From an uncultured Bacilli bacterium (GTDB lineage Bacteria > Bacillota_I > Bacilli_A > RFN20 > CAG-826): a stretch of 64,000 nucleotides of DNA. The stretch lies in the NCBI GenBank assembly GCA_934700895.1, contig CAKUXV010000001.1:60070-124069 (forward strand). The letters run 5' to 3'. Of this stretch, positions 1 through 64,000 are shown one piece after another; the stretch's first letter is position 1; every line of letters starts with the position of its first letter. The translations under genes and the position numbers were made by a program. The notes beneath the pieces are model-generated. The model was not told the DNA's origin. It saw only the letters and a program-made list of their open reading frames with translations, and did not search any database.

Positions 1-1231
1 AGTCGATGCCATTTTCTTGCAAGGCGGACTCGTTTTCCGAGACGGGGGCAAACGCGATATGAAATTGAGTTTGAAGAAGAAGGGATTTTAATGCATCTTC
101 GAGTTCTTTTTCGATTTTAACGGATGTTTTTTGACGAATCTGGCTAAGTTCCAAAGCTGTTTTGTAAGCCTCGTTAAAGGCCTCTTCCTTGGCTTTTTCT
201 TTTTCCTTTAACGCGTCTTCTAAACTGGCGTTATCTCCAAATCCTTTTTGTAGGTAATCGCGGTATTCCAAGAGTTCGGAATAGGAACGATGGTATTTCC
301 GTTTGCATTCTTCGATATCGCTTTGCCTTTGTTCCAGTTCGTCGAGCTTCTCCGGGTCATAATCCATGTCGGAGAGTTTCCGTTTTAATTCATCGAACAA
401 ATCGGAAAGCTCGTAATAACGATCATCGATTTTTTCTTGGTAAGCTTCGTATTCTTTTTCGTATCCGGATAGTTTTTTAAGGAGTTGATCTAGTTCATAA
501 AGCCGATCGAAGTAGTCACTACGCAGAATTTGGTTGACTTCTTGATGGAGGGAATAGACCTTGTCGTAGTTTTTCAAAACATCGATTTGGGCTTCGATTT
601 CCTCTTCTTCGCCTTCATAGAGATTCAAGGCTTTTAGTTCTTGATATTGATAGGCATAAAAATCCTTGCCCGCGTCCAGCTGCTCTTTCTCTTTTTTAAG
701 GGCTTCGTATTCTTCTTTGGCATGGAGGAAAACGTTTCTTTTTTCTTGGTAGGCTTCTAAGGTGGTTCCAAGGATCGAGGGGGATAACCCATCGATAATG
801 GAAAGGTAGTTCTCGGGATTTAAAATTTTTTGGAAATCGAATTGGGAATGGATATCGGCGAGCTCGCTGCCTAATTTCTGCAAATCGGGCAAAGAAACGG
901 TGACCCCGTTGATCTTGGCGTAGCTTTTGCTTCGCCCGATGATGCGTTCAATGGTGAGTTGATCTTGGCGAGGGATATCACGTTTAGCCAAGAATGCCTC
1001 GATGCGTGGGGAAGAAGTAAAAACACCTTGAATGGAAGCCTTATCTTCACCAGCCCGGATGAGTTCTGTGGATGCGCGTGCGCCTAATAATAAAGATAAA
1101 GAATCAATGACAAGGCTTTTTCCTGCTCCGGTTTCACCGGTTAAAACCGTGAATCCGTCATGGAAATGAGCATCGACATTGGAGAGAATGGCAAGGTTAT
1201 GAATGGTTAATCGTTCTAGCATTGCTTCCAT
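1..1231 (-). CDS. recN: DNA repair protein RecN, N-terminal portion (gene continues past the window start)
   Basis: Minus-strand translation from the ATG at 1229-1231 reads MEAMLERLTIHNLAILS...LTGETGAGKSL (Walker A). A long Glu/Lys-rich coiled-coil region typical of RecN follows. The ORF is cut by the window edge, so it is absent from the ORF track. Confidence 0.8.
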   Translation of the reverse strand, partial: MEAMLERLTIHNLAILSNVDAHFHDGFTVLTGETGAGKSLVIDSLSLLLGARASTELIRAGEDKASIQGVFTSSPRIEAFLAKRDIPRQDQLTIERIIGRSKSYAKINGVTVSLPDLQKLGSELADIHSQFDFQKILNPENYLSIIDGLSPSILGTTLEAYQEKRNVFLHAKEEYEALKKEKEQLDAGKDFYAYQYQELKALNLYEGEEEEIEAQIDVLKNYDKVYSLHQEVNQILRSDYFDRLYELDQLLKKLSGYEKEYEAYQEKIDDRYYELSDLFDELKRKLSDMDYDPEKLDELEQRQSDIEECKRKYHRSYSELLEYRDYLQKGFGDNASLEDALKEKEKAKEEAFNEAYKTALELSQIRQKTSVKIEKELEDALKSLLLQTQFHIAFAPVSENESALQENGID

Positions 1232-1582
1232 TATAAGCGTTTTTCTTAGAAGCAGTAGATGGTCCGCGAAAAGAAGAGATTAAACAGGGAAATTGGCGGA
1301 TTAATCCAAGGAGCGAGTCTACTTAGAAAGAAGGAGTAACTACGAAATTTCGTCTAATGTTTGGGATAGTAATTAGACAAAGGCAACATTTAATCGACAT
1401 ATTTTATTTTAAGCCCATGGAACAAACCTCTTGAAATTAATTTAGATGCGAACTTAGGAGTTCAACTACTAATTTAACCTCTAAGTTCAAGGGTTCACGC
1501 ATCGAATCAGGGTAAAAATTAAATTGAAAAAAATAGTGCAATCCCCTTGATAAAGGCGTAGAAGAAAGTAAGATATACAACG

Positions 1583-1609
1583 TTAGCACTCGAACGTATT
1601 AACTGCTAA
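1583..1609 (+). promoter_or_regulatory. CIRCE-like inverted repeat (HrcA operator candidate) upstream of htpG
   Basis: TTAGCACTC-gaacgtatt-AACTGCTAA matches the CIRCE consensus TTAGCACTC-N9-GAGTGCTAA with 2 mismatches in the right arm. It sits just downstream of a sigma-A-like promoter (TTGATA at 1547-1552, then TAAGAT) and 23 nt before the htpG start. Confidence 0.5.
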
Positions 1610-1631
1610 AACTCAAAAGGAGATACGAAAG

Positions 1632-3608
1632 ATGAAAGAAGAAAAACAATTTAAAACCGAGTCCAAACAACTTTTGAACTTGATGATCAACTCCATTTAT
1701 TCGAATAAGGAAATCTTTCTTCGCGAATTGATTTCTAACGCGAGCGATGCGATCGACAAATACCGTTTCCTTGCTGTTTCTAGCGAAGGGAAATATCCAA
1801 CGAAAGACCACAAGATTTTCCTTTCGGCCAATAAGGACGAACGTTGGCTTCAAGTCCAGGATAATGGTATCGGCATGTCCAAAGAAGACCTCGAGAACCA
1901 CCTTGGCACGATTGCCAAAAGTGGAACCAAGGAATTCTTGGAGAAGATGAAAGAAGCCAAAGACAAGAAGGAAGACGTCGATTTAATCGGTCAGTTTGGC
2001 GTTGGTTTCTATAGCGCCTTCATGGTGGCGAAAAAGATTGAAGTCTACACTAAGGATTTGGAAGGCAACGCCTATAAGTTCTCAAGCGATGGCGTAGAGA
2101 CCTATACGATTGAAGATGATCCAAATAGTTTCTTGCCGGATTCCGGCTCGGCGGTTCGCGTCTATTTAAAAGACGACGAAGAAGACGAGAAGTATTCGAC
2201 CTACCTTGAAGAATGGACCCTTTCTCGTTTGGTGAAGAAATATAGCGATTTCATCCGTTATCCGATTCAACAAAAGGTGAAGAAATCCGTCCAGGACGTC
2301 GACGCGGATGGCAAGCCCATCAAAGACAAGTATCACGATGAAGAAGTGATCGAGACGCTTAATTCGATGGTTCCGTTATGGAAAAAAGCAAAAAAAGACG
2401 TCACGGATAAAGACCTCAACGAATTCTACAAGAATCGGTTCAACGATTACGAAGACCCGATGTTAGCGATGAATATTAAGGTCGAGGGAACCTTGGAATA
2501 TAACGCGCTTGTTTATATTCCTGCCCGCGCCCCCTATAACCTCTATTCTCAAAACTATGAAAAAGGCTTGGCTCTTTATGCCAAGGGAGTCTTCATTGAG
2601 GAGAAAAACAAAGAACTCGTCCCCGATTACTTGAAGTTCCTCCGTGGTTTAATCGATTCCGAGGATTTGCAGTTGAACATCTCCCGTGAAATGCTTCAAA
2701 AGAATCCTTTGCTATCGAAGGTAGCCAAAAACATTGAAAAGAAGGTCGTCGACCGTTTGATTCAATGGAAGAAAGAGGATTATGAGAAATACCTCGAATT
2801 CTGGAAGGAATATGGATCCTTCATTAAGTTCGGCATCTATAGCTCCTATGGAATGAAGAAGGAAGAACTTCAGGATCTATTGGTCTTTGATCATCTAAAT
2901 GGGGATAAGCCTATTTCGTTAGACGACTATAAAGCCGCTTTGAAGGAAGGGCAAAAGACCATTTGGTATGTCTCGGGAAAGACGATTGAATCGCTGAAAA
3001 TGCTGCCGGAGATGGCTAAATACCGTAAATCTGGGGAAGACGTGTTGCTTTTAACCAACGACATCGATGAATTCACTCTCCAAGCGATGCAGGAATTCAA
3101 AGAACTGTCCTTCAAGAACATCACTGCGGAAGATAAAGAATCCTTAAGCGAAGAAGAGAAGAAAGAAATCGAATCCTTGTCGACGGAACACCGTCGCTTC
3201 TTGGATGACGTGAAGTCTGCTTTGAATGGAAAAGTGGATGACGTGGATTTCTCGTTGCAGCTCGAAGATGCGCCGGTATCGATCTCGACCAAGAATGGCT
3301 TAAGCATGCAGATGGCGAAGACCCTTAATGAGAATCCGGAGACGGATGCTCATCCAGAAGAAAAAGTCCAAGCTCAAAAGGTTTTGAACATCAACCCGAA
3401 CCACCCGTTGTTTAGAAGCCTTGCCAATGTGACGGACGAAAAAGAAATCGCCGCGGTCGGACATTTGCTTTACGATGAAGCGATGCTTGCCGAAGGGTTT
3501 GAAATCGAAGACAAAGCCGAATTTGTGAAAAACTTGAACGCCTTGTTCGAGAAAGCCTATCCAAGCAACGAAAAAGAAGCGATTGTCGACGAAGACAAAG
3601 AGGCTTAA
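1632..3608 (+). CDS. htpG: Molecular chaperone HtpG (Hsp90 family)
   Basis: 658 aa. It carries the N-terminal GHKL ATPase signature ELISNASDAIDKYRF and has Hsp90 middle and C-terminal domains. An AAAAGGAG ribosome-binding site (RBS) precedes the ATG. Confidence 0.95.
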   Translation: MKEEKQFKTESKQLLNLMINSIYSNKEIFLRELISNASDAIDKYRFLAVSSEGKYPTKDHKIFLSANKDERWLQVQDNGIGMSKEDLENHLGTIAKSGTKEFLEKMKEAKDKKEDVDLIGQFGVGFYSAFMVAKKIEVYTKDLEGNAYKFSSDGVETYTIEDDPNSFLPDSGSAVRVYLKDDEEDEKYSTYLEEWTLSRLVKKYSDFIRYPIQQKVKKSVQDVDADGKPIKDKYHDEEVIETLNSMVPLWKKAKKDVTDKDLNEFYKNRFNDYEDPMLAMNIKVEGTLEYNALVYIPARAPYNLYSQNYEKGLALYAKGVFIEEKNKELVPDYLKFLRGLIDSEDLQLNISREMLQKNPLLSKVAKNIEKKVVDRLIQWKKEDYEKYLEFWKEYGSFIKFGIYSSYGMKKEELQDLLVFDHLNGDKPISLDDYKAALKEGQKTIWYVSGKTIESLKMLPEMAKYRKSGEDVLLLTNDIDEFTLQAMQEFKELSFKNITAEDKESLSEEEKKEIESLSTEHRRFLDDVKSALNGKVDDVDFSLQLEDAPVSISTKNGLSMQMAKTLNENPETDAHPEEKVQAQKVLNINPNHPLFRSLANVTDEKEIAAVGHLLYDEAMLAEGFEIEDKAEFVKNLNALFEKAYPSNEKEAIVDEDKEA

Positions 3609-3627
3609 GAACCGTAGATATCCATGC

Positions 3628-3661
3628 GAAAGGCTGCCAGTTAAAGAGGCGGCCTTTTCGT
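3628..3661 (+). terminator. Rho-independent terminator after htpG
   Basis: Hairpin AAAGGCTGCC...GGCGGCCTTT with one G-U pair, followed by TTTTC. Confidence 0.5.
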
Positions 3662-3892
3662 ATGCAAGATTTGAAGAGTTTCTAAACACGGAGTTGAAAT
3701 CGATATCCGCATCCCCTATTTTTTTGCGTAAATACATTGACTGTAACTGGAACGCAGGTTGCTTAAAGGTGTTGCGCAAACATAAAACCCGAGCACTTGA
3801 AAGACTTTTGCCTTTTTAAAAAGCCCGTTTCCACGCTTGCTTGCTTTTTCCATATATATCCTAAAAGTAATCAAACCATGGAGAGATGCCGT

Positions 3893-4105
3893 ATGAATAA
3901 GCGCAATTCTTTTGTCTTCATCGGCGGTTTGGCAGTTTTAACGGGGCACAACTCCACCTCGGAGACTCCGCCGGAGCCTATTGAATGCCTTTTGGCCGTG
4001 ATGAATAACTTCGCTTCACACGGTGGGAAAGAAGAATCTTTTTATAAACTTATTCATGACTGCGACTTGGTTGAATACCGAAACGAAATAGGGGAGTTCC
4101 GTTAA
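3893..4105 (+). CDS. Small hypothetical protein (about 70 aa) with a hydrophobic N-terminus
   Basis: ATG at 3893 is preceded by GGAGAGA. The product is MNKRNSFVFIGGLAVLTGHNSTSETPPEPIE... with a signal-peptide-like start. No recognisable domain. Confidence 0.25.
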   Translation: MNKRNSFVFIGGLAVLTGHNSTSETPPEPIECLLAVMNNFASHGGKEESFYKLIHDCDLVEYRNEIGEFR

Positions 4106-4516
4106 AATTAGAAGATTTTGGTATGGATTTCGACCAATTAATCGGTGGAGACGCCCTTGACATTACCTTGGAAGGGACAGGATAAGTTGCGGTACAAGCT
4201 CTTTTGCCCGGCGATGCTTTATAAACGATCAAATCGATAGGATCGAAGTCAGCTATGTCGATGTTTATTCGGCTGTTATCCGTCAGAGTGGAGACGATAT
4301 TTTTTTCTTATGCAGATGGCTCCGAAGGACCCGAGATTGGTTTATCTGAATCGCGCGTCGGCTATTGCTTAAGTAAAAACAACGAGACCACCGTGAAAAT
4401 GAAATTCAAGGACTACGAGGACGGAACGGCTCTTTATTACGCCTATTAATAACCCTTTGTACTATAAGTTGCCTGTACGATGATTATAATCCGCGATAAA
4501 ACTATCTAATGTAACA

Positions 4517-4550
4517 GGCCGTCTTCCAGTTATCGGGAGACGGCCTTTTT
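4517..4550. terminator. Hairpin plus T-tract terminator (plus-strand sense; may act bidirectionally for the convergent epimerase gene)
   Basis: GGCCGTCT...AGACGGCC stem (8 bp) followed by TTTTT at 4546-4550. An A-tract lies on the other side. Confidence 0.5.
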
Positions 4551-4551
4551 G

Positions 4552-5544
4552 CTATTCCATATCGAAGGAATAGGAGTAGATGAATGTTTTCCCCGCCGCT
4601 AAATGGATGAGGTTTTTCTTTTTTTCCAAATCCTTTTCTAAAGGCAAAACATCAGGAGTAGATAGCCATGGCTCAATGGCGACGAAATCTCCTTTTAAAT
4701 CCCTCCACAAACATAGATGAGGGGCAGTTCCTAAATGGAAACGAATTTTAGAACCATCTTTCTTATTTAAAACAACATCTTTGAAGTCCCTTGAGTCAAG
4801 AATTGCCGTGTCTACTTTTCGGAAGAAATCGGAGGATAAATCCATGACGTTATTTTGGAGTCCAGGAACTATCAGGAGACGATTGCTGACAAATCCTCCC
4901 GGCAACAATTCTGTCATTTTGATTTCTTCTTTGCAGGGCGGAAGAAGAAGGGTGTTCCCGGAAGTTTCCAAAAGTCCATTGGAATCTTTTTGACAAGGGA
5001 CGCGGAACGCAGGATGGCCACCAAGACCGAATATTAGGGTACTGTCCCCCTTGTTTTGGATTTCATAAGTGACTTGAACCCCATGAGGCAAAAGAGAGAA
5101 AGCGGCCTTTGCTTCAAAGGGGAAGGGGTAATGGATTAATGTTTCTTCGTTGGAGATAAAAACGATTTCAATGGTGTTCTCGGATACTTTTCTTCCTCGC
5201 CCTTCTTGATTTAACAGTAGGCCATGCATTGGCATGGTATAGGTTTTGCCGCGATAAAGATAACTCCCATTGACCATTCTTCCCGTGAAGGGGAAGAGAA
5301 AATGATCCTGACGTTGCCAAGATTCTGGAAGAGGTTGATAGAAGAGTTCTTCGTTTCGGGTTTTATCAAAAACGGAGGTGAGGTTTCCTCCAAATGAAGT
5401 GACTCCGATCCGTAAAACGTTATTTTCTAAAGTGTAGTTCATGCGTTCATTATGGCATAAAGAAGGTTTTGGGCCTATGGAATCTAATAAAACCAGGTTT
5501 TGCTGGTTTGTTTTTTGTACAAGTTTTTCATGTTTTTTACTCAT
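4552..5544 (-). CDS. Aldose 1-epimerase family protein (galactose mutarotase-like)
   Basis: 330-aa ORF. Motifs ...GGHPAFRV... and ...YPFPF..., and the overall beta-sandwich pattern, fit the aldose-1-epimerase family. The true start may be the internal MNYTLENNVLRIG at 5442. Confidence 0.6.
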   Translation of the reverse strand: MSKKHEKLVQKTNQQNLVLLDSIGPKPSLCHNERMNYTLENNVLRIGVTSFGGNLTSVFDKTRNEELFYQPLPESWQRQDHFLFPFTGRMVNGSYLYRGKTYTMPMHGLLLNQEGRGRKVSENTIEIVFISNEETLIHYPFPFEAKAAFSLLPHGVQVTYEIQNKGDSTLIFGLGGHPAFRVPCQKDSNGLLETSGNTLLLPPCKEEIKMTELLPGGFVSNRLLIVPGLQNNVMDLSSDFFRKVDTAILDSRDFKDVVLNKKDGSKIRFHLGTAPHLCLWRDLKGDFVAIEPWLSTPDVLPLEKDLEKKKNLIHLAAGKTFIYSYSFDME

Positions 5545-5608
5545 GATGAAAATAGGAAGAAACGATTAGAAGAATTCCATGTACAATCAAGCTAACAGAG
5601 GATTTTGC

Positions 5609-7225
5609 ATGCAAGGATATCAGCATTTCGGTGTCATGGTCGACGTTTCCCGCAATGGGGTTTTAAATCACGACGAATTGATTCGTTTTGTGGATTTGAT
5701 CGCCAAGATTGGCTATGACACGTTAGAACTTTATAGCGAAGACATTTATGAAATCGATGGGGAGCCTTATTTTGGATATCTTCGTGGGGCCTATTCCAAG
5801 AAGGAAATCCAAGAAATGGATCGTTATTGCGCTTCCAAGGGAATAGAACTCATTCCTTGTATCCAAACTTTGGCCCATTTCACGAATCCGGCTAAACTGG
5901 GCTGCTTCCAAAAACTGCTTGATATCGACGATATCCTTAATGTGGATAAGCCAGAGGTGTACGAATTCATTGAGCGCTTGATTGCCAATGTCCGATCCTG
6001 TTTCACTTCAAAAAACCTCAATATTGGAATGGATGAGGCCTATAACCTTGGATATGGGAAACATCTCCGGGAATATGGGTACGAAAAGCAAGGCGAAATC
6101 ATCGCCCGTCATTTGGAACGCGTGGCTAAGATTGCCAAAAAATATGATTTTGACTGCCACATGTGGGGCGATATGTTTGTTCGTTTGTCCAATAACGGCC
6201 ATTACTTGGATGAAATCGATATCGAGAATTTCCACGCTCCCAAAGAGGTGGTGAATCGAATTCCTTCTAACGTCAGCCTCGCCTATTGGGATTATGGTCA
6301 CGAAGACCCCCATTTCTATGACCGCATGTTTGAATTTTATGGCGAATTCCACCATCCCGTTTGGTTCGCGGGAGCTGGATATACCTGGCGTGGATTCTGC
6401 CCACAAAACGCCTATTCGCTTAGTCTATTGAAAGCTTCTTTCCAAAGCATGAGAAAAAACCGCGTGGAACATTATCTCCTTACCCTTTGGGGAGATAATG
6501 GAAAAGAATGTTCCCTTTATGAGGCCTTGCCCGTCATCTTTGCTGCTTCCGAGTTTGCCAAAGGGAATGAAGATATTTCAGATATCGCAAGGAAAATGAA
6601 GGGCGTCCTTGGATTATCCTTTGAAGATTTCCTGCTTTTAGATAAGCCGAACTTAGGAACTGTGAAAGGCGAGCCGCTTGGCGGCGCCAATAGCCTCTCC
6701 AAGTGCCTGCTTTATTCCGACCCCTTGATGGGTGTCTATGACTTGGACTTCAAAGAACTGGATCCCATGGATTTTAAGACGATGAAAATAGAAATCGAAG
6801 AAGCGGGAAAACGAAACGAACCCTATCGATACGTATTCGATATGGTTGCTGCGTTGTGCGGAGTTTTGGAACATAAAGCCTATTGGGGAATCAAGGCCCA
6901 TGAAGCTTATTTTGCCCAAGACAAAAAGCAACTAAAGGTCCTTTGCGACGAATGCGATGACATCATAGTTTCTTTAAATGTTTTCCAACGCTCGTTCGAA
7001 AAATTATGGCTAAAGGAAAACAAGGCCTTTGGCTATGAAATCCAATGTGCGCGACTTGGTGGATTAAAAGAACGGATGGCCTATGCAAAACGCCGTTTAA
7101 GCGCTTATCTAAAGGGAGAAATCGATTCGATGGAAGAACTAGAAGCGAAGCAACTTCCTTCTTATCGCCCCGAAGGGCTTCGCGTGAATAATTACCGTTG
7201 GTCGGTTTCTACGAGCGAAATCTAA
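5609..7225 (+). CDS. TIM-barrel glycoside hydrolase, GH20-like (putative beta-N-acetylhexosaminidase or lacto-N-biosidase-like), cytoplasmic
   Basis: FGVMVDVSRNGV resembles the GH20 R-x-DxSRH motif, and NIGMDEAYNLG resembles the GH20 H-x-GGDE catalytic motif. AGAGGA RBS lies 8 nt before the ATG at 5609; the ORF track start at 5579 is also possible. No signal peptide. Confidence 0.5.
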   Translation: MQGYQHFGVMVDVSRNGVLNHDELIRFVDLIAKIGYDTLELYSEDIYEIDGEPYFGYLRGAYSKKEIQEMDRYCASKGIELIPCIQTLAHFTNPAKLGCFQKLLDIDDILNVDKPEVYEFIERLIANVRSCFTSKNLNIGMDEAYNLGYGKHLREYGYEKQGEIIARHLERVAKIAKKYDFDCHMWGDMFVRLSNNGHYLDEIDIENFHAPKEVVNRIPSNVSLAYWDYGHEDPHFYDRMFEFYGEFHHPVWFAGAGYTWRGFCPQNAYSLSLLKASFQSMRKNRVEHYLLTLWGDNGKECSLYEALPVIFAASEFAKGNEDISDIARKMKGVLGLSFEDFLLLDKPNLGTVKGEPLGGANSLSKCLLYSDPLMGVYDLDFKELDPMDFKTMKIEIEEAGKRNEPYRYVFDMVAALCGVLEHKAYWGIKAHEAYFAQDKKQLKVLCDECDDIIVSLNVFQRSFEKLWLKENKAFGYEIQCARLGGLKERMAYAKRRLSAYLKGEIDSMEELEAKQLPSYRPEGLRVNNYRWSVSTSEI

Positions 7226-7237
7226 AAAAGGTGGTTT

Positions 7238-9856
7238 ATGAAGAAATTAGAATTACGTTATGGGCAACCTGCGCCCATGAATATCGAAGGATGGGAAAAA
7301 TATTCCCTTCCGATTGGAAATGGGTATTTCGGTGCAAGTGTGTTCGGCGGGATTGAAGACGAGGAAATCCAATTCACCACGAATGAATATGCGAACGATT
7401 ATCCACATGGGGGTGTTTCCTCCTTTTCGGAGATTCATATCGCCTATCAACCTAAAAATAACATCTCGGACTACATCCGTTCTTTGTCTCTTCGAACCGG
7501 GTGCGCGTCTTCTTCGTTTTTCGATGGAAGCAATCACATCCAAAAGGAATGCTTTTGTTCTTATCCCGATCATTGCTTTGCTTTTTCCATCGAAGCGAAT
7601 CAACCCATCGATTTGAATATCGGCCTCCTCATCTCCTATTTGGGAAAGCGCAGCATTGAAGATGGCGGAAGAGAAGGACGCGTCTATTTTGAAAAAAATG
7701 TTCTTGTGATGCGAGGAACCCATCCTGCCAAAAATCTGATTTACGAAGGACGGCTGGGAGTTATTTCCAATGGAAAAGTGGAACAAAAAGAAATGAGTTT
7801 TTGCATCAAAGGAGCGACCCACGTATCGATTTTCTATGCGGCAGGGACTTCTTATTTGCTTTGTCCAAAGACTTTCTTCAGCCATAAGGCGGAAGGGAAA
7901 GATCCTCATGAAGATGTTACGAAGCGTCTTCAAAATGCGATGGGGATTGGCTATGCCGAGTTAAAAGAACGCCATGTCCAAGATTACGTCTCCTTAATGG
8001 GCCGCGTGGATTTGGATCTTGGAGGAAAAGAAGATGCCCGTTATACGGATGAATTATTAGAAAGCTTCCGCCAAGGCGAATCCATCCCGTATTTAGAAGA
8101 GCTGTATTTCCAATATGGACGCCACCTTTTGGTTTCTTCTTCTCGGAAAGGCAGCTTGCCTGCTTCCTTGCAAGGAGTATGGACGGCCCACGATAAATCG
8201 CCGTGGGGGAGCGGATTCTGGCATAACATCAATATCCAGATGAATTATTGGCCGGCTTTTGTGACGAATCTTGGCAAGACTTTTGATGCCTACGCGGATT
8301 TCTTCTTGGCCTATTTGCCTTATGCTCAAACGAGTGCCTCTAAATGGGTGCAGGAAGAAAATCCCACCTCCTATGAAGAAGGGGAAGGAAAATGCGGTTG
8401 GATCATCGGAACGGGTGCTTTTGCCTATGAAATTGAGGGCATGCGTCATCAAACCCATTCGGGCCCTGGGACCGGAGGAATGACCAGTCGTTTGTTCTAT
8501 GATGCCTACGCCTTTACCTTGGATCAGGATTTTGCAGCCAAATACGTTGAACCTGCGGTCCACGGCATGGCGAAATTCTTTGTCCGCTGCGTCAAAAAAT
8601 ATGACGATAAATATCTTTGCTCGTATTCTGCTTCCCCCGAACAGCTTCTGGGCGGACACTGGGTATTAAGCGATCCTGCCCAGCAATATTATCACACGGT
8701 TGGCTGCGCGTTTGATGAGCAAATGATGCAGGATAATGCTTTAAACGACCTACGTATCGCCGCAGTTTTAGGAAAAGAAGACGACACGACGAAATTAGAA
8801 CGTCTTCAAGCCAACCATTATGATCCTGTCCAAATCGGTTACAGCGGACAAATCAAGGAATACCAAGAAGAACATTTCTATGGGGAAATCGGCGAATATC
8901 ATCACCGTCATCTTTCTCAACTCGTTGGCTTGATGCCGGGAAGCTTAATCACCCATCAAACCCCTGCTTGGTTAGACGCGGCAAAACGCACCTTGGAACT
9001 TCGCGGGGATTTCTCTACTGGTTGGGCTTTGGCGCACCGCCTTTGCTGCTGGGCTCGTGTTGGGGATGGTGACCATTGCTATCGTTTGCTGAGAATGCTC
9101 CTAGAAAAGAAGACCCACCCGAACCTTTGGGACGTCCATCCGCCTTTCCAAATCGATGGAAATTTCGGAGCAACAGCAGGCATCGCCGAAATGCTCCTTC
9201 AAAGTCATGAAGGATATATTTCTTTGCTGCCTGCCTTGCCTTCTGCTTGGAAAAAGGTGTCTTTCCGCGGACTAAAAGCCCGTGGCAATTTTGAAATTTC
9301 TTGTTGTTATGAAAACGGCGTGATTCAAGAAGTTCGTCTTCTCTCCCTGAAAGGGCAAGAGGCACGGATTCGTTACGAGGGCATTACCCACGCGATTCAG
9401 GTGGAAAGCGAAGAAGGGGTGTACGCCAACGTCGAAGGGGCGGAAGTCTCTTTCCCAACGATTCCAGGGCATACCTATGTGATAAAAGGGTTTGTTCCTT
9501 TAGAAGTCTTTGCCCCCGTTGAATGTTTTCAAGCTTCTTATGCGATGGACGGCGTGCATCTATCTTGGCAAGGAAGCGGGCCTTTCGCTTTGTATCGCGC
9601 GGAAGGGGACTCCCCCCGTTACCAATTGCTTGCCGTGTTAGAACGTTCTTCTTTCCTCGACAAGGACTTTTCGATGAAGCGAAAGGGGAGACTAACTTAC
9701 AAAGTGATGCCCGCTCACCGGGCAAGCCAAGAGAAAAATGGGGCTTTGGCCTTCCTTTCTCCCGCTAGTGAGTTAGAAGAAGATCGTTACCAACTAAAAA
9801 TCGCGGTGAATAACCAATTCGCTGAGAAGATTGGCTGGAGCGAAAAAGACGATTAA
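7238..9856 (+). CDS. Glycoside hydrolase family 95 (alpha-L-fucosidase, AfcA-like), cytoplasmic
   Basis: 872 aa. The N-terminus LELRYGQPAPMNIEGWEKYSLPIGNGYFGASVFGGIEDEEIQFTTNEY matches the GH95 signature (W..ALPIGNG.LGAMVFGG...E.IQLNE). AAGGTGG RBS precedes the start. Confidence 0.85.
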   Translation: MKKLELRYGQPAPMNIEGWEKYSLPIGNGYFGASVFGGIEDEEIQFTTNEYANDYPHGGVSSFSEIHIAYQPKNNISDYIRSLSLRTGCASSSFFDGSNHIQKECFCSYPDHCFAFSIEANQPIDLNIGLLISYLGKRSIEDGGREGRVYFEKNVLVMRGTHPAKNLIYEGRLGVISNGKVEQKEMSFCIKGATHVSIFYAAGTSYLLCPKTFFSHKAEGKDPHEDVTKRLQNAMGIGYAELKERHVQDYVSLMGRVDLDLGGKEDARYTDELLESFRQGESIPYLEELYFQYGRHLLVSSSRKGSLPASLQGVWTAHDKSPWGSGFWHNINIQMNYWPAFVTNLGKTFDAYADFFLAYLPYAQTSASKWVQEENPTSYEEGEGKCGWIIGTGAFAYEIEGMRHQTHSGPGTGGMTSRLFYDAYAFTLDQDFAAKYVEPAVHGMAKFFVRCVKKYDDKYLCSYSASPEQLLGGHWVLSDPAQQYYHTVGCAFDEQMMQDNALNDLRIAAVLGKEDDTTKLERLQANHYDPVQIGYSGQIKEYQEEHFYGEIGEYHHRHLSQLVGLMPGSLITHQTPAWLDAAKRTLELRGDFSTGWALAHRLCCWARVGDGDHCYRLLRMLLEKKTHPNLWDVHPPFQIDGNFGATAGIAEMLLQSHEGYISLLPALPSAWKKVSFRGLKARGNFEISCCYENGVIQEVRLLSLKGQEARIRYEGITHAIQVESEEGVYANVEGAEVSFPTIPGHTYVIKGFVPLEVFAPVECFQASYAMDGVHLSWQGSGPFALYRAEGDSPRYQLLAVLERSSFLDKDFSMKRKGRLTYKVMPAHRASQEKNGALAFLSPASELEEDRYQLKIAVNNQFAEKIGWSEKDD

Positions 9857-10392
9857 AGAAGAGAACTTTCTTGAAGCGGGGATAAGATGATACGCCCCGC
9901 TTTTCTTGTTTGGGGGATATCGATGATCCGTTGATTGGTAGACCCGCGGAAATTTAAAGAGATGTTTTTGTTTTCTTCTTGAAAGGGTCCATCCACGAGG
10001 ATATCAATTTTATCTAAAATGGAATTCGTGAAGGGCGTGTAGCGTTTTCCGCCTGGCAAAAGGTCTTCGTAATGGAATCCGGTATACATCCAAATGGTCT
10101 TTTTAGGGTTCATTTCGTGGACGCGTTTAACTAAAGGGAGAAGGGCGGGCTGATTTTCGATTTCAAAGGGTTCGCCTCCTAAAATCGTTAATCCGTCGTA
10201 GTAGGATTTTTTTAGTTCTTCGATGATTTTATCTTCCACCTCTTGGGTATAGGGCTCTCCAAAAGAGAAGTCCCAAGTTTCGGGCTGAAAGCATCCCGGA
10301 CAATGATTCGTGCATCCCGAAACAAATAAGGTGAGACGAATCCCCACTCCGTTAGCACTGTCGGCGATCATGATTTGTCCGTAATGCATCAT
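9853..10392 (-). CDS. nrdG: Anaerobic ribonucleoside-triphosphate reductase activating protein (radical SAM)
   Basis: MMHYGQIMIADSANGVGIRLTLFVSGCTNHCPGCFQPETW carries the CxxxCxxC radical-SAM cluster. It lies immediately downstream of nrdD. The start was chosen at the MMHYGQ methionine. Confidence 0.85.
   Translation of the reverse strand: MMHYGQIMIADSANGVGIRLTLFVSGCTNHCPGCFQPETWDFSFGEPYTQEVEDKIIEELKKSYYDGLTILGGEPFEIENQPALLPLVKRVHEMNPKKTIWMYTGFHYEDLLPGGKRYTPFTNSILDKIDILVDGPFQEENKNISLNFRGSTNQRIIDIPQTRKAGRIILSPLQESSLL
9873..9910. terminator. Hairpin plus T-tract downstream of the GH95 gene (lies inside the 3' end of convergent nrdG)
   Basis: AAGCGGGG-loop-CCCCGCTT followed by TTTCTTGTTT. Confidence 0.35.
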
Positions 10393-10437
10393 TGTCCTCC
10401 TATCGAAAAGCCACAAGGAATCCCTGTGGCTTCTATT

Positions 10438-12753
10438 CTACTTGTTTTCTTCCGCTTTTTTCTTTTCGGCTTCTTCGTCCAAGGTGTCTAGGCTTAGGTG
10501 CAGGACGCGGTCTTGGATTTCCTGCGTGCGGCCTTGATTCCAGAACTGGGTGCCGATATATCCGCAGGTTCTACGGGCGACGTGCATCTTGCTTTGGTCG
10601 CGGTTGCCACAATTGGGGCATTCCCAAACAAGTTTTCCGGTTTCGTCTTTGACGATTTTGATTTCGCCGGTATAGCCGCAATTCTCACAAAGGTCGCTCT
10701 TGGTGTTGAGCTCCGCGTAGACGATCGTGTTGTAGATATGTTTCATGATTGCAAGAACCGCAGGGATGTTATTCTGCATGTTCGGAACTTCAACATAGCT
10801 CACGGCTCCGCCCGGAGAAAGCTGTTGGAACTGAGCTTCCTTGGTCAATTTATCGAAGGCGTTGATCTTTTCACGGACATTGACGTGATAAGAATTGGTG
10901 ATGTAGTTATGGTCGGTGACCCCGGGGATGATGCCGAAACGCTTCTGGAGGCACTTGGCGAATTTGTAGGTTGTGGATTCCAAAGGAGTACCATAGACGG
11001 AGTAGTCGATGTTTTCCTCTCTCTTCCATTTAGCGCAGGAATCATTGAGAAGTTTCATGACGCGAATGCCGAATTCTTCGCCTTCTCCAGAAGTGTGGGA
11101 AATGCCTTTCATGTAATAGACGCATTCGGCGAGTCCGGCATAGCCCAAAGAAATCGTGGAATAGCCATTGAAGAGAAGCTTATCAATGGTTTCTCCTGGC
11201 TTTAAGCGGGCCAAAGCCCCATCTTGCCAAAGAATCGGAGCTACGTCACTGGGGGTGCCGAGCAAACGTTTGTGCCGAAGTTGCAAAGCACGGTGGCAGA
11301 GTTCCAGACGATCGTGGAAGATCTCCCAGAATCGTTCTTCGTCTTTGCCGCTAGAGCAAGCGACATCAACGAGGTTAATGGTGACAACGCCCTGATTGAA
11401 ACGGCCATAGTAGCGGTGCTTGCCGGGAACGTAATCCAAAGCATTTGCAATGTTGCCAATGCCCGCATCGGTGAAGCGGTCCGGAGTTAAGAAGGAACGG
11501 CAGCCCATGCAGGGATAGCAATCGCCCTTCAATTCGAACATCTTCTTTTCGGAGATGTAGTCGGGGACCATACGCTTGGCCGTGCATTCCGCGGCCAATT
11601 TTGTCAAATAAAAATAGGGAGTGCCTTCATCGATGTTATCGTCCTGGAGGACGTAGATGAGCTTAGGGAAAGCCGGGGTGATATATTGCCCAGTGCGGTC
11701 TTTAACTCCAAGGATACGTTGCTTGAGCATGACTTCGATAATGAGAGCGAGGTCATCCCGAGTGCGGCCTTCCGGGACTTCGTGGAGATAGAGGAAAACG
11801 GTCACGAAAGGAGCTTGGCCGTTGGTGGATTGCAAGGTGATCAGCTGATATTGGATGGTTTGGCAGCCCGTTTCGATTTCCTTGCGGACTTCTTGTTCCA
11901 CCAAGTGATTGAATTTATCGCTGGAGGTTTCGATGCCGGCGGCTTCGAATTCCGCTTTCAAACGTTTGGCGATTCTCTTGCGCGAAACGTCGACAAACGG
12001 AGCCAAGTGGCTCATGGTGATGGTTTGTCCACCATATTGGCTCGAAGCGACCTGAGCTACGATTTGGCTGGCGACGGTGCAAGCGACGGAGAAGCTATGC
12101 GGGGTATCGATATGAGTGCCCGAAATGCAGGTTCCATTTTGAAGCATGTCGTCGAGATTGACGAGGTCACAGTTGTGCTCGTGCTGGGCAAAATAGTCGG
12201 CGTCGTGGAAGTGGATGATGCCTTCGCGGTGAGCTTGAACGATGTCGTCGCTAAGCAAATAACGGCCTGTATAATAACGGCTCCATTCTCCAGCCATGTA
12301 GTCGCGTTGAACGGAAAGAATCGTCGGATTCTTGTTGGAGTTTTCTTGTTTGACCTCTTCGTTAGAACGTTCGACAACGCCAGCGATTTTTTGGTCGATG
12401 TCGCTCATTTTTCGGTTCTCGCCGTGCTTATATCGATAGGTGATGTAAAGACGGGCAACCTTATATTTGCCGGTGCCCATCAAGGCATCCTCGACTTTGT
12501 CTTGAATTTCTTCTACGGACAAATCGCGCCCCGCATTCGCGGCATCCTTCATGATGCCATAGGCGATTCCATTGATTTGCTCTTCGGTTAGACGTTCGGA
12601 AACGATGCCTTCTTCTTCGTTAGCACCGCGGATAGCTTCCACGATTTTCATGCGATCAAAACCCATGCGTTCGCCCGAACGCTTCATGACGCAGATTTTT
12701 GGTTCCTCAATATCTAAGTTCCCATCGAGACTTTCGTCGTAAATAGCTGTCAT
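10438..12753 (-). CDS. nrdD: Anaerobic ribonucleoside-triphosphate reductase (class III RNR)
   Basis: N-terminal ATP-cone (KRSGERMGFDRMKIVEAI). The C-terminus has the glycyl-radical motif RTCGYIG and the zinc ribbon CENCGY...CPNCGN. Start chosen at MTAIYDES, which has a GAGGAG RBS. Confidence 0.9.
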   Translation of the reverse strand: MTAIYDESLDGNLDIEEPKICVMKRSGERMGFDRMKIVEAIRGANEEEGIVSERLTEEQINGIAYGIMKDAANAGRDLSVEEIQDKVEDALMGTGKYKVARLYITYRYKHGENRKMSDIDQKIAGVVERSNEEVKQENSNKNPTILSVQRDYMAGEWSRYYTGRYLLSDDIVQAHREGIIHFHDADYFAQHEHNCDLVNLDDMLQNGTCISGTHIDTPHSFSVACTVASQIVAQVASSQYGGQTITMSHLAPFVDVSRKRIAKRLKAEFEAAGIETSSDKFNHLVEQEVRKEIETGCQTIQYQLITLQSTNGQAPFVTVFLYLHEVPEGRTRDDLALIIEVMLKQRILGVKDRTGQYITPAFPKLIYVLQDDNIDEGTPYFYLTKLAAECTAKRMVPDYISEKKMFELKGDCYPCMGCRSFLTPDRFTDAGIGNIANALDYVPGKHRYYGRFNQGVVTINLVDVACSSGKDEERFWEIFHDRLELCHRALQLRHKRLLGTPSDVAPILWQDGALARLKPGETIDKLLFNGYSTISLGYAGLAECVYYMKGISHTSGEGEEFGIRVMKLLNDSCAKWKREENIDYSVYGTPLESTTYKFAKCLQKRFGIIPGVTDHNYITNSYHVNVREKINAFDKLTKEAQFQQLSPGGAVSYVEVPNMQNNIPAVLAIMKHIYNTIVYAELNTKSDLCENCGYTGEIKIVKDETGKLVWECPNCGNRDQSKMHVARRTCGYIGTQFWNQGRTQEIQDRVLHLSLDTLDEEAEKKKAEENK

Positions 12754-12996
12754 AACGATACTCCTCAAGACGCTAGAGAAAGACAAGCGTCCTTCTCTTT
12801 CATTGCTGACGAGTCCTCATTTTAGGCGCGCAAGAGAATGTTGCAACAAGAGAGGACCAAAGTTTTGACAACGTCCTATAAAGAGGTCAAAAAGCCCGAA
12901 AAATTGGGAAAGGAGCTTTGGGTTATTTTGCTTGATTTCTTCTTTCTTCCATGTATCTTGCTAGAGTCGATATTGAAACGCTCGACATTGCTATTT

Positions 12997-13683
12997 ATGA
13001 AAACCAAGACGCCATGCCAACAATGCCCTTCTCCATGCGTATCTGCATGGCTTTTTGAGGAAGACCAAAAGCAAGGGAAAAAGGATTCGCTTTTTGCTTC
13101 GGCTATTCGGTCGACGTATCAAAAAGGCGATGCGATTTTTTCTCTTGGCGATCCTGCAGACTCCCTTTATTTGATCCATAAAGGGAATATCAAACTCGTG
13201 AATTACGATTCGGATGGTAGGGAAAAGATTGTCGCGTTTTTTGGCAAGGGTGAATGGATTTGGGAGGGATTATTCCTCGAACAGCCCACATTCCCCTTTC
13301 ATGGTGTTGCCATGGATGAAGTGGTGGTTTGCAAAGTCCCAGCTTCCATTGTTCGGAATCATCTAAAAGACGGGCGTGGCGCCTTGTCCGTCATCGAGAT
13401 TCTTTCGAAAAAACTCCACGATGCGAATGAGCGGAATATGATTCTTTCTACGACGGACCCCAAAGCCAAGATTGCTCGACTATTTGCTTATCGCGCTTCC
13501 CAATTTCATAGTGATTCCTTTTCGATGAAATTAAGTGACATCGCTTCGGCGGTATCCCTTCGCCCCGAGACCGTATCCCGAAAAATCGGCGAATTGCTTC
13601 AAGAAGGTGTTCTTGAAAAGAAGAGCCGTTCCCATTTCCGGATTTGCGATTTCGATGCGTTGGTGGAAATCGCCAATTCTTGA
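12997..13683 (+). CDS. fnr: Crp/Fnr-family transcriptional regulator, FNR-like (putative O2-sensing Fe-S regulator)
   Basis: The cNMP-binding-like beta-roll (DSLYLIHKGNIKLVNYDSDGREKIVAFFGKGEWIWEG) is present. N-terminal Cys-x2-Cys-x3-Cys plus a fourth Cys about 98 residues later mirrors the E. coli FNR cluster spacing. The C-terminal HTH has the recognition helix ETVSR (E..SR, FNR-type specificity). Start chosen at MKTKTPCQQC. Confidence 0.75.
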   Translation: MKTKTPCQQCPSPCVSAWLFEEDQKQGKKDSLFASAIRSTYQKGDAIFSLGDPADSLYLIHKGNIKLVNYDSDGREKIVAFFGKGEWIWEGLFLEQPTFPFHGVAMDEVVVCKVPASIVRNHLKDGRGALSVIEILSKKLHDANERNMILSTTDPKAKIARLFAYRASQFHSDSFSMKLSDIASAVSLRPETVSRKIGELLQEGVLEKKSRSHFRICDFDALVEIANS

Positions 13684-13693
13684 TTGAAATCAA
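13680..13693. promoter_or_regulatory. FNR box TTGATTGAAATCAA upstream of pflA
   Basis: Perfect TTGAT-N4-ATCAA palindrome, about 50 nt upstream of the pflA ATG and just after the fnr stop. Confidence 0.7.
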
Positions 13694-13743
13694 GGAATTT
13701 TTGATATTTTGGAAAGATAATAAGCACGTTGAAAGGATTTTTG

Positions 13744-14484
13744 ATGCAAGGAAACATTCATTCGATCGAAACATTTGGATCCCTGGATGGTCCAGGAATC
13801 CGTTTTGTTATCTTTTTGAAGGGCTGCCCCTTGCGTTGCCTTTATTGTCATAACCCCGATACGTGGGCGACTCCCGGCGGGGAACTTCGCTCGGCGGATT
13901 CGATTCTGGAACAGGCATTACGTTACCAATCCTATTGGGGTGAAGAAGGCGGCATCACCGTCAGCGGGGGAGAACCCTTGCTTCAAATCGAATTCTTGAC
14001 GGAGTTATTTACGAAAGCCAAGAAAAAAAGGATATCCACCTGCATCGACACATCAGGATCGCCGTTTACAAGAGAAGAGCCATTCTTCTCCCGCTTTCAA
14101 AGCCTTATGAAGGTGACGGACTTGCTGCTTGTCGACATCAAGGAAATCAATGACAAAAAGCACCGTGTCCTGACGGGAAGAAGCAACGAAAATATTCTAG
14201 ATATGCTTCATTACTTGGATGAAATCCATAAACCTGTGTGGATTCGCCATGTCTTAGTGCCTGGATACACGGATTTCGACGAGGATTTGAAAGCAACGAG
14301 CCGCTTCATCGATAGTCTTCATAACGTAGAACGGGTTGAAGTGCTCCCCTTCCATAAAATGGGAGAATTCAAGTGGAAGGAACTTCATTTGGATTATTCG
14401 CTTGGGGAGGTAGAGCCCCCATCGAATGAACGAGTGAAAAACGCGGAAAACATTCTTAGAAAAAAACGAAGCGAAATTGATTGA
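13744..14484 (+). CDS. pflA: Pyruvate formate-lyase activating enzyme (radical SAM)
   Basis: [41 protein letters not shown] has the CxxxCxxC cluster and the typical PflA N-terminus. Confidence 0.9.
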
Positions 14485-14490
14485 AATCAA
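14477..14490. promoter_or_regulatory. FNR box TTGATTGAAATCAA upstream of pflB
   Basis: Second identical perfect TTGAT-N4-ATCAA palindrome, 55 nt upstream of the pflB ATG. Confidence 0.7.
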
Positions 14491-14545
14491 AGAATCGCTG
14501 CCTCTAAACTCTCAAAATATTGCACGTTCCCACAGGAGGGAAAAC

Positions 14546-16798
14546 ATGGAACAAAAATTACAATGGGAGGGCTTTGCCCCCGGACACTGGAATGAAGACG
14601 TCAATGTCCGTGACTTCATTCAACGCAATTATACGGAATATCAAGGAGACGCATCCTTTTTGGAGGGGCCAAGTAATGCGACCGAAACGCTTTGGAACAT
14701 GGTGCAGGATTTGCAGCATCAAGAACGTGCAAAAGGCGGAGTTTTGGACATGGAAACCGAGGTTGTTTCCTCTATTAATGCCTACGGCCCCGCTTATATT
14801 GGCGAAAAAACCAAAGAATTAGAGAAAGTAGTTGGCCTCCAAACCGACAAGCCATTAAAGCGCGCCTTTATGCCTTATGGTGGCATTAAGATGGCAGAAA
14901 AAGCCTGCCAAACCTATGGCTATACCCCCAATCCCGAACTCCACAAAATCTTCACGGATTATCACAAGACTCACAACCAGGCGGTCTTCGATGCTTATAC
15001 TCCGGAGATGAAATTGGTCCGTCACAACAAAATCTTAACGGGTCTTCCTGATGCCTATGGCCGCGGCAGAATCGTTGGCGATTATCGCCGCATCGCCCTT
15101 TACGGCATTGATTTCTTGCTGCAACAAAAAGAAGAAGACCTCGCCGAATGCGGAGACGGCACGATGACGGAGGACGTCATCCGCTTGCGCGAAGAAATCG
15201 CGGATCAGATGAAGGCCCTTCGTGAAATGAAACAAATGGCTGCCTCGTTTGGTTTTGATATTTCTCAACCGGCCAAAGACGCCAAAGAAGCGGTGCAATG
15301 GCTCTATTTTGGTTACCTCGCCGCTATCCGCACGCAAAATGGCGCGGCGATGTCGGTAGGTCGCATCTCCACGTTCCTTGATATTTATATCGAACGCGAT
15401 TTACGCAAGGGCCTCATTACCGAAGCGGAAGCCCAAGAGCTCATCGACCATTTGGTCATGAAGCTCCGCATGGTTAAATTTGCTCGCATCCCCTCCTACA
15501 ATCAACTTTTCTCTGGCGACCCCGTTTGGGCGACCCTCGAAGTTGGCGGCATGGGGCAAGATGGCCGCAGCTTAGTGACCAAAAGCGATTTCCGTTTCCT
15601 CCACACTTTGGAGAACATGGGACCTGCTCCGGAACCCAACCTCACGGTTTTGTATTCCAAACGCCTCCCTGCCGGATTTAAGTCCTATGCGGCGAATATC
15701 TCGGTGAAAACCAGTTCCATTCAATATGAAAACGATGATGTGATGCGCCCGGTTTGGGGAGATGATTATTCGATTTGCTGCTGCGTCTCCGCGACGGAAA
15801 CGGGCAAGGAAATGCAATTCTTCGGTGCACGCGCGAACTTGGCTAAATGCTTGTTATACGCGATCAATGGCGGCGTTGACGAAAAAACGCACGACCAAGT
15901 GGGTCCGCGTTATCGCCCGATTACTTCCGAATATTTGGATTACGAAGAAGTCATGGAGCGTTATGACGACATGATGGAATGGCTCGCGGGCATTTACGTC
16001 AATGTCTTGAACCTCATCCAATACATGCACGACCGTTATTATTACGAGGCGGCTGAAATGGCTCTCATCGATACGGATGTCCGTCGCACGTTTGCTACGG
16101 GTATCGCGGGTTTCTCCCATGTTGTCGATAGTCTTTCCGCGATTCGCTATGCCAAAGTGAAAACCATCCGCGACGAAACGGGCTTGGTGGTTGATTATGA
16201 AATTGAGGGCGACTTCCCTCGTTACGGCAATGACGATGACCGCGTGGACAATATTGCTGTATGGTTATTGAAGACCTTCATGAAGAAGATCAAAAAACAC
16301 CACACCTATCGCGATTCCGAACCCACGACTTCGATCCTGACGATCACTTCCAACGTCGTTTACGGCAAAGCCACGGGTTCGATGCCGGATGGCCGCAAAG
16401 CGGGAGAACCACTCTCCCCGGGCGCCAACCCCGCTTATGGAGCGGAGAAAAACGGCTTGCTTGCCTCCCTCAACTCGGTGGCAAAACTCCCCTATGAATA
16501 TGCTTTGGATGGTATTTCCAACACGCAGACGATTGCCCCGAATACCCTTGGAAAAACGGATGCGGAACGAGTGAAAAACCTCGTTTCTGTCCTCGATGGC
16601 TATTTTGATAAAGGCGCCCATCACCTTAACGTCAACGTCTTTGGGATCGATAAACTCAAAGACGCGATGGAACACCCGGAAAAACCGGAATATGCGAATT
16701 TCACAATCCGCGTCTCTGGCTATGCGGTCAAATTCATCGATTTGACGAAAGAACAACAGTTAGACGTTATCGCTCGCCATGCGCACGAATCGCTCTAA
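14546..16798 (+). CDS. pflB: Formate C-acetyltransferase (pyruvate formate-lyase)
   Basis: About 750 aa. The C-terminal glycyl-radical motif RVSGYAVKF is present and the active-site CC dyad sits in ...YSICCCVSA.... AGGAGGG RBS precedes the ATG at 14546. Confidence 0.9.
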
Positions 16799-16813
16799 TT
16801 GGCAGGACAACAT

Positions 16814-16846
16814 AAAACCGGCAGGTCGCCCCTGCCGGTTTTTGTT
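16814..16846. terminator. Bidirectional rho-independent terminator between pflB and degV
   Basis: AAAACCGGCAGG-tcgcc-CCTGCCGGTTTTTGTT; A-tract before and T-tract after the hairpin. Confidence 0.7.
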
Positions 16847-16857
16847 AGAAATGCGAA

Positions 16858-17742
16858 TTATTTCGCGCGGCTTTTGCCCCAAAAGAAGAGGGCGACCGTG
16901 CCAGGTCCCGTATGGGATCCAATCGTGGTTCCGATGGAATGGATGACAACCTTGCCGTTCATGTTCTTGAATTTTTCGTCGACCATGTTCTTCACCGGCA
17001 TCGCAAGATCCATGCAGTGGGACATTGAGATAAAGACTTTTCCGTCATAGTCGAGCCCATCGTTTGCGTTTTCGACCATTTTCTCTACAATCCGCTTTTC
17101 CACCTTCTTGGTTCCGTGGACTTTTTCTAAGGGGATAAGCTTTCCGTTTTCGTCCATATGGAGTAAGGGGCAAATGTTAAGCAAGTTCCCGAGGAATCCA
17201 GCGACGGGGGAAACACGACCGCCGCGAACATAATATTTCAAATCGGTGGAGAAGAAGAAATGATGGAGTTCAAGACGGTGCTTCTCGGCCCAATCGCCTA
17301 ACTCGTCTAATCCCATGCCTTCATCCCGTAGATCGGCTAATTTATCCATGAACAAGCCGTAACCGCTGGAAGCACCTAAACTATCCACGATACGGATTTT
17401 GCGTTCGGGGAATTGTTCCTTGAGCATTTCCGCAGCGAGGTTAGCTGAATTGTATTCGCCGCTTAATCCGCTGGAAAGGCTGACGTGCAAGATGTCTTTT
17501 CCTTCTTGGAGGAATGGCGTGAAGTAGTCGATGTAGTCTCCAGCGGAGGGTTGGCTGGTTTTGGTCATCTCGCCCTTAGCCATGCGTTCATAGAATTCAT
17601 CGAAGGGGATGGAATGCCCTAAATCATCGATGTAATCGACTCCATTGAGGTTGAAATGGAAACAAAGGTAATGGATATTCCGATTATGGAATTCCTCTTT
17701 GGTAAGGTCGGCGGTAGAGGTAGCGCTAAGTATATAGTTCAT
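16858..17742 (-). CDS. DegV family fatty-acid-binding protein
   Basis: MNYILSATSTADLTKEEF...NIHYLCFHFNLNG fits the DegV/DUF194 architecture. Start chosen at MNYIL. Confidence 0.8.
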   Translation of the reverse strand: MNYILSATSTADLTKEEFHNRNIHYLCFHFNLNGVDYIDDLGHSIPFDEFYERMAKGEMTKTSQPSAGDYIDYFTPFLQEGKDILHVSLSSGLSGEYNSANLAAEMLKEQFPERKIRIVDSLGASSGYGLFMDKLADLRDEGMGLDELGDWAEKHRLELHHFFFSTDLKYYVRGGRVSPVAGFLGNLLNICPLLHMDENGKLIPLEKVHGTKKVEKRIVEKMVENANDGLDYDGKVFISMSHCMDLAMPVKNMVDEKFKNMNGKVVIHSIGTTIGSHTGPGTVALFFWGKSRAK

Positions 17743-17872
17743 AATACTAGTTCCTTTCGGTTTAAATCCTAGTATCTCGATGGGAAAAGTCAATACAAAT
17801 CGAGGTATTTCGTGGGCTTTTTTATCGAAAAAGAATGCGTAGAATTAAGGGAAATAAAAGGAGGAAACGTCC

Positions 17873-18622
17873 ATGCTGCAAAATCCTGAGAAAACGGTTG
17901 AAGAATTGATTCGATGGCTGGCGGATTATTTTGAGAATAACGGTCCAAAATGCAAGGCGGTCATTGGAATTTCTGGCGGAAAAGATTCCTCCGTATGCGC
18001 GGCCTTGTGCGTTAAAGCCCTTGGGAAAGAAAGGGTTTTAGGCGTTTTAATGCCCAACGGGGTTCAAAGCGATATTGAAGATGCTCGTTCCTTGGTCCAT
18101 TTTTTGGGCATTCCGTTTATGGAAATCAACATCCATGATGGGTTTCTTGGCATGAAAAAGGACGTGGAGGCGTCCTGTCCTTTGAGTCACGATGCCCTGA
18201 TCAATTTGCCACCCCGTTTGCGCATGGCGACTCTTTATGCCGTAGCGCAGTCCATAGAAGAGGGAGGACGTGTCATTAACACCTGCAATCGCAGCGAAGA
18301 TTATGTAGGCTATTCCACCAAATTCGGCGATTCCGCGGGGGACGTGAGTCCTTTAATGCTTCTTTTGGTGGAAGAAGTGAAACAAATCGGAAGGGTCCTT
18401 GGACTGCCATCCTATCTTGTGGATAAGACGCCAAGCGACGGCTTGTCTGGCTGCAGCGATGAAGATAAATTAGGATTCACCTATGCGACTTTGGACCACT
18501 ATATCCTAACGGGGGAATGCGTGGATTCGACAACGCAAGAAAGAATCGATCGATTGCATCAAATGAACCTGCATAAGCTCCTTCCGATGCCTCATTTTGA
18601 CCCCGGGAATGTCGGAAAATAA
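17873..18622 (+). CDS. nadE: NH3-dependent NAD+ synthetase
   Basis: The SGGxDS PP-loop sits in VIGISGGKDSSVCAAL. Length is about 250 aa. AAAAGGAGG RBS. Confidence 0.85.
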   Translation: MLQNPEKTVEELIRWLADYFENNGPKCKAVIGISGGKDSSVCAALCVKALGKERVLGVLMPNGVQSDIEDARSLVHFLGIPFMEINIHDGFLGMKKDVEASCPLSHDALINLPPRLRMATLYAVAQSIEEGGRVINTCNRSEDYVGYSTKFGDSAGDVSPLMLLLVEEVKQIGRVLGLPSYLVDKTPSDGLSGCSDEDKLGFTYATLDHYILTGECVDSTTQERIDRLHQMNLHKLLPMPHFDPGNVGK

Positions 18623-18705
18623 AATTTGGGATCCCCTTTCTTTTCCGCGTTTTCGTTGGGGATGGGTTTCATGTTCCTAGGAACTAGTCTAAAATAGACT
18701 AGCCC

Positions 18706-20241
18706 ATGGCCGAATATCAAATCAATACCAACCAAGAGCCACCTAAGAAAAAGTCTCAGCGGTTCAAATATCTCATCTACATCGTCGTCGTTCTCGTTGC
18801 CACCGCGATTTCTTTGGTCATTTCGCTTTGGGGCGATAATTTTAACGATGCCATGACAGCTTTTAGCCAAGCGGATTGGCGTTATGTTTTGGTAACGTTT
18901 GGCGTTGTGATCCTCACTTACTGCATCGAAGCGTTGATTCTGGTGATTTTTTGCCGTCTCTACACGAGAAAATATCGTTTTCATCAGGGCTTAGCTTGCG
19001 CTCTTGTTGGCCAATTCTATAGCGACGTCACTCCGGGGTCGAGCGGGGGGCAGGTCATGCAGGTTTATACGATGAAAAGTCAAGGAATCTTGGTGTCGAA
19101 CGGCGCGTCCATCATGGTCATGTTCTTCATTTTGTACCAGTCGGCGTTGATCATGTTTGGCGGGGTGGCCCTAATCTTTGAATGGAACACCATGATTGGA
19201 ATCAATCCAGTCATTTCGCTGTTCGACCATTCCTTCACCATCCCAATGTGGCCGCTTATCATCATTGGCTTTGTCATCAATTTGTCGGTTATCCTCATTT
19301 TGTTCGTCATGAGTTACAGCCACCGTCTCCACAATTTCATTTTGCATTACATCATCGGTTTTTTGGGGAAAATCCATCTTTTGAAACACCCAGATAAAAC
19401 ACGCGAATCCTTACGCGTTCAGGTTGAAAACTTCAAAATCGAGTTACGTCGCTTGCAGTCGAATATCCCTGTTTTGATTCTTCTTTTCACCTTATTCCTT
19501 ATTCTTATTTTCTTCCGTTTCTCCGTGCCTTATTTTTGTGGCCTTGCCATGCATGCATGGGGGGAAGAGACACATTTCGTCTTTGTTTCCACGAAAAACT
19601 ATGGAAATTCCATGGTCCGCGCTTCCTTCCTCATGGCCTTCCACCAAATGGTCACGGGTTTAATTCCGCTTCCTGGTAGCGCTGGCGTTGCTGAAATATT
19701 CTATAACGCCATCTTCACCAATTTCTTTGGTTCCAGCCAGGGCGTTATTTCAGCCACTCAGATCCTTTGGCGAAGCGCGACCTTCCACATCGTTTTATTG
19801 ATTTCTGGAATCGTCAGCGCCTTCTATCATTCTCGCGGAGGAGCCGCCCCCGAATTCGCTTCCAGAAAGACTTATGTTACCTTGCAGCTTGAAACCTTTG
19901 ACGAACGTAAACGTTCCGCGGATACCATGTATGAGACCAGCCAATTTTCTCGCAAGGAAATGCAACGTCGCCTAACGGCTACATTCCGCAAAAAGAGCGA
20001 GGAGGAGGCGGAAGCGTTGACGACGCAAGACCCTGTCAACTCGCACACGACCGATTTATCTTCCACCTACATGAAGGTTGGCCAAGAACCGGAAAAGGAG
20101 CAACGGAGAAGTCGTCGCCGCAACACGGAAACCAACCCTCTCCCCATCAAAGAAGAAAAACCCAAAAAGGTTAATCGCAAAAAAGAAAAGAAAAAGAAGG
20201 ACCAAAGCGAGGAATCCGGATGGTCCAACTGGGAGATTTAA
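18706..20241 (+). CDS. Flippase-like membrane protein (lysylphosphatidylglycerol-synthase TM-region / UPF0104 family) with a long basic disordered C-terminal tail
   Basis: Multiple TM helices carry the conserved GQFYSDVTPGSSGGQ and QVYTMKSQG motifs typical of the LPG_synthase_TM/YbhN family. The last ~150 aa are Lys/Arg/Glu-rich with no predicted structure. It overlaps the downstream GT4 gene by a few nt. Confidence 0.65.
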   Translation: MAEYQINTNQEPPKKKSQRFKYLIYIVVVLVATAISLVISLWGDNFNDAMTAFSQADWRYVLVTFGVVILTYCIEALILVIFCRLYTRKYRFHQGLACALVGQFYSDVTPGSSGGQVMQVYTMKSQGILVSNGASIMVMFFILYQSALIMFGGVALIFEWNTMIGINPVISLFDHSFTIPMWPLIIIGFVINLSVILILFVMSYSHRLHNFILHYIIGFLGKIHLLKHPDKTRESLRVQVENFKIELRRLQSNIPVLILLFTLFLILIFFRFSVPYFCGLAMHAWGEETHFVFVSTKNYGNSMVRASFLMAFHQMVTGLIPLPGSAGVAEIFYNAIFTNFFGSSQGVISATQILWRSATFHIVLLISGIVSAFYHSRGGAAPEFASRKTYVTLQLETFDERKRSADTMYETSQFSRKEMQRRLTATFRKKSEEEAEALTTQDPVNSHTTDLSSTYMKVGQEPEKEQRRSRRRNTETNPLPIKEEKPKKVNRKKEKKKKDQSEESGWSNWEI

Positions 20242-21419
20242 TGATGAATATCGTTCTTTTCTCGGATACTTATCCACCCGAAATTAACGGGGTAGCGACC
20301 TCCACCTATAACTTGGCTACTACTTTAAAGGAGCACGGGGAGAAGGTTTTGGTTGTCACGACCAATCCCTATGGCAACCAGTTCGCCTACGAAGATGGCG
20401 TCGTCCGCGTGCCGGGCATCCAATTGAAGCGTCTTTACAATTATCGTCTTCCTACCCCCTACAACCGAAAGGCCGCTCAAATCATTCGCGATTTTCACCC
20501 TAATGTGATTCATGTTCAAACGGACTCCAGCGTTGGCATTTTTGGTTCGATGATGGCGGATCAACTTCATATCGGAAAAATCTATACGTTCCATACGATG
20601 ATCGAGGATTACACCTATTACATCACCCACGGGCATTTCGATCGCGTTGCCAGACATTGCATCCGCGCTTTTTACCGAGAGAAAACCAGGGACTTTGGCA
20701 CGATTATTTCTCCGAGTGAAAAAACGTATGACTACCTACGCATGGTGGGGATCGATGCCAATGTGGCCGTTATCCCCACGGGCATCGATTTTGATCGATT
20801 CTCTTTGAAAAACGAAGACAAATCTGAAACGGAAGAATTGAAACGGAAATACGGAATCCGGCCGGATGAATACGTGGTTTTGTCCTTGGGACGCGTGGCC
20901 AAGGAAAAATCCATCGACGTATTGCTTCGCGGCTATGCCCGTTTTCTTAAGAATTCCCCGTCGCGCAAAACCAAGTTTGTGATTACGGGCTGGGGGCCTG
21001 CTGAAAAAGAACTGCAAGACCTCGCCCACGAGCTTCAAATCGAATCCAACGTGGTATTCACGGGGAAGGTATCTCCCAACGAAACTCAAAAATTTTATCA
21101 TTTGGGGGATTGCTTCGTTTCCGCTTCCGTCACCGAAACGCAGGGATTAACGTTTATGGAGGCCATGGCGGCATCCTTGCCGGTACTAGCGCGATACGAC
21201 GATAATCTCGTCGGAACGATTCAAGACGGTTCCACGGGGTTCTTCTTTTTCGACGAAAAGGATTTTCCGGAACGTCTTGAACATGTCATGGGCTTAAACA
21301 AAGAAGCCAAAGAAAAAATCATTCAGTCCGCTCTGGGGATCATTGATGTCTATTCCTTGGAACGGTTCTATCAAAACATCATGGAGGTGTATCGCCGTGT
21401 CGTCCGTCAAAACTGGTAA
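20241..21419 (+). CDS. Glycosyltransferase family 4 (probable diacylglycerol alpha-glucosyltransferase / glycolipid synthase)
   Basis: MMNIVLFSDTYPPEINGVATSTYNLATTLKEHGEKVLVV is a GT4 N-terminus, and the C-terminal E-x7-E region (...TETQGLTFMEAMAASLPVL...) is present. GGAGA RBS. Confidence 0.75.
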   Translation: MMNIVLFSDTYPPEINGVATSTYNLATTLKEHGEKVLVVTTNPYGNQFAYEDGVVRVPGIQLKRLYNYRLPTPYNRKAAQIIRDFHPNVIHVQTDSSVGIFGSMMADQLHIGKIYTFHTMIEDYTYYITHGHFDRVARHCIRAFYREKTRDFGTIISPSEKTYDYLRMVGIDANVAVIPTGIDFDRFSLKNEDKSETEELKRKYGIRPDEYVVLSLGRVAKEKSIDVLLRGYARFLKNSPSRKTKFVITGWGPAEKELQDLAHELQIESNVVFTGKVSPNETQKFYHLGDCFVSASVTETQGLTFMEAMAASLPVLARYDDNLVGTIQDGSTGFFFFDEKDFPERLEHVMGLNKEAKEKIIQSALGIIDVYSLERFYQNIMEVYRRVVRQNW

Positions 21420-22203
21420 AGTCATTGCATCGATAGAAAGAAAAAAGAAAGGCGTCCTCGTTACTTTTGATGATGGGACCAAACTTGAAATGGGCCTCCA
21501 TAGTTTCACGGATCAGCCTCTTTATGAAGGAAAAGAAATCTCGTCCCAGGAATTCGCTCAATTAAAGAAGGCGGCTCAATTGGATGAATATTACGATTAC
21601 GCCTTAAAACTTTGCTCTGGAAGCAGTAAAACAATCCATGAAGTATCCGCGAAACTCGAGTCCAAAAAAGCGAGCCAAGAGACGATATCCGCCATTTGCT
21701 CCCGGTTAATTAAAATCGGGTTATTGGATGATGAGATGTATGCGAAGGTCTATGCCTCGGATATCGCGGATTTCAAATCCTACGGCAGAAAGAAAATCCT
21801 TTACCAACTGAAGAAAAAAGGAATTCGAGACGAAGTCCTTTCTACGCTAGTTTTCGACGAAGAAAACGAAAAAAACAAAGCCCTTAAGTACGCGACGTTG
21901 CTCAATAAACGGAACGAAAAAGCTTCTAACGCGAAGAAACAGGCTAAGATGATTCAGGGCTTAATTCAAAGGGGCTTTGACGAAGATATCGCCATTTTGG
22001 CTACCAAAGAATGCGCAAGTGTCAATGACGAAGAATCGGAACGCAACACCCTTCTCAAAGATTATTTTACCTATCGGGCGAAGTATGAGAAAAAATATGA
22101 AGGATATGAATTGCGTCAACGCATTTTTGGTGCTTTGATGCGCAAAGGATACCAATCGCAAGACATTCAAAATACGATGGAGGAAAACGAGAATGCTGAT
22201 TAA
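21397..22203 (+). CDS. recX: Regulatory protein RecX
   Basis: RecX-like three-helix repeats (LDEYYDYALKLCS..., YGRKKILYQLKKKGI...). Start is uncertain: GTG at 21397 has a GGAGG RBS, while the ORF track offers TTG at 21343. The 5' end overlaps the GT4 gene. Confidence 0.6.
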   Translation: MSSVKTGKVIASIERKKKGVLVTFDDGTKLEMGLHSFTDQPLYEGKEISSQEFAQLKKAAQLDEYYDYALKLCSGSSKTIHEVSAKLESKKASQETISAICSRLIKIGLLDDEMYAKVYASDIADFKSYGRKKILYQLKKKGIRDEVLSTLVFDEENEKNKALKYATLLNKRNEKASNAKKQAKMIQGLIQRGFDEDIAILATKECASVNDEESERNTLLKDYFTYRAKYEKKYEGYELRQRIFGALMRKGYQSQDIQNTMEENENAD

Positions 22204-23281
22204 AGATTTAAAAGACGGCGTAGAGGTCTTTGGACCCTATCTAGTTGCTGATTCTAAAAAGTGTGTGAGTTCTGCGGGCAAGCCTTATTTAACGGTGACC
22301 CTTCAAGATTGTTCTGGAACCATTGACGGCAAGAAATGGGATTATCAAGCGGAGGACGATAAGCTTTTTGAAAAAGGAAGCGTCGTCCAAATCCAAGGGA
22401 ATGTTCTTTTATACGCTTCCCATTTGCAGTTAAAAATCAAGACGGCGGAAGCTTTGGATCAAAAAGGCATCGACTGGTCCATCTTCGTTCCCAGCGCCCC
22501 CGTGGATCAGGATATTTTGCAAAAGAAGCTAGACGTATATTTGAATTCCTTCCACGACCCTGTCATCGGAGAGCTCGTGAAAGCGATGCTAAACCGTTAT
22601 ATGGACCATTACCTTCAATGGCCGGCCGCCGTGAGAAACCACCACAATTTTGCATCGGGATTGCTGTTCCATAGCTTAACCATGACGGATTTAGCTCTCA
22701 AAGTATGTGAGATTTATTCGTCTTTGAATCGCGACATCATGCTCGCGGGAACGCTGATTCACGATATCGGAAAAGTCATTGAATTGTCGGGTCCTAATGG
22801 CACCGTTTATACTTTGGAAGGCAAATTGCTTGGCCATATTTCGCTTGGCCATTCCGAGATGCGCGAAATTGCCAAGAATATGGGGTATTTTGAATTCGCC
22901 TCCCTTTCTAGCGCCGAGCAAGAGAAAGAAAGACAAAACAATTCGGAAATCTTCCACCGTTACGAAGTGGCGGTCACCTTAGAACACATTATTTTGTCTC
23001 ACCATGGCAAAATGGAATTCGGAAGCCCTGTTTTGCCCGTGACCCGCGAAGCGCTTGCCATCTCCATGATCGATGACATGGATGCGAAGATGCTTATTCT
23101 AGATACCGCGTATAACGGGACCGCGAAAGGGGAAAATACCCCGAAAGTCATGGCACTAGATGGGAGATATTTCTACCATCCCTTCTATTCGCGCGACGAT
23201 GCTCGCCCCTATGGAACGAGTGTTGAGGAAGAAGAAAAAGACCTCGCTGCGGACGAACCGAAGCAAGGCCAATTGTTCTAG
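22193..23281 (+). CDS. yhaM: 3'-5' exoribonuclease YhaM (OB-fold plus HD domain)
   Basis: The N-terminal OB fold (LIKDLKDGVEVFGPYLVADSKK...) is followed by an HD domain (HSLTMT...LIHDIGK...SHHGKMEFGSP). Confidence 0.8.
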   Translation: MLIKDLKDGVEVFGPYLVADSKKCVSSAGKPYLTVTLQDCSGTIDGKKWDYQAEDDKLFEKGSVVQIQGNVLLYASHLQLKIKTAEALDQKGIDWSIFVPSAPVDQDILQKKLDVYLNSFHDPVIGELVKAMLNRYMDHYLQWPAAVRNHHNFASGLLFHSLTMTDLALKVCEIYSSLNRDIMLAGTLIHDIGKVIELSGPNGTVYTLEGKLLGHISLGHSEMREIAKNMGYFEFASLSSAEQEKERQNNSEIFHRYEVAVTLEHIILSHHGKMEFGSPVLPVTREALAISMIDDMDAKMLILDTAYNGTAKGENTPKVMALDGRYFYHPFYSRDDARPYGTSVEEEEKDLAADEPKQGQLF

Positions 23282-23283
23282 AT

Positions 23284-23700
23284 TTAGCGAATCGCTTTCG
23301 AGATATCGCAGGCCAAGCGCGGCAAATCCATTCCGGAGGTGTCGTTCTCGGCCATTTTAATTTGGAATCCGCCCTCCCCGCGAATATACCGCGGAATGAC
23401 ATGAACGTGGAAATGGGGAACGCTTTGTCCGGCTGCTTCACCGCAATTGGTGAGGATATTCACGCCCTTGGCTCCCAATACAGCCATTTCGGCTTGACCA
23501 ATGCGCTGCGCCACGGCATAAACCTTCATCATCAAATCCTTGGGACAGGATAAGAAGGAATCATAATGCTTTTTCGGCATTACAAGCGTGTGGCCACGAG
23601 TGGCCTGAGAAATATCAAGAATCGCGAGGACGTCATCGTCTTCATAGACTTTGGCGGAGGGGATTTCCCCTTTGATGATTTTGCAGAATACGTCTTCCAT
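23284..23700 (-). CDS. hit: HIT-family (histidine triad) nucleotide hydrolase
   Basis: 138 aa with the HVHVIP histidine-triad motif. Confidence 0.85.
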   Translation of the reverse strand: MEDVFCKIIKGEIPSAKVYEDDDVLAILDISQATRGHTLVMPKKHYDSFLSCPKDLMMKVYAVAQRIGQAEMAVLGAKGVNILTNCGEAAGQSVPHFHVHVIPRYIRGEGGFQIKMAENDTSGMDLPRLACDISKAIR

Positions 23701-23715
23701 AATCGCTCCTTCTCC

Positions 23716-23752
23716 CTATAAAAATAAGGGACAATTGCTTGTCCCTTATTAT
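23716..23752 (-). terminator. Rho-independent terminator after the lipoprotein gene pair
   Basis: Minus-strand sense reads ATAAGGGACAAGCAATTGTCCCTTAT followed by TTTTAT. Confidence 0.6.
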
Positions 23753-23766
23753 AGCGTGTTTTTGGA

Positions 23767-25440
23767 TTAGTCGAAGAGGTCCGGGAACGTCTTTTCAAAA
23801 TAGGAATAGACGTCATCGTCGTGATAGGAGATCGACATTTTTTCCACGAAGTACTGACGAGCAGCCTTTTTGTAGGAATCGCCATCGCCAATGAGGTCCG
23901 CGATGTCCCAAATGATTTGGTTCATCGTTTCACCGGAGGTGCGCTTTTCATAGCTGGTGTCGCTGTTCTCTTTGCTTTGAAGCTTCGGAGACTTGACGGC
24001 TTCGTCCACACGGACGATGTACCAAGTTTTACCGGAGTCATCATACATCGCGTACGGATAGGCTTCGCCGGTTTGAATCGTTTCGGGGCGGAGGTAATAT
24101 TCGCCCTGAACGCGCCAAGTGAAGGTGTCTTTGATCGTTTCGGTGATATCTTTGTCCGCGTAAGCCGGGTTATCGACTTCGTTGGCCACCTGGGTCTTGA
24201 ACAAACGGGTCTTCATGGAAGAGGGGAGATCGCTCAAGCCGGAAGAGGTGTACCATCCTTCAGTGACTTTGCTGGAAGCAACGATATCGCGGGTCTTCAT
24301 TTCAAGACCAGTGACTTTGGTATAAGCTCCGGAATTGGTGAAGTCTGTGGTCGATCCGGTTTCCCAGCGAGAATCGCTGAGATCCTTGAAATCGAGGACG
24401 AGTTGGCCATAGGTCGTTTCGCGATAGGTGGCTTCGGTCGTGTAGAGCAAGTCGCCATCCGCGTTGGTGACGTTATAGGCAGCAACGGCGGTGAAGCCAG
24501 CTTCATTGTAGATGCTATTTAAGACCGTCGCGTAAGAGGTTTGCTCTTCGGCGGTGAAATAGCCGGAATAAAGACGATTCAAGAAGTGGAGGTCTTTGTA
24601 AACGCCGGCGAATTCGCCAAGGTCGCTATCCTTCTTTTCCAAGACGTTCTTGCAATAGGCGCGAACGAGGGAACGGGTGGAGGATTCATATTTGTCGAGG
24701 TTCGGCAAGGCGACGTATTGGACCTTACGGGCATAGGAACGTCCGAGGGCGCCATAGTTGTTGTCGATGAGGTATTGCTCGACTAAAGCCTTGCGATAAG
24801 CGTTCGGCAACAAGGAACGTTCAATATAATCCTTATAATAAGAGAAGAATTGATCGTTTTGGACGTGGAAGTAACCCATGACGTCCTTATAGGTCTTGGA
24901 GCCGTCGATGGCGCCGTCATTTTTGAAGGTGACTTCGCTATCGAGCTTATAAAGTTCGGCTTGTTGGGCTTTGACAAAGAGTTCTTCGTGGAAGCGTTGG
25001 TTCTTTTGATAAGAACTATTGCTGACCACGGACCAGAAGGACTTCATGATGGAAGTCACGATGGAATTGTGGAAATCCAAGGCTTTGGTCGTCGCGACTT
25101 CGTCACTGATACCTTCGCGGAAGAAGGCGGTCGGTTTGACGCCGTCGTTTAATTTCCAAGTTCCGGTGGCATCGCAGGTATAATCTGCAAAGAAATCGCC
25201 GAAATAGGATTTGGCATAGAGATAAAGAACGTTGTTGAGGATCTTTTCGCTATTGGTATCCCCGCTGACGACGACTTTGTCATAAATCTCAAGGAGTTTA
25301 TTTCCAAAGACGTCGGTATCTTTGAGGATGGTCTCGTTTTGGTCGGCCTTTCCGAGGCTCATTTCGACATCGCCGCAAGAAGCGAGGCCGAGGGTCATCG
25401 CAGCAAGGAAGGCTGCGGAGAAGATTTTGATTTTCTTCAT
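23767..25440 (-). CDS. Large lipoprotein of unknown function (557 aa)
   Basis: Signal peptide plus lipobox MKKIKIFSAAFLAAMTLGLASC. GGAGAAACGAAC RBS. No recognised domain. Acidic, Tyr/Lys-rich. Confidence 0.7.
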   Translation of the reverse strand: MKKIKIFSAAFLAAMTLGLASCGDVEMSLGKADQNETILKDTDVFGNKLLEIYDKVVVSGDTNSEKILNNVLYLYAKSYFGDFFADYTCDATGTWKLNDGVKPTAFFREGISDEVATTKALDFHNSIVTSIMKSFWSVVSNSSYQKNQRFHEELFVKAQQAELYKLDSEVTFKNDGAIDGSKTYKDVMGYFHVQNDQFFSYYKDYIERSLLPNAYRKALVEQYLIDNNYGALGRSYARKVQYVALPNLDKYESSTRSLVRAYCKNVLEKKDSDLGEFAGVYKDLHFLNRLYSGYFTAEEQTSYATVLNSIYNEAGFTAVAAYNVTNADGDLLYTTEATYRETTYGQLVLDFKDLSDSRWETGSTTDFTNSGAYTKVTGLEMKTRDIVASSKVTEGWYTSSGLSDLPSSMKTRLFKTQVANEVDNPAYADKDITETIKDTFTWRVQGEYYLRPETIQTGEAYPYAMYDDSGKTWYIVRVDEAVKSPKLQSKENSDTSYEKRTSGETMNQIIWDIADLIGDGDSYKKAARQYFVEKMSISYHDDDVYSYFEKTFPDLFD

Positions 25441-25452
25441 GTTCGTTTCTCC

Positions 25453-27570
25453 TTACTTCTTATAGCAGGCGCCCGGTTTTCCGGCGTGGGTGCCGCTGGT
25501 GACGATGCCCCAGATGTTCTTTCCATCACGGGCGTCGGCGGTGTTGTAGGTCAAGGCCGCGACTTCGGAGATAAGTTTTTGAGAACCGTCTTCGCGGGTT
25601 TCGCGGGAAGCATCTTCGCGAAGGAGGAATTCCGCGTATTTGGCCCAGGCTTCGTCGATGGACTTTTCTGCGTCTTCCGCGTTCTTCTTTCTTTGCTGCT
25701 TCGAATAGTTATAAACGGAATCCATGATCGTTTTGACCGTGGCGTTCTCCACATTGAATTTCGCATTGGTTTCTTTGACCAAATATTGGACTTCATAGGT
25801 GTCGAGGTCGCTAGAATAGGCGGCTTTGACTTTGCTCTTTAAGTCTTCGATGTTGGTCTTGTAGTTTTCCTTGGTGGTATCAAGGCCCATGGTGATGAGG
25901 GTCGTCTTGTCCATCTTGGTATCGCCAACCGTGTATTGCGGATAGCTCTTAGATTCAGCCGGGTTTTCGAAGGTGTAGTATTCGGAAAGCGAGGTGATGT
26001 CTTTGCTGGAACTCGTTTCGGTGGTTTCGACGTATTTGCCGTTGTCGAATCCAGCGTAAGCGATGAGCGGGCTGCGTTCCACGACGATGAAGTGGATGCC
26101 TTTGGTTCCGGAATCGCCTCGGACGGCTAGGATGATTTGTCCTTTTTCGTTAGTGAGGACGTTTTCGGCGTTGCCACTGGCGTCTTTCACGTCAAGGATG
26201 TCTTTGGTGTTATTTTGGAAACCAGGGAGTTTCGCGTAATCGTTATCCAACGTGCCTTTCCAAGCAGCGTCTTCCGCGGCCTTTTTGTAATAGCCTTCCA
26301 CTTCGGCGTATTTGGTGGCGGCAGCTTCTTCGCTGGCTTGGGTGAATCCCGCTTCGACGACATCGTTATAGGCGATGCGGTTCGGGGTGATCACGGCAAT
26401 GCGGTGCGAGTTGAAGTATTTGTTCCAAATGACGTTGCGCGGCATATAGGCCGAATCATTGTCATTGACTTGATATTGCTGCGACGGGAAGTTCTTGTTG
26501 ACTTGGTCGTTGGCCAAAGCAACGGCGGCACCGAAGGGAATCGTGCCGATTTCGCCTAAAACGCCGTTGGAGGCAGTGGCTTCGGAAAGAAGGGTTTCCT
26601 CACCTTTTTCGTTGCGGAATTTGGCGTCTTCGGAATACATGATGGCCGATTTGTTGGCATCTGCATCTTTATGCGTGCTCTTGTTGAAGAAGAGGTCGTA
26701 GGCATAAACGCCGTATTGGAATCCTTGAACGAAGGAAGTAGAAGTATCCATGATGCCGAGGTTCCCGTATTTTTCAGCGGATCCGGTATCTTTGGAATAG
26801 GTTTTGGCCAATTCGCCAAAGGTCATGCGTCCGTCGGCGACGGATTTCTTGCCGTTATCGCTATCGACGGTGCTGGCGCCCGCCATCATCAAGATGACAT
26901 CGCCAAAGGTTTTGGCTTCGGTTTCGCTGACCGAGGTGCTCGTGGCATCGGATTCGCTCGCGCTAGAAGCTTCGAGCAAAATGTGCGAAACGTTGTACGG
27001 CATGCGGGTCTTTAAATAACCTTCCGACCCTTTGCCAAAGTTTTCGTCTTCGGGGAAGAAGCTGTTGCCGTTGGAATCCTTGCCATCGCGCATCTTCACC
27101 AAGTTGGCGTCGCTTTGATAGTCGGTGTTGAATTTGTCGGATTCGACTTCGTAGAGTTTCTTTTGATAAAGCTCTTCGACATTGTCAACATCTTCGCCGT
27201 CCAACAAAGCTTCCAACTCAGTCGCATAAGACGTGCCATTGTTTTTGGCATTGGTCTCCGCTTGGTTCTTGATACCGTCAACTTTGGTTTGAGCCGAGGA
27301 CTTCAAAAGACTGAGGTCGCCGGCGCGGCTCGGATCCTGGTAGTACTTACGGATTAGAATTTCTTTGATTTTGTCAAAATCGCTGCTTGCGGTGCTGCTG
27401 CTGGCTTGATAGTCCTCAAACAATTCTTTGGTTGTATAGTTCGTGACTTTGCCGTTCGCATCGGTGAAGCTAATCGCGACACCCTCTTTGTAGCTGGTCT
27501 CATTGCAACCCACCAAAGTGGCAAGGGCCGTGAGGCTAACTAAACATGTGAGGAGTTTGGTTTTCTTCAT
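25453..27570 (-). CDS. Large lipoprotein of unknown function (about 706 aa), possibly with a divergent parvulin-like segment
   Basis: Start at MKKTKLLTCLVSLTALATLVGC (lipobox) with a GGAGGA RBS. It is 12 nt upstream of the next lipoprotein gene, which suggests an operon. Weak PpiC-like motifs (NVSHILL ... GIHFIVVERS) are present but are separated by a very long insert. Confidence 0.65.
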   Translation of the reverse strand: MKKTKLLTCLVSLTALATLVGCNETSYKEGVAISFTDANGKVTNYTTKELFEDYQASSSTASSDFDKIKEILIRKYYQDPSRAGDLSLLKSSAQTKVDGIKNQAETNAKNNGTSYATELEALLDGEDVDNVEELYQKKLYEVESDKFNTDYQSDANLVKMRDGKDSNGNSFFPEDENFGKGSEGYLKTRMPYNVSHILLEASSASESDATSTSVSETEAKTFGDVILMMAGASTVDSDNGKKSVADGRMTFGELAKTYSKDTGSAEKYGNLGIMDTSTSFVQGFQYGVYAYDLFFNKSTHKDADANKSAIMYSEDAKFRNEKGEETLLSEATASNGVLGEIGTIPFGAAVALANDQVNKNFPSQQYQVNDNDSAYMPRNVIWNKYFNSHRIAVITPNRIAYNDVVEAGFTQASEEAAATKYAEVEGYYKKAAEDAAWKGTLDNDYAKLPGFQNNTKDILDVKDASGNAENVLTNEKGQIILAVRGDSGTKGIHFIVVERSPLIAYAGFDNGKYVETTETSSSKDITSLSEYYTFENPAESKSYPQYTVGDTKMDKTTLITMGLDTTKENYKTNIEDLKSKVKAAYSSDLDTYEVQYLVKETNAKFNVENATVKTIMDSVYNYSKQQRKKNAEDAEKSIDEAWAKYAEFLLREDASRETREDGSQKLISEVAALTYNTADARDGKNIWGIVTSGTHAGKPGACYKK

Positions 27571-27613
27571 GTGGAATCGTTCCTCCTTCGTCTGAACGTA
27601 GCCTTTGAAGTTT

Positions 27614-27629
27614 ATACTCTTAAGAGTAT
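27614..27629. promoter_or_regulatory. Perfect 16-bp palindrome ATACTCTTAAGAGTAT in the promoter region of the lipoprotein operon
   Basis: Exact inverted repeat about 45 nt upstream of the lipoprotein ATG; a candidate operator. Confidence 0.4.
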
Positions 27630-28113
27630 CAAGGCAATAAAAATAATTCGGGATGATGAGCGATTGTTCATTAAGGGATGAAAAGAAGAAATCGAACGAT
27701 TTTCCTTTCGAGTTCAACCAGCCAAATTTTGCTGGATTGTGCTAAAAAACACATCCTTACTCAAAGTTTAATTTTAATGTATAAGAAAACGACAAATGTA
27801 AACGGAATGAAAACGACAAATTCTACCTTATATTCTTAATTAGTTAAGAAAGATTTGAAAAATTACGCGGATTATTATTTAAAAATGCTGAACATGAATG
27901 TACAGCAAAAAATAATTATATTTTGATGATTTAAAAATTATATTTTGACTTTGGTTTCGCTAGGGAAGGCGGATTTGATTTGCTGTCTCCAGAGCACGGA
28001 TAAATCTGTTTCTTGAGCGAAAGCGAACATTATTTGCGTTTGACGTTATCGTTTCGTTTGATAGGCTATGCCTAGATGCATAAAATAGACAGGCTCTTTC
28101 GGAGGCGCTTTTT

Positions 28114-28935
28114 ATGTCCACACTAAAAATTGAAAATTTACATGTATCGGTCCAAGACCACGAAATATTGAAAGGGGTAGACCTCGAATTGAATGAAGGC
28201 GAAACCTTGGCCCTCCTTGGCCCCAATGGTCACGGCAAGAGCACGTTGCTCGCCGCGATCATGGGAAACCCCAATTACGCTGTGACGGAGGGGTCCATTA
28301 CCTTGGACGGGCAAGATGTCTTAGCCATGAGCGTTGACCAACGCTCGAAATCCGGCATCTTCCTTGCCTTCCAATATCCCAGCGAAATCCCTGGGGTGAA
28401 TAGCGCTGATTTTTTGAAGGCTGCCATGAATGCTCGCCGTCAAAAACCGATGTCGCTTTTTGAATATTATTCCAAACTCCAAAAGGCTTATAAGGAAACG
28501 GGCATCCCGTTTGAGATGAGCAACCGCAACCTAAACGAAGGCTTTAGCGGCGGAGAAAAAAAGCGCAACGAAATTCTCCAAATGAAGTTGCTTGATCCGA
28601 AATTTGCCTTGCTAGATGAAATCGATTCGGGCCTTGATGTGGACGCCATCAATATCGTTGCCAAATCCATCGAAGAAGAGCAGGCCAAAGGACGTGGATT
28701 TCTTGTTATCTCCCACTATGCCCGTTTATACGATTTGATTCACCCTACTCGCGTGGCCATCATGATCAACGGTCGTATCCGCGTTAATGGCGATCCTTCT
28801 CTCATCGAACGCATTGACCGTGAGGGATATGAATGGATTAAACGGGAACTCGGCATTGAAATCGAAAAGGAAAACCCGGGCATGAACAACGTTTCCATTG
28901 GCGTCTGTGCCGCGAAAGAGAAAGCGGGTATCTGA
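28114..28935 (+). CDS. sufC: Fe-S cluster assembly ATPase SufC
   Basis: Walker A (LLGPNGHGKST), ABC signature (FSGGEKKRNEI) and Walker B are present. First gene of the suf cluster. Confidence 0.9.
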   Translation: MSTLKIENLHVSVQDHEILKGVDLELNEGETLALLGPNGHGKSTLLAAIMGNPNYAVTEGSITLDGQDVLAMSVDQRSKSGIFLAFQYPSEIPGVNSADFLKAAMNARRQKPMSLFEYYSKLQKAYKETGIPFEMSNRNLNEGFSGGEKKRNEILQMKLLDPKFALLDEIDSGLDVDAINIVAKSIEEEQAKGRGFLVISHYARLYDLIHPTRVAIMINGRIRVNGDPSLIERIDREGYEWIKRELGIEIEKENPGMNNVSIGVCAAKEKAGI

Positions 28936-29609
28936 TGAAAACGACTTTAACTAACCAAGATATTCAAGCTGCTTCCTATTCGGTGAAAGAAGGGGAAGAA
29001 CTACGCCTTAATTTGGCGAGTTTCGATTCCTTCCCTTCTACGGATATTGAAGTCCACGTTGCCAAAAACGCCAAATTTATTGGTGCCTTAGCGGATTTTT
29101 CTCAAGGGAGTGGAACGTTCCGCCTTTCCGTTTTCCTAGAAGGAGAAGGCGCGTCTTGCGAATTCCATGGCGCTGTTTTATCCAAAGGGAGCGATAGAAA
29201 GACGATTGAAGCCAGCTGCTTCCATTTGGCCCCGCATACCGAGGGAGTCATGGAAAATTACGGCATCAGCGAAAACGAAAGCCACCTTGTTTTCACGGGA
29301 GTTAGCCAGATTCAGCACGGAGCTCGCGCTTCCAAAACCCGACAAGCCGCCAAAATCATCGTCTTCGATCCTCGTTGCTTAGCCCGTTGCTCGCCGATTT
29401 TGAAAATCGATGAGAATGACGTATCGGCTTCTCACGCGGCAATCGTCGGCAAACTCAACGAAGACCACATGTTCTATTTGATGTCCCGCGGGCTGGATTC
29501 CAAAGAAGCCCGTAGACTCATTACTTTGGGTTACTTAACGCCCATTGAAACTTATTTCGGTGAAGCGGATCGCTCTCGCATCGACGAGGCGATCGAAGGA
29601 GGAATCTAA
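28935..29609 (+). CDS. sufD: SufD-like Fe-S assembly protein, short form (224 aa)
   Basis: The C-terminal SufB/SufD beta-helix motifs ([35 protein letters not shown]) parallel the SufB C-terminus in this same window. It is roughly half the usual SufD length. Confidence 0.7.
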   Translation: MKTTLTNQDIQAASYSVKEGEELRLNLASFDSFPSTDIEVHVAKNAKFIGALADFSQGSGTFRLSVFLEGEGASCEFHGAVLSKGSDRKTIEASCFHLAPHTEGVMENYGISENESHLVFTGVSQIQHGARASKTRQAAKIIVFDPRCLARCSPILKIDENDVSASHAAIVGKLNEDHMFYLMSRGLDSKEARRLITLGYLTPIETYFGEADRSRIDEAIEGGI

Positions 29610-30841
29610 TGTTGGATCTCGATAAAATCCGTTCCGATTTCCCGATGCTTCGAAACCATATCCAAATGCAGGGGAAACCTCTTGTTTGGCTTGATAACGC
29701 CTCCACGACGTTTAAGCCCGACTGTGTGATCAACGAAACGGTTCGTTACTATTCGTTTGAAACGGCCAATTCCCATCGCGGGGATTACGACCTTTGCTAC
29801 AACATGGACCAAAAGGTCCTTGCAACTCGAAAAGCCGTTGCCCATTTGTTACACTGTGACCCCACCGAAGTGGTTTTCACGGCGGGGGATACCGCCGGCA
29901 TGAACCTCATCGCCTATGGATACGCCGCTAGAAAACTCGGCCCCGACGATGAAATCCTGATCACGCAAGCCGAACACGCCTCCAATATTTTGCCGTGGTA
30001 TCGCGTCGCCGAACTAACGGGTTGTCAGGTGAATTTCATTCCTTTGACCAAAGAGGGGCGGTTAACGGCGGAAAACCTTAAAAAGGTGATTTCCTCCAAA
30101 ACCAAAATCGTTAGCATCGCTGGAGTGACCAACGTTTTGGGCTATGTTGCCCCGATGAAAGAATTAGCGGAAGTGACTCATGAAAATGGAGCCATCTTCA
30201 TTCTCGATGGCGCCCAATGCGTGCCGCATATGAAGATGGATGTCCAAGACCTCGACTGCGATTTCTTGGCGTTTAGTTCCCATAAGATGTGCGGTCCCAC
30301 CGGAGTTGGCGTTCTTTACGGCAAATACGATTTGCTGAAACAAACCCAGCCCTACATGACGGGCGGAGGCATGAACGTCAAATTCGATATGTGCGGGGAA
30401 GCCTCCTTCTTGGAACCCCCGATGCGCTTTGAAGCCGGAACTCAGCCCTTGGCCGAAATCTGCGCTTTGCGTCCCGCCATTGAATATCTGGAAAGCATCG
30501 GTCTAGACAACATTCAAAAGCACGAACGCGAACTCAAAAAATACGCGGTCGAAGAGCTCCAAAAAACCGGAAAGGTTACGATTTATAATCCTGATAGCGA
30601 AGCGGGAATCGTTACCTTTAATATCAACGGGGTCTTTGCTCAAGACGCGGCGACCTATCTCAATAGCCGCGGCATTGCCTGCCGTTCGGGCAATCACTGC
30701 GCCAAAATTCTTTCGTCCTTGCTAGGAACGGTGGCCACGGTCCGTGCTTCCTTTTATCTCTACACCACCAAACAAGAAATCGACGCCCTCGTTGACGCCG
30801 TTAAAAATGGAGGTCATTTCTTAGATGCCTACTTCAATTGA
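29609..30841 (+). CDS. sufS: Cysteine desulfurase SufS (class V aminotransferase)
   Basis: PLP-binding SSHKMCGPTG with a Lys, and the catalytic Cys loop (RSGNHCA). Confidence 0.9.
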   Translation: MLDLDKIRSDFPMLRNHIQMQGKPLVWLDNASTTFKPDCVINETVRYYSFETANSHRGDYDLCYNMDQKVLATRKAVAHLLHCDPTEVVFTAGDTAGMNLIAYGYAARKLGPDDEILITQAEHASNILPWYRVAELTGCQVNFIPLTKEGRLTAENLKKVISSKTKIVSIAGVTNVLGYVAPMKELAEVTHENGAIFILDGAQCVPHMKMDVQDLDCDFLAFSSHKMCGPTGVGVLYGKYDLLKQTQPYMTGGGMNVKFDMCGEASFLEPPMRFEAGTQPLAEICALRPAIEYLESIGLDNIQKHERELKKYAVEELQKTGKVTIYNPDSEAGIVTFNINGVFAQDAATYLNSRGIACRSGNHCAKILSSLLGTVATVRASFYLYTTKQEIDALVDAVKNGGHFLDAYFN

Positions 30842-31289
30842 ACTCAATCCCATGATGATGCGCGAAATCATCATCGACCACTACAACGCCCCGCGTCATA
30901 AGGCCAAACCCTCCACCATGGACGGCTATCTTTCCACGCATAGTTCCTCGGTCAATTGCATTGACGATATCGATGTTTGGCTCAAGGAAGAAAACGGAAC
31001 GATCGTCGACGCGTGTTGGGATGGCACCGCCTGCGCGATTTCCACCGCATCGACGGATATCCTCTGCGATTTATTAATTGGCAAAAAAGACGAAGAAGCC
31101 AAAAAAATCCAAGAGGAATACACCAAGATGATTACGGGGCAGGAAGAATACGATGCCTCCGTTTTGGACGAAGCCCTTTGCTTTGCCAATACCCATCGCC
31201 AGCCTTCCCGCATCCATTGCGCGACCATTGGCTGGGACGCTTTTGCCAAATTGATCCAAGAAGAGGAGACAAAGCACCATGGCGAGTGA
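30825..31289 (+). CDS. sufU: Fe-S cluster scaffold / sulfur-transfer protein SufU (NifU-like)
   Basis: 154 aa with three conserved Cys (...VNCID..., ...DGTACAIS..., ...HCATIGW...). Confidence 0.85.
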
Positions 31290-32694
31290 GAAAAAACCAA
31301 CGGCCAGCGACATCCTAAACGAAGAGTACCAATACGGATTCCGCGATAAGGACGTTTCGATTTATAACACCGGCAAGGGATTGAATGAAAACGTCGTTCG
31401 CGAGATTTCCAAAGCCAAAGGGGAGCCGGAATGGATGCTCGAATTCCGCTTAAAGGCGTACCGCCAGTTTTTGAAGATGCCGATGCCAGATTTTGGCCCC
31501 TCCCTCGATAACGTCGATTTTGATTCTTACACCTATTTCACCCGCGTGGCGGAGGGAGAACATTCCTCTTGGGACGAGATCCCCGAGACCGTCAAAAATA
31601 CCTTTAACCGCCTTGGAATCCCGGAAGCGGAACAAAAATTCCTTTCCGGCGTTTCCACCCAATATGAATCGGAAGTCGTTTATCACAACATGCTTTCCGA
31701 ATTGCAGGAAAAAGGCGTGATTTTCCTTTCTAGCGACATGGGTTTGAAGCTTTTCCCCGATTTATTTAAGCAATATTTTGGGACCGTTATCCCTGTTGCC
31801 GACAGCAAATTCAGCGCGTTAAACGGAGCCTGCTGGAGCGGAGGAAGCTTCATCTATGTTCCTAAAGGCGTGAAACTCGACAAGCCCCTTCAATCTTATT
31901 TCCGTATCAATAACCAAAAAACGGGCCAATTCGAACGCACTTTAATCATCGCCGACGAAGGCGCGGACATCCATTACGTGGAAGGCTGCACCGCCCCAAC
32001 TTACAACAAGGAATCTCTCCATGTTGGCGTTGTAGAAATCGTGGTCAACAAAGGGGCCCACGTCCGTTATACGACCATTCAAAATTGGTCGACCAACATT
32101 TTGAATTTGGTGACTCAACGCGCCCGCGTAGAAGAAAATGGATTCATGGAATGGGTGGATGGCAACGTCGGTTCGATGACGACCATGAAATATCCCGCCT
32201 GCATTTTAAAAGGCGACCATTCTCGCGGTTCCACCGTGACGATCGCGGTCGGAAATAAGGGGCAGTACCAAGATTCGGGCGCCCGCATGATTCATATTGG
32301 CAAAGACACCTCCTCGACGATTGTTTCTAAGTCCGTCGTCCATCATGGTGGCGTGGCCAATTTCCGCGGCACCGTTAGGATGATGCCATCCGCTACGGGA
32401 GCCAAGTCGCACATTGAATGTGACACGTTGATTTTGGACGATGAATCCAAGTCGGATACTTATCCAAAGAATGAAATCCAAAACGATGACTCCTATATCG
32501 AACACGAAGCCACGGTTTCGAAGATTGACCAAGAACAGCTTTTCTATTTGATGAGTCGCGGTTTAAGCGAAAAAGAAGCGACCCAGATGATCGTTATGGG
32601 CTTTATTGAGCCTTTCGCCAAAGAACTTCCGATGGAATATGCGGTAGAACTCAATCAACTCATTAAGATGGATATGGCAGGGTCCATTGGATAA
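31279..32694 (+). CDS. sufB: Fe-S cluster assembly protein SufB
   Basis: 471 aa with C-terminal SufB motifs ([25 protein letters not shown]). Confidence 0.9.
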
Positions 32695-32696
32695 AG

Positions 32697-34574
32697 ATGG
32701 AAACTGATTTTGACGTCATCGTGGTCGGGGGCGGGCACGCGGGAATCGAAGCAAGCCACGCTTCTGCGATGCTTGGCCTGAAGACCTTGCTTCTCACCTT
32801 GAACCGCAAGATGATCGGCAACATGCCTTGCAACCCGCATATCGGGGGAAGCGCGAAGGGGATTGTCGTCCGTGAAATCGATGCGCTCGGTGGTCTTATG
32901 GCTCTTGCTGCGGACCATCGTCCTTTGCAGATGAAAATGCTTAATACCGGCAAAGGCCCCGGCGTACAGTGTCTTCGTTCTCAACAAGATAAAGAAGGGT
33001 ATCCCGCTTTTATTCAATCTCTTTTGGACCAAACTCCGAATCTAACCATCCTAGAAGAAGAAGTGAAAGACCTCCTTCATGATGATAAACGCGTATACGG
33101 GGTCGTTCTTTCTTCCAAAAAGACCTTAAATGCAAAGGCCGTGATTTTAACTACTGGCACCTACATGAATGGTCGAATCATCTCGGGACGGGATGTTTTT
33201 GAAGGTGGCCCAGATGGGGAAAAGCCCTCGAAGGGGTTATCGGAATCTCTGCAAAAAATGGGGATTGAGCTTGTTCGTCTTAAAACGGGGACTCCTCCTC
33301 GTCTAAAAGCTTCGACCATTGATTTTTCGAAAGGTGAAATCCAAGAGGGCAGCCATGAAAAACTCGCTTTTTCCTATTCCACGAAGCACTTCATTCCCTT
33401 TGAGGAACAGCTCCCTTGTTATTTGATTTATGCGGGAAAACCAACGATTGATATCGTCAAAGAACATATGCAGGACAGCGCTGTTTTCAATGGCGTCATC
33501 CAAGGAATCGGGCCTCGTTATTGCCCGTCTTTTGAATCGAAAATCGATCGTTTCGCGGACAAGGAACGTCATCAATTGTTTCTTGAACCCGAATACGAAC
33601 ACGGCGAATCCATTTACCTCCAAGGTTTTTCTACCGGCATGCCCCACGAAATCCAAGAAGAGATGGTCCATTCTTTGCCGGGATTAGAACACGCTGAGAT
33701 CTTAAAATGGGCCTATCAAATTGAATACGATGCCGTGAAGAGCTTTGAATTCGACGAAACATTGAAAATTAAAAAATACGATGGCCTCTATATTGCAGGA
33801 CAAATCTGCGGAACCAGCGGTTATGAAGAAGCGGCAGGGCTTGGTTTAATGGCTGGTATCAACGCCGCAAGAGCGATCCGCGGCCAGGATAAATTCGTTT
33901 TGAAACGAAACGAAGCCTATATCGGGGTCATGATCGATGATTTGGTGACCAAAGGGACGGACGAGCCATATCGTTTGCTTTCCTCCCGTGCCGAATATCG
34001 TTTGTTGCTTCGTCACGATAACGCGGACCTGCGTCTATGCGAACATGGATATGAACTTGGTTTATTAAGCGAATCTCGTTACGAGGAATTTAAGCAAAAG
34101 TACGAACGAATCAACGAAGCGATCCATCTTTTGGAAACCTGCAATATTTCAGATCGCGATGGCTTAAATGCCTATTTTGCCGAAAAGGGATTCCCACCCA
34201 CCAAAGACGGCAAAAAGGGCATGGATATTTTGAAACGCCCTGGCTTTCAATATCGCCGAATTCGCACTTTGATGCCGGAATTAGAACCCTATGATTTTGA
34301 CGACGAATCCGTTTTGGCTTTAGAAACCAAAGCCAAATACGAAGGGTATATCGCCAAAGAAGAAAAAGCGGCGAAGAATTTTTCCAAAGAAGAGTCTATG
34401 ATATTACGCCCCGACTTGGATTACATCCACATGGATGGTTTGCGATTAGAAGCAAGGCAAAAGCTCGATAAATATCGTCCTGCCAATTTAGGGCAAGCAA
34501 GCCGCATCTCGGGAGTCAATCCCGCAGACATCACAATCCTCGCCCTTTATTTGAAGAAGGAGAAACGTCTATGA
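32697..34574 (+). CDS. mnmG: tRNA uridine-5-carboxymethylaminomethyl modification enzyme MnmG (GidA)
   Basis: FAD-binding N-terminus DVIVVGGGHAGIEAS; length 625 aa. Confidence 0.95.
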   Translation: METDFDVIVVGGGHAGIEASHASAMLGLKTLLLTLNRKMIGNMPCNPHIGGSAKGIVVREIDALGGLMALAADHRPLQMKMLNTGKGPGVQCLRSQQDKEGYPAFIQSLLDQTPNLTILEEEVKDLLHDDKRVYGVVLSSKKTLNAKAVILTTGTYMNGRIISGRDVFEGGPDGEKPSKGLSESLQKMGIELVRLKTGTPPRLKASTIDFSKGEIQEGSHEKLAFSYSTKHFIPFEEQLPCYLIYAGKPTIDIVKEHMQDSAVFNGVIQGIGPRYCPSFESKIDRFADKERHQLFLEPEYEHGESIYLQGFSTGMPHEIQEEMVHSLPGLEHAEILKWAYQIEYDAVKSFEFDETLKIKKYDGLYIAGQICGTSGYEEAAGLGLMAGINAARAIRGQDKFVLKRNEAYIGVMIDDLVTKGTDEPYRLLSSRAEYRLLLRHDNADLRLCEHGYELGLLSESRYEEFKQKYERINEAIHLLETCNISDRDGLNAYFAEKGFPPTKDGKKGMDILKRPGFQYRRIRTLMPELEPYDFDDESVLALETKAKYEGYIAKEEKAAKNFSKEESMILRPDLDYIHMDGLRLEARQKLDKYRPANLGQASRISGVNPADITILALYLKKEKRL

Positions 34575-35269
34575 CTTACGCTGAATTATTCGCATTCGCA
34601 TCCGAGCGTGGTTTGGAACTAAACCCAGACCTTGAAACGAAATTCCACCGCTATGCGGAATTGCTCGCGGAATGGAATGAAAAGATGAACCTCACTTCGA
34701 TTACGGAGGAAAGCGAAGTCATTGAAAAGCATTTCCTCGATTCCTTAACCCCTGCTTTCGCAACCTCGTTTGCAGGCAAATCCGTGGCGGACATGGGGTC
34801 GGGAGCAGGCTTTCCGGGCATGGTCTTCGCCCTTGTCTTCCCTTCTTGCCACGTAACCTTAATGGATGCGACCAAAAAGAAATTCCTCTTCCTGGAAGAA
34901 CTCAAAAAGGAATTGGGGCTCAACAATGTTCGTTTCTTTGTGGGTCGGGTAGAAGACGCGAAATCGTTACGGGAAAATTTTGATATCGTCACGGCTCGCG
35001 GATTCGCTGCTACGCGTATCCTCCTCGAAGTGGGCGCCCCATTAGTCAAAGTCAACGGAACCGTCATTGCCATGAAGGGCCCTCGTGGGGAAGAAGAACT
35101 TCGCGAAGCGCTTGGCACCGAACAGCGGCTTGCCCTTCATTTAAGGAAGAAAGAAGAGTTGATGATGCCAAGCGGAGAAAAACGCATCAATTATTTCTTC
35201 GAAAAAATCCATCCAACCAAACCCTGCTATCCCCGTAGCTGGGCGGATATCCAAAAAAAGCCTCTCTAA
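34571..35269 (+). CDS. rsmG: 16S rRNA (guanine527-N7)-methyltransferase RsmG (GidB)
   Basis: SAM-binding motif DMGSGAGFPG. The gene overlaps mnmG. Confidence 0.9.
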   Translation: MTYAELFAFASERGLELNPDLETKFHRYAELLAEWNEKMNLTSITEESEVIEKHFLDSLTPAFATSFAGKSVADMGSGAGFPGMVFALVFPSCHVTLMDATKKKFLFLEELKKELGLNNVRFFVGRVEDAKSLRENFDIVTARGFAATRILLEVGAPLVKVNGTVIAMKGPRGEEELREALGTEQRLALHLRKKEELMMPSGEKRINYFFEKIHPTKPCYPRSWADIQKKPL

Positions 35270-35304
35270 GAGAATTTGCCAAAAAGGAGTAAACTATCCT
35301 CGTC

Positions 35305-36078
35305 ATGCCTAAGATCATCGCCATCGCCAACCAGAAGGGCGGGGTGGGAAAAACCACCACAGCCATCAACCTTTCGAGCGCCTTGTCTCATTTTGGGCAG
35401 CGCGTCCTTTTGGTGGATATGGACCCCCAAGGCAACGCGGGACGCGGCCTTGGCATCGATATTACTTTGGCAAAGGAAACGATTTACGAAGCTTTGACCG
35501 GCCAGATGGAAATGGAAAGTTGCATTCAGAAAACTTCCTTTGAAGGATTAAGCGTGACTCCGTCGAATCTTCGTCTGGCCTCTTTGGAAGCTTCAATGTA
35601 TACCCATCCCCAAGAGAAGCCCTTTGATTTGCTTGCCCGTTGCCTCAAATCCGTCGAATCCCATTACGATTTCATGATTTTGGATTGCCCACCCTCTTTA
35701 GGTCTATTGAACCTCAATGCCTTAAGCGCCGCGGATTCGGTGTTAATCCCCGTTCAATGCGAATATTTTGCCATGGAGGCGGTCGCCGCGATCCTTTCTT
35801 CCATTTCCAACGTCCAAAATACGTTGAACCCCCGGTTAAAAATTGAGGGTTTCCTGCTTACGATGTATGACGCTAGAACCCAATTAGGGACGGAAATCCA
35901 ACAAGAGGTGAGACGGTTATTCAAAGAAAATACCTTTGCCACCTCCGTTCCGCGGAACCAAAGCATTTCGGAATCCCAAGCCCGTCAACAGCCCGTCACC
36001 GTTTTCCGCCCGACTTCCCAAGGGAGCTACGCCTATTTCTCCTTGGCTAAAGAGATTTTGGACCATGAAACGCGATAA
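35305..36078 (+). CDS. soj: Chromosome partitioning ATPase ParA/Soj
   Basis: Deviant Walker A KGGVGKTT near the N-terminus (IAIANQKGGVGKTTTAINL). Confidence 0.9.
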   Translation: MPKIIAIANQKGGVGKTTTAINLSSALSHFGQRVLLVDMDPQGNAGRGLGIDITLAKETIYEALTGQMEMESCIQKTSFEGLSVTPSNLRLASLEASMYTHPQEKPFDLLARCLKSVESHYDFMILDCPPSLGLLNLNALSAADSVLIPVQCEYFAMEAVAAILSSISNVQNTLNPRLKIEGFLLTMYDARTQLGTEIQQEVRRLFKENTFATSVPRNQSISESQARQQPVTVFRPTSQGSYAYFSLAKEILDHETR

Positions 36079-36907
36079 GCCCAAATTGCTATCGGATTCG
36101 CTTTCCTCTTTGATTGAGAAATTTTCCCAAAGCGATGTTATCGCCGAGATGGAAAAGGAATATCAAAGCGCGCCTGCTAAACTGATTTCCACTTTGCTTA
36201 TTGACGATACTTCTTTTATTCAAGAAGTCCCTCTTCCAGAAAAAACGATTCGTTATTTTGCCGAAGGATTGAAATCCAAAGGTTTTTATAACCCCCTTGT
36301 CGTCCGTAAAAAAGGAGAAGGGCGTTATGAAGTGATCCTAGGAAGAAAGCGTTTCTTTGGTGCCAAAGCGGCGGGAATTTTATCCCTTCCGTGCGCGATT
36401 GTGGATTGTGGGGACGAGGAGACGTTATTGATGCTTCTTGCCGACGCCCGCGATCAGCGCGAAACGAATATTCTCGAAATGGCTCTTCTTTGCCATGCGC
36501 TAAGCGAAAAATTTGGATATCGTCAGCAAACCCTCGCCAATTTGTCGCACCAAAGTCGCTGCCAAATCACCAATACGATGCGGTTGTTAAAACTTCCTGC
36601 TTCGGTACGCTACGATGTGGCGTTAGGAAGACTTAGCTATGGCCAAGCCCGCGCTTTGGTCTCCCTCCCTTCTTCGTTTATTGAAGAGGCGGCCGAGGCA
36701 ATTCAAGAGAATGGTTGGTCGGTTCGCAAGACCGAGGAATATTGCAAAAAACTGCAGGGAAAAAGCGATAAACCCCTACACGTCCCCTCTATTTCTTATA
36801 AAAAAGGCAATACGGTTAGTCTCACTTTCTCTTCCATGGAAGAGATGAAAACCTTCTTGAAGAAGGCAGGGATTCCCCTTCCAATTAAAACCCCTTCTAA
36901 GAATTGA
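36065..36907 (+). CDS. spo0J: Chromosome partitioning protein ParB/Spo0J
   Basis: ParB-box region (VVRKKGEGRYEVILGRKRFFGAKAAG) and an HTH. Start chosen at MKRDKPK, overlapping the soj end. Confidence 0.8.
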   Translation: MKRDKPKLLSDSLSSLIEKFSQSDVIAEMEKEYQSAPAKLISTLLIDDTSFIQEVPLPEKTIRYFAEGLKSKGFYNPLVVRKKGEGRYEVILGRKRFFGAKAAGILSLPCAIVDCGDEETLLMLLADARDQRETNILEMALLCHALSEKFGYRQQTLANLSHQSRCQITNTMRLLKLPASVRYDVALGRLSYGQARALVSLPSSFIEEAAEAIQENGWSVRKTEEYCKKLQGKSDKPLHVPSISYKKGNTVSLTFSSMEEMKTFLKKAGIPLPIKTPSKN

Positions 36908-36931
36908 AGCGCGAGAAGGGCCGTGCTATGA

Positions 36932-37090
36932 TGAAGAGGCTTCAGGGCGACGAGAATTACGTCGACTGGCGGTATAGCCCGCGAGCCGAAAGGCACGATT
37001 TGGTGAAATTCCAAAGCCAACGGTACAGTCCGGATGGAAGAAAGCGCAGAACGATGTTTTGCCTCTGGAGCGTATGCTTAGGAGGCTTTT
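36932..37090 (+). ncRNA. FMN riboswitch (RFN element) with an RBS-sequestering expression platform
   Basis: The conserved RFN blocks are present: CUGGCGGUAUAGCCCGCGAGC ... GGUGAAAUUCCAAAGCCAACGGUACAGUCCGGAUGGAAGAAAG. They parallel the B. subtilis ribD leader (CCGGCGGUA...AGCCCG...GGUGGAUUC...AAGCCGACAGUGAAAGUCUGGAUGGGAGAAGG). GCCTCT at about 37061 can pair either with the P1 5' strand AGAGGC or with the RBS AGGAGGC. Confidence 0.8.
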
Positions 37091-37093
37091 TCT

Positions 37094-37825
37094 ATGAAAT
37101 GGTTAGCCGTGGGGCTACTTAGCGCCGTTTTGCTTATCGGCATTATCGTGGCCATGATTTTGGCCAAAAAACGTCCCGATTATAATGGGACGAGGCTCGT
37201 GGCCCGCGTTGGGATTTTCGGGGCGCTGTCCACGATTTTATATTGCGTACCCATTTTCAATATCCCCTTGCCCTTTTTCCCTTCCTTTTTGAAGATCCAC
37301 TTGGATGAATTGCCCGCGTTTATTTGCGGCTTTGCCTATGGACCCTTATCGGGATTCTTGGTCCTATTCGTTAAAACAATCATCAAATTGCCGTTAACCA
37401 ATACAATGTGCGTTGGGGAATTTGGGGATTTATTGCTCAGCTCCCTTTATTGTCTTCCCGCGACTTGGATTTATAAGCACTTCCGAACTTTAAAAGGCGC
37501 GATTGTTGGCATGGGCGTAGCCACGGTCATCCAAGTTTTGGGAGCCATGTTGTTCAACGTTTATATCCTGATTCCTTTCTATGTCTTCATGATGGGAATG
37601 GAAGAGACGTCGTTATTGGCGTTGATGCAGAAGGCCATGCCGATGATTAGCGACGTGAAATGGAGCTATGGCCTCATTGCCGTTTTGCCCTTCAACCTTT
37701 TAAAGGATGCGGTGATTACGGTTTTGACCTTCGTCCTTTATCATTTCCTTCATAAACCGTTGCGGTTAGAGAAGAAGACACCGAAAAAAGAGACTTTGGA
37801 AACAACAAACAAATCCTCCAATTAA
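37094..37825 (+). CDS. ribU: ECF transporter S component, probable riboflavin transporter RibU
   Basis: 243 aa with about 6 TM helices. The ARVGIFGALSTILY motif is typical of ECF S components. It is preceded by an FMN riboswitch. Confidence 0.75.
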   Translation: MKWLAVGLLSAVLLIGIIVAMILAKKRPDYNGTRLVARVGIFGALSTILYCVPIFNIPLPFFPSFLKIHLDELPAFICGFAYGPLSGFLVLFVKTIIKLPLTNTMCVGEFGDLLLSSLYCLPATWIYKHFRTLKGAIVGMGVATVIQVLGAMLFNVYILIPFYVFMMGMEETSLLALMQKAMPMISDVKWSYGLIAVLPFNLLKDAVITVLTFVLYHFLHKPLRLEKKTPKKETLETTNKSSN

Positions 37826-37834
37826 TCGGATGAA

Positions 37835-38860
37835 TGCTTGTTTAGTTCCTTTTCTAAAGCGGCCAAATGACCCATTAAGTCATCGAAATTTTTCACGGAA
37901 TCGTCGCGAATCATTTCTTTCATTGATTCAAAGTCTTTTCGCAATTCTGGCATTCTAAAACAAGCGGGACAAGGCGTATTGAACCTGGACGCATTCATCT
38001 AAGTGATTCCATGAATAACGATAAAATTTATTTTTAAAGGCGATAACTTGCTGCAAAAGGTCTAGGTTATCCATGGCCTTTCTCTTGTATTCCGTCAAAG
38101 AAATTTTCCAAACATCATAATAATGTCGTGCGTATCGCCTTGGGATAGGGATATATTTTCCACTCCGTCGGCTATTTTCCGTTTTGGGCGGTTGGCTTCC
38201 TGGCGAAGGATAAGAACTTTTCCCAAAATGTTCTTTCCGGGGAAATGGCACGAGCTTTTGTCGATGCGATTTGGCCGAGGGGAATGTTCATGCCGCAGAT
38301 GAGCGGACTAATTTCTTTTTCAGCGGAAGGAGTGGCCTCGGCTAATGGTCCTATTTCCAAACGCACGCAAGGTAGAATTCCCGCAGATGGAATGTTGAAA
38401 GTGGACGGATAATAAAAATTGATAATATGTCCATCGCCCTTGCCTAGTTGGAATTGGGGCGTAGTACGTAAAATTCCCGCGAAGCCTTTTTCTAAATCTG
38501 GCAAAATTTGGTTGGCAATAAATTTTGTGCGGCATCTTCTACCTCTTGATTGTATTTAAGTTGGGCTGTATGGCTTCGATTTTGATAAGGCTCTTCTGCT
38601 GGAAACCCCAGAGTCTTCCAATCGAGAATGAGATCGATATCTTCCAAAAACCGATCGATGATGTGAAAACATTTAGACAAGCTTGTCCCACCTTTAAAAG
38701 TAAACGAGGCGAGAAATTTGGAATGATGAAAAAGATAATCCAGAACGTGTGTTACCCAGAAATCTTTTTCGACAACAATGGAGGAAAGACCTACTTGAAT
38801 GGCGTAGGAATCAAAGAGGACCGCCCTGTCCTCTGGCTTCAGCTTTGCAATTTGGTGCAC
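37835..38860 (-). pseudogene. Frameshifted AbiEii/AbiGii-family nucleotidyltransferase toxin gene (type IV TA), in at least 4 pieces
   Basis: Minus-strand fragments 38492-38860 (FKGGTSLSKCF...RFLEDIDL, matching GGTAL...RFSEDIDF), 38172-38504, 37955-38251 and about 37835-37975 together read through an AbiEii-like protein in three different frames. Confidence 0.6.
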
Positions 38861-39164
38861 TTAAAATTCTCCTCATTTCTTGATTGATCCAAAATGTTGT
38901 TTTCATCCCGTTTCGAATTTCTTCTTTGTCGGTTTTGGATAGAAATGTGGAAAACCTGGCCCTAACTTTGTCTGATACGCCCCCCTTGCCTAGTTCTTTG
39001 ATGGCTTGAATGACAAGTCGATTGTTATTCGACAGCCCGCAAATATCTCTGCTAGTTGAGTGCTTAAAAATTTTTCTTTTATCTTGGCAAGAACGTACTA
39101 TGATAGTGCCCGTGAAAAAGAAGAGGTTCGTTCTTACGCTCGTTCCGCCTTCGGGGCCCAACAA
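38861..39164 (-). pseudogene. Remnant of the AbiEi-like antitoxin / regulator gene of the decayed TA pair
   Basis: It lies upstream of the AbiEii fragments in the same orientation. A winged-helix-like segment (KIFKHSTSRDICGLSNNNRLVIQAIKELGKGGV) is present. It is truncated relative to typical AbiEi. Confidence 0.35.
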
Positions 39165-39248
39165 TGGGGGAGTGTATTCAGTTAACGTGATCCGTCCTAG
39201 TTTGCTCTAGGACTTTTCTTTTCCCTTTTTCTAGTAAGGAATACCAAC

Positions 39249-41102
39249 ATGGCACATAAAATCCTCGAACTCAGAAACATCAAAAAATCCTATGGCGATA
39301 ACGTCATTTTGGATCACTACAACCTCTCGGTGAACGAGAATGAATTCGTGACCTTTTTAGGCCCGTCCGGATGTGGCAAGACCACGATTCTCCGCATCAT
39401 CGGAGGATTTGAAACCATGCAGGAGGGGCAACTCCTTTTAGACGGGGTGGAAATTCAGGATTTGCCCGCGCATAAACGCCCAATCAACACGGTTTTCCAA
39501 CGTTATTCCCTTTTCCCTCATCTTTCGATTTTCGATAACATCGCGTTCGGGCTCCGCAACAACGTCTATTCCAATGTTTACGACATCGGAACCATGAACA
39601 TGATGAACGAGAAGGGCTTTGATGAAGAAGAGGTGGATAGCCTCATGAAAATCCTCTCCCACATCGAAAAGCCGAAAGACGTTTTGCATTATGTCGTGAG
39701 CCATTTCCAAGAGGCTTCCCCCTCCTATAAGCTTAGCGATGCTTTTGCCGCGTTGAAGAAAACGAAAAAACCCAAAACGTATGGGGAAATTAGCAAGGAC
39801 GTGGAGGAGATTTTAAAAGGCTTATCTTTGGATAACCATTACCAAATCGACGCTTCATCCAAAGCGAACTTGGCTTTAGGCATCATTTTGAAACAAGTGG
39901 AATCCACAGACCCCTACTTTGATATGATTTCCCGTCTCAAGGACCGTCATTTCAAAGAAAACGTAATTCATGGGGAAGTTTTAAAAGCCCTGAAATTCGT
40001 AAACCTCGAAGGATACGAAAATCGTAGCATCACCTCGTTATCCGGCGGTCAGATGCAGCGCGTTGCCATCGCTAGGGCCATCGTGAATAAACCCCGTATT
40101 TTACTTTTGGACGAACCCTTGTCCGCCTTGGATTTAAAACTCCGCAAGGCGATGCGCCTAGAGCTTCGCGAAATGCAAAGGAAGCTGGGCATCACCTTTA
40201 TTTTCGTCACCCACGATCAAGAAGAAGCGATGGTTATGTCCGATACGGTGGTGGTCATGAATGGGGGCAAAATCCAACAGATGGGTCGCCCCGAAGACAT
40301 CTACAATGCCCCGGTGAACCGCTTTGTCGCCACCTTTATCGGGGAAGCCAATTTGCTTCGTGGTGTCTATAGCGCCCCCCGCCGCTTGGATATTTTGGGG
40401 AAGACCTTCAAGGTTTCCGCGGATGATTTCCGCGTGGGAGACCCGATGTATGTGGTTGTTGAAAAAGAAGACTTCGATGTTTGCTCCCCTGAAATCGCCA
40501 AATGGATTGGCAAGGTAAGTGGAGTCCGCTTCGCCGACAACAAATATGAACTCGACGTGGACATCGAATCCTCTCGCATCCATGTAGAAACCGACGAAAA
40601 ATACCAAGTGGGTCAAGAAATCCCCTTAACGGTCGCCCCCGGGAACATCTATTGCGAATCCATCCATGAAAACAAAGCCAAACTTTTGGCCAATTATGAA
40701 GGGGCGAACATCATGGAAGGAACTTATCTTGGAAACCGCAGGGTTTCTTTCCTGGGTCAGAATTTCTTCACCTACATCATGAATTTTGTTCCCGGAGAAG
40801 TCGTGGATGCAGTCATCCGTCCGGAAGACTTCGATTTGGTTTTCGACGATCCGGAAAGCGCGATTCTCCACGGAACGGTGGTCAAAACGGCTTTCACAGG
40901 GGTCTCTTTCAACCTTTGGATTCAATGCGAAGGAACCACTTTGATGGTGACGGACTATCAAAATGCCGAAATTGGGCAGGAAGTCGGACTCAAAATCGAC
41001 TTTTATGAAATTCACTTGATGAAAGTGGAAGACGAAGAACAACCCCGGGATATTCGCCTTCTTCGCGAGAAGGCTCGGAAAGAGGAGGAAGCAGCCCAAT
41101 GA
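39249..41102 (+). CDS. potA: Spermidine/putrescine ABC transporter ATPase PotA, Mollicutes-type with a large internal insertion (617 aa)
   Basis: Walker A GPSGCGKTT and Q-loop TVFQRYSLFPH are present. An insert of about 130 aa follows before the signature LSGGQMQRVAIARA. Walker B is ILLLDEPLSALD. The C-terminus has two TOBE-like regions. Confidence 0.85.
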   Translation: MAHKILELRNIKKSYGDNVILDHYNLSVNENEFVTFLGPSGCGKTTILRIIGGFETMQEGQLLLDGVEIQDLPAHKRPINTVFQRYSLFPHLSIFDNIAFGLRNNVYSNVYDIGTMNMMNEKGFDEEEVDSLMKILSHIEKPKDVLHYVVSHFQEASPSYKLSDAFAALKKTKKPKTYGEISKDVEEILKGLSLDNHYQIDASSKANLALGIILKQVESTDPYFDMISRLKDRHFKENVIHGEVLKALKFVNLEGYENRSITSLSGGQMQRVAIARAIVNKPRILLLDEPLSALDLKLRKAMRLELREMQRKLGITFIFVTHDQEEAMVMSDTVVVMNGGKIQQMGRPEDIYNAPVNRFVATFIGEANLLRGVYSAPRRLDILGKTFKVSADDFRVGDPMYVVVEKEDFDVCSPEIAKWIGKVSGVRFADNKYELDVDIESSRIHVETDEKYQVGQEIPLTVAPGNIYCESIHENKAKLLANYEGANIMEGTYLGNRRVSFLGQNFFTYIMNFVPGEVVDAVIRPEDFDLVFDDPESAILHGTVVKTAFTGVSFNLWIQCEGTTLMVTDYQNAEIGQEVGLKIDFYEIHLMKVEDEEQPRDIRLLREKARKEEEAAQ

Positions 41103-41899
41103 AACGATTCAAAGGGTACGCGGTCCCCTATTTTGTTTGGCTGGTCCTCTTCGTCGTGGTTCCGCTATTCGTCATGCTGATTTTGACGTTTTTGCAAATC
41201 AACGCGATGGATTTTTCTACGGCTAGTTTTTCTTTTGACTCCTATTTCCGTTTAGCCGACCCTTCCATTTTAAAGGCATTATGGAATTCGCTGGTGGTTG
41301 CCGTGTCGACGGTGGCCATCTGCTTATTGCTTGGCTATCCCACCGCTTATTTCCTTTCGTTTTCCAAACTAAAGAACAAGAAGCTCGTGCTGCTGCTTAT
41401 GATTCTTCCCATGTGGAGCAATTCCATGCTTCGCATCGTCAGCTGGCTTCGTTTGTTCTCCACGGATTTGTTCGCCGCGATGAATCTATTAGGTTCTACG
41501 GGCGCGGTCATCGCCGTCACGGTGACGACCTATCTCCCCTTCATGATTTTCCCGATTTATACGATTTTGGAGAAACTGGACCGCAGCTGCCTGGAGGCCT
41601 CTCGCGATTTGGGCGTGAATGCGTTTAAGACGTTCTTCAAAGTGACGCTCCCCCTATCGATGGAAGGCGTTTCTAGCGGGATCTTAATGGTTTTCCTCCC
41701 TGCCGCGACGGGATTTGCCATTTCCCAGACGATTGGACAAGGAAGGATAAGATTAGTAGGTAACCTCATTCAAAGTGTTTTTGAGAAAAACAATTACAGT
41801 TTTGGCTCCTTGCTTTCTTTGTTTGTCTCCGTCGTGATTTTGGCTTTGGTGTTTGTCATGACTAAAATTCAAAGCCAGAAGAGGAGGGTTGTATGCTAG
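41099..41899 (+). CDS. potB: Spermidine/putrescine ABC transporter permease PotB
   Basis: Six-TM ABC permease carrying the EAA-like loop (LEASRDLGVNAFKTFFKVTLP). Confidence 0.8.
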   Translation: MKRFKGYAVPYFVWLVLFVVVPLFVMLILTFLQINAMDFSTASFSFDSYFRLADPSILKALWNSLVVAVSTVAICLLLGYPTAYFLSFSKLKNKKLVLLLMILPMWSNSMLRIVSWLRLFSTDLFAAMNLLGSTGAVIAVTVTTYLPFMIFPIYTILEKLDRSCLEASRDLGVNAFKTFFKVTLPLSMEGVSSGILMVFLPAATGFAISQTIGQGRIRLVGNLIQSVFEKNNYSFGSLLSLFVSVVILALVFVMTKIQSQKRRVVC

Positions 41900-42729
41900 A
41901 AAAATCGAACTGGAAGCAGATTCTGCTCTCCGTTTTCAAGGTCGTCTTCGTCGTGTTGGTGCTTTCTTCGATGTACGTCCCCGTTGTTTTAATCATTTAT
42001 CAATCTTTCAATGCCGGGGCCAATTCCATTTCGCCCCTTTCTTGGGGAGGGTTCACTTGGAAGAATTACGCGGAAATTTTCACGAATCGACAGCTATATA
42101 CTTCGATTTTAGACTCCCTTCTCGTTTCTTTTTGGGCGACCGTTTTAGCTACCGTTGGCGGATTATTCGCCTCCATCGGCATCCATGCCTTGGGAAAGAA
42201 AACCCGCAAAACGATGGATTTCTTAAATGAGATACCGATGCTCAACTCCGAAATTGTCACTGGTATTTCCATCATGCTCGTTTGCTCCTTGGTCAAACCG
42301 ATTTTCCCTCATATTTTTGGTTTTGCTTCCATGACCTTGGCCCACGTCTTCTTCATGATTCCCTATGTCATTTTGATGGTTTTGCCGAAACTAGAGCAAA
42401 CGGATGAAGCGGTTTTTGAAGCGGCTCAGGATTTGGGTTGCAGCCCGACAAAATCCCTCTTCAAAGTCGTGATTCCGAGCTTATCCACCGCTATTTTGAC
42501 GGGGGCCCTCATTGCTTTTACCTTGTCGATCGATGACTTTGTAATTTCTTTCTACACCCAAGGAAACGGCTTTTCCAATTTCTCCAACTACGTTTATAGC
42601 TCTTATACCAAAAAGAATTTTTCCGCGGGGAGCTATGCCTTTAACGCCTTATTGACGTTTGTGACGTTGGGCATCGTTCTTGCTTATTCCCTTTATGAAT
42701 CGTCCAAAAAGAAGGGGGAGAAAGAATGA
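41893..42729 (+). CDS. potC: Spermidine/putrescine ABC transporter permease PotC
   Basis: ABC permease with an EAA loop (FEAAQDLGCSPTKSLFKVVIP). Confidence 0.8.
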   Translation: MLEKSNWKQILLSVFKVVFVVLVLSSMYVPVVLIIYQSFNAGANSISPLSWGGFTWKNYAEIFTNRQLYTSILDSLLVSFWATVLATVGGLFASIGIHALGKKTRKTMDFLNEIPMLNSEIVTGISIMLVCSLVKPIFPHIFGFASMTLAHVFFMIPYVILMVLPKLEQTDEAVFEAAQDLGCSPTKSLFKVVIPSLSTAILTGALIAFTLSIDDFVISFYTQGNGFSNFSNYVYSSYTKKNFSAGSYAFNALLTFVTLGIVLAYSLYESSKKKGEKE

Positions 42730-43934
42730 AAAAGATCATCATCGGCCTCATGGGCTTATCCTTATTTACCGTTTTTGCTGTGTTGGTCCTCGCCTCGCCT
42801 TCGAATATCCTTTATTTCCTGAACTGGGGCGAATACATCGATATGAGCCTTGTGGAGCGTTTTGAGCAAGAAAAGAATTGCCAAGTGATTTTAGAAACCG
42901 TCACTTCCAGCGAAGCCATGTATCAAAAAATCACTTCGGGGACGACCCCTTATGATGTAGCAATCCCCGGGGATTACACGGTTCAAACCCTTTATAAAGA
43001 GGGGCGTCTCAAGGAACTCGATGTTACGAATCCTGATTATCCTCATTTATCTGCCTATCAAACGATGTTCGTGGATCCGCTTCATGCGTTAACTTCCGAA
43101 TATATGGTGGATTCTAAAAAGGAGGGATACGCCTCCTATTACATGCCTTATTTTTATGGGGCCTATTCGATTTTCTATTCGGATAATAACCCAGAAGTGG
43201 GCCAAGTCATTCGGGAAAACGGCATCTCTTCTTTGTATAATCCTGGCCTTTATTCCTCCAAACCCAAAATTGGAATGTACGATACGGCAAGGTGGGTGGT
43301 CGCGAGCGCTTTAATGGCAGACCATCTGAACCCCAATATTACGGATTTAAGCGGCAATACGGAGGGAAATGACCTATCCAGCGAACTTCAAAATAAACTC
43401 GTGAGCCAAATCCAAAACGCGGGATTCTATGAGTTTGGCAACGACCAATTGAAGCGAGATTGTGCGAATGGTTCGATCGATGCCTGCTTCTCCCAACTTG
43501 GGGACTTCTTCGACGCGTTATACCTTCTGCTAGAAGAAGGTTCGGAAGTGCATTTCAACGTCTTTGTTCCCGACTTCACCGCGGCTTTCTTTGATTCCAT
43601 GGTGATTCCTTCCACCTCCCGCAACAGCAAACTGGCCAATGCGTTTATCGACTTTATGATGAACCCGGATAACGCTTATCAAAACGCGAGGGCAATCGGC
43701 TATAGCCCCACCTTAAAAGAAGTGTGCTCCCGTTTTGAAAAAGAGGCGGATAAAGGCGAATATTATTATGGGGATGAAACAACGGAAACTTCCCTTGCCC
43801 TTCGTGATTTTTTGGATCGTTATCCCATTTATCTCGATCCTTTAGGCCATTCGAGCCAAGTTTATATTTTGGAACCCAAATCCAACCAATATCTCACAAC
43901 CTGCGAATCCATTTTCAATCGCGCTTTAGCCTAA
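42726..43934 (+). CDS. potD: Spermidine/putrescine-binding periplasmic-type protein PotD
   Basis: 402 aa with a signal peptide and the YFLNWGEYID motif typical of PotD/PotF solute-binding proteins. Last gene of the pot operon. Confidence 0.75.
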   Translation: MKKIIIGLMGLSLFTVFAVLVLASPSNILYFLNWGEYIDMSLVERFEQEKNCQVILETVTSSEAMYQKITSGTTPYDVAIPGDYTVQTLYKEGRLKELDVTNPDYPHLSAYQTMFVDPLHALTSEYMVDSKKEGYASYYMPYFYGAYSIFYSDNNPEVGQVIRENGISSLYNPGLYSSKPKIGMYDTARWVVASALMADHLNPNITDLSGNTEGNDLSSELQNKLVSQIQNAGFYEFGNDQLKRDCANGSIDACFSQLGDFFDALYLLLEEGSEVHFNVFVPDFTAAFFDSMVIPSTSRNSKLANAFIDFMMNPDNAYQNARAIGYSPTLKEVCSRFEKEADKGEYYYGDETTETSLALRDFLDRYPIYLDPLGHSSQVYILEPKSNQYLTTCESIFNRALA

Positions 43935-43987
43935 TCCCCCTTTCTTTTATTCCGTGATACAATCATCGCGAAAGGAGGAAATGATTT

Positions 43988-44659
43988 ATGAAACTCGTCC
44001 GCAAATCTTTAAATAAATGGATCCAAGCCGCCATCATGTTGGTTGTTGGTATTTTGGTGATCGTCGCCGGAGCCCAAATGGGCAAGGGGTCGAACCCTGG
44101 CGATGCACTCAATGCTATCTCCCTTGTTTTGGGCTGGACTCTCATTGTGATTGGATCGATTGGAATCATTGCAGGCATTTTCGCAGCTGTGGTTAGCCAT
44201 GAGGCTTTCGCTACCGCGGCGATGTCTGGGGGGATCATCCTTGCCGCCGGCATTTGGTTCTGCGTTTATCGCGAAGCCGCCAACCTTATGGGTGTTCTTA
44301 TCGGATTCGTCCCATTCGTGATGATTGTCGTTGGGTGCATTTTGGCCGTTGATGCGATGCTATTAGTGGTCAACGCCATTCGCCAAAAGGCCATGAAAAC
44401 GGCTCTTCCGGCGGTGATTTTCGGCGTGATTATGGCCGTTGTTTCCATTGTTCTTGGCGCGCTTTGCATTGCCAAAAGCAATAGCGGAGACACCATCATC
44501 CCCGGAAACGTGCAGCTCATCATCTTTGGCATCGTCGTCTTGGTCTATGCCATTTTTATGGGCCTGTCCACCTTCGTCGTGCTTCCCGGCGCGACGGTTG
44601 TGATTTCCAAAACCATTCAGCCAGATGCCCCGATTGAAGGGGAAGTCGATAACGAATAA
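43988..44659 (+). CDS. Membrane protein, HdeD/DUF308-like (repeated small-residue TM helices)
   Basis: 223 aa with 6-7 TM helices rich in G/A/I/V and repeated GI..AGI motifs. AAAGGAGG RBS. Confidence 0.5.
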   Translation: MKLVRKSLNKWIQAAIMLVVGILVIVAGAQMGKGSNPGDALNAISLVLGWTLIVIGSIGIIAGIFAAVVSHEAFATAAMSGGIILAAGIWFCVYREAANLMGVLIGFVPFVMIVVGCILAVDAMLLVVNAIRQKAMKTALPAVIFGVIMAVVSIVLGALCIAKSNSGDTIIPGNVQLIIFGIVVLVYAIFMGLSTFVVLPGATVVISKTIQPDAPIEGEVDNE

Positions 44660-44673
44660 TTCGTTGAACTTTT

Positions 44674-44716
44674 AACGCCTTTGTTCAAGGTATTACCTTT
44701 GCAAGGGCGTTTTTTA
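44674..44716 (+). terminator. Rho-independent terminator after the pot/DUF308 transcription unit
   Basis: ACGCCTTTG...CAAGGGCGT hairpin (one G-U pair) followed by TTTTTT. Confidence 0.55.
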
Positions 44717-44876
44717 TCCTCAAAAAGGCATTAATTACCATTATTTCTTTAAAACTTTATTTGTTTCATAAGCGACGGTACTATTAAAGTAACATTGAAA
44801 TAATTCGATGCTAACGAAATATTTAACGAAACGATTGGCTATTTAAAGTCTATTTTTGGTGAAACAATCGTGATGA

Positions 44877-45771
44877 ATGAATATTAAAACGAAGCTTCAT
44901 TACCCCACTTTTTACAGACGAATTATGCGTTTTGCCAATTGGAGTGGGACGGCAATTCTTGCGTTTTGCTTCGACCTTTCTTTGCTTGAAATAAAAACAA
45001 TATTTTTTTCCAAAAAACTGTGTGTGTTCCTGCGCTTTATGCGAGGATGGGCTCACGGCTTTGCAAAGAAGAAATCTCGTGGAAAGCCATGTCTCTTTTG
45101 TTTCCTCGTTTTAACAGGCTTATTTCCCATTTTGGGGATGTTTGTTTCAGGAAAGAACCGAGGCGCCTTCTCTCCCATTCTCGGAAAAGATGGTTCCCGG
45201 TACACAAGCCGTATTTTGTATCTTTATTATTGTGATGGTTCGCATCCAGTTAATTTGAACCGCGTGGCTAAGGACCTTTCCGTTTCGAAGACAACATGCA
45301 CTCGAGCTTTCGACGATCATTTGGCTTTTAGCCTTATTAACCAGAAAAAAGAAGGAGTGAACAAATGGATTCCTCCTGCGTTTTCAAAGGATGAATATCT
45401 AAAAAGGGGATATCCGAAAATGAAATCCTCCGTTCATTGTATGCTCTTCATAAACCCGGGCAATCATTTCCCTATAAACTCATTGAGGGGTTCGGGCTTT
45501 ATCGGAAAAAACTGAATTGGCTACGAACTCCATGGATGGCGCCGTTGTTATTTCCAAGGAGGAAGAAAAACAATTTCCTCTCATCGCCTTTGCAGTCGAT
45601 GTGATTTTGAAGATTACGGAGGGGAAGTGGTGGAAGTTTGGCCTTATGACCCATCTTTTCTCCAAACAATCTCATGTCGATGACATTTCCTTATTGCGCA
45701 GCATTAAGGACAATTCGGACGAACGAATTCAAAATCCCTCGACCAAATTCGTGCCAAACGCGGATTACTAA
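44877..45771 (+). pseudogene. Decayed gene fragments containing an HTH segment (frameshifted)
   Basis: ORF 44877-45515 carries an HTH-like stretch (VNLNRVAKDLSVSKTTCTRAF) but has a low-complexity N-terminus. It ends at a TGA, and the next ORF continues in the +1 frame from 45517. No intact gene can be reconstructed. Confidence 0.3.
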
Positions 45772-45785
45772 CCAAATAAACAAAC

Positions 45786-46539
45786 GTTAAAGGAGAACTA
45801 TTTTGAACGGAATTTAGATTTTTCAGAGTATTTTAATCATTTTAAAGACCAATATACCGTCATTGGCAACGTGGTTTGCAACCTGTTGATGGATGAGGTC
45901 GGTTTGCCATTTCACCAAACGGTTGATATCGATATGGTTTTGATTGTTGAGGATTTGACGCTGGAATTTGCCAAGGCGTTTTGGGATTTTATTCAAGCGG
46001 GCGAATATCGGATAAAAAGGTGAAGGAATGGCCAACCACAGTTTTATCGGTTTTCCCATCCAAAAAATTTGGCGTTTCCCAAAATGATTGAGCTTTTTTC
46101 TCGCACTAAACCCCCGTTATCCTGCATCCGGATTCCCATTTGACATCGCTTCACGTAGACGAAGAAATATCGAGTTTGTTCTGCTATTCTTCTCAATGAT
46201 GACTATTATCACTTTCTTCTGAATGGAAGAATGGTTTCGGATGATGTTTCTATTTTGAATGCTGAACATATTATCCCCTTCAAAATGAAAGCGTTGTGAA
46301 CCTCAAAAGCAAAAAAAGAGAAGGGACACACGTCGATGGCCGCGATATTAAGAAAACATTGCTTGGATGCTTTTCGACTATCTCGGTTGGTTTCCGTCTC
46401 TCCCAAAATTTTGGCATCCTCCTCGATTCAATCCGGTGCTGATGCGTTTATTCGCCAAATAAGCGAAGAAGAATTAGGAATTCGCGAATCGAAAGAAGAA
46501 ATTTTAAATCGCTTGCAACAAATTTACGTTTCAAAATAA
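45786..46539 (+). pseudogene. Frameshifted nucleotidyltransferase-fold gene remnant
   Basis: Segments YTVIGNVVCNLLMDEVGLPFHQTVDIDMVLIVEDL (minimal nucleotidyltransferase-like D.D motif), then ...ILNAEHIIPFKMKAL and ...AAILRKHCLDAFRL are read in three different frames and separated by stops. Confidence 0.4.
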
Positions 46540-46613
46540 GGGAAAAAGGGATAAAGGTTTATAAGGCCTCGTTTTTTCTTTATACTTTTCTTCAAGGACG
46601 AAGGGAGATTTCC

Positions 46614-47444
46614 ATGTCACGTGCAGACCGCATTTTTATTGATAATATGAAGGATATTTTGGAGAACGGAGTTTGGGATACCGATTATCCCGTCCGTCCT
46701 CATTGGGCGGATGGGGCCCCTGCCCATACCATTAAGAAATTTGGCATCGTGAATCGTTATGACTTGCAAGAAGAACTGCCGATTCTTACGATTCGCCGCA
46801 CCGCATTCAAAAGCTGCTTGGATGAATTACTTTGGATTTGGCAAAAAAAATCGAATAATGTCCATGACCTCCATAGCCACATCTGGGATTCTTGGGCGGA
46901 TGAAACGGGATCGATTGGCAAAGCCTATGGATACCAGCTCGCCAAGAAGTCGATTTATCCCGAGGGCGAATTCGACCAAGTGGATCGCGTCCTTTTCGAT
47001 TTGAAGAACAATCCGCACAGCCGTCGCATCATGACGAACATCTACAATTTTGAAGACCTCCATGAGATGAATCTTTACCCCTGCGCCTATTCGATGACCT
47101 TCAACGTTTCTGGAGACAAACTCAATGGCATCTTGAACCAACGTTCTAACGATATGTTGACTGCGAATAACTGGAACGTGCTCCAATATTCCCTTCTTTT
47201 GATGATGTTTGCCCAGGTCAGCGGCTTAAAGCCCGGCATCTTGCTCCACGTGATTTCCGACGCGCATATTTATGACCGGCACATCGATATCGTGAAGGAA
47301 GTGATCTCCAAGCCCGAGCACCCCGCGCCCAAGCTCATCATCAATCCCAACATCAAGAGTTTCTATGACTTCAAAGTTGAGGATTTCGAACTCGTCGATT
47401 ATGAATTCGAGACCTTGGATAAAAAGATTCCGGTGGCCATCTAA
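46614..47444 (+). CDS. thyA: Thymidylate synthase (ThyA family)
   Basis: Collinear with ThyA: LLWIW..., WADETGSIG.AYGYQ, NPHSRRI, catalytic PC(A)..., NQRSNDM, and a C-terminal ...IPVAI shared with E. coli ThyA. folA follows. Confidence 0.8.
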   Translation: MSRADRIFIDNMKDILENGVWDTDYPVRPHWADGAPAHTIKKFGIVNRYDLQEELPILTIRRTAFKSCLDELLWIWQKKSNNVHDLHSHIWDSWADETGSIGKAYGYQLAKKSIYPEGEFDQVDRVLFDLKNNPHSRRIMTNIYNFEDLHEMNLYPCAYSMTFNVSGDKLNGILNQRSNDMLTANNWNVLQYSLLLMMFAQVSGLKPGILLHVISDAHIYDRHIDIVKEVISKPEHPAPKLIINPNIKSFYDFKVEDFELVDYEFETLDKKIPVAI

Positions 47445-47445
47445 A

Positions 47446-47970
47446 ATGGGAAAATTAATCGAAATACTAAACGCCGACAAGAAGTTCGGCATTGGAAAGA
47501 AGAATGGACTATTGTTCCATCTTCCTTTGGATATGGCTTTCTTTCGCAAGACGACGATGGGCCATGTTTGTGCCATGGGTGAGAACACGTTGCTCTCCTT
47601 TCCGGGCCAAAAACCATTAAAGGGACGTCCTAGCATCGTTTTGTCCCATGACCGCACCCATGAATATGAAGGGGTCACGAACGTCCATTCGATGGAGGAA
47701 TTTCTATCTAGCATCGTTCAAGCGTTAGAAGAACAAGATGTCTACGTCATCGGCGGGGCTTCCATTTACCGTCAATTGCTTCCTTATTCTGACGAAGTCC
47801 TTTTAACCAAGGTCGACGCGGATGGAGGGGCGGAAGTCTTTTTCGAAAACCTCGACGAAAATCCCGATTGGGAATGCGTGGAAGCAGGGGACCCGATTCA
47901 AGACGGAGGCATCACGATTCGTTTCACCCAATACGTAAATCGTCATAAAAAGAGCCTTTGCAACCGTTAG
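47446..47970 (+). CDS. folA: Dihydrofolate reductase
   Basis: About 175 aa. N-terminus has LEILNADKKFGIGKKNGLLFHLPLDMAFFRKTT, and the GGASIY motif is present. Immediately downstream of thyA. Confidence 0.85.
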   Translation: MGKLIEILNADKKFGIGKKNGLLFHLPLDMAFFRKTTMGHVCAMGENTLLSFPGQKPLKGRPSIVLSHDRTHEYEGVTNVHSMEEFLSSIVQALEEQDVYVIGGASIYRQLLPYSDEVLLTKVDADGGAEVFFENLDENPDWECVEAGDPIQDGGITIRFTQYVNRHKKSLCNR

Positions 47971-48053
47971 TTGCGGATTTGACTAGCAGAATACCTAGAC
48001 CGTAAACCGGAAGAAACACTACGCTGGATGCACCTTCCAAGGAGGAAGAGATT

Positions 48054-48749
48054 ATGAATATCGAAATTGCCAATCGCCTCGTCGAGCTCCGCAAAAAATC
48101 GGGGCTATCTCAAGAAGAACTCGCGTCCAAATTAGGGTTGTCCCGCCAAGCCGTTTCCAAATGGGAACGCGCGGAAGCAAGCCCAGACACGGATAACTTA
48201 ATTGTTTTGGCTCAAATCTATCACATTTCTTTGGATGACCTACTTTCCACGGATACGCCCGTTGATGAAATCGTTCAAGACGTGAAAGACCAACAAGAAG
48301 AGAAGAAAGAAGAACCGGAGGCTGTAGAACCCCAAAAAGATGACGACGCTTGCTTAACCCCAAACCAAAAGATTGCCAAGGCGATCGTCCACGGGGTATT
48401 TGCTTTCCTTGGCGTTTCTTCTTTCCTTCTTGCTGGATTTCTTTGGAAAGGAAACCAGGGGTATTTAGGTTGGAAGTGTGGTTGGACCTTCTTGTTGCTA
48501 GGAGAATTTATTGCTTCCATTTCCGATGCGGTTTTGAAAAAGAAAGCCACCTCGGTCAATGTCGTTTTCCTTTGCGTTGCCCTTTATTGCCTCACCTGCT
48601 TTATCCTCCAAGATCAAGGAACGAATTGGTTCCATCCATTATGGGTCATTTTCCTATTGATTCCTGCCTACTATGGAATTGCCGGGTCGGTAGAAAAGGC
48701 GATGGCGGCGAAAGAAGAAGCCGCTAAAACGACAGATTCTACGAAATAA
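48054..48749 (+). CDS. XRE-family HTH protein with a C-terminal 4-TM membrane domain
   Basis: N-terminal HTH_XRE (LRKKSGLSQEELASKLGLSRQAVSKWERAEASP), an acidic linker, then four hydrophobic helices. Confidence 0.7.
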   Translation: MNIEIANRLVELRKKSGLSQEELASKLGLSRQAVSKWERAEASPDTDNLIVLAQIYHISLDDLLSTDTPVDEIVQDVKDQQEEKKEEPEAVEPQKDDDACLTPNQKIAKAIVHGVFAFLGVSSFLLAGFLWKGNQGYLGWKCGWTFLLLGEFIASISDAVLKKKATSVNVVFLCVALYCLTCFILQDQGTNWFHPLWVIFLLIPAYYGIAGSVEKAMAAKEEAAKTTDSTK

Positions 48750-48828
48750 TCAGCAAAATGCAGGAACGTGACGGGGCCGATAGGCCTCCGTTTCTTTTTG
48801 AAAGAGATATGCTAAAATACGGCCACTT

Positions 48829-50130
48829 ATGAAGATTGTTTTTGTGCTCGAATGCGCGAATATCCTCAACAATGGCACGACGGCCACCTGCCTTCGTTTT
48901 GCCAAAGGATTGAAGGCAAAGGGACACGAAGTTCGTCTTGTTGGGACGACTTATAACAATCCAGACGACGCCCCTGACGATTATTATCCTCAAGAGCCAT
49001 TCCACTTTCCTTTTTTCCAGTGGTTGATTGCTAAAGAAGGTTTTACCTTTTGCCACGTGGATGACGTGAGTTTATATTATGCGATTCAAGATGCGGATCT
49101 CGTCCATTTATTCTTGCCCTTTAAACTCGAAAGCCATGCTCGGCTGATTGCGGAATCTTTGGGGGTTCCTGTCACCAGTGCCTTCCACCTTTTGCCTCAA
49201 AACATTACATCAGCCATCCATTTAGGATGGACGCACGGCATCAACACCATCCTTTTCAATTCCTTTCGGCGTTATCAATACGATTACACCAAATACGTCC
49301 ATTGCCCAAGCACGATGACGGCAAGAGAAATTCGTTTGCATCATTATCGAAGAAGCGTCCCCGTGGTGATTTCTAACGGGGTGAACACCGATTTTTTCCA
49401 TCCGATTGAAACGAAAAAACCCAAGGAACTAGAAGGCTTGTTTGTCGTTACGGCCGTCGGAAGGCTTGCTCACGAAAAAAGGCAGGATTTGCTGATTAAA
49501 GCCGTGGCAAAAAGCAAATATAACGATAAGATTCAATTAATCCTCTGTGGGCAAGGGCCGGAGAAGAAGCGTTATCTCCGTTTAGCGAAGAAAGTAGGCC
49601 TAGCCCATCCTTTAATTATTCAATTCTGTAAGCAGGACCATCTCCGCGAAATCCTGAATTGGAGTGATTTGTATGTCCATTGCAGCGATTTTGAAATCGA
49701 AGGGATTTCTTGCATCGAAGCTTTCGCCTGTGGCGCCGTCCCCATCATCGCGGACGCCTATATGTCAGCGACCAATACGTTCTCGTTGGACAATCGATGC
49801 TTGTTCCATCATGGCAGCGTCCGTTCCTTAACCAAACGGATCGATTATTTCCTCGACAACCCATTGATTCGCATGGATTTGCGTCAAAAATATATCGATA
49901 ATGCGAAGAATTATGCTTTGCCTTTGATGATTGATCAATTCGAAAAGATGCTTCTCATCGCCGTGGAAGACCATAAACACGGAACGGATTGGCCTAGCTT
50001 AGAAAGACGGAAAAAGGACATCGTTAAATCCCGTCGTATTTTCAAAAAACTGATCAAACAAGGGGTGGTAGAAGAGATGCCGGAATCTCTTGTTAATCCT
50101 TTTGCATTTTTTCTCCGTTCATTAAAATAA
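48829..50130 (+). CDS. Glycosyltransferase family 4 (second glycolipid-synthase-like GT4)
   Basis: GT-B fold. N-terminus MKIVFVLECANILNNGTTATCLRFAKGLKAKGHEV; the C-terminal domain has the E...E motif region (FEIEGISCIEAFACGAVPI). Confidence 0.7.
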   Translation: MKIVFVLECANILNNGTTATCLRFAKGLKAKGHEVRLVGTTYNNPDDAPDDYYPQEPFHFPFFQWLIAKEGFTFCHVDDVSLYYAIQDADLVHLFLPFKLESHARLIAESLGVPVTSAFHLLPQNITSAIHLGWTHGINTILFNSFRRYQYDYTKYVHCPSTMTAREIRLHHYRRSVPVVISNGVNTDFFHPIETKKPKELEGLFVVTAVGRLAHEKRQDLLIKAVAKSKYNDKIQLILCGQGPEKKRYLRLAKKVGLAHPLIIQFCKQDHLREILNWSDLYVHCSDFEIEGISCIEAFACGAVPIIADAYMSATNTFSLDNRCLFHHGSVRSLTKRIDYFLDNPLIRMDLRQKYIDNAKNYALPLMIDQFEKMLLIAVEDHKHGTDWPSLERRKKDIVKSRRIFKKLIKQGVVEEMPESLVNPFAFFLRSLK

Positions 50131-50134
50131 CTAC

Positions 50135-51209
50135 GTGGACTTATCCAAAATTGCCCGGGGATTAAAGGTCGCTTCCGCCCTTATGGAAGACGAAGGACGC
50201 ATTACGCCCGATGTCATTTTAGATGGCTTCTTTTCGGGACGGTTTTCCGATACAAAGAAATATTTTGAATCCATCCATTCCTTAATAGAAATGAACCAAC
50301 GGGATTTCCCCGATTTGGCCCAACGAGAACTCGTGACCTTCCCTTCTGGCAAAAACATCTTGCAAGGATATCTTTACCACAAGGAAAACCCCAAGGGTCT
50401 CATTCTCTATGTTCATGGCTTAAAAGGGATGGCGGATGACCAATACGCGATGGGGATTCACGAATTTTTAGTTCGCGGATATTCCGTATTCGCCTTTGAT
50501 TTAACGTGCTCGGGAAGGAGTAGCGGTTTGTCGATTCCGGGATTGCAACAAAGTGCGATCGACGTTGCCGCGGCGAGGTCCTATTTATCGCAGCGCCCGG
50601 ATTTAGCATCTTTCGATTGCTTTGGTTTCGGGCATTCTTGGGGCGCGTATGGTGTCAGCGCCAGCCTAGGGCTAGGGGCGTCTTTTCAAGCATTATGCGC
50701 CTGCGCTGGATTTACTAGCCCCTTGGAAGAAATGCTTGCGGCTCCCGCATCCTACGTGGGATCGATTGTTGAAACCAATAAGGACCAACTAGAAGAGGCC
50801 ATCCGAAAAACGCGACCCTCTTTATTACAACCTTTCCGCATCGAGCTCGTTGGAAAATAGCACTGTCCCTTGCTTGATTGTTCAAGGGGACAATGACCGC
50901 ACCGTTCCTTTGCTTCGCTCTTCGATTTATGGTGCTCTTTCATATCGAAAACAACCGCATGTCTCCCTTCTTTTGCAAAAAGGAAAGGGACATATGGACT
51001 TATTGTTCGATACCTATAGTTATCAATATCGCAAAAAAATCGAAGAAATGGCCAAGCCCCTTAAAAAGCAATTTGGCAAGAAAATTTCGGGTTGGCCGGA
51101 AGAAGAAGTGAAGAGATTCCAATCCTCTTTTTCTAAACCGATGTGCGGGGTGGCCAATGCATCTTTATTTGATGAAGCGGATGCGTTTTTTACCTCTTTT
51201 CATTCCTAA
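50135..51209 (+). pseudogene. Alpha/beta hydrolase split by a frameshift into two ORFs
   Basis: ORF1 (50135-50860, GTG start) carries the nucleophile elbow GHSWGA. ORF2 (50850-51209, TTG, different frame) carries the acid (CLIVQGDNDRTVP) and His (GKGHMDL) of the same catalytic triad. A frameshift near 50830-50860 explains the split. Confidence 0.6.
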
Positions 51210-51258
51210 TATCCGTTCTCTTCGATTTTTATGATGGAGGGGATATAATCCTTGCAAC

Positions 51259-53643
51259 ATGACTAAGAAAACAAAACAACAACGTCAGGCATTGACCCTT
51301 AGGGAAAGATGCCACCTTCTTCATGGGAACGGAGAATGGAAACTACATGGCTGCAAACGATTGGGAATCGAAGGGGTAGAGATGCATGATGGCCCGCTTG
51401 GGTTACGGGTGCGCTCCCCCAAAGAAGTGGATTCCACTTGCTATCCCGCGCCTTGCTTATTGGCCTGCAGTTGGGACGTTGAACTGGAAAAGCAAATCGG
51501 CCGAGCCATAGCCGAAGAATGCGCCTTAAAGGGAACGGATGTTTTGCTGGCTCCGGGAGTCAACATCAAACGGAATCCTTTATGTGGCCGTAATTTTGAA
51601 TATTTGTCCGAAGATCCTTTGCTTTCTGGCAAAATGGGAGCAGCTTTCATCCAAGGCGTCCAAAGCAATTCCGTTGCCGCCTGCGTCAAGCATTTCGCCT
51701 GCAATAGCCAAGAGAGCTATCGATTCATCAATGATTCGATCGTTGACGAACGGGCGATGCATGAAATCTACCTTAAAGCCTTTGAAATCGTTGTAAAGGA
51801 AGCGGACCCTTGGTCGATGATGTCCGCCTATAACATCGTCAACGGGGTTCATTGCAGCGATAACGAATATCTTCTCGTGGATATCCTTCGTGATTCTTGG
51901 GGGTATGAAGGCGTTGTCATGAGCGATTGGGGCGGAACTTATGATCCCGTTTATTCCCATCAACATGGCTTAGATGTTGAAATGCCCTGCTATGCGAAAG
52001 AACGCACGACAGAATTATTACGAGCGACCAAATCCGGGCGTTTGTCTTTAGATAAAATGACGGAGTCCGCGGACCGCGTCTTGAATTTAATCTCCAAAAT
52101 TAGAGAAGGAGATAAAGTGGCACAGTGGGATGCCCAAAAGTGCCACGAATTAGCGGTTAAGGCAGCGGAAGAATCCATCGTATTATTAAAAAATGATAAC
52201 AACATTCTTCCTTTGTCCAAAACACTGATGGGCGCCTGCGTCATCGGCGCATTCGCCGAAACTCCACGTTATAACGGTGGGGGATCGAGTAAAGTCTATA
52301 CGGAGCATTCCATTTCCTTCCTCGATGCGATTAACCGAGAGCTCCCCTTTGCTAGCGGGTATTCCTTTAAACCGAATTCCGATTCCAAAGCCCTGCTATT
52401 CAATGCGGTCGATTTGGCTTCTCGAAGCAAAACCGTCCTCTATTTCATGGGGCTGCCCGAAGAAAACGAATCGGAAGGCTATGACCGTGAGACGATGAAT
52501 CTTCCGGAGAATCAGCTTGCCCTATTCGATGCCCTTTATTCCGCGAACCCCAACATTGTCGTTATTCTTTCGTGCGGGGGCCCTGTTGTTTTGCCTTTCC
52601 GCGACCGTGCCAAAGCGATTCTATTAACGTATTTAGCGGGAGAAGGAAGCGGAGAAGCCATTCGTGACATCCTTTCAGGAGGATGTTCCCCCTGCGGCAA
52701 ATTGGCGGAGACGTGGCCGTTACATGAAAGCGATGTTCCTTCCTTTGGCTTTTATCCGGGCTTCCAACGTCAATCGATTTATAAGGAATCCATTTATGTT
52801 GGATATCGTTATTACCTGACTTCCGGGGTCAAGGTCGCTTATCCCTTCGGACACGGCTTATCCTATAACCGTTTCTCCTATTTGCTTCGTTGTGAGTCTT
52901 CTCATCTTGAAACAGGGAAAACCATTTGCGTGTATGCAAACGTCACCAACAAAAGCTCTCGTCCTGGGAAGACCGTTTTGGAACTATACGCGGAATCCCC
53001 CAAAGGGAACGCCTTTAAAGCGAAACGCGTCTTGGTTGCCTTTAAGAAAGTGTCCTTAAAAGAAGGGGAGACCCAGGTGGTTTCCTTTGATTTGACCCAA
53101 AACGATTTTGCCATTTACGATACGGAGACCCATGAGTTCCAAGTTGAAGGCGGAACCTATATTTTGGCTTTAGGCACTAGCTCCGAGAACATCGTTTCAA
53201 CCTTGGATTTGAACGTGGATGGAACCCGCACTTTGCCCAATCTCCGCGAAAAGTGCCCCATTTATTATGCCGTTCCCCATGGGGGCTTCACCCAATACGA
53301 TGATGAGTTCGAGACCTTATTGGGCCGTCCTTTGACCTTGGATAAAGACCGTCGGGAACGTCCCTTTGACCGTGATTCTACCATGGAAGATATCAGCTGG
53401 ACCGCGGTGGGCAAAAAGAGACGGAAACAGTTCGTCAAAGAGCATGCGGATTGGACGCCAATTCAAATCAAATCGGGTTTTGATGACGCTCCGATCCGTC
53501 AAATTGCCAAAGACCAAAGCCAACGGGATGTGCGGCGTCTCATCGATTATGCAAACGGCCATTATATCCGTGGTTTTATCCATGGACTAATTCCGGCGAA
53601 AACCAAGGATTTCTACGCGGATCAAAAGGTGAAAAAGAAATAA
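51259..53643 (+). CDS. Glycoside hydrolase family 3 beta-glucosidase (BglB/BglX-like, with a C-terminal Fn3-like domain)
   Basis: 794 aa. GH3 motifs KHFACNSQESYR and SDWGG (nucleophile Asp region). Confidence 0.85.
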   Translation: MTKKTKQQRQALTLRERCHLLHGNGEWKLHGCKRLGIEGVEMHDGPLGLRVRSPKEVDSTCYPAPCLLACSWDVELEKQIGRAIAEECALKGTDVLLAPGVNIKRNPLCGRNFEYLSEDPLLSGKMGAAFIQGVQSNSVAACVKHFACNSQESYRFINDSIVDERAMHEIYLKAFEIVVKEADPWSMMSAYNIVNGVHCSDNEYLLVDILRDSWGYEGVVMSDWGGTYDPVYSHQHGLDVEMPCYAKERTTELLRATKSGRLSLDKMTESADRVLNLISKIREGDKVAQWDAQKCHELAVKAAEESIVLLKNDNNILPLSKTLMGACVIGAFAETPRYNGGGSSKVYTEHSISFLDAINRELPFASGYSFKPNSDSKALLFNAVDLASRSKTVLYFMGLPEENESEGYDRETMNLPENQLALFDALYSANPNIVVILSCGGPVVLPFRDRAKAILLTYLAGEGSGEAIRDILSGGCSPCGKLAETWPLHESDVPSFGFYPGFQRQSIYKESIYVGYRYYLTSGVKVAYPFGHGLSYNRFSYLLRCESSHLETGKTICVYANVTNKSSRPGKTVLELYAESPKGNAFKAKRVLVAFKKVSLKEGETQVVSFDLTQNDFAIYDTETHEFQVEGGTYILALGTSSENIVSTLDLNVDGTRTLPNLREKCPIYYAVPHGGFTQYDDEFETLLGRPLTLDKDRRERPFDRDSTMEDISWTAVGKKRRKQFVKEHADWTPIQIKSGFDDAPIRQIAKDQSQRDVRRLIDYANGHYIRGFIHGLIPAKTKDFYADQKVKKK

Positions 53644-53690
53644 AGGAACATTCGATTTTTGCCTCAGAGAAGTATATAGTATTTCCGCGT

Positions 53691-53775
53691 GCACTGGTGG
53701 CGGAATTGGTATACGCGCTAGTCTCAGGAGCTAGTCGGGCAACCGGTGTGGGTTCGACTCCCATCCAGTGCACCA
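53691..53775 (+). tRNA. tRNA-Leu (anticodon CAG)
   Basis: Acceptor stem GCACUGG/CCAGUGC, anticodon loop CUCAGGA, long variable arm, T-arm GGUUCGACUCC, and an encoded CCA (ACCA at the 3' end). Confidence 0.85.
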
Positions 53776-53780
53776 TTTAC

Positions 53781-53856
53781 GCGCTCGTAGCTCAGCTGGA
53801 TAGAGTACAACCCTCCGAAGGTTGGGGTCAGGCGTTCGAATCGCCTCGGGCGCGCC
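53781..53856 (+). tRNA. tRNA-Arg (anticodon CCG)
   Basis: GCGCUCG acceptor, D-arm GCUCAGCUGGAUAGAGU, anticodon loop CUCCGAA, T-arm GGCGUUCGAAUCGCC, 3' CGGGCGC-G-CCA. Confidence 0.85.
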
Positions 53857-53865
53857 ATTTAGATA

Positions 53866-53897
53866 AAAACGACCTAGATTCGTCTAGGTCGTTTTTG
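53866..53897 (+). terminator. Rho-independent terminator after the tRNA pair
   Basis: AAAAACGACCTAGA-ttcg-TCTAGGTCGTTTTT perfect hairpin with a T-tract. Confidence 0.8.
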
Positions 53898-54128
53898 CTA
53901 GAGACAGAACGTTTTGTCGGCGTTGGAATGTCCTTTCGATAATTCCAAAATCATTTTTCGTTTTTTCGACAACTCGATTCTGGAACTCAAGAAACTGTTT
54001 GTATTTTGGTGGAGGAAATCCGCTAAAGTATGGTTGAATGGGGACTTATATGAAGAATGCTTTATTGTGTTTATCGCTAATAATTCCACTTTTTCATACT
54101 CTCACTCTCCGAAGCGTAATGCGAAAAC

Positions 54129-54698
54129 TTAAGATAGAAAAAGGCCTTTTTTAAGGGAGATCTGTTCGTTTAACCAATCAGCATAGCTCAATCGGGTCGG
54201 CTTCCATTTGTCGTCTAAAATAATCGGGCGTATAAGAAGTGGTGAAAACCAAGTCCACCTTTTACCCAAACTATTTTTCAATTCATCTTCCAATTCGCCT
54301 TGTTCGATCAAAGTTTTGATGTTTCCTTTATCGCGCTGGATGTCGATGTCGCTGCTGGGATTGGCATCTCCTCTAGCATAGCTGCCAAATAAATAGATTT
54401 TGGTTATACCGTGATTTCCAAGAACACCCTTGAGTATTTTCTTGATTTCACCCAATTTTAAAACGGATGGACGAATGCCTTCTTTAATCAAATTTAATAT
54501 ATAGCCATTTTTAGGAGGCGCATCGATTACTTTTCCGATAATGTCTTCGCTCTTTTGGGGATTCGCAACAAAACGGAATAATATTTTTTCTTGTTGTAAT
54601 CGGAAATATATTTTAATTGATTCGACGTCGTGAGTCCCTTCTTCAAACATATGACAGCATATAATTGAGAAAAGAGCGTCGTAAAAATCAAACGCCAT
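54129..54698 (-). CDS. Nucleotidyltransferase-domain protein (minimal nucleotidyltransferase / Pol-beta superfamily) with a 75-aa N-terminal extension
   Basis: IYLFGSYARGDANPSSDIDI is the canonical GS-x9-13-DxD nucleotidyltransferase motif. No HEPN partner is recognisable nearby. Confidence 0.6.
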   Translation of the reverse strand: MAFDFYDALFSIICCHMFEEGTHDVESIKIYFRLQQEKILFRFVANPQKSEDIIGKVIDAPPKNGYILNLIKEGIRPSVLKLGEIKKILKGVLGNHGITKIYLFGSYARGDANPSSDIDIQRDKGNIKTLIEQGELEDELKNSLGKRWTWFSPLLIRPIILDDKWKPTRLSYADWLNEQISLKKGLFLS

Positions 54699-54799
54699 TA
54701 AAAATCGTGGATTTATCTTAGAAAGGCAATTCTGCTAAGTAATCGAAAACGAAAGAGGAAGCCTATATGCTAAAACCGAGGATAATGAAAACGAACCTT

Positions 54800-56287
54800 T
54801 TATTTTGTTCTGTTATTCTCATCGTCCTTGGATAATTTTTGGAAATAATAAATCATCGGAACCAGAGCGATTAAAGGACTGGCGATCCAGGCGATGGGGT
54901 CACCTAATGCCGCGCCTAAGAAGGAAAGAGGGGTTGCTTCGGTTGTGATGGCCCCTCCATTCATTAACGCAGGAACAAATGAACATACCAAAACGCGGGC
55001 CACTAATTCGCCAACGCCCGACAAGAAGGGAAACAAAGGCTTTTCTAATCCCTGCAATGCGTTGCGGAACAAAATCAAAATCATGAGCAAAATCAAAGAG
55101 GGGACGGCCGCGTAAAGATAGATGTTCCCAAATTCGATGGAACGCTCATTGATTTTTTCTGGCGACAAGAAAAGGTACTGATACGCTCCGTTGATCGTTA
55201 ATAGAAGTCCCACAACGGTGGTAATCGCGTAGCATACCATTCCAATCCAGAACGCGGCCCATACCCCTTGCTTGATGCGTTTATGGTCACCTGCGCCAAG
55301 ATTTTGACCGACAAAGGCCAGGATTGCCGTGCCAATCGCGTTATAAGGAACCATCAAGAGGTTGATGATTTTGCAGGCAGCCCCATACCCTAATTGGGCG
55401 GGCATCGAGGCCAGCATGCTGCCGTCGGGTTGAATGTCAAAACGAATGATCGCGTTTTGCATGACGATGCAGCCGATGGCTAGAATCGAAAACTGAAATC
55501 CCGACGGGAATCCGTTTTTGATATGACGCATATACTCTTTGAAGGAGAAGTTCATGTCTTCTTTGTGAAGACGTAATTTGGGATAACGGATGTAGGCATA
55601 AATCATGGCCCCCGCCGCGGCAAGGCCTTGACTCAAAATGGTGGCCCACGCGCTTCCAGCAACCCCCCAATGGAAGACTTGAATAAAAAGCAGGTCGAGA
55701 CCAATGTTGGCAATCGTGGAGAAAACCAGGAACAAGAAGGGGTTGAAGGAGTCTCCCATGGCCCGAAGCACGGCGACGATCATGTTGTAGAAAACCTGGG
55801 CAATCGTCCCGCCGAATATAATGATGAGGTAGGTATAGGCGGCTTCATATTGAGTCTGCATGGCTAGGTCGACTTCCGAGGGGTGGATGCCTAACGTCCC
55901 AAGCAAAGCGGGGATGAACAAAATCCCCAAAACCGTCAGGATAAGCGAGACAAAGAAGCAAAGGACAATTTGAATAAAATAGGATTGACGCATCCTCTTT
56001 TCGTCTTTGGCTCCGATGGCTCCGGCGATGACGACGCTGAATCCATTCGTGCACCCCAACCCAAAATAAATGACGATGAAAATGAGAGAAGAGGAATTGT
56101 TGACCCCGGCTACCGCGGGTTCGGAAAGTGTTTGGCCAACGATGATCGCGTCAGTCAACGTGTAGATCTGTTGAAAGATCAGCGACAATATGGTTGGTAC
56201 CAAGAAGGCAATCAAACCCTTGTAGATAGACCCCTTGGTTAAATCGATGGGGGCGAAGAGAGAACGAAATTTCTTCCAAAGTTTCAT
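54800..56287 (-). CDS. MATE-family efflux transporter
   Basis: 495 aa with 12 TM helices; the N-terminus LIAFLVPTILSLIFQQIYTLTDAIIVGQ is typical of MATE (NorM/DinF-like). Confidence 0.85.
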   Translation of the reverse strand: MKLWKKFRSLFAPIDLTKGSIYKGLIAFLVPTILSLIFQQIYTLTDAIIVGQTLSEPAVAGVNNSSSLIFIVIYFGLGCTNGFSVVIAGAIGAKDEKRMRQSYFIQIVLCFFVSLILTVLGILFIPALLGTLGIHPSEVDLAMQTQYEAAYTYLIIIFGGTIAQVFYNMIVAVLRAMGDSFNPFLFLVFSTIANIGLDLLFIQVFHWGVAGSAWATILSQGLAAAGAMIYAYIRYPKLRLHKEDMNFSFKEYMRHIKNGFPSGFQFSILAIGCIVMQNAIIRFDIQPDGSMLASMPAQLGYGAACKIINLLMVPYNAIGTAILAFVGQNLGAGDHKRIKQGVWAAFWIGMVCYAITTVVGLLLTINGAYQYLFLSPEKINERSIEFGNIYLYAAVPSLILLMILILFRNALQGLEKPLFPFLSGVGELVARVLVCSFVPALMNGGAITTEATPLSFLGAALGDPIAWIASPLIALVPMIYYFQKLSKDDENNRTK

Positions 56288-56355
56288 AACGGCCGTGATT
56301 GTAACCGCGATGAAAAAAAGATGGTATAGATACCGCTTACAAAGTAAAAAGAAAT

Positions 56356-57087
56356 TTAATCGTGACGGCGAGGGTCATCGAAGGTTTCGGAAAAACGCGC
56401 GGCAAAAGAAGGTTCTAAACCCGCTAAATCGAGATGGGGCGTTCCTCCGAATTGGTTCATGCGGAAGCTTGCAATACCTTCTCGCCGCTCTTCGGTATAA
56501 AGAGAAGTAATCGAGCTAGGAACCGCACACGTCCCCTGCCAAAAGGTGACGGGGCTTGCGTTTAATAAATAGGAAAGCATCACGCTTTCTACTCCGAAAT
56601 GGCAGAAGAAAGCGATGGTTTGTTGGTTCCCTTTTTTGGTTTCGAAATGGTGATTGACTTTACGATATCCGTGAAGGTTCAAAACGCTTTCTAGCCCTTT
56701 GCAAACTTCTTCGTACTGTCCTTTTAAATCCTTACTTTCTCGGTAAAAAGGCAAAGACTCCATCCATCGAGAAGGATCAAAGCAAGCATCTCCCCCTTGT
56801 TCTAAGGTAGAAGGGAGGATATCCCAACTGATGTGGGTGCTATCGTGAGGAGCCAAAGCGCGGAATTCGCGTAGCCAATCTAAAGTCATTGGCTTCACGG
56901 AAGTCCTGCTTTCTCTTAAATAGGGTTCCAACGTCTTTTGGGCACGCCCTAAAGGAGAAACGTAAATCGCATCGATGGGGGTGTTTTTGAGGTATTTAGC
57001 CAGGGCATTAGCCTCTAATTGGCCCTGTTTGGTAAGCCCATCGATTTTGTAATCGGGGTCCGCGTGACGAAGGATTAAAATGCGCAT
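56356..57087 (-). CDS. Histidine phosphatase family protein (phosphoglycerate-mutase-like)
   Basis: N-terminal RHG-type motif MRILILRHADPDY ... G with a catalytic His, and a later SP.GRA motif. 243 aa. Confidence 0.8.
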   Translation of the reverse strand: MRILILRHADPDYKIDGLTKQGQLEANALAKYLKNTPIDAIYVSPLGRAQKTLEPYLRESRTSVKPMTLDWLREFRALAPHDSTHISWDILPSTLEQGGDACFDPSRWMESLPFYRESKDLKGQYEEVCKGLESVLNLHGYRKVNHHFETKKGNQQTIAFFCHFGVESVMLSYLLNASPVTFWQGTCAVPSSITSLYTEERREGIASFRMNQFGGTPHLDLAGLEPSFAARFSETFDDPRRHD

Positions 57088-57152
57088 AGAACAATCATAG
57101 TCGTTTTATATTTTGCTAAAAAGGGTTTGACCGTTATTTCTGGTTGCTCTAT

Positions 57153-57300
57153 GCTTTTGCTGCTTGAGGGAGTAGTCGTCGCCGCAAGGCGAGACCCGGC
57201 CAACAGCACTGCCTTCTCGAATCGGGAAGCCTGGCCTGTCTTCATTGACGAGACTTGAGCAAAGGCGTTTTGGCGCCTTTGCCCGGTCCCGTCTTTTTTG
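57153..57300 (+). ncRNA. Candidate yybP-ykoY-like (Mn2+) riboswitch leader preceding the cation antiporter gene
   Basis: A sigma-A promoter (TTGACC-17-TATGCT at 57127-57155) starts a 170-nt leader containing CUUGAGGGAGUAG (compare the yybP-ykoY GGGGAGUAG loop). A P1 candidate CUUUUGCU/AGCAAAGG brackets the element. The P1 3' strand overlaps a downstream hairpin GCAAAGGCG-uuuugg-CGCCUUUGC followed by a U-rich tract. Confidence 0.4.
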
Positions 57301-57330
57301 GTTCCGGGCCACCATGAGGAGGTACATTGT

Positions 57331-58368
57331 ATGTGGTGGATTTATCCGGTCTACGCCCTGGATTTAACGGCGATGATCGTCTTAGCTTTCTGGCTAGGAA
57401 ATTTGGTCGACATGCTAGATAAGAAGACGAAAGTCTCGGGAGCTTTTATCGGTGGCGTGTTGCTGGCCGCGGTGACTTCGCTTCCCGAACTATTCACGGC
57501 TCTTTCCGCCGTCTTTATTGTCAATGAGCCCGAATACGTCGTCGGCGATATTTTGGGTTCTATTATTTTTAATTTGGTTGTTTTGATGCTAGAAACCGTG
57601 ATGTTCATTAAGAATTTCAGGAAATCGAACGTCAAAAAATTCCACGTTATTAACGGAATCTTCTGCTTGGCGATGTATGGATTCGCCGCCTATGCCTTCT
57701 TCGCGCCGAAAGAATGGCAATTGATGCTAGGCGACATCAACTTTGTCAGTTTTTTGATTCTCGGCCTTTACGTCGTTTCTCTTATCATCCAGCCCAAGGA
57801 AGAACAAAAAGAAGAAGTCAAAGAGCAGGTTAGTTGGAGTTTAAAGAAAATCATTACCTTATTTGTCTTCTGCTCCATCGGTTTGATTGGAACTTCGATT
57901 GCTTTGACTTATCTCACCAAAATGATTCAAGAAGCCCTTCCTGCTTTATCGGGTTCTGTCGCAGGGGCCTTGCTGCTTGGGGTTGGAACTTCGATCCCCG
58001 AGGTCATTTCCACGGCTCAACTCTTCAAAAAGAAGAACTACGATGCCGGGATCGGCAACATGGTCGGATCCTGCACGTTTGACTTTGCTATCTTCGCCTT
58101 CGCTGACTGCGTGTCGTGGCATCCTTACAACAATCACGTGGATGCCTCGGGCGAATTCATCATTTCTCAGCGTGGCCTTTATATTGCTAGTCCTGATGCG
58201 ATTCAATTCGAAATCTATGGAGCGATTGTCTGCACTTTGGTGACCGGTTTCTTGGCTTTGAAGGTCTTTGCCCCTTTATTAAATAAGTGCAAAGGATGGA
58301 CCATTGCTTTGAGCAGCGTCACCGCGGCCGCGTGCCTTGCTTTGTATCTTGTAATCTTCTTCTTTTAA
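57331..58368 (+). CDS. Cation:cation antiporter of the CaCA family (YrbG / Na+:Ca2+ exchanger-like)
   Basis: Two alpha-repeats: GAFIGGVLLAAVTSLPELFT and GALLLGVGTSIPEVISTAQL. About 10 TM helices. GGAGG RBS before the ATG at 57331. Confidence 0.8.
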   Translation: MWWIYPVYALDLTAMIVLAFWLGNLVDMLDKKTKVSGAFIGGVLLAAVTSLPELFTALSAVFIVNEPEYVVGDILGSIIFNLVVLMLETVMFIKNFRKSNVKKFHVINGIFCLAMYGFAAYAFFAPKEWQLMLGDINFVSFLILGLYVVSLIIQPKEEQKEEVKEQVSWSLKKIITLFVFCSIGLIGTSIALTYLTKMIQEALPALSGSVAGALLLGVGTSIPEVISTAQLFKKKNYDAGIGNMVGSCTFDFAIFAFADCVSWHPYNNHVDASGEFIISQRGLYIASPDAIQFEIYGAIVCTLVTGFLALKVFAPLLNKCKGWTIALSSVTAAACLALYLVIFFF

Positions 58369-58402
58369 ACAAAACGTGGTCAAAATATCGGTTTGTAATA
58401 AA

Positions 58403-58415
58403 TGTCATTATGACA
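58403..58415. promoter_or_regulatory. Palindrome TGTCAT-T-ATGACA upstream of the gntR-like gene (candidate GntR/HutC operator)
   Basis: Perfect 6-bp arms with a 1-nt centre, 60 nt upstream of the regulator start. It is flanked by AAATGT direct repeats. Confidence 0.4.
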
Positions 58416-58477
58416 ATTCGTCGAAATGTATTATAAATGTCTTGAAATGAGAAAGATATTTTCTTAGAATATTGTTA

Positions 58478-59209
58478 ATGAATCCCACGCAAGCATTACC
58501 CAAATATTTGGAAATTAAGACGAATTTGATCACGCAAATCAAGACGGGAGACTTTTGCAAAGCAGAGATGCTTCCGACAGAAAAAGAACTTTGTTCCCGG
58601 TATGGAGTTTCGCGTATCACGATTCGCAAAACTCTGGATGAACTCAAAAAAGAAGGGTATGTTTCCTCCCGTCCTGGGTTTGGAACGAAGATCAATCATC
58701 ATAAGGAAGATTTATCGGCTTTTACCTTGGTTGAAAGCTTCACTTCTGAGATGAAGGAGTACGGTTCGAAGATCAAAACCATCAAAGCGTCCCTTACGAT
58801 TGTTTACGCCGATGAAGAGCGTGCAAGGGAGATGCGTTGCGATATCGGCGATAAACTTTACAATTTAAAGCGTGTACGCGGGGATGAGAAAGGCCCTATC
58901 GTCTATAGCGATACTTGGCTGCGTTTGCCCTTTGATTTGCCAAGCACCCAAGATTTCCTATACGGATCCCTTTACCAATGCCTCATTGAAAAAGGGCTTT
59001 ATTTTTCCCGATTTGAAGAATGCTTATCCGCCCAGAGGAGCACCGCCGCCATCGAAGAAATGCTCCAACAAGAAGAAAATGGCATTGTGTTAAAGCGTGT
59101 TCGTCGCGGTTATGATGCTAATAAGCGTATGATCGAGCTCACGGATAATTTCTATAATCCCGAACGTTATTCTTACGAAGTTGAAGTCGATTCCATTCAT
59201 AAAATTTAA
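58478..59209 (+). CDS. GntR-family transcriptional regulator, HutC subfamily (HTH plus UTRA effector domain)
   Basis: N-terminal GntR HTH (LPTEKELCSRYGVSRITIRKTLDELKKEGYV) and a C-terminal UTRA-like domain. Start chosen at MNPTQ. Confidence 0.8.
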   Translation: MNPTQALPKYLEIKTNLITQIKTGDFCKAEMLPTEKELCSRYGVSRITIRKTLDELKKEGYVSSRPGFGTKINHHKEDLSAFTLVESFTSEMKEYGSKIKTIKASLTIVYADEERAREMRCDIGDKLYNLKRVRGDEKGPIVYSDTWLRLPFDLPSTQDFLYGSLYQCLIEKGLYFSRFEECLSAQRSTAAIEEMLQQEENGIVLKRVRRGYDANKRMIELTDNFYNPERYSYEVEVDSIHKI

Positions 59210-59221
59210 ATGTATTAGAAA

Positions 59222-59265
59222 GGTACTATTTCTTGTTGACACATTAGTAGTACCAAGTTTATGAT
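59222..59265 (+). promoter_or_regulatory. Sigma-A-type promoter (TTGACA-18-TATGAT) for the sugar ABC operon, overlapped by the inverted repeat GGTACTA...TAGTACC
   Basis: TTGACA at 59236-59241 and TATGAT at 59260-59265. The 7-bp inverted repeat arms flank the -35 element and are a likely repressor site. Confidence 0.45.
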
Positions 59266-59289
59266 GATGCCAGTAGAGGAAGCGCTTAC

Positions 59290-60396
59290 ATGGCATATTT
59301 GGAATTCGAACACGTCGGCAAGACCTACCCCAATGGTTTCGAGGCCGTCAAAGATTTAAACCTTTCTGTGGAGAAAAACGAGTTCGTCGTTTTCGTCGGT
59401 CCTTCGGGATGCGGCAAAACCACGTCCTTGCGTATGCTCGCGGGTTTGGAAGACATCACCGCAGGAACCATCTCCATTAACGGAACGGTCGTCAACGATT
59501 TGGAACCTAAGGATCGCAATATCGCGATGGTATTCCAGAATTACGCTCTTTATCCCCATATGACTGTTTATGACAACATGGTCTATGGATTGAAATTCCA
59601 GCACGTTAAGAAAGAAGAACAAAAAGCGCGTGTTGAAGAAGCCATGAAGATTCTTGGCTTCGATGAATCCCTTTTAAAACGGAAACCCGCTCAGCTTTCT
59701 GGCGGACAAAAGCAGCGTGTCGCTTTAGGCCGTGCCATCGTTCGTCGCCCCGATGTTTTCTTAATGGATGAACCTTTGTCCAACCTTGATGCCAAACTTC
59801 GCATCACGATGCGCGAAGAAATTATTCGCATCCACCGCGAAGCCACCGCAACCACCATTTACGTTACCCACGACCAGACCGAAGCCATGACGATGGCCGA
59901 CAAAATCGTCGTCATGAACCTTGGCGTTGTGCAGCAAATCGCTTCCCCAGAAGAACTTTACGATTATCCGGCCAACGTCTTTGTCTCGACCTTTATCGGC
60001 GCCCCGGCCATGAATGTGATTCCGTCCCATTTGGAAAACGGCGTTTTGACCTTCCAAAGCGGCAACCGCGTCGAATTGCCCAAAGAACACTTGGAATTCT
60101 ACAAAGACTACGAAGGGAAAGACGTCCTTTTCGGCATCCGCCCCGAGGATTTCTATTTGGAAGAAGGCGACATCAAATCCAAGATGGCTCATCCCTTCCG
60201 CGGCAAAATCGACATCGTCGAATTGTTAGGATTTGAAACTATCCACTATATTCAAGACCAAGATGTCCGCATCGTGGCCAAAGTCCCCCATAAGAGCCCC
60301 TACCGCCAAGGCGATGAAGTGACTTTCTTCATCGACATGAGCAAATACGCTTTATTCGATTGCGAATCGACCCTTCGCATTCCGCGGGAGCATTGA
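59290..60396 (+). CDS. msmK: Sugar ABC transporter ATP-binding protein (MsmK/MalK/UgpC type)
   Basis: Walker A GPSGCGKTT, signature LSGGQKQRVALGRA, Walker B FLMDEPLSNLD, and a C-terminal TOBE regulatory domain. 368 aa. Confidence 0.9.
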   Translation: MAYLEFEHVGKTYPNGFEAVKDLNLSVEKNEFVVFVGPSGCGKTTSLRMLAGLEDITAGTISINGTVVNDLEPKDRNIAMVFQNYALYPHMTVYDNMVYGLKFQHVKKEEQKARVEEAMKILGFDESLLKRKPAQLSGGQKQRVALGRAIVRRPDVFLMDEPLSNLDAKLRITMREEIIRIHREATATTIYVTHDQTEAMTMADKIVVMNLGVVQQIASPEELYDYPANVFVSTFIGAPAMNVIPSHLENGVLTFQSGNRVELPKEHLEFYKDYEGKDVLFGIRPEDFYLEEGDIKSKMAHPFRGKIDIVELLGFETIHYIQDQDVRIVAKVPHKSPYRQGDEVTFFIDMSKYALFDCESTLRIPREH

Positions 60397-60398
60397 GA

Positions 60399-62195
60399 AT
60401 GATTCCCTTTTCCTACTTGGAAAAAGAAGGGCTCCTTTCTTTTGAAAAGCCCGCGGTCCTTTCTTCCATGGAAGTGGAAGGAACGGTCGCTTTCCTTTCG
60501 TTTTCCCTAGACGGCGAACGTTTCTTCGAAGAGGAAATCCGCCAGGAAGGAACGCGTTTGGATTTGAAAAATCTCGTCTGCTCTTTTCTTCGAATCGAGG
60601 GCGCTAAACCCATTTCTTTGGAAGAAGGAGAGGGCTATATTGGAGTTCCGGAGGAAGCATTCACCTCGCTTTTCCAGACCCAAAAGGGCTGGATGGGCGG
60701 AGACGGCTTATTCACCTTCAACTTATTCGATAACCGCAACGACGAACCGGATCGCGTTCGGACCTTATGCGTTTTCGGGGACACGTTCGTGAACACCCGT
60801 TCCTCTCATGACGTTCGCTTGGACCCGTGGCTTATGCCCCACAATTCCTATGCGATCATCGAAGGAGCAGAACCCAAGAAAGAAGCCACGGCCTTCCACG
60901 TTAAGCAAGATCAAAAAGGGCATTTCGGCTCTTACTTAGAACCTCATAATCCTCAAAGCTTTTCTGGAACCATGGCCGATAATTTAGTGGCTTATGGAGA
61001 AAAGAAGGGGGACGTGTATCTAAGTTCCTATGATCCCGAGAAACCGATTGTATTGAAATTTTGCTTTGGCAAAGTTTATCCCCTCAAGCAAATCCGTGTC
61101 GTGAATTATTCTAGGCCAGATCCCTTTAGCGTGGGTTATGCTCGTCGCGGCGTGAAGAGAATGAACGTTTTGGCCTATGCCCATGGCAAACTCCAAAAAG
61201 AAAAAGAAGTCACCCTCCGTATGGCGGAAGGAGCGATGGACGAACAGCTCATCTCCCTTGTCGCGGAAGCCGACGCCGTGGAATTCCATATCCCTAACGA
61301 GAATGGAATCGGCAATTATGGCGGAATTGGCGGTAACGAGGGCTTATTTGGCTTAAGCAAAGTCTATTTTGATACGGAACATAGCACCCTTATCGACATC
61401 CAGGCCGATGCAAACTTCGAACTTGCTTGCTCGGATAAAAACGGTTGGTTCTGGTTGCAGGATGGCATCATCCAAAATGGATATTTCTATTCTTTGCCTT
61501 TAGTTGGCGTGAGCGACCTCGCTCAACCGGAAGGATTCCAGTTCCGGATCGAAGGGGTGTCGATGCTTCGCCTCCCCATCGAAAATGGCTATCCCAATTT
61601 TGATAAAGCGGAACAAAAGGCGACCAACCTCCATCAACGCTATGGAACGATTGAAGCCTTTTATGGCGCGGGGATCCTCGATTCTGTCCAAGAAGATGGA
61701 TACGTCTATGTTTACGGCTATTTAACCGACCAAAATCATTTGGAAAACGGAAAAGAGATGGTGGTTGCCAGGACCAAGGATTTCTCCAACATCAACGAAT
61801 GGGAATTCTTTGATGGGACCTCCTTCCAAAAAGACATCACCAAGTCTGCCCCCTTGCTCCATCACGTCTCTTGCGAACTCTCGGTTTTCAAGAATTTAGA
61901 CCAATATGTCGCGATCTTCACTTACGACGTTCAGTCCCCCTATGTCGCTTATAGCTTGAGCCCCACCCCCTATGGTCCCTTTGGACCCATTCGCATCGCT
62001 TATGCGGACACGTCCAAATATTGCCCGCATGAATATCACTACAACGCGAAGGGCCACAAGCATTTGTCTCATCCAGGCGGGATTCTAGCCTCCTATAACG
62101 TCAATACGTCGGACTTAGGAGAGAATCTGGAATTCGCCAGCTGCTACGGACCTCGATTTGTCCGTCTTCAATACGTTCGCGGAGGTAAGAAATGA
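60399..62195 (+). CDS. Uncharacterised cytoplasmic protein (598 aa) translationally coupled between the ABC ATPase and permease genes; putative novel carbohydrate-active enzyme
   Basis: ATG at 60399 lies 2 nt after the msmK stop, and its own stop overlaps the permease start (ATGATGG). No signal peptide or TM segment. Motifs include KGWMGGDGLFTFNL, GNYGGIGGNEG and tandem Tyr/Gly-rich segments. No confident family assignment. Confidence 0.5.
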   Translation: MIPFSYLEKEGLLSFEKPAVLSSMEVEGTVAFLSFSLDGERFFEEEIRQEGTRLDLKNLVCSFLRIEGAKPISLEEGEGYIGVPEEAFTSLFQTQKGWMGGDGLFTFNLFDNRNDEPDRVRTLCVFGDTFVNTRSSHDVRLDPWLMPHNSYAIIEGAEPKKEATAFHVKQDQKGHFGSYLEPHNPQSFSGTMADNLVAYGEKKGDVYLSSYDPEKPIVLKFCFGKVYPLKQIRVVNYSRPDPFSVGYARRGVKRMNVLAYAHGKLQKEKEVTLRMAEGAMDEQLISLVAEADAVEFHIPNENGIGNYGGIGGNEGLFGLSKVYFDTEHSTLIDIQADANFELACSDKNGWFWLQDGIIQNGYFYSLPLVGVSDLAQPEGFQFRIEGVSMLRLPIENGYPNFDKAEQKATNLHQRYGTIEAFYGAGILDSVQEDGYVYVYGYLTDQNHLENGKEMVVARTKDFSNINEWEFFDGTSFQKDITKSAPLLHHVSCELSVFKNLDQYVAIFTYDVQSPYVAYSLSPTPYGPFGPIRIAYADTSKYCPHEYHYNAKGHKHLSHPGGILASYNVNTSDLGENLEFASCYGPRFVRLQYVRGGKK

Positions 62196-63082
62196 TGGAT
62201 CACGCATCCAAACCGAAAAAAGCGACTTTCAAACCGAAGAAGCCGCATTCGAAAAAAGCCCATTCCATTCGAGAAAAGGTCATCGCCTACATTTTCCTTG
62301 TCCTTTGCTCCATCTTCTTTGTTGTCCCCTTACTTTGGATGCTTTTAACAGCCTTAAAGTCCACGGAAGATTTGCAAACCGGCGTTTTCTTCCCGACGAA
62401 ACTTTATTGGGATAACTTCAAAACCGCGGTGAAATCCGTCCCCTTTGGCCAATATACGTTCAATTCCCTTTATTACGCTTTGTTCGCCACAATCGGTACG
62501 GTTTTCTCCTGCACCATCACTTCCTATGCCTTTGCTAAGCTCAATTGGCCGGGTAGAGACAAACTGTTCATGGTTCTTATCGCGACCATGGTCATCCCCT
62601 CTCAAATCATCCAGATTCCTTTGTATATCATCTATTTCAAACTCGGCTGGATCGATACGTATAACCCCTTGATCATTCCTCTTTGGTTTGGAGTTGGTCA
62701 GGCCGCGAACATCTTCTTGCTCCGCCAATTCTTCATGGGCATTCCCAATTCGTTAAAGGAATCCGCTCGTTTGGATGGGGCGAATGAATTCCAGATTTTC
62801 TGGACCATCATGTTGCCGCTTGTCCGTCAAATGCTTGTCGTTGTAGCCATCATGACGTTCCTGAACTGCTGGAATGATTTCTACAACCCCTTGCTTTATA
62901 TCAACGATTCGAACCTCTTCCCCCTTGCCTACGCGATTCGCACCTTCGCCACGCAATATTCCAACCAAAACAACCTGATTATGGCGGCCTCCCTCATCAT
63001 GACGATTCCGTCCCTCATTCTCTTCTTCCTCGCGCAGAAGCAGATTGTTGGCTCGGTAGCCCATACGGGGACCAAGGGATAG
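62192..63082 (+). CDS. Carbohydrate ABC transporter permease (MalG/UgpE-like)
   Basis: 296 aa with six TM helices and the EAA loop (LKESARLDGANEFQIFWTIMLP). Confidence 0.85.
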   Translation: MMDHASKPKKATFKPKKPHSKKAHSIREKVIAYIFLVLCSIFFVVPLLWMLLTALKSTEDLQTGVFFPTKLYWDNFKTAVKSVPFGQYTFNSLYYALFATIGTVFSCTITSYAFAKLNWPGRDKLFMVLIATMVIPSQIIQIPLYIIYFKLGWIDTYNPLIIPLWFGVGQAANIFLLRQFFMGIPNSLKESARLDGANEFQIFWTIMLPLVRQMLVVVAIMTFLNCWNDFYNPLLYINDSNLFPLAYAIRTFATQYSNQNNLIMAASLIMTIPSLILFFLAQKQIVGSVAHTGTKG

Positions 63083-63095
63083 GAGGGCAAACAAG

Positions 63096-64000
63096 ATGAA
63101 AAAGAAATCAACAGCATTCCTCGCTTTATTAGGAGGAATCGTCCTCGCAAGTTGCAAGCCACCCCTATGGTTCATTCCCAAAGATGACGCGACCGACTAT
63201 GGAGAAAGACAACAACTCATTTTCTATCATCAGTGGCAGCGCGGCGCGACAGGCTATGCCGAAATCAATGGACTCATCAAGGAATTTAACGCTTCCGACG
63301 TCGCGAAGAAATATAACGTCGCGATTAAAGGCAACGGCGTAAACTTCTGGGACTATTGGGACAAGGTCAATCTCGCCATTTCCGGCGGATCGGCCCCGGA
63401 CATCTATCTTCATACGGTTTCTGACGTTCCGCTTCGGGCCCGTTATAACCTCGACTTGACCGCGATGGAAGAAGAAGACACCGCCAAGGGCATTGAAACC
63501 CTGAAGGCCGAAGACATGTTCTTCCCCACCCAAATCAGCGATATCGCCAAATACGACGAAAACAATCATATGAAGGCCTGGCCGTTCTCGGCGACGGTTC
63601 GCGTTGTTTATTACAACAAAGACCTCTTCCGAGCTGCCGGCATCACGGATACTCCCAAGACTTGGGCGGAGATGGAAACGATTTCCCAAAAACTCACCCA
63701 ATACAAAGAAGAAGGGAATCCCTCCTCCGGTTATAAGGTCGTGGGATATGACCCCTTCTCCGGAGAAGGGCAATACGTCCATCAATGGGGATGGCTCTCC
63801 GGCCATTCGTTTTGGGGCAAAGATCCTTCTAACGGCCGCCCCGTCCCCCAATTCAACGACGCCACCTACATCAAAAACCTGGAATCGCTTTATTACGATT
63901 CCTATTGCCGCAAAGATGCGCAAGCCCGTCAAAATCTCGAAGACTTTATGGCGGATGTCGGCAAAACCGGCGCTGACCCCTTCGTCTCGGGAAAACTCGG
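63096..64000 (+). CDS. Extracellular sugar-binding lipoprotein of the ABC transporter (partial; runs past the window end)
   Basis: AGGAGGG RBS and ATG at 63096. Signal peptide plus lipobox MKKKSTAFLALLGGIVLASC. Family-1 solute-binding-protein features (WAEMETISQKL..., VVYYNKDLF). It is absent from the ORF track because it is truncated by the window. Confidence 0.75.
   Translation, partial: MKKKSTAFLALLGGIVLASCKPPLWFIPKDDATDYGERQQLIFYHQWQRGATGYAEINGLIKEFNASDVAKKYNVAIKGNGVNFWDYWDKVNLAISGGSAPDIYLHTVSDVPLRARYNLDLTAMEEEDTAKGIETLKAEDMFFPTQISDIAKYDENNHMKAWPFSATVRVVYYNKDLFRAAGITDTPKTWAEMETISQKLTQYKEEGNPSSGYKVVGYDPFSGEGQYVHQWGWLSGHSFWGKDPSNGRPVPQFNDATYIKNLESLYYDSYCRKDAQARQNLEDFMADVGKTGADPFVSGKL

Follow-up and report, generated by a model that had tools for sequence, protein, structure and literature searches.

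Which genes does a Crp/Fnr-family regulator encoded beside the pyruvate formate-lyase genes in the genome of an uncultured gut bacterium of the Bacilli control, and to what signal does it respond? We analyzed a 64-kb stretch of this genome (referred to as the window) together with 12.6-kb excerpts around related loci. As given in the preliminary description, the regulator gene is flanked by nrdG/nrdD on one side and by pflA/pflB on the other, and these neighbors were confirmed with Pfam and NCBIfam profiles. The features of the locus are as follows.

9853..10416, - strand: nrdG (longest ORF; the real start is probably a few codons further in); TIGR02491, 170 bits
10438..12753, - strand: nrdD, divergent neighbor, regulon membership not supported; NF006732, 879 bits
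12997..13683, + strand: gene of the Crp/Fnr-family regulator, FNR-like and pfl-linked, 228 aa; Pfam cNMP_binding and HTH_Crp_2, best PDB match A. fischeri FNR
13015..13038, + strand: CxxCxxxC, codons of Cys7, Cys10, and Cys14, putative Fe-S ligands; sequence reading
13330..13332, + strand: codon of Cys112, putative fourth ligand; alignment with FNR Cys122
13423..13425, + strand: codon of Ala143, which corresponds to dimerization-helix residue Asp154 of E. coli FNR; aligned with A. fischeri FNR in HMMER, residue numbers verified by hand
13567..13581, + strand: codons of E191-T-V-S-R195, recognition helix; direct sequence reading
13680..13693, no strand assigned: box 1, TTGATTGAAATCAA, candidate operator of the pflA promoter, with the TGA stop codon of the regulator gene inside; sequence, shuffles, and comparison
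13716..13721, + strand: GATAAT, predicted pflA -10 hexamer, 22 nt past box 1, predicted transcription start at ~13728; sequence and spacing in relatives
13744..14484, + strand: pflA, pyruvate formate-lyase activating enzyme; TIGR02493, 306 bits versus a cutoff of 232
14477..14490, no strand assigned: box 2, TTGATTGAAATCAA, candidate operator of the pflB promoter, with the TGA stop codon of pflA inside; sequence, shuffles, and comparison
14513..14518, + strand: CAAAAT, predicted pflB -10 hexamer, 22 nt past box 2, predicted transcription start at ~14525; sequence and spacing statistics
14546..16798, + strand: pflB, formate C-acetyltransferase; TIGR01255, 1,166 bits versus a cutoff of 994

Palindromic boxes and promoter geometry at pflA and pflB

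Two identical TTGAT-N4-ATCAA palindromes had been noted at 13680-13693 and 14477-14490, and both are present exactly there. These are the only exact matches to the pattern in the 64-kb window; dinucleotide shuffling yielded a mean of 0.16 exact matches, and two matches were reached in 0/100 shuffles. All other sites with up to two mismatches to TTGATTNNAATCAA in the window fall inside coding ORFs. The distance from the box center to the ATG is 57.5 nt for pflA (13744) and 62.5 nt for pflB (14546), and a ribosome-binding site, AAAGGA, is located 7 nt before the pflA ATG.

The same element was found at related loci, where 68 distinct perfect boxes upstream of pflA or pflB share the core TTGATT-N2-AATCAA. 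Box positions 6 and 9, which lie outside the search pattern, are invariant in 68/68. Altogether, the related loci (about 0.9 Mb) and the window excerpt contain 71 perfect boxes upstream of pfl, and about a dozen boxes precede other genes in the related loci. Downstream of the boxes, a -10 hexamer of the form xAxxxT, often preceded by TG, has its first base at box position 37 for 51 of the 68 boxes and at 36 for another 12; the resulting 22-nt spacing, shared by these 51, is exact for both boxes of the window. Since the -10 hexamer comes 22 nt after the box, the box center would lie at about -41.5 relative to the predicted -10, in the window as in 51/68 homologous sites, which is the position of a class II FNR activator. 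For comparison, among the 23 E. coli promoters that FNR activates and whose transcription start is known, 19 have the site at -41.5, and that of focA-pflB is at -40.5 (PMC3688515).

The regulator gene adjoins pflA and/or pflB in 63 of 80 related Bacillota loci. The placement of pflA before pflB, previously taken as the reverse of the common order, is normal in this group (51 loci versus 2). The association of regulator, pfl genes, and boxes repeats in dozens of Bacillota genomes, and the regulator almost certainly uses both boxes of the window as its operators. This arrangement recurs across many anaerobic Bacillota, with Butyrivibrio hungatei, B. proteoclasticus, and Selenomonas montiformis among the cultivable carriers, and seems to have escaped study so far: a full-text literature search found no pfl-linked Crp/Fnr regulator in Bacillota, prior publication being still possible.

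On the nrdDG side, the preliminary description had found no box ahead of nrdD. This was borne out, and an nrdD operator was rejected, since the best site in 12754-12996 has 5/12 mismatches. Adjacency to nrdDG is confined to the three closest genomes (L001-L003) among the 80 related loci. A TTTTGAC-N16-GTCAAAA repeat, also reported before, does exist at 12863-12892, but mutations affect the right arm in L001-L003, and it was rejected as an operator; the perfect TTGACA within it (12865-12870) may simply be the -35 element of the regulator gene. We provisionally regard the regulator as a local factor dedicated to pfl, the word local being provisional given that the view of the genome spans 64 kb.

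The regulator protein, its cysteines, and its dimer interface

The start codon was placed at ATG 12997, because an upstream extension contains stop codons in the close relatives. A longer N terminus, beginning either at ATG 12838 or at TTG 12929 as in database entry P0001, was rejected on account of these in-frame stops in L001-L003, and the N termini of the homologues also agree with ATG 12997. The encoded protein scored 64 bits for PF00027 and 37.5 bits for PF13545, both exceeding the cutoffs, and its AlphaFold model shows a beta-roll, a helix at residues 127-151, and a helix-turn-helix (HTH). Thus, it is a member of the Crp/Fnr superfamily, with the beta-roll, long dimerization helix, and C-terminal HTH of that superfamily. 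Its closest solved relative is A. fischeri FNR, both by sequence (E value of ~1e-15) and by predicted fold (TM score of 0.84 to holo-FNR). With the NCBIfam FNR model NF008365, the score was 49.2 bits versus a cutoff of 228, by which measure the protein is not an orthologue of FNR of the gammaproteobacterial type. ETVSR at residues 191-195 had been named as an FNR-like recognition helix, and it indeed aligns with ETISR of FNR; E191, T192, S194, and R195 are invariant in the family alignment (A1).

The regulator contains five cysteines, at positions 7, 10, 14, 112, and 217 of the ORF from ATG 12997. The ligands of the E. coli FNR cluster are Cys20, Cys23, Cys29, and Cys122, forming a Cx2Cx5C triad plus a fourth residue (PMC4672761). 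The ligand spacing of FNR had been ascribed to the regulator; an N-terminal triad and a fourth cysteine do exist, and Cys112 aligns with Cys122, but the triad is Cx2Cx3C instead of Cx2Cx5C. Likewise, the label "FNR-type" holds for the nearest solved relative, for Cys112, and for ETVSR, but not for the cysteine spacing, the NCBIfam score, or the monomerization residues (see below). The N-terminal cysteine form was also said to be unusual in a low-GC Gram-positive bacterium, which is wrong at the sequence level, since CxxCxxxC occurs in 57 of the 80 related Bacillota loci. In the C-terminal domain, the Bacillus-type Fnr cysteine triad is absent from the regulator; Cys217 is the sole cysteine there and falls outside the invariant and nearly invariant columns of A1.

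Among 121 family proteins, 66 carry CxxCxxxC. Position 112 is a cysteine in 65/66 triad-bearing versus 28/55 triad-less proteins (Fisher P = 1e-10, uncorrected for phylogeny), and triad-less proteins form at least five separate groups on a rough neighbor-joining tree read for leaf order only. Cys-less relatives (L005-L011) retain identical boxes in identical geometry, and a cluster would therefore not be intrinsically needed for DNA binding or activation in this family. In the AlphaFold model, residues 1-30 have a pLDDT of ~50, and convergence of the four cysteines is unsupported by the model. From the cysteine pattern, we infer that the regulator may sense oxygen through an Fe-S cluster.

How such a signal would be passed on was considered at the dimer interface. 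In the HMMER alignment to A. fischeri FNR, the positions of E. coli FNR Asp154, Glu150, and Arg140 correspond to Ala143, Lys139, and Ala129 of the regulator. Ala143 and Lys139 are each present in 121/121 family proteins and Ala129 in 108/121. The metastable dimer interface of FNR, formed with Asp154, Glu150, and the Arg140-Asp130 salt bridge, is thus not found in the regulator, and the D154A variant of E. coli FNR forms a dimer that outlasts cluster degradation (PMC4672761). Given the replacement of Asp154, Glu150, and Arg140, a monomer-dimer switch is probably absent.

Proposed mechanism and alternative explanations

On balance, we consider it probable that the regulator is a dimeric, pfl-dedicated activator of the Crp/Fnr superfamily, whose activity an O2-labile Fe-S cluster most likely gates by a route other than monomerization. 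The E-xx-SR recognition helix would read the palindrome TTGATT-N2-AATCAA, one copy of which is placed ~41.5 bp before the predicted pflA transcription start and another equally at pflB. Bound at these boxes, the regulator would act as a class II activator and bring in RNA polymerase, a mode that we propose because a good -35 element is missing from both pfl promoters. Its activity would most likely be gated by an oxygen-labile iron-sulfur cluster on Cys7, Cys10, Cys14, and Cys112, and, since the charged monomerization residues of FNR are replaced, the signal would probably be passed within a stable dimer, as has been reported for B. subtilis Fnr. Production of the glycyl-radical enzyme, which is oxygen sensitive, and of its radical-SAM activase would in that case be restricted to anoxia.

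A broader proposition, which we put forward tentatively and consider doubtful as it stands, is that the regulator represents a widespread, unstudied FNR-type branch in obligately anaerobic Bacillota, in which a permanent dimer with a Cx2Cx3C...C Fe-S cluster would gate pfl and its activase alone and the sensor module would be evolutionarily disposable, all four cysteines having apparently disappeared from several gut lineages in which the activator and its operators persist. The Bacillota groups named for that branch are Lachnospiraceae, Ruminococcaceae, Negativicutes, and Erysipelotrichales-like gut Bacilli.

The cysteines could be explained differently, although we regard this as unlikely: a pfl activator would bind the boxes, but its cysteines would hold no O2-labile cluster, serving instead, like those of Lactobacillus casei FLP, as a thiol-disulfide switch, or else as a structural metal site or an accessory, with a small ligand in the beta-roll as the signal or with constitutive activation. 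Such a protein would fit the unchanged operator and promoter geometry of the Cys-less relatives, the absence of the triad from several separate groups of the rough tree, and the lack of the dimer-destabilizing residues of FNR throughout the family (121/121), as well as a cysteine spacing unlike that of FNR and an N terminus modeled at low confidence. Against it, the co-variation involves four cysteines rather than two, and Cys112, which sits exactly at the position of FNR Cys122, decays only upon loss of the triad, as joint ligands would; moreover, the genes presumed to be regulated encode the classic O2-destroyed enzyme pair. The extent of the regulon bears on a further possibility, in our view quite improbable, that the protein governs anaerobic metabolism globally in the manner of FNR, acting on nrdDG and many further genes, with the pfl sites as its two strongest operators. 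Both focA-pflB and nrdD are under FNR in E. coli (PMC3688515), the regulator gene sits between nrdDG and pflAB in the window, and a few relatives have perfect boxes before genes for a SufC-like ATPase, a 2-oxoacid:ferredoxin oxidoreductase-like protein, and a uridine-kinase-family protein. Yet every site upstream of nrdD carries at least five mismatches, and the 64 kb contains no further intergenic site with two or fewer. Adjacency to nrdDG in L001-L003 alone contrasts with pfl adjacency in 63/80 loci, as do the dozen or so boxes before other genes with the 71 upstream of pfl.

It is very improbable that the regulator represses pfl, or that the palindromes act as RNA hairpins or terminators ending the regulator gene and pflA. 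Both palindromes overlap the stop codon of the preceding gene, and such sequences are in principle able to fold into hairpins; however, folding was no better than that of shuffled sequence (z-scores of -0.7 and 0.0), Rfam gave no match, and the half-site bases are invariant across genomes with no co-variation, and a hairpin or terminator role was rejected on the folding and Rfam results. As for repression, the box takes the place of a -35 element, and its distance to the conserved -10 hexamer is fixed at 22 nt, a position that points to an activator rather than a repressor.

Comparison with known regulators and significance

Lactobacillus casei FLP and Lactococcus lactis FlpA and FlpB are FNR-like proteins in which two cysteines form a redox-active disulfide, without an Fe-S cluster. 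Compared by description, they resemble the regulator in being FNR-like regulators of low-GC Gram-positive bacteria with a central cysteine besides a redox-responsive N-terminal one, but FLP has two cysteines and the regulator has four candidate ones. The preferred site of FLP differs from the FNR box, and we know of no link between FLP and pfl. B. subtilis Fnr, a Crp/Fnr oxygen sensor of the Bacillota, carries a C-terminal [4Fe-4S] cluster with three cysteine ligands, is dimeric with or without the cluster, and has an operator of the TGTGA type, not TTGAT. It provides a precedent for cluster-controlled DNA binding with an unchanged oligomeric state, although its ligands are C-terminal and the putative ligands of the regulator are elsewhere.

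The closest likeness is to the FNR of E. coli and A. fischeri (PDB 5E44), which has the Crp/Fnr fold as well and is the best match in sequence and fold. The two share an N-terminal cysteine triad plus a cysteine at the Cys122 position, the E-xx-SR helix (E209, S212, and R213 in FNR), the operator pattern TTGAT-N4-ATCAA, a site near -41.5 of class II type (predicted in the case of the regulator), and pyruvate formate-lyase as the known or candidate target (PMC3688515). The regulator is, however, ~25% identical to FNR, its half-site is extended and invariant (TTGATT), and its family includes Cys-less members; furthermore, it is apparently local, with its gene beside its targets, whereas FNR is global. 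Since activation of pfl by FNR is already textbook knowledge, the advance lies in breadth and variation and not in principle.

Oxygen sensing in strict gut and rumen anaerobes is poorly understood. The amount of formate that they release is set by pyruvate formate-lyase, and this formate supports methanogens and acetogens as well as, when the gut is inflamed, Enterobacteriaceae. If the proposed mechanism is true, formate production would be coupled to oxygen and/or Fe-S status, and the conserved sensor-operator pair, whose perfect site is easy to recognize, would offer a directly testable model of oxygen control over fermentation in Lachnospiraceae and Ruminococcaceae. With ligand positions alike and the monomer-dimer switch probably absent, the regulator would also serve as a natural comparison to the FNR mechanism, and synthetic biology in Bacillota would gain a compact promoter module that depends on anaerobiosis.

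Gene starts and surroundings of the regulator

At the locus, which lies in a window of 46% G+C, Pfam and NCBIfam searches assigned the following genes.

9853-10416, minus strand: nrdG
10438-12753, minus strand: nrdD
12997-13683: Crp/Fnr-family gene (the regulator)
13744-14484: pflA
14546-16798: pflB

The reading frame of the regulator is open upstream as far as an ATG at 12838, and database entry P0001 gives its start as a TTG at 12929. In the closest genomes (L001-L003), an in-frame TAG interrupts this upstream extension, and L002 carries a further in-frame TGA four codons 5' of the regulator ATG; homologues start a few residues ahead of the first Cys. These stops and N-termini identify ATG 12997 as the start, as the preliminary description had it, and the stops rule out a longer N-terminus beginning at either upstream codon. 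No Shine-Dalgarno sequence is evident at this ATG. The nearest loci (93-96% protein identity) belong to uncultured human-gut 'Bacilli' or 'Mollicutes' metagenome-assembled genomes.

On its plus strand, the nrdD-regulator spacer has a perfect TTGACA (12865-12870) that may be the -35 element of the regulator, and a promoter-like TTGCAA-16-TAAAAT faces nrdD on the minus strand (12819-12846). The repeat TTTTGAC-N16-GTCAAAA described earlier is present at 12863-12892 and includes the perfect TTGACA; mutations alter its right arm in L001-L003, which speaks against an operator role. Elsewhere, the window holds an FMN riboswitch (36934-37049, plus strand; Rfam RF00050, 83 bits versus a gathering score of 66) directly 5' of the ORF at 37094-37825, and one tRNA gene (53691-53772, plus strand; RF00005).

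Probable operators and predicted promoter geometry

The palindrome TTGATTGAAATCAA occurs at 13680-13693 (box 1) and again at 14477-14490 (box 2), and these are the only exact TTGAT-N4-ATCAA matches in the 64 kb. Shuffled windows contained a mean of 0.16 exact boxes and 0 of 100 shuffles had two; thus, the two perfect boxes picked out in the preliminary description are present well above chance. When the extended consensus was searched with a tolerance of two mismatches, the remaining matches in the whole window all fell within coding ORFs. The best site in the nrdD-regulator spacer has 5/12 mismatches, in agreement with the earlier statement that no comparable box lies upstream of nrdD. The TGA stop codon of the preceding gene sits within each box: those of the regulator (13681-13683) and of pflA (14482-14484) fall within the left half-site (TTGAT) of the operator that follows. 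Such overlaps were also seen in L001-L006, L010, L029, L031, and L071, which include distant relatives.

Sampling of relatives at one genome per species yielded 80 loci, all from Bacillota or metagenome bins of mixed labelling, with carriers among Butyrivibrio, Ruminococcus, Eubacterium, Selenomonas, Erysipelotrichaceae, and gut Bacilli. As judged by tblastn with the window proteins, 63 of the 80 loci have pflA and/or pflB adjoining the regulator, in the order regulator-pflA-pflB in 37 and pflA-pflB-regulator in 14; pflB precedes pflA in 2 only, and nrdD and nrdG adjoin the regulator in L001-L003 only. There are 71 perfect boxes 5' of pflA or pflB, including 68 distinct in sequence context. 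Position 6 is T and position 9 is A in 68/68, positions that the search had left free, and therefore the actual motif is TTGATT-N2-AATCAA. The AAA ahead of the box is also conserved, as is a G at position 16 (65/68). Conservation thus gives strong support to the assignment of these operators to the regulator.

When aligned on the box, the -10 element occupies positions 37-42 (A38 in 61/68, T42 in 53/68), frequently with a TG ahead of it at positions 34-35. An xAxxxT hexamer begins at position 37 in 51 of the 68 boxes; a further 12 have it at position 36, and any other offset accounts for 24 or fewer. With the -10 element taken as -12 to -7, the box centre falls at -41.5, which by strong inference is a class II activator position. 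In E. coli, 19 of the 23 promoters that FNR activates and whose starts are known have the class II position, and focA-pflB has its site at -40.5 (PMC3688515). The counterparts in the window are as follows.

13716-13721: predicted -10 element GATAAT, exactly 22 nt after box 1
14513-14518: predicted -10 element CAAAAT, exactly 22 nt after box 2

Transcription is predicted to start near 13728 and 14525, giving short predicted leaders with the ribosome-binding sites AAAGGA and AGGAGG.

That the palindromes act as RNA structure and not as operators is not supported, since the folding z-scores of both regions are -0.7 and 0.0, Rfam gave no match, and the half-sites are invariant without co-variation across genomes. 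Given the box position, repression of pfl by the regulator is unlikely as well. A global FNR-type regulon beyond pfl is the less probable reading: neither the 64-kb window nor the linkage pattern gives any sign of one. Boxes of a few relatives do precede other genes (SufC-like ATPase, oxidoreductase-like, and uridine-kinase-family genes).

In two related loci, a perfect box (L035:2102-2115 and L070:3757-3770) lies 21 nt 5' of a TATAAT, ahead of a gene for a SufC-like ABC ATPase whose match to TIGR01978 (129 bits) is under the 212.8 cut-off. In L035 a 335-aa ORF comes after this gene and the regulator gene comes after that ORF, so that the operon includes the regulator; in some Clostridia there are thus hints of autoregulation and of a connection with Fe-S assembly. 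Another perfect box is located immediately 5' of the regulator gene, at its own promoter (L043:5928-5941), and one more precedes a pyruvate/indolepyruvate:ferredoxin oxidoreductase-like gene of the 2-oxoacid type (L029:1950-1963). In a Cys-less clade, boxes with non-canonical spacing precede a uridine-kinase-family gene (L007:3899, L008:3890, L009:3925, L011:3898, and L012:3243).

Cysteines and relation to FNR

The window regulator has Cys residues at 7, 10, 14, 112, and 217 and the recognition helix ETVSR at residues 191-195. Its closest solved relative by sequence is Aliivibrio fischeri FNR (E about 1e-15), which is also the top fold match of its AlphaFold model (TM 0.84, 25% identity). HMMER aligns ETVSR with ETISR of FNR and Cys112 with the FNR ligand Cys122 (numbering counted by hand). 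Unlike FNR, however, the protein scores 49 bits on the NCBIfam FNR model (cut-off 228). The E. coli FNR spacing claimed earlier does not hold either, since the triad here is Cx2Cx3C whereas the FNR ligands are Cys20, Cys23, Cys29, and Cys122 (PMC4672761). In the dimerisation helix, Asp154, Glu150, and Arg140 of FNR are replaced by Ala143, Lys139, and Ala129, of which the first two are kept in 121/121 family proteins and Ala129 in 108/121. Because these switch residues are replaced, and because the dimer of E. coli FNR D154A stays together after cluster destruction (PMC4672761), an E. coli-style monomer-dimer switch is unlikely in the window regulator.

The CxxCxxxC triad was found in 57 of the 80 loci and 66 of the 121 family proteins. 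Thus, at the sequence level, most members of this Bacillota family are of the N-terminal-cysteine form that was formerly regarded as unusual for a low-GC Gram-positive. The Cys112 position is Cys in 65/66 triad proteins versus 28/55 triad-less ones (Fisher p = 1e-10, ignoring shared ancestry), the latter including some truncated gene calls. Such co-variation is the expected pattern if the four Cys were joint ligands of one cofactor, for which it is indirect evidence. In a rough neighbour-joining tree, read for leaf order only, the triad-less proteins are spread over at least five separate groups; among those closest to the window protein, the residue at the Cys112 position goes from Cys, kept after loss of the triad, to Ser and on to Gly. 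AlphaFold confidence is low over residues 1-30. In most clostridial relatives, a further Cys (VCLT...) is conserved eight residues ahead of the Cys112 position, a site at which the window protein has Ala104; in L022, L026, and L038 this upstream Cys is kept and Trp occupies the Cys112 position.

In L005-L011, relatives that lack the cysteines, pflA and pflB are each still preceded by perfect boxes at the same spacing. Since boxes are kept without the cysteines, DNA binding and activation in these lineages would not need a cluster. For the window regulator, Fe-S-based oxygen sensing is likely but unproven.

Proposed mode of action

The boxes kept by Cys-less relatives and the Ala found without exception at the Asp154 position both suggest that proteins of this family are stable dimers, in which the cluster, where present, would modulate DNA binding allosterically. 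B. subtilis Fnr reportedly has cluster-modulated DNA binding as a stable dimer; its cluster ligands are at the opposite end of the protein from those of this regulator.

Full-text literature searches turned up no account of a Crp/Fnr regulator linked to pfl in Bacillota, and database names for the relatives are generic, e.g., 'Crp/Fnr family transcriptional regulator'; this branch does appear uncharacterised. It has the DNA specificity, the predicted promoter geometry, and the positions of the putative ligands in common with FNR, whereas it differs in family membership score and triad spacing and probably lacks the monomer-dimer switch. The description that fits the regulator best is that of an FNR-like activator acting locally on pflA and pflB and belonging to a distinct Bacillota branch.

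Follow-up and report, generated by a model that had tools for sequence, protein, structure and literature searches.

A linked pair of large PrsA-like lipoproteins in an uncultured Bacilli bacterium and a putative operator in their promoter

What do two adjacent genes for large lipoproteins contribute to an uncultured Bacilli bacterium, and what is the role of the palindrome in front of them? A first-pass annotation of a 64,000-nucleotide stretch of DNA (here called the window) had seen no recognisable domains in either protein and had suggested adhesins, nutrient-binding proteins or foldases. Of these three functions, foldase is the one with evidence behind it. With a probability of about 0.6, we read the region as a two-gene extracytoplasmic folding operon, in which the first protein (A) would be a PrsA-type foldase, the second (B) its non-catalytic partner and the palindrome a repressor operator. 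The features of the locus are collected in Table 1.

Table 1 Features of the A-B locus, with positions counted from the first letter of the window
Feature	Position	Strand	Details
-35 hexamer of the A-B promoter (inferred)	27632-27637	minus	TTGCCT
16-bp perfect palindrome, putative operator	27614-27629	n/a	ATACTCTTAAGAGTAT; fills the 17-nt spacer (27615-27631) and extends into the first T of the -10 hexamer
-10 hexamer (inferred)	27609-27614	minus	TAAACT
5' UTR	27571-27608	minus	Conserved block GCTACGTTCAGACGAAGGAGGAACGA; Shine-Dalgarno AAGGAGG (27582-27588)
Gene A	25453-27570	minus	705-aa lipoprotein, predicted enlarged PrsA-type parvulin foldase; ATG 27570, stop TAA 25455-25453
Signal peptide and lipobox of A	27505-27570	minus	MKKTKLLTCLVSLTALATLVGC, lipid-modified Cys22
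Parvulin domain of A, first part (aa 190-296)	26683-27003	minus	Strand 1 PYNVSHILL (His196), motif FGELAKTYSKDTGSAEKYGNLGIMD (Asp261), helix SFVQGFQYGVYAY
Insertion splitting the parvulin domain of A (aa ~297-469)	26164-26682	minus	~170 aa
Parvulin domain of A, last strands (aa 470-500)	26071-26163	minus	NVLTNEKGQIILAVR...GIHFIVV (His493)
Shine-Dalgarno of B	25449-25454	minus	AAGGAG; overlaps the stop codon of A
Gene B	23767-25440	minus	557-aa lipoprotein with PrsA/PpiD/SurA-like fold; ATG 25440
Intrinsic terminator 3' of B (from sequence)	23718-23747	minus	AAGGGACAAGCAAUUGUCCCUU then AUUUUUAU

The annotated arrangement of two large lipoproteins in one operon was supported, and the gap between the genes is exactly the 12 nt given before. 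The length of B was also correct, while A has 705 and not 706 residues. The overlap of the B ribosome-binding site with the stop codon of A suggests that translation of B is probably coupled to that of A. The segment between genes that contains the terminator after B has a folding energy of -20.6 kcal/mol, and this strong terminator would close the operon. The lipoboxes are L-V-G-C22 in A and L-A-S-C22 in B, as annotated, with Cys22 unchanged throughout the 42-sequence alignment of each family. Both mature proteins are indeed acidic, with the same pI of 4.79. B contains 8 % Tyr and 9 % Asp. The abundant residues of A are Ala, Lys, Ser, Glu, Thr and Asp, and not Tyr. The intergenic region, estimated earlier at 540 bp, measures 543 bp, is AT-rich (34 % GC compared to 46 % in the window) and is shared with the divergent suf operon, sufCDSUB. 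No further paralogues of A or B were found in the 64-kb window, and an Rfam scan of positions 23000-28500 gave no match.

Protein A is truly, if remotely, homologous to PrsA and the parvulins, and the faint SHILL...GIHFIVV pattern remarked on earlier is real: it corresponds to the two catalytic-histidine strands of the parvulin domain. In the family alignment the catalytic residues His196, Asp261 and His493 are present in 42/42, 42/42 and 41/42 sequences, within the motifs SHIL, SxDxGS and GIHFI, respectively, and from their conservation A is apparently a catalytically competent foldase. When the Pfam parvulin-type PPIase families (PF00639 / PF13616) were considered, Rotamase_3 matched A of the window over aa 246-285 only, with 21.1 bits (cut-off 22.5, E = 4.8e-4), and 23 of the 42 orthologues matched it at E ≤ 0.01, the best with E = 6.9e-7. 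PF13616 is precomputed for two database orthologues, and some orthologues are named peptidylprolyl isomerase by NCBI. Profile searches against the PDB returned PrsA parvulin domains at E = 2-3e-4, and about 20 of the 25 matches at E ≤ 10 were parvulins, PrsA or SurA. All sequence matches of A span only about 45 residues, and searching the PDB with the spliced domain, i.e. with the insertion removed, did not raise the significance (E 1.5e-4 and 1.9e-4). NCBIfam PrsA and SurA models matched weakly, the PrsA equivalog NF002846 with 21.7 bits compared to a cut-off of 361. Judged from these sequence comparisons, A is PrsA-like and no PrsA equivalog. Strong homology to a PrsA family had been named beforehand as an argument against the first-pass reading; it was found in part, A being a remote PrsA homologue. 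The AlphaFold model of A has a pLDDT of 86 and a pTM of 0.84. A parvulin fold, a four-stranded antiparallel sheet packed by helices, was found, as was the SurA/trigger-factor-like helical chaperone module of PrsA-type proteins, built from the segments that flank the parvulin domain on its N- and C-terminal sides. A may be pictured as a lipid-anchored PrsA-type foldase that would combine a chaperone module with a PPIase domain of intact catalytic residues.

B, likewise described as lacking domains, has a PrsA/PpiD-like fold. Its AlphaFold model (pLDDT 83, pTM 0.79) matches the parvulin-chaperone folds of PpiD, SurA and PrsA, with Foldseek giving no significant match for full-length B against the PDB. 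Searches of Pfam, NCBIfam and PDB sequences gave no match for B. A Pfam parvulin match was found neither in the 42 family members nor in 10 remote relatives obtained by profile extension of the family, which showed no link to Rotamase when scanned. There is no conserved catalytic histidine in B, the best histidine within aa 230-490 occurring in at most 38 % of the family members, which suggests that B is probably non-catalytic. We envisage B as another lipid-anchored member of the structural class of A, in which a chaperone part resembling PpiD, SurA and PrsA is combined with a parvulin-like fold and in which all sequence hallmarks and catalytic histidines would have been lost. It is most likely a holdase or scaffold.

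A and B were rejected as sequence paralogues, since neither BLASTP nor sub-domain hhalign runs gave a match, and hhalign of A with B produced an alignment only over the signal peptide and the first ~50 mature residues. Sequence similarity confined to the signal peptide region is also what would be expected if A were the cell's ordinary PrsA and B an independent parvulin-like scaffold for ligand or host binding or with a structural surface role, the two being neighbours by operon history. The absence of a Pfam, NCBIfam or PDB sequence match and of a significant Foldseek match for B points in the same direction; we consider functional independence possible, if doubtful. An adhesin or nutrient-binding role of both surface lipoproteins would suit their large size and acidity in a host-associated lineage with a reduced genome, but no support was found for these functions and we hold this to be extremely improbable.

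Among 86 related loci, the gene order, with sufC divergent from A-B-HIT, is kept in all sufficiently long loci but one, and B lies directly 3' of A in every one of sufficient length. The exception (L043) has an ABC transporter and a methyltransferase upstream instead of suf, with the promoter of the A-B operon still kept. Relatives of A occur in 415 species genomes, and the unannotated B family comprises 320 clusters at 50 % identity. The suggested Mollicutes-related origin was borne out: records of the same species are labelled 'uncultured Mollicutes bacterium UMGS153' or 'Bacilli bacterium', and among named organisms Candidatus Enteromonas and Alloenteromonas are the closest relatives. The bacterium presumably belongs to the uncultured order RF39 of GTDB. 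A wall-less state, to which the first-pass annotation had alluded, is not established for it, and most RF39 species are predicted to retain peptidoglycan (PMC10868615).

Compared to PrsA of Bacillota (B. subtilis PrsA; PDB 9ibn, 6vj6, 5tvl, 1zk6), A is about 2.4 times larger (705 compared to ~290 aa), its parvulin domain contains the large insertion and ~30 extra residues after strand 1, and it is always accompanied by a second PrsA-like gene. PpiD of E. coli and the Sec-associated dome lipoproteins Mdp444/436/489 of Mycoplasma pneumoniae can be regarded as the closest analogues. B differs from PpiD (PDB 8zht, PpiD-YfgM complex) in being lipid-anchored, whereas PpiD has a transmembrane helix, in its lack of sequence similarity, in having no identified YfgM-like partner and in coming from a Gram-positive-derived lineage. 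The large lipoproteins of M. pneumoniae are homologous to PrsA and have a split PPIase domain. The catalytic residues are retained in a single paralogue only, and the proteins are seated on the Sec translocon (bioRxiv 10.1101/2025.04.25.650208, 10.1101/2024.09.05.611430). These proteins (MG307/MG309/MG338 family; PDB 9gn0, 9qgq), reported only in Mycoplasmoidaceae, are ~1300 aa long with an internal SurA+PPIC duplication and form a dome on SecYEG/SecDF, whereas A and B are separate chains of apparently one unit each. Mdp444 has Arg in place of the first catalytic His, which A keeps. No Pfam family of the MG307-MG309-MG338 type (IPR022186) was matched at E ≤ 1, and Mpn444 chains were absent even at E ≤ 10 from PDB sequence searches with A, B or the spliced A domain.

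We infer that A and B act jointly at the outer face of the membrane on proteins leaving the Sec translocon, which would resemble the action of PpiD and of the Mdp436/444/489 dome. A bolder version would have A and B correspond, in unfused form, to the two PrsA-like halves of an Mdp, A as the catalytic and B as the degenerate unit, forming a hetero-oligomeric extracellular folding chamber on the translocon whose level would be set by a dedicated secretion/envelope-stress repressor. The combined mass of mature A and B (~137 kDa, compared to 136-146 kDa for the Mdps) is consistent with it, as is the site of the split in the parvulin domain of A, which falls in the loop that is also interrupted in Mpn444. 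We regard this version as tentative and rather unlikely.

Transcription would proceed from a sigma-70-type promoter, TTGCCT-17-TAAACT. The hexamers in the window are weak, with 8/12 matches, and were missed by a consensus scan. The arrangement TTGNNN-17-TANNNT, 35-46 nt from the ATG, is however conserved in 69 related loci in addition to the window (49 distinct promoter sequences), with TAAACT, TAGACT, TATGAT or TATCAT as the -10 hexamer at the same spacing. Over the 79 nt directly 5' of the ATG, the identity to locus L006 is 96 %, whereas that of the proteins is only 77 %. A hairpin around the Shine-Dalgarno sequence in the 5' UTR was considered and rejected: RNAalifold gave no consensus structure, and the mean MFE z-score of 49 UTRs was -0.1.

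The palindrome, said to lie about 45 nt upstream, is separated from the ATG of A by 43 nt. Its perfection alone carries no statistical weight, as the window contains three perfect 8+8 palindromes compared to 1.5 expected from first-order Markov simulations, 81 % of which produced at least one. Its significance lies only in its position and conservation. The dyad has a 6-4-6 geometry, and across the aligned promoters an axis at spacer position 10/11 gives a mean of 5.4/8 complementary pairs, compared to ~2.2 for other axes. Symmetric cells were complementary in 92.4 % of cases compared to 39-61 % in slid controls, a percentage inflated by the preselection of sequences for similarity to palindromic motifs. 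Position 3/14, where the covariation is free of this inflation, is A:T in 9 and T:A in 19 of 28 distinct sequences and is never mismatched, and none of 500 shuffles reached the observed covariation score. Four different perfect palindromes, ATACTCTTAAGAGTAT, ATACTCATATGAGTAT, ATTCTCTTAAGAGAAT and ATTCTCTATAGAGAAT, are linked by symmetric double changes. Other clades have different palindromes (7-4-7, 7-6-7, 6-3-6) at the same promoter. In several, the best axis is shifted 5.5 bp upstream, giving TAACAA-N3-TTGTTA or TAAGAG-N3-CTCTTA, and a few loci, among them L054 and L055, have no evident dyad, so the site is not uniform.

It could be argued that the element is the conserved spacer of a strong housekeeping promoter, its symmetry accidental or inherited. 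Chance palindromes are frequent enough for this, and the right half (AAAG/AGAG and WA before the -10 hexamer) is kept where the left half is not, e.g. in L054. ATACTCTTAAGAGTAT is also unique in the window even with three mismatches allowed, so that no further sites forming a regulon were seen there, and in 809 kb of related DNA the motif was found at the A-B promoter of ~45 loci and only once elsewhere, probably by chance. Three symmetric positions nevertheless change on both sides with complementarity kept, and together with the clade-specific palindromes these compensatory changes cannot be sufficiently explained by descent alone, which makes a plain spacer unlikely. A different possibility is that the palindrome acts as an RNA hairpin in a longer transcript starting further upstream, or as an activator site. 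The unusually long intergenic region of the window, other promoter-like matches on its minus strand (27847-27820) and the weak hexamers would allow this. In most orthologous loci, however, only ~200-240 bp separate sufC and A, and the conserved part is the last ~80 nt. A hairpin formed here would have an AU-rich stem and a loop of 4 nt and would lack a U-tract. The 17-nt spacer is already optimal, making MerR-type spacer remodelling unnecessary, and RNA polymerase is normally kept out by a site that covers the spacer. We consider both forms of this explanation very improbable.

The proposed operator role has held up: a dyad at a fixed core-promoter position, its symmetry kept through compensatory changes, behaves like an operator, and the palindrome is most likely a putative repressor operator as judged from these features. 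Repressor operators between the -35 and -10 hexamers of sigma-70 promoters share the dyad filling a 17-nt spacer and the compensatory half-site changes. A dimeric repressor bound here would block RNA polymerase and make foldase expression conditional. In S. aureus prsA is under VraR control and in Listeria prsA2 is under PrfA control, which provides a precedent for regulated foldase genes. To our knowledge, the palindrome is unlike the CIRCE, CtsR, Fur/PerR/Zur 7-1-7, CodY, LexA, FNR/CRP, ARG box and PrfA box operators. No cognate regulator gene was found linked to the A-B locus among the adjacent genes, including those of L003-type loci and L043. In L003-type loci, the additional gene that separates sufC from A encodes a zinc-ribbon membrane protein, and the two kinds of upstream gene in L043 were likewise dismissed as regulators. 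The only regulator in the Pfam-scanned part of the window is a Crp/Fnr-type gene 14 kb away, beside nrdD and pfl.

The folding of proteins after export is poorly understood in Gram-positive and wall-reduced bacteria, and the Sec-associated foldase dome formed by giant PrsA-like lipoproteins, a very recent finding, has been described for Mycoplasma alone. The A-B locus may show how a large lineage of uncultured, gut-associated Bacilli solves the task differently with the same components: an enlarged PrsA-like lipoprotein that is apparently active, and a degenerate partner obligatorily linked to it. The unannotated B family thereby gains a testable function, and the clean orphan operator with its natural compensatory variants offers a handle on the regulator of foldase supply. 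If A and B were indeed unfused Mdp halves, folding cages would be ancestral or widespread in Mollicutes-related lineages and not an invention of the Mycoplasmoidaceae.

Both genes of the pair encode lipoprotein-type signal peptides (MKKTKLLTCLVSLTALATLVGC in A, MKKIKIFSAAFLAAMTLGLASC in B). In each of the two family alignments Cys22 does not vary, and the mature proteins are acidic, each with a pI of 4.79. The ribosome-binding site of B (AAGGAG) overlaps the stop codon of A, and between B and the following HIT-family gene there is a GC-rich hairpin of 22 nt with a U-tract after it, which looks like an intrinsic terminator. The intergenic region 5' of A (543 bp, 34 % GC compared to 46 % across the window) is common to A and the divergent sufCDSUB operon. 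The first-pass annotation had described the gene pair and the palindrome correctly, its sole error being a length of 706 instead of 705 aa for A.

Features of the lipoprotein locus and of the remaining window
Feature	Position	Strand	Details
Gene A	ATG 27570 to TAA 25455-25453	minus	705 aa
Gene B	25440 to 23767	minus	557 aa; start 12 nt beyond A
5'-UTR block	27577-27602	minus	GCTACGTTCAGACGAAGGAGGAACGA
Perfect palindrome	27614-27629		ATACTCTTAAGAGTAT; upstream of A
Additional AT-rich DNA	~27650-28050		~300 bp; confined to this species and L006, its nearest relative
TTGATA-17-TAAAAT	28058-28086		
A, strand 1			PYHVSHILVK; His196 invariant
A, motif			FGxIAxxxSxDxGSAxxYGDLGIMD; Asp261 invariant
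A, helix			SFVxEFKLGVYA; after the Asp261 motif
A, last part			NVLTNEKGQIILAVR...YQGIHFIVV; ~170 residues beyond the helix; His493 in 41/42 sequences
HtpG (Hsp90), GH20 and GH95 genes	1632-3608, 5579-9856		
nrdD/nrdG	9853-12786	minus	anaerobic ribonucleotide reductase
Crp/Fnr-family regulator gene	12838-13683	plus	
pflA/pflB	13729-16798	plus	pyruvate formate-lyase
mnmG (gidA), rsmG (gidB), parA, parB	32697-36907		directly beyond the suf operon

A relative of A is encoded by 415 species genomes, and 86 related loci were compared, 80 drawn from these genomes and six obtained by exact-protein look-ups. Wherever the contig was long enough, B followed A immediately, and the order of divergent sufC, A, B and HIT was kept down to ~32-33 % identity with the window proteins, apart from one locus (L043) in which an ABC transporter and a methyltransferase replace suf upstream of A. 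In locus L003 an extra gene, for a 159-aa double zinc-ribbon membrane protein, lies between the suf operon and A, and the sufC-A gap is similarly enlarged in L022, L024 and L068. In other lineages the total sufC-A distance is 200-240 bp. The additional AT-rich DNA of the window contained neither an ORF nor an Rfam match. Within the species, the whole intergenic region is 85.6 % identical compared to 97-98 % for the flanking proteins.

Protein A had been called domain-less, which did not hold. It matched Pfam Rotamase_3 slightly below threshold (E 4.8e-4) and NCBIfam PrsA and SurA weakly, and its profile found PrsA parvulin domains in the PDB at E ~2-3e-4. Rotamase_3 was matched by 23 of 42 orthologues (best E 6.9e-7), some of which carry the NCBI name peptidylprolyl isomerase. 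In the family alignment the parvulin signature is complete but spread out, and the SHILL...GIHFIVV pattern noticed in the first-pass annotation is exactly this signature, with the His196 and His493 motifs. These weak but consistent matches, together with the signature, identify A as an enlarged PrsA-type foldase lipoprotein, although not a PrsA equivalog (21.7 bits against a cut-off of 361 bits). Judged by its conserved residues, A probably retains PPIase activity.

For B, neither the family profile nor remote members gave a sequence match in Pfam, NCBIfam or the PDB. An exhaustive profile search with B returned no more than 320 clusters, apparently the full-length family of B itself, and profile similarity between A and B was nil past the first ~70 residues. 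In alignments with B, 196 of ~270 residues were aligned for PrsA and 256-261 for Mpn444, and LIC12922 was also among the structures aligned. Foldseek with the full-length B model gave no significant match, but SurA, PpiD and PrsA were still near the top of the ranking. This agrees with what has been reported for the Mycoplasma proteins, for which only domain-wise searches succeeded (bioRxiv 10.1101/2025.04.25.650208).

The palindrome on its own is not beyond chance: three perfect palindromes of the 8+8 type were counted in the window, compared to a mean of 1.5 in first-order Markov simulations, 81 % of which had at least one. Its position and evolutionary behaviour give it meaning. A sigma-70-type promoter (TTGNNN-17 nt-TANNNT) was present 35-46 nt before the ATG in 69 loci and the window, comprising 49 distinct promoter sequences. 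The window's version is TTGCCT-TGATACTCTTAAGAGTA-TAAACT, so the palindrome takes up the spacer and extends into the first base of the -10. The transcript would be predicted to start ~7 nt past TAAACT, near 27600-27603. Between the window and L006, the 79 nt directly before the ATG are 96 % identical, compared to 77 % for the proteins, and the remainder of the intergenic region could not be aligned. As the L043 operon retains the promoter without suf as neighbour, the element belongs to the A-B operon. The 5'-UTR block is also kept across much of the order, above coding-sequence conservation, and no stable or covarying hairpin was found to explain it.

Among the 49 distinct promoters, a dyad axis at spacer position 10/11 had on average 5.4 of 8 complementary pairs, compared to ~2.2 for other axes. 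Four kinds of perfect palindrome occur lineage by lineage (ATACTCTTAAGAGTAT, ATACTCATATGAGTAT, ATTCTCTTAAGAGAAT and ATTCTCTATAGAGAAT), connected by symmetric double substitutions. Complementarity held for 92.4 % of symmetric cells in a set of 28 distinct sequences, compared to 39-61 % when the partner was slid, the percentage being inflated by selection of the set by likeness to two palindromic motifs. Three of the eight palindrome pairs in this set had changed on both sides; position 3/14 was A:T in nine sequences, T:A in 19 and never mismatched. None of the selected sequences had a mixed ATACTC...GAGAAT site, although the selection would have caught one, and the observed covariation score was reached by 0 of 500 shuffles. 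The motif form of the site, ATWCTCWWWWGAGWAT, stands beside clade-specific variants. With up to two mismatches the motif was found in 809 kb of related DNA at the A promoter in ~45 loci, and elsewhere once. From this pattern we infer that a dimeric DNA-binding protein competing with RNA polymerase would use the palindrome as its operator.

The same promoter carries clade-specific dyads, ATTACTT-ATTA-AAGTAAT and GATATTC-N6-GAATATC. In L021-L025, L033-L044 and L026-L037, TAACAA-N3-TTGTTA or TAAGAG-N3-CTCTTA forms the strongest dyad, which has its centre 5.5 bp upstream of the axis found in the window and overlaps the -35; its geometry is 7-1-7-like, which we take to be reminiscent of Fur-family boxes. 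It seems that in these clades either the operator moved or a different regulator took over. A few loci (L054, L055) had no obvious dyad at the promoter. No regulator gene for the candidate operator was found among genes near the A-B locus or in the parts of the window searched. The Crp/Fnr-type gene, situated between the nrd and pfl genes, probably controls these neighbours in response to oxygen or redox state, and it shows no connection with the palindrome.

In many clades a second conserved palindrome, CAAAGA-N5-TCTTTG, precedes the sufC ATG by ~85 nt and lies upstream of the suf promoter (L004 near 3845-3865; also L015, L026 and L033), and may be a separate operator of the Fe-S cluster operon. 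It is absent from the window's clade, where TTGATA-17-TAAAAT takes its place. The mnmG/rsmG/parA/parB cluster suggests a possible location of the window close to the chromosomal origin of replication; cumulative GC skew climbs through most of the window. The GH20 and GH95 families are consistent with foraging on host glycans in the gut.

The organism is a member of an uncultured Mollicutes-related Bacilli group, presumably the order RF39 of GTDB. Records are named 'uncultured Mollicutes bacterium UMGS153', 'Bacilli bacterium', and Candidatus Enteromonas or Alloenteromonas, the last placed by NCBI taxonomy in Bacillota incertae sedis. Large lipoproteins of this kind had been ascribed to wall-less or Mollicutes-related lineages; the record names bear out the latter, whereas wall-lessness is not established, as most RF39 species are predicted to keep peptidoglycan (PMC10868615). 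Six locus-bearing species-representative MAG records (L026, L045, L077, L080, L081 and L082) carry foreign titles (Escherichia coli, Bacteroides uniformis, Alistipes communis, Faecalibacterium prausnitzii, Parasutterella and Paludibacteraceae), and their bins are evidently mislabelled.

In its way of working A can be likened to PrsA, while B resembles E. coli PpiD, a membrane-anchored protein at the Sec translocon with an inactive parvulin domain. By expectation A would be an active PPIase, whereas B would be inactive but would bind unfolded clients. The pair also recalls the M. pneumoniae lipoproteins Mdp436, Mdp444 and Mdp489, distant homologues of PrsA in which the PPIase domain is split and only Mdp444 keeps the catalytic residues. 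These lipoproteins assemble on the Sec translocon as a dome; in vitro, Mpn444 and Mpn436 are PPIase-active and bind unfolded protein (bioRxiv 10.1101/2025.04.25.650208, 10.1101/2024.09.05.611430). The large insertion of A falls in the same parvulin-fold region as that of Mpn444 (PPIase pieces aa 245-296 and 470-500 in A, 279-352 and 471-504 in Mpn444), a likeness that is suggestive only. Pfam and PDB searches found no sequence-level membership of A or B in the Mdp family, which has been reported solely from Mycoplasmoidaceae. A reading of low probability is that the pair represents the dome subunits in unfused form and makes up a Sec-associated folding chamber. No publication dealing with PrsA-like proteins of RF39 came up in a literature search.

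The locus is a conserved, probably regulated operon of two enlarged PrsA-like lipoproteins, predicted extracytoplasmic chaperones, a real finding, yet less exotic than domain-less lipoproteins. Two things are new: the B family, unannotated and obligatorily paired with A, and a cleanly evolving orphan candidate operator.

Follow-up and report, generated by a model that had tools for sequence, protein, structure and literature searches.

A predicted P4-less riboswitch of the yybP-ykoY (Mn2+) type upstream of a CaCA-superfamily transporter gene in an uncultured Bacilli bacterium

The DNA analysed here (the window) is a stretch of 64,000 nucleotides from contig CAKUXV010000001.1 of an uncultured Bacilli bacterium. 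Towards its end, a gene for a CaCA-superfamily transporter starts with the ATG at 57331 and is preceded by a promoter, a predicted aptamer, an intrinsic terminator and a ribosome-binding site (Table 1). The promoter TTGACC-17-TATGCT and the motif GAGGGAGUAG (57166-57175), both named in the original prediction, were found where they had been placed, and the promoter was recovered by a promoter scan as well, which returned 2 sites in 600 nt vs 0.4 expected. The leader has a G+C content of 0.54-0.57 vs approximately 0.45 in the flanks, and it is structured above chance (fold z-score = -2.75). In 15 other genomes, the leader is conserved in front of the orthologous gene. No strong sequestration of the ribosome-binding site was seen in the predicted read-through fold.

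Table 1. Features of the transporter locus, with positions in the window. Assignments of RNA elements are predictions.
Feature	Position	Strand	Support or remark
Sigma-A/sigma-70-type promoter	57127-57155	+	-35 TTGACC 57127-57132, 17-nt spacer, -10 TATGCT 57150-57155; promoter scan
P1.1 5' strand GCUUGAG (switch helix)	57162-57168	+	pairs with 57254-57260
L1 5' strand GGAGUA	57169-57174	+	invariant in 16/16 CaCA-linked loci
P1.2 5' strand GUCG	57175-57178	+	pairs with 57246-57249
P2 hairpin UCGCC-GCAA-GGCGA	57179-57192	+	both-side changes in 5/5 pairs
Left leg (P3.1 + L3 + P3.2)	57198-57236	+	covariation, L3 conservation
P3.1 GGCCA / UGGCC	57198-57202 / 57232-57236	+	97.6% paired; both-side changes in every pair
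L3, 7-nt bulge ACAGCAC, closed by GCCA/UGGC	57203-57209	+	conserved; comparison with family consensus
P3.2 hairpin	57210-57231	+	95.1% paired; both-side changes in every pair
Single-stranded linker UGUCUUCAU, at the P4 site of four-way-junction members	57237-57245	+	fold energy 0
P1.2 3' strand UGAC	57246-57249	+	covariation
L1 3' strand GAGA	57250-57253	+	invariant in 16/16 loci
P1.1 3' strand CUUGAGC, common to aptamer and terminator	57254-57260	+	covariation, terminator fold
Intrinsic terminator	57247-57299	+	19-bp interrupted stem 57247-57293 (-27.3 kcal/mol), then UUUUUU 57294-57299; fold
Ribosome-binding site GAGGAGG	57316-57322	+	8 nt 5' of ATG; sequence
CaCA-superfamily transporter gene	57331-58368	+	345 aa; Na_Ca_ex repeat present twice, with VTSLPE and GTSIPE as alpha-repeat motifs; Pfam PF01699, E 1.1e-27

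The downstream gene had been announced as a CaCA-family antiporter, and its product indeed matched PF01699 in two stretches. Its closest solved structure is NCX_Mj (E 1e-6). Since the protein scored below the cutoff of TIGR00367, the YrbG-type NCBIfam equivalog, it is regarded as a member of a divergent CaCA lineage. Using this transporter in a protein search of representative genomes, 30 loci were obtained, the hosts being uncultured gut Bacilli ('Mollicutes'/RF39-like, Ca. Enteromonas and Erysipelotrichaceae MAGs). A conserved element lies directly upstream of the gene in 15 of the 30 loci and in the window. Following a model scan of all loci, the element was found neither at a second CaCA paralogue in the same genomes (L014, L015 and L019) nor at distant homologues. 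Because such a paralogue occurs in the same genome without the aptamer, belonging to the CaCA family is not enough to tell the substrate.

RNAalifold, run on the CaCA-linked alignment, found P1.1, P1.2, P2 and P3.1 independently. Metagenomes were scanned with the pattern GGGAGTAGT-N(14-44)-CAACA-N(25-55)-ACGAGACTT, consisting of three invariant blocks, resulting in at least 120 loci, all with the same architecture; that these relatives share the invariant blocks is partly circular, because the search pattern was derived from the window. A first covariance model (R1) was built from 14 CaCA-linked sequences only and was then used to align 62 elements. In this alignment, which was fitted to the model and whose members were selected by pattern, standard pairs occupied 95.2% of the cells vs 74.0% in shuffles and 18-48% with slid partners. 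Changes on both sides were present in 22 of 25 pairs and all five helices were supported. For P1.1, 94.5% of the cells were paired and five of the seven pairs changed on both sides; for P1.2, this was the case for three of the four pairs.

E. coli played no part in the building of the models and served as an independent test. Searched with R1, 10 kb of E. coli sequence gave the mntP aptamer as the first-ranked match, though weakly (12 bits, E 0.12). As this bridge was too weak, a broader model (R2) was built from the 62 sequences. R2 aligned E. coli mntP end to end (31.3 bits, E 1.6e-6), with P4 absorbed as an insertion in the linker, and also found E. coli alx (20 bits, E 0.0017); these were the top two matches in 20 kb, the rest having E>3. 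The family core GGGAGUAG, CAACA...UGG and CGAGAC is identical in the window and in E. coli mntP, in which the part following P4 reads ...AGG-CGAGAC-C. For comparison, the RF00080 consensus reads ...UUGGGGAGUAGCcg-(P2)-...GUCA/ACAUACU/-(P3.2)-/UGGC...(P4). Taken with the gene census given below, the L1/L3 core, the covariation in all helices and the reach of R2 to mntP and alx bear out the earlier description of the element as yybP-ykoY-like.

A match to RF00080 by cmsearch had been proposed as a check. Rfam 15 was searched with the whole window at gathering threshold and, using permissive filters and E<=10, with positions 57050-57400 (351 nt); neither search gave a match to RF00080. At gathering thresholds, the window gave an FMN riboswitch and a tRNA only. 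The further metal and ion riboswitch families of Rfam (NiCo, M-box, Na+/DUF1646, Li+/nhaA-I and others) did not match at the leader either, where the permissive search returned chance-level microRNA and sRNA matches only (E>1). With Rfam 15 this check was judged invalid: the validated mntP riboswitch of E. coli, used as a positive control, scored 41.6 bits vs the 45-bit cutoff of RF00080 and went unreported at gathering. Similarly, none of 20 sister elements was detected, although several of them lie immediately before MntP, P-type ATPase, CDF and CaCA genes; some of the missed elements precede ORFs of ~870-905 aa that read as P-type ATPases. In Rfam 15, the RF00080 model is 177 positions long; a long P4 forms part of it, the P1 closing helix does not. 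Because the mntP control fell below the cutoff and 20 of 20 sisters were missed, the negative result is attributed to low sensitivity of the model.

The missing Rfam match, together with a minimum free energy fold of the leader that takes the terminator form, would also agree with a structured 5' UTR whose attenuator is constitutive or depends on a protein, and which only resembles a Mn2+ aptamer and does not sense metal. Such a leader is very improbable, given that the helices covary whereas no variation is seen in the unpaired nucleotides of the metal site, which is the signature of a ligand-binding aptamer rather than of a generic hairpin attenuator, that validated riboswitches were cross-detected, and that the gene context is that of the Mn regulon.

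Positions 57162-57260 of the forward strand are thus assigned, from sequence and structure conservation, to a yybP-ykoY-type aptamer in its P4-less, three-way-junction form, with Mn2+ as the probable metal. The 5' strand of L1 shows no difference from the RF00080 consensus GGGGAGUAG or from E. coli mntP; the 3' strand of L1 is likewise the same in mntP (GGCGAGACC), and an 'invariable AGA' has been reported for Streptococcus (PMC6649816). CAACA, which includes the ACA of L3, is invariant in 16 loci that were found via the protein, without use of the motif. L3 further matches the context of the RF00080 consensus, GUCA/ACAUACU/.../UGGC, in its GYCA/UGGC closure and in the A at positions 1 and 3. 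Positions 4-7 are GCAC in the window vs UACU in the family consensus and vary within the family. In that consensus, ACAUACU, the third A is absolutely conserved (PMC12153347).

Roles in the metal site have been described for two guanines of L1, for an A-minor adenosine and for the first L3 adenosine, which stacks on the latter, while the absolutely conserved discriminator adenosine of L3 contacts Mn2+ via N7 (PMC6754395, PMC12153347). By correspondence, G57169 and G57170 would be the metal-site guanines, A57171 the A-minor adenosine and A57203 the first L3 adenosine, with A57205 as the predicted Mn2+-discriminating adenosine.

An extended P2 (GUC-G-UCGCC...GGCGA-GAC) in place of P1.2 was considered as well; this extension fails in L022 and L024. 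P1.2 (GUYG/YRAC) was preferred because of the exchanges found in it, one pair being C-G in eight and U-A in eight sequences and another G-U in 14 and C-G in two. The extended P2 could be an alternative pairing of the ligand-free state.

A different P1 helix had originally been drawn between CUUUUGCU (57154-57161) and AGCAAAGG (57258-57265). Both strands are present at these places, yet their pairing is not conserved: all eight positions are complementary only in the window and in the near-identical loci L001-L003, vs 1-5 of 8 in 12 distant orthologues. CUUUUGCU lies partly within the -10 box and partly in the nucleotides just 3' of it. In 14 of 16 orthologous loci, a promoter of the form TTGAC-N17-19-TAnnnT ends 7-8 nt 5' of P1.1. 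As the -10 hexamer ends at this distance, transcription most likely starts at ~57162, which is about the first nucleotide of P1.1; for the same reason, and because of the overlap with the -10 box, most of CUUUUGCU is probably not transcribed, lying largely 5' of the likely start. The switch helix supported by covariation is predicted to be P1.1, formed by GCUUGAG and CUUGAGC.

Junction types were assigned to 108 distinct elements among the matches listed, a sample biased by the gap limits of the pattern. Within this sample, P2 was present and P4 absent in 81 elements, P2 absent and P4 present in 17, and both present in two; the type was unclear in eight. In the yybP-ykoY family, the helical legs P1.1-P1.2-P2 and P3.2-P3.1-P4 meet at a multi-helix junction, and three-way forms count as members. 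The aptamer of the window has P2 and lacks P4, and so forms a three-way junction; no hairpin is possible in its linker. In the P4-less class (81 elements), the stretch between the 3' end of P3.1 and ACGAGAC measures 11-12 nt in almost every case. Of 105 elements, again among the matches listed, 49 carry UNAAA at the turn position of the linker and 58 carry UNAA(A/U); UUCAU stands there in the window and in its closest relatives. Either the GCAC tail of L3 or the non-UNAAA linker could alter affinity or selectivity.

The P4-less three-way form has been published for S. pneumoniae mgtA, where it is functional and activated by Mn2+ (PMC6649816). The window element and this riboswitch share the legs P1.1-L1-P1.2-P2 and P3.1-L3-P3.2, a short single-stranded linker replacing P4, the invariant (G)AGA as 3' strand of L1, a Bacillota host, and a terminator with U-tract following the aptamer, making a transcriptional ON switch. 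They differ in the linker, which is invariant UNAAA in Streptococcus vs UUCAU in the window, in the L3 sequence ACAGCAC of the window, and in the gene, a P-type Ca2+/Mn2+ ATPase vs a CaCA antiporter. With E. coli mntP and alx (RF00080; PMC12153347), the window shares L1 (GGGAGUAG...CGAGAC), the L3 context CA/ACA.../UGG and P1.1 as the switch helix. In contrast to the window, mntP has a four-way junction with P4, alx has a three-way junction that lacks P2 rather than P4 (PMC12153347), and both act mainly by translational control instead of an intrinsic terminator.

The hairpin GCAAAGGCG/CGCCUUUGC (57259-57282), named earlier, is present but accounts for no more than the terminator's upper half; the complete stem of 57247-57293 abuts the T-run, which corresponds to the U-rich stretch noted before. 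A generic terminator scan did not list the window terminator because its stem is interrupted. A strong hairpin (-14 to -34 kcal/mol) abutting a T-run was found in all 16 CaCA-linked loci. Its 5' arm holds 7-11 of the 14 switch nucleotides (P1.2-3', GAGA and P1.1-3'; 57247-57260 in the window) in each of the 16, with 11 of 14 in the window, and the upper stem varies from clade to clade. The original ON-switch logic agrees with this overlap between the terminator 5' arm and the switch strand of the aptamer, and the same direction is expected in vivo. For the leader of the window, the terminator fold has -57.2 kcal/mol vs -47.2 kcal/mol when P1.1 and P1.2 are enforced, and the default state is consequently taken to be OFF (termination). 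Read-through upon stabilization of P1.1 by the ligand is a mechanism that has been demonstrated for the yybP-ykoY family (PMC6754395, PMC6649816).

In short, the switch would operate as follows. Starting at ~57162 from the promoter at 57127-57155, transcription would yield a leader in which, without metal, the aptamer 3' strand (P1.2-3', GAGA and P1.1-3') would be captured by downstream sequence. The captured strand would become part of the long terminator hairpin, followed by the U-tract, and transcription would end short of the gene. At raised cytoplasmic Mn2+, the ion would be held between L1 (GGAGUA/GAGA) and the L3 bulge (ACAGCAC, with A57205). The two helical legs would then dock and P1.1 would be stabilized, blocking the base of the terminator and allowing RNA polymerase to read into the transporter gene, the product of which most probably exports Mn2+.

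Termination as the predicted default state would leave a transcript of ~135 nt (57162 to ~57299), and the equivalent transcript in B. pertussis was first catalogued as the sRNA BprK (PMC8546581). A primarily trans-acting sRNA, rather than a cis-regulator, nevertheless has the lowest likelihood of the readings considered: BprK was itself re-interpreted as a prematurely terminated riboswitch (PMC8546581), and the element always lies immediately upstream of, and co-oriented with, a transporter gene.

A Mn2+ riboswitch that turns on a putative Mn2+ exporter is a textbook arrangement. For the census, 85 distinct sister elements among the matches listed were used, and for each of them Pfam was searched with the longest ORF whose start lies no more than 400 nt downstream. 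In this biased sample, MntP followed 47 of the elements, a P-type ATPase 14, Na_Ca_ex (CaCA) 10, GDT1/UPF0016 two, OAD_beta two, and TerC, CDF and FeoB one each. The genes behind the sister elements are those of the known Mn2+-riboswitch regulon. With 10 of 85, CaCA genes are a minority among the matches listed, in line with the original remark that this association is less common. The ten CaCA proteins belong to at least three lineages (the window type, the L043 type and the L050 type). Proteins of the window type are 54-95% identical to the window protein and those of the other two types only 23-27%, for which reason the partnership of riboswitch and CaCA gene is considered recurrent.

In five relatives, the CaCA gene is followed by another aptamer of this family, with GGGGAGUAA as L1 and GUCAGCACG as L3, driving a P-type ATPase of ~950 aa. 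A model scan of the window gave one aptamer copy only.

That Mn2+ is the ligand is suggested by the metal-site nucleotides, which are intact, by the census of the regulon and by two precedents from experiments, in S. pneumoniae and B. pertussis. In the first of these, the P4-less mgtA aptamer binds Ca2+ with a Kd of 1.7 uM vs 54 uM for Mn2+ (~30-50x; '50-fold' in the paper), while it is mainly Mn2+ to which read-through and induction in vivo respond (PMC6649816). In the second, a yybP-ykoY riboswitch controls BP3410, a protein that belongs to the superfamily of calcium:cation antiporters; Mn2+ induces expression, Ca2+ has no effect on it, and the protein functions as a Mn2+ exporter (PMC8546581). 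Going by the published description, the BP3410 system resembles the window in having a riboswitch of this family before a CaCA-superfamily gene with NCX_Mj as closest structure, and its termination is relieved by Mn2+ with export of Mn2+ shown for the transporter (PMC8546581). It differs in its proteobacterial host and in having an Rfam match (E 8.5e-15 in the paper), which the window element lacks in Rfam 15. That the antiporter of the window handles Mn2+, as originally suggested, appears reasonable by analogy, such a function being already documented for BP3410.

The same fold might instead be tuned in vivo to Ca2+, or to Ca2+ and Mn2+ together, as a yybP-ykoY-derived calcium switch for a genuine Ca2+ antiporter. 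The gene belongs to the Ca2+/cation antiporter superfamily, with a Na+/Ca2+ exchanger as nearest solved relative, mgtA of S. pneumoniae, the only P4-less member studied biochemically, prefers Ca2+ in binding (PMC6649816), the L3 tail GCAC and the linker UUCAU deviate from the consensus, and the neighbouring riboswitch-controlled ATPase in relatives is of the Ca2+/Mn2+ P-type kind. However, it was Mn2+ and not Ca2+ that drove read-through and in vivo induction in S. pneumoniae (PMC6649816), and the CaCA-linked riboswitch of B. pertussis answers Mn2+ and not Ca2+, its CaCA protein being a Mn exporter (PMC8546581). Since, moreover, no change affects the discriminating adenosine or the two guanines of L1 and the sister elements mostly precede MntP, Ca2+ tuning is considered improbable. 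There is a slimmer chance still that the CaCA-linked subclade (ACAGCAC, non-UNAAA linker) has shifted toward Ca2+ or integrates Ca2+ and Mn2+; in uncultured gut Bacilli, a shift of this kind would amount to a natural calcium-responsive riboswitch serving a true Ca2+ antiporter.

The preferred reading, with a probability of roughly 0.85, is a P4-less yybP-ykoY Mn2+ ON riboswitch with a terminator, placed before a CaCA gene that most probably exports Mn2+. Both the P4-less form and the pairing with a CaCA gene have already been published (S. pneumoniae mgtA and B. pertussis BP3410, respectively). What the Mn2+ riboswitch would add is a probable function, Mn2+ efflux, for a divergent CaCA lineage that would otherwise be annotated as Na+/Ca2+ antiporter and occurs widely among uncultured Bacilli of the human gut (RF39/'Mollicutes'-like, Ca. 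Enteromonas and Erysipelotrichaceae MAGs). In practical terms, the element of the window, the E. coli mntP control and 20 of 20 sisters all fall into a blind spot of RF00080 in Rfam 15. Given that RF00080 misses such elements while a simple three-block pattern finds at least 120 of them in metagenomes, three-way-junction Mn2+ riboswitches are probably under-annotated in gut Bacillota.

A second yybP-ykoY-type aptamer was found directly 3′ of the CaCA gene in five loci from the scan of representative genomes (L006, L008, L009, L021 and L029), where it drives a P-type ATPase of ∼950 aa. Its variant L1 loop reads GGGGAGUAA (GGGGAGUCA in L021) and its variant L3 loop GUCAGCACG (GUCAACACG in L029); the 3′ strand is AUGAGAC. 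The CaCA and ATPase genes, each with an aptamer, form a putative two-riboswitch metal-efflux cluster. This arrangement is absent from the window. Two same-strand aptamer matches to the R1 model, ∼150 nt apart, were also obtained in L070 (3035-3143 and 3288-3394; 56.8 and 40.2 bits), which could represent a tandem arrangement or two neighbouring regulated genes.

A second CaCA paralogue (∼63% identical) was present in L014, L015 and L019, located in the same genomes as L002, L001 and L003, respectively. No aptamer was found 5′ of this paralogue in any of the three loci. Riboswitch control covers only one of the two paralogues per genome (L002/L014, L001/L015, L003/L019), which suggests their functional divergence.

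In the predicted read-through fold of the window (57282-57308, + strand), the terminator 3′ arm GCCCGG, once freed, pairs with CCGGGC just 3′ to the U-tract, and the resulting hairpin encloses this tract; no RBS sequestration was seen in this fold. By eye, complementary arms on both sides of the U-tract were also recognized in L012 (GCCCGAG...CUUCGGGC) and L028 (GCCCAAG...CUUGGGC), suggesting compensatory changes. The predicted hairpin could help in locking the ON state.

Using the Rfam 15 RF00080 model, the leader of the validated E. coli mntP riboswitch (L031, 5462-5558) scored 41.6 bits versus a gathering threshold of 45 bits, and 0 of 20 three-way-junction elements (20 metagenome loci) were detected. 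These misses are a database-sensitivity issue worth the curators' attention.

Downstream genes of the sister elements were called crudely, as the longest ORF starting within 400 nt. Unexpected genes followed in L052 (83-187), L068/L085/L041 and L059/L111: an 834-aa FeoA-FeoB fusion in L052, the beta subunit of Na+-transporting oxaloacetate decarboxylase (PF03977; two cases) and TetR-family regulators (two cases). Mn2+ efflux does not obviously account for an ON switch when the protein encoded behind it imports Fe2+ or pumps Na+.

Two other RNA elements were identified in the window, of which the tRNA lies a few kb 5′ of the riboswitch locus.

Second aptamers in relatives and other RNA elements in the window
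Feature	Location	Strand	Score
Second aptamer	L006 4053-4149		
Second aptamer	L008 4047-4141		
Second aptamer	L009 4060-4156		
Second aptamer	L021 4053-4149		
Second aptamer	L029 4060-4156		
FMN riboswitch (RF00050), complete	window 36934-37049	+	83.4 bits, E 1.9e-17
tRNA with long variable arm, 82 nt (RF00005)	window 53691-53772	+	55.3 bits

What the first reader, a model, noticed from the sequence alone, without database searches (positions are those of the whole stretch)
60399..62195. Uncharacterised 598-aa cytoplasmic protein embedded and translationally coupled inside a GntR-controlled sugar ABC operon
The gene order is msmK (ATPase) - unknown - single MalG-like permease - lipoprotein solute-binding protein. 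The unknown ORF starts 2 nt after the ATPase stop and ends overlapping the permease start, so it is co-translated with the transporter. It has no signal peptide or TM helix. It also shows no motif I can place in a known family. The stretch KGWMGGDGLFTFNL is reminiscent of the N-terminal nucleophile motif of 5-bladed beta-propeller glycosidases (GH32 WMNDPNG), and there is a Gly-rich GNYGGIGGNEG loop. Catalytic enzymes placed inside an ABC operon are usually the first intracellular step on the imported sugar. Other glycan-active genes lie nearby (GH95, GH20-like, GH3). This is the best candidate in the window for an undescribed carbohydrate-processing function. It is also unusual that only one permease gene is present upstream of the binding-protein gene.
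Basis: partly seen in the sequence, partly recalled or inferred. Interest (0 to 1): 0.7.

Follow-up and report, generated by a model that had tools for sequence, protein, structure and literature searches.

The report
Divergent GH183-like glycosidase in sugar-import operon
The "unknown" 598-residue protein is a cytoplasmic, five-bladed-propeller sugar-cleaving enzyme, distantly related to the recently discovered D-arabinan-cutting enzymes (family GH183); it belongs to a conserved, uncharacterised gene cluster that most likely imports and breaks down mannose-containing sugar chains.

Summary
The ORF (60399-62195, +) is real, cytoplasmic and tightly coupled to the ABC genes, as described. It does belong to a known superfamily, DUF4185/DUF5005. 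DUF4185 is CAZy GH183, the retaining endo-α-D-arabinofuranases.

- **Catalytic residues:** the three essential EndoMA1 carboxylates have invariant counterparts here (D102, D128, E493).
- **Architecture:** a discoidin/CBM32-like domain is nested inside the propeller.
- **"Single permease":** this is a window-edge artefact. The second permease follows the binding-protein gene.
- **Locus conservation:** across 80 related loci (Acholeplasmatales, Izemoplasmatales, gut Bacilli, Paenibacillaceae) the family sits in one conserved locus. It holds a GntR regulator, a secreted paralog, cytoplasmic paralog(s), the ABC importer, a membrane-anchored GDSL esterase, a BadF-type sugar kinase and a mannose-6-phosphate-isomerase-like protein. 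A canonical isomerase and GH38 α-mannosidase are often present too. GH172 and GH116 are absent.

Best reading: a retaining glycosidase that takes apart imported, probably mannose-containing and possibly acylated, oligosaccharides. The enzyme class is well supported. The substrate is inferred from context only. It is a new variant of a known kind, of moderate interest.

The parts
58478..59209 (+). GntR/HutC-type regulator (GntR HTH + UTRA effector domain), the likely repressor of the operon
   Evidence: Pfam GntR 2.1e-15 and UTRA 2.2e-20. Gene call in L001. A GntR gene is adjacent in 43-45 of 80 related loci.
59222..59265 (+). Promoter-like site (TTGACA-18-TATGAT, 59236-59265). Its -35 box is bracketed by the inverted repeat GGTACTA / TAGTACC (59222-59228 and 59248-59254), a candidate GntR operator.
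   Evidence: In the 55%-identity ortholog locus L005 the two arms read GTAATA / TATTAC, so the palindrome is kept through changes on both sides. The exact pattern was not found in other loci. Function is inferred.
59290..60396 (+). MsmK/MalK-type ABC ATPase
   Evidence: Pfam ABC_tran 1.3e-35, OB_MalK and TOBE_2. It lies inside the cluster only in the gut-Bacilli clade, 13 of 80 loci.
60399..62195 (+). The finding: a 598-aa cytoplasmic glycoside hydrolase of the DUF4185/DUF5005 (GH183-related) superfamily, called paralog 'a' here
60399..60650 (+). N-terminal small all-beta domain (aa 1-84), function unknown
   Evidence: AF2 secondary structure. This domain is absent from the ~480-560-aa Paenibacillaceae relatives, which align only from residue ~85.
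60651..60998 (+). First part of the propeller (aa 85-200). It carries GW-x-GGD102G (predicted nucleophile, codon 60702-60704) and FGD128TF (predicted acid/base, codon 60780-60782).
   Evidence: D102 and D128 are invariant in 43 sequences. EndoMA1 VLTAFGD51TFG aligns with FGD128TF. 4HBS GWNGGDG...FNDSF aligns with both motifs.
60999..61388 (+). Discoidin / F5-F8 type C (CBM32-like) beta-sandwich nested in a propeller loop (aa ~201-330). It contains the Gly-rich GNYGGIGGNEG loop.
   Evidence: Orthologs with the same architecture hit Pfam F5_F8_type_C at residues ~204-320. P0030 (34.0 bits) and P0035 (29.6 bits) exceed the cut-off of 28.2. The query segment alone gives no hit. Foldseek lists CBM32 4uap at rank 50. 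In Paenibacillus relatives the discoidin domain is N-terminal and the propeller is contiguous.
61389..62192 (+). Remainder of the propeller (aa 331-598). It carries invariant WxWLQD355G, SCE493LSV (third essential carboxylate, codon 61875-61877) and YNAK-x-H553-x-LS.
   Evidence: E243 of EndoMA1 (SEMSV) aligns with E493.
62192..63082 (+). ABC permease 1 (MalG-like), start overlapping the hydrolase stop
   Evidence: Pfam BPD_transp_1 4.1e-15. Sequence read.
63096..64000 (+). Lipoprotein solute-binding protein, cut by the window end (470 aa in full on L001)
   Evidence: Pfam SBP_bac_8 and SBP_bac_1. The lipobox LASC is seen. The best solved relative is 4r9f 'MBP1', E=7e-13.

Best explanation
The ORF encodes a cytoplasmic, anomer-retaining glycoside hydrolase built on the five-bladed beta-propeller of the DUF4185/DUF5005 superfamily, whose DUF4185 part is CAZy GH183.

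**Proposed chemistry.** D102 (in GW-x-GGDG) acts as nucleophile, D128 (in FGDTF) as general acid/base, and E493 as the third essential carboxylate. A CBM32-like domain nested in the propeller and a small N-terminal beta domain probably shape or cap the substrate site.

**Proposed pathway.**
1. The enzyme is co-expressed with, and translationally coupled to, a GntR-regulated CUT1-type ABC importer.
2. It hydrolyses the imported oligosaccharide, together with two further cytoplasmic paralogs (b and c) encoded at the end of the same operon.
3. In most related genomes a lipoprotein or secreted paralog first cuts the polymer outside the cell. The organism of this window lacks that enzyme in the cluster and probably scavenges oligosaccharides.
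4. The released monosaccharide is most likely D-mannose. A BadF-type kinase would phosphorylate it, and the class-I phosphomannose-isomerase-like protein encoded in the operon would convert it to fructose-6-P.
5. The membrane-anchored GDSL/SGNH esterase would remove acyl (acetyl) groups.

**Shown:** gene structure, superfamily, fold, conservation of catalytic residues, conserved locus.
**Inferred:** hydrolase activity, retaining mechanism, operon regulation.
**Weakly inferred, from context only:** mannoside specificity and deacetylation.
For: **Superfamily**
- Pfam DUF4185 hits the query at E=1.8e-8.
- All 43 aligned relatives hit DUF4185 at E<0.01, 18 hit DUF5005 and 20 hit F5_F8_type_C.
- Orthologs P0030, P0035 and P0037, and paralog b, exceed the DUF4185 gathering score.
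- A family profile finds 4hbs at 1e-14 and the GH183 enzyme EndoMA1 (8hhv) at 3e-9.

**Fold**
- AF2 model pLDDT 94.

**Catalytic residues**
- In EndoMA1, D33 (nucleophile), D51 (acid/base) and E243 are all essential, and the mechanism is retaining (PMC10509167; PMC10115798).
- D51 lies in FGDTF, which aligns with our D128. E243 aligns with our E493.
- The GGD motif aligns with 4HBS GGDG, which sits 18 residues before its FND. That is the same spacing as D33 to D51.
- D102, D128 and E493 are invariant in A1 and A2.

**Cytoplasmic location and coupling**
-.

**Conserved locus**

| Neighbour | Loci of 80 |
|---|---|
| Permeases | 74-76 |
| SBP | 70-72 |
| PMI-like 570-aa protein | 50-54 |
| DUF624 | 51 |
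| GDSL esterase | ~47 |
| GntR | 43-45 |
| BadF kinase | 36 |
| Both a secreted and a cytoplasmic paralog | 50 |

**Mannose signal**
- The 570-aa protein matches class-I PMI (1qwr 1.3e-14, 1zx5 4.5e-8), and its LSLQVHP and GTIHC motifs are invariant.
- 24 loci also carry a canonical ~310-aa class-I PMI.
- GH38-type alpha-mannosidases occur in at least 15 loci.
- A GH5+CBM27 gene sits next to the GntR gene in L047.
- The best solved relative of the SBP is 4r9f 'MBP1'. From memory this is the manno-oligosaccharide-binding CpMnBP1 of Caldanaerobius. PMC4792470 confirms that CpMnBP1 binds manno-oligosaccharides and has co-crystal structures.
Against: - No activity has been measured for any member of this clade or for 4HBS. 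Nothing in the searchable literature deals with it.
- Identity to characterised GH183 enzymes is only 10-14%. The query itself scores below the Pfam DUF4185 cut-off (34.5 against 39.5 bits).
- The equivalence of D102 with EndoMA1 D33 rests on motif and spacing logic and on the 4HBS alignment. I could not see a residue-level structural superposition.
- The nucleophile to acid/base spacing is 26 residues here, against 18 in GH183 and 4HBS.
- The mannose inference is purely contextual. PMI-like and BadF proteins could act on another sugar. GH38 is present in only a minority of loci. The single GH5-CBM27 (beta-mannan) and the GH38s (alpha-mannosides) point to different mannans.
- The known D-arabinan locus of Microbacterium has the same overall logic: secreted GH183, ABC importer, intracellular exo-enzymes, isomerase and kinase.
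- The operator is a 7-nt repeat and could be chance.
Confidence: 0.55

Rival explanations
1. It is a bona fide GH183-type alpha-D-arabinofuranosidase. The locus would import and degrade D-arabinan or arabinomannan fragments from Mycobacteriales-type cell walls or other D-Araf glycans. The cytoplasmic paralogs would do the exo-work that GH172 and GH116 do elsewhere. GH38 and PMI would handle the mannan or mannose-cap part of lipoarabinomannan, and the GDSL esterase would remove acyl or succinyl groups.
For: - The only characterised relatives are retaining endo-alpha-D-arabinofuranases.
- All three catalytic carboxylates are conserved.
- The Microbacterium D-arabinan locus has the same plan: secreted GH183, ABC importer, intracellular exo-enzymes, isomerase and kinase.
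- One related locus (L002) has a weak GH172_2nd-like gene nearby.
Against: - No GH172 or GH116 appears among the recurrent neighbours in 80 loci.
- No FGGY-type pentulose kinase or FucI-type isomerase appears either. The kinase is BadF or ROK type, with GlcNAc kinase as the nearest NCBIfam model. The isomerases are class-I PMI-like, including canonical ~310-aa PMIs in 24 loci.
- Identity to GH183 enzymes is only 10-14%. The closest structure is the uncharacterised 4HBS, not EndoMA1.
- The hosts are wall-less Bacilli from gut, sediments and digesters, plus Paenibacillaceae. They have no evident link to Mycobacteriales.
Confidence: 0.15
2. It is a glycosidase of this superfamily with some other specificity, for example another furanoside such as beta-D-Galf or alpha-D-Fruf, or a non-mannose residue of a heteroglycan. 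Mannose would then be released by other enzymes or would be only one of several products.
For: - The fold and the catalytic residues say nothing about the -1 sugar.
- Three to four divergent paralogs per locus, about 29% identical to each other, suggest several different linkages.
- CBM32-type modules usually bind Gal, GalNAc or LacNAc. This point is general knowledge and was not tested here.
- GH84 or GH95 genes neighbour the cluster in single loci.
Against: - Most Acholeplasmatales and Izemoplasmatales loci contain no other glycosidase at all, yet carry PMI and PMI-like genes. In those loci the paralogs must themselves produce the sugar that feeds the isomerase.
- No Leloir, fructokinase (PfkB) or pentose genes recur.
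Confidence: 0.22
3. It is not a glycosidase but a metal-dependent carbohydrate deacetylase on the same propeller scaffold, like the Flavonifractor plautii GalNAc deacetylase, or a non-catalytic sugar-binding protein.
For: - That enzyme also combines the propeller with a discoidin-type module. This point is from my memory.
Against: - 6n1b ranks 14th, far below 4HBS and EndoMA1. No sequence-profile match appears even at E<=10.
- The three GH183 catalytic carboxylates are invariant across the family, which a binding protein or a deacetylase would not need.
- The locus already has a dedicated esterase (GDSL).
Confidence: 0.04

Closest known systems
CAZy GH183 / Pfam DUF4185 endo-alpha-D-arabinofuranases: EndoMA1 and EndoMA2 of Microbacterium arabinogalactanolyticum, DgGH4185a and b of Dysgonomonas gadei, and Rv3707c and AraH2 of M. 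tuberculosis
   Same: - Profile-level sequence homology (3e-9).
- FGDTF acid/base motif, upstream G-x-D-G Asp and the SEx-SV Glu are all conserved.
- Part of a Gram-positive PUL-like locus with secreted paralogs, an ABC importer, an isomerase and a kinase.
   Different: - 10-14% identity, and the query is below the Pfam gathering score.
- Cytoplasmic rather than secreted.
- Carries a nested discoidin/CBM32-like domain and an extra N-terminal beta domain.
- 26-residue rather than 18-residue spacing between the two Asp.
- The loci lack GH172 and GH116 and instead carry PMI-type isomerases, BadF or ROK kinases and GH38. A different substrate is therefore likely.
BACOVA_04882 of Bacteroides ovatus (PDB 4HBS; Pfam DUF5005), a structural-genomics 'putative hydrolase' with no known function
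   Same: - Shares the GW-x-GGDG, F-x-D-(T/S)-F and Y-x-x-N-x-HP-x-LS motifs.
   Different: - 4HBS is a 416-residue chain in which the propeller matches continuously; the alignments show no counterpart of the nested discoidin domain or the N-terminal domain.
- It comes from Bacteroidota.
- It is uncharacterised, so it adds no functional information.
Firmicute beta-mannan / manno-oligosaccharide utilisation loci, for example the B. subtilis gmu operon, the Roseburia intestinalis mannan locus and the Caldanaerobius CpMnBP1 system (comparison from general knowledge)
   Same: Same logic: extracellular depolymerase, then CUT1 ABC import through a lipoprotein SBP, then intracellular glycosidases, SGNH-type acetyl esterases, a sugar kinase and phosphomannose isomerase. 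The best solved relative of the SBP is 4r9f.
   Different: Those loci use GH26, GH5, GH113, GH130, GH1 or GH2 enzymes. Here the only recurrent glycosidase candidates are DUF4185/DUF5005 paralogs, with or without GH38.
Other five-bladed-propeller glycosidases: GH43, GH62, GH117, GH159, GH32, GH68, GH130
   Different: No significant family-level sequence match. The acid/base position differs from GH43, as described for EndoMA1. The WMNDPNG, RDP and EC motifs of GH32 are absent.

Membership tests
CAZy GH183 / Pfam DUF4185 | Match to the DUF4185 profile above Pfam's gathering score (39.5 bits) | tested here: inconclusive
   The query scores 34.5 bits (E=1.8e-8), below the cut-off, and matches only residues 429-533. 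Orthologs P0030 (56.0), P0037 (46.4) and P0035 (41.6) and paralog b (42.4) pass it. All 43 relatives hit at E<0.01. The CAZy or dbCAN GH183 model could not be run.
CAZy GH183 / Pfam DUF4185 | Five-bladed beta-propeller catalytic domain like EndoMA1 | tested here: met
   [not shown]
CAZy GH183 / Pfam DUF4185 | Catalytic Asp nucleophile, Asp acid/base and third essential Glu (EndoMA1 D33, D51, E243) | tested here: met
   D51 in FGDTF aligns with D128. E243 aligns with E493. D102 is assigned from the GGDG motif shared with 4HBS, where the spacing to the second Asp is 18 as in GH183. All three are invariant. The D102 assignment was not checked by a residue-level superposition.
CAZy GH183 / Pfam DUF4185 | Endo-alpha-D-arabinofuranase activity on D-arabinan (AG/LAM) | not testable with these tools
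   This needs enzymology. Context argues against it: no GH172 or GH116 neighbours in 80 loci.
CAZy GH183 / Pfam DUF4185 | Secreted or cell-wall-directed enzyme | tested here: not met
   The query has no signal peptide or TM segment. Secreted or lipoprotein paralogs exist in 50 of 80 related loci, but not in this organism's cluster as far as it was read.
Pfam DUF5005 (PF16396; 4HBS type) | Match to the DUF5005 profile | tested here: inconclusive
   hmmscan with the local Pfam copy gives no DUF5005 hit for the query at E<=1. 18 of 43 relatives hit at E<0.01, best 2e-10. The precomputed annotations list PF16396 for the query and nearly all homologs.
Pfam DUF5005 (PF16396; 4HBS type) | Structural similarity to 4HBS | tested here: met
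   [not shown]
   [not shown]
CBM32 / F5-F8 type C (the nested domain) | Match to the F5_F8_type_C profile above its cut-off (28.2 bits) | tested here: inconclusive
   The query segment 201-331 gives no hit. The same segment of orthologs P0030 (34.0) and P0035 (29.6) passes, while P0037 (25.5) falls just below. Foldseek lists CBM32 4uap. Sugar binding was not tested.
F. plautii-type GalNAc deacetylase | Sequence or close structural relationship | tested here: not met
   [not shown]

The most novel reading that the evidence does not exclude
This clade has a new specificity. It comprises cytoplasmic ~600-aa enzymes with a CBM32-like domain nested in a GH183-like propeller, plus their secreted lipoprotein paralogs. 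On this reading they are retaining endo- and exo-mannoside hydrolases, or hydrolases of another non-arabinan glycan, and form the only depolymerase set of a previously unrecognised polysaccharide-utilisation system in wall-less Bacilli and Paenibacillaceae. That would warrant a new GH183 subfamily or a new CAZy family. It would also give the first function for the DUF5005/4HBS branch.
Probability: 0.45. Interest if true: 0.7.

Novelty: new variant of a known kind. Interest (0 to 1): 0.55.

Why it matters
GH183 was defined only in 2023, and all its known members cut mycobacterial D-arabinan. This work points to a sizeable sister group. It has 559 clusters at 50% identity with E<=1e-30, and 3553 at E<=1e-3. 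The group keeps the catalytic machinery but sits in a different metabolic context: mannose-type isomerases and kinases, GH38, acyl esterases and an ABC importer.

If the predicted activity is confirmed, three things follow.
- The known chemistry of this propeller scaffold would widen.
- The DUF5005/4HBS branch would get its first function.
- It would explain how small-genome, wall-less Bacilli in the gut and in sediments feed on a glycan using almost no recognised CAZymes. Such capacity is invisible to standard CAZyme annotation.

The locus is compact and conserved. It also occurs in genome assemblies named for strains (Peloplasma aerotolerans M4Ah, described as a culture in PMC11122141; several Cohnella strains), so the hypothesis can be tested directly.

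Tried and rejected
- **Single-sequence searches.** phmmer against PDB gave only 4hbs at E=0.35. NCBIfam gave nothing meaningful. A family profile was needed.
- **Carbonic anhydrase.** Weak carboxysome carbonic-anhydrase hits to residues 231-306 lie in the nested discoidin-like domain and are far below the cut-offs. I rejected them as chance.
Rejected. The protein folds confidently as a soluble propeller, and the real second permease lies downstream.
- **GH32-like enzyme.** Rejected.
- **Link to the nearby GH95, GH20C-like and GH3 genes.** These are not conserved neighbours.
- **Literature searches.** I searched DUF5005, PF16396, 4HBS, BACOVA_0488x, GH183 and a mannan/propeller/new-family query. 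No paper on this clade turned up.
- **Peloplasma aerotolerans description.** It reports growth on D-mannose and yeast extract but tested no polysaccharides. This is suggestive only.
- **Exact operator pattern.** It was not found in other loci. Only an alignment showed the covarying palindrome.
- **Model coordinates.** They are not exposed, so I could not inspect pocket shape (exo or endo) or superpose catalytic residues.
Full report
**1. The observation**

The ORF is as described. ATG 60399 lies 2 nt after the TGA stop (60394-60396) of a MalK/MsmK-type ATPase, with GGAG 11 nt upstream. It runs for 598 codons. Its TGA (62193-62195) overlaps the ATG (62192) of a MalG-like permease. A longer TTG start at 60360 is possible on paper, but orthologs begin at the MIPFSY position. 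The protein has no signal peptide and no TM helix; the maximum 19-residue hydropathy is 1.25. Pfam confirms the neighbours: GntR+UTRA regulator, ABC_tran+OB_MalK+TOBE ATPase, BPD_transp_1 permease, and an SBP_bac_1/8 lipoprotein.

The "single permease" is an artefact of the window end. The same contig was recovered by exact-protein look-up (L001, a 365-kb ENA metagenome contig). Beyond the window it continues with these genes:
- the rest of the SBP gene (470 aa in full);
- a second permease (318 aa);
- a 341-aa protein;
- a 199-aa protein that clusters with DUF624 membrane proteins of related loci;
- a 573-aa protein;
- a BadF/BcrAD-type kinase;
- a GDSL esterase;
- a second DUF5005/DUF4185 gene.

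A closely related contig shows a third paralog immediately after that.

**2. What the protein is**

Single-sequence searches are nearly blind. Pfam does give DUF4185 at E=1.8e-8, which is 34.5 bits against a cut-off of 39.5. The precomputed annotations list DUF5005 plus DUF4185 for the query and for almost all 61 homologs.

DUF4185 is CAZy family GH83's later neighbour GH183. It was discovered in 2023 as retaining endo-alpha-D-arabinofuranases that degrade mycobacterial arabinogalactan and lipoarabinomannan (PMC10115798 and PMC10509167).

A profile of 43 family members (A1) finds 4HBS at 1e-14 and the GH183 enzyme EndoMA1 at 3e-9. 4HBS is BACOVA_04882, a DUF5005 protein of unknown function.

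An AlphaFold2 model built on A1 is confident, with pLDDT 94.1 and pTM 0.92.
- Foldseek agrees.

Every one of the 43 relatives hits DUF4185 at E<0.01, and several orthologs and paralog b exceed the gathering score.

The protein is therefore a divergent member of the DUF4185/DUF5005 five-bladed-propeller superfamily. It is closer to the uncharacterised 4HBS branch than to characterised GH183.

**3. Catalytic machinery and architecture**

In EndoMA1, D33 is the nucleophile, D51 the acid/base and E243 a third essential carboxylate. The reaction retains the anomeric configuration. DgGH4185b D170 and D188 behave likewise.
- EndoMA1 V45-LTAFGD51TFG aligns with our FGD128TF.
- EndoMA1 S-E243-MSV aligns with our SC-E493-LSV.
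- The upstream GW-x-GGD102G motif aligns with 4HBS GWNGGDG. In 4HBS this Asp lies 18 residues before the second Asp, the same spacing as D33 to D51. Our protein has an 8-residue longer loop, giving a spacing of 26.

D102, D128 and E493 are invariant in the family, as are W98, R140, W352, Q354, D355, N549, K551 and H553. This argues for an active glycosidase that uses the GH183 mechanism.

The polypeptide has two additions to the propeller.
- A small N-terminal all-beta domain (aa 1-84).
- A beta-sandwich nested between aa ~201 and 330. In orthologs of identical architecture this segment matches F5/8 type C (discoidin, CBM32-like) above the Pfam cut-off.

The Gly-rich GNYGGIGGNEG loop lies in the nested domain, not in the active site. 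In Paenibacillus relatives the discoidin domains are N-terminal and the propeller is uninterrupted. The nesting is thus a clade-specific domain insertion.

**4. Genomic context across relatives**

A scan of one genome per species returned 74 loci. The closest, at 92% identity, is an "uncultured Bacilli bacterium" gut MAG. The family is concentrated in three groups:
- Acholeplasmatales, Izemoplasmatales, Haloplasmataceae and other Mycoplasmatota MAGs from sediments, soda lakes and digesters;
- small gut Bacilli such as CAG:288;
- Paenibacillaceae (Cohnella, Paenibacillus).

I called ORFs in all 80 loci and clustered them. Many of the contigs are truncated.

| Neighbour | Loci of 80 |
|---|---|
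| Permeases | 76 |
| SBP | 72 |
| ~570-aa protein | 54 (50 full length) |
| DUF624 | 51 |
| GDSL esterase with an N-terminal TM helix | ~47 |
| GntR | 43 |
| Lipoprotein with a C-terminal TM anchor (275-aa type) | 43 |
| Lipoprotein with a C-terminal TM anchor (341-aa type) | 12 |
| BadF kinase | 36 |
| ROK kinase | 8 |
| GH38-like | 13, plus canonical GH38 in further loci |

Fifty loci hold both a lipoprotein or secreted paralog (~690-990 aa, with discoidin domains) and one or more cytoplasmic paralogs.

The typical order in Mollicutes-like genomes is: BadF (divergent), GntR, secreted paralog, cytoplasmic paralog, permease, SBP, permease, lipoprotein, DUF624, 570-aa protein, GDSL, and sometimes a ~310-aa PMI.

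This is the Gram-positive equivalent of a polysaccharide utilisation locus: outside cutting, ABC import, inside finishing. In the gut-Bacilli clade that includes this window three things differ. The ATPase is inside the operon, in 13 loci only. No secreted paralog is seen. There are three cytoplasmic paralogs (a, b, c), with a and b 29% identical. This fits scavenging of oligosaccharides released by others.

**5. Which sugar**

The 570-aa protein has a class-I phosphomannose isomerase domain. It matches 1qwr at 1.3e-14 and 1zx5 at 4.5e-8, and its LSLQVHP and GTIHC motifs are invariant. I take these, from memory, to be the class-I PMI metal-ligand motifs. An N-terminal ~220-aa domain of unknown function precedes it.

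Further pointers to mannose:
- 24 loci also carry a canonical ~310-aa class-I PMI.
- The kinase's nearest curated model is N-acetylglucosamine kinase, which makes it a hexose or hexosamine 6-kinase type.
- GH38-type alpha-mannosidases recur.
- One locus has GH5+CBM27, a typical beta-mannanase architecture, next to the GntR gene.
- The best solved relative of the SBP is 4r9f "MBP1" at E=7e-13. From memory this is the Caldanaerobius manno-oligosaccharide-binding protein CpMnBP1. PMC4792470 confirms that CpMnBP1 is such a protein with co-crystal structures.

No GH172, GH116, FGGY kinase, FucI-type isomerase, Leloir gene or PfkB gene recurs. Most Mollicutes-type loci contain no other glycosidase, so the paralogs themselves must release the sugar that feeds the isomerase.

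The most economical reading is a mannose-containing, possibly O-acylated glycan. Whether it is alpha- or beta-linked cannot be decided. This step is inference from context only.

**6. Regulation**

The 80-nt gap between the GntR gene and the ATPase gene holds the best sigma-70-like match in the region, TTGACA-18-TATGAT with 11 of 12 matches. Its -35 box is bracketed by the inverted repeat GGTACTA/TAGTACC. In the 55%-identity ortholog locus the arms read GTAATA/TATTAC, so the palindrome is kept through changes on both sides. This is consistent with a GntR/HutC operator, but it is short and untested.

**7. Rivals**

- **True D-arabinofuranosidase.** The characterised D-arabinan locus of Microbacterium has the same ground plan, including an isomerase and a kinase, and lipoarabinomannan also contains mannose. 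The absence of GH172 and GH116, the PMI-type isomerases, the host range and the low identity all argue against it. About 0.15.
- **Another specificity on the same scaffold.** About 0.22.
- **Deacetylase or non-catalytic binder.** About 0.04. The invariant GH183 carboxylates and the low structural rank of the deacetylase argue against it.

**8. Comparison and novelty**

The protein works like a GH183 enzyme: a retaining, Asp/Asp/Glu, five-bladed propeller. Membership of GH183 sensu stricto is borderline. The fold and catalytic residues are met. The Pfam score is just missed by the query but passed by its orthologs. The D-arabinan context is not met, and the activity is untestable here.

It differs from GH183 in cellular location, nested-domain architecture and metabolic context. 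No publication in the searchable library addresses this clade, DUF5005 or 4HBS functionally.

I rate it a new variant of a known kind. It is not ordinary, but it is not categorically new either. The family-level search gives 3553 representatives at E<=1e-3 and 559 at E<=1e-30 among 1.84 billion, so this is a real but modest-sized group.

**9. Verdict**

- Interest: 0.55.
- Confidence that it is a GH183-like retaining glycosidase acting on the imported oligosaccharide: about 0.85.
- Confidence that the substrate is a mannoside: about 0.5.
- Combined statement: 0.55.

Noticed in passing
L001:16812-18533 (same contig, ~6.4 kb beyond the window end); orthologs in 50-54 of 80 loci: A conserved ~570-aa protein with no Pfam or NCBIfam hit. 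Its residues ~226-560 are a class-I phosphomannose-isomerase-like domain with invariant LSLQVHP and GTIHC motifs. An invariant-rich ~220-aa N-terminal domain of unknown fold precedes it. Many loci carry a canonical ~310-aa PMI as well, so this protein may do something other than plain Man-6-P isomerisation.
   Followed up: partly
L001:15135-16160; 275-aa analogues in e.g. L025:10501-11328: Between the second permease and DUF624, every locus encodes a protein with an N-terminal lipobox and a C-terminal TM anchor. The 341-aa type occurs in 12 loci and the 275-aa type in 43. It has no Pfam or PDB match. It may be a surface glycan-binding accessory of the importer.
   Followed up: partly
window 59222-59265: The inverted repeat GGTACTA-N19-TAGTACC brackets the -35 box of the operon promoter. 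In the 55%-identity ortholog locus it reads GTAATA...TATTAC, so the palindrome is kept through changes on both arms. It is a candidate GntR/HutC operator.
   Followed up: partly
L001:19401-20168 and equivalents: The GDSL/SGNH esterase of the locus has an N-terminal TM helix, so it is membrane-anchored, possibly with an outward-facing catalytic domain. In the all-against-all clustering it merged with the DUF5005 proteins. That suggests GDSL-DUF5005 fusion proteins exist in some loci.
   Followed up: no
L081:8036-8668 (related contig); L002:21031-21776: A third, shorter DUF5005-type paralog (GWSGADG...FSDT...YYWLQDG) directly follows paralog b with overlapping stop and start codons. It has no N-terminal domain. 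Only its first 211 residues are on the contig, so the rest of its architecture is unknown. The gut-clade operon therefore encodes three cytoplasmic paralogs.
   Followed up: partly
L002:6016-6945: A 309-aa protein with a weak GH172_2nd Pfam hit lies just upstream of one related cluster, next to a glycerate kinase fragment and a second GDSL gene. This is the only hint of a GH172-type partner in 80 loci.
   Followed up: no
window 23767-25440 (-) and 25453-27717 (-): Two adjacent large ORFs (557 and 754 aa) have no Pfam hit at 1e-5 and no meaningful PDB sequence match. The 754-aa ORF shows only a faint PpiC/PrsA-like stretch and a faint SBP-like stretch.
   Followed up: partly
window 5579-9856 (+): A GH20C-like hexosaminidase (548 aa) is immediately followed by a GH95 fucosidase (872 aa). 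They look like a host- or plant-glycan trimming pair. They lie about 50 kb from the finding and are not conserved neighbours of it.
   Followed up: no
L047:3351-5678: In an Acholeplasma MAG a GH5 + CBM27 protein, a typical beta-mannanase architecture, sits directly upstream of the GntR-DUF5005 cluster. This is the only locus where a classical mannanase accompanies the family.
   Followed up: no
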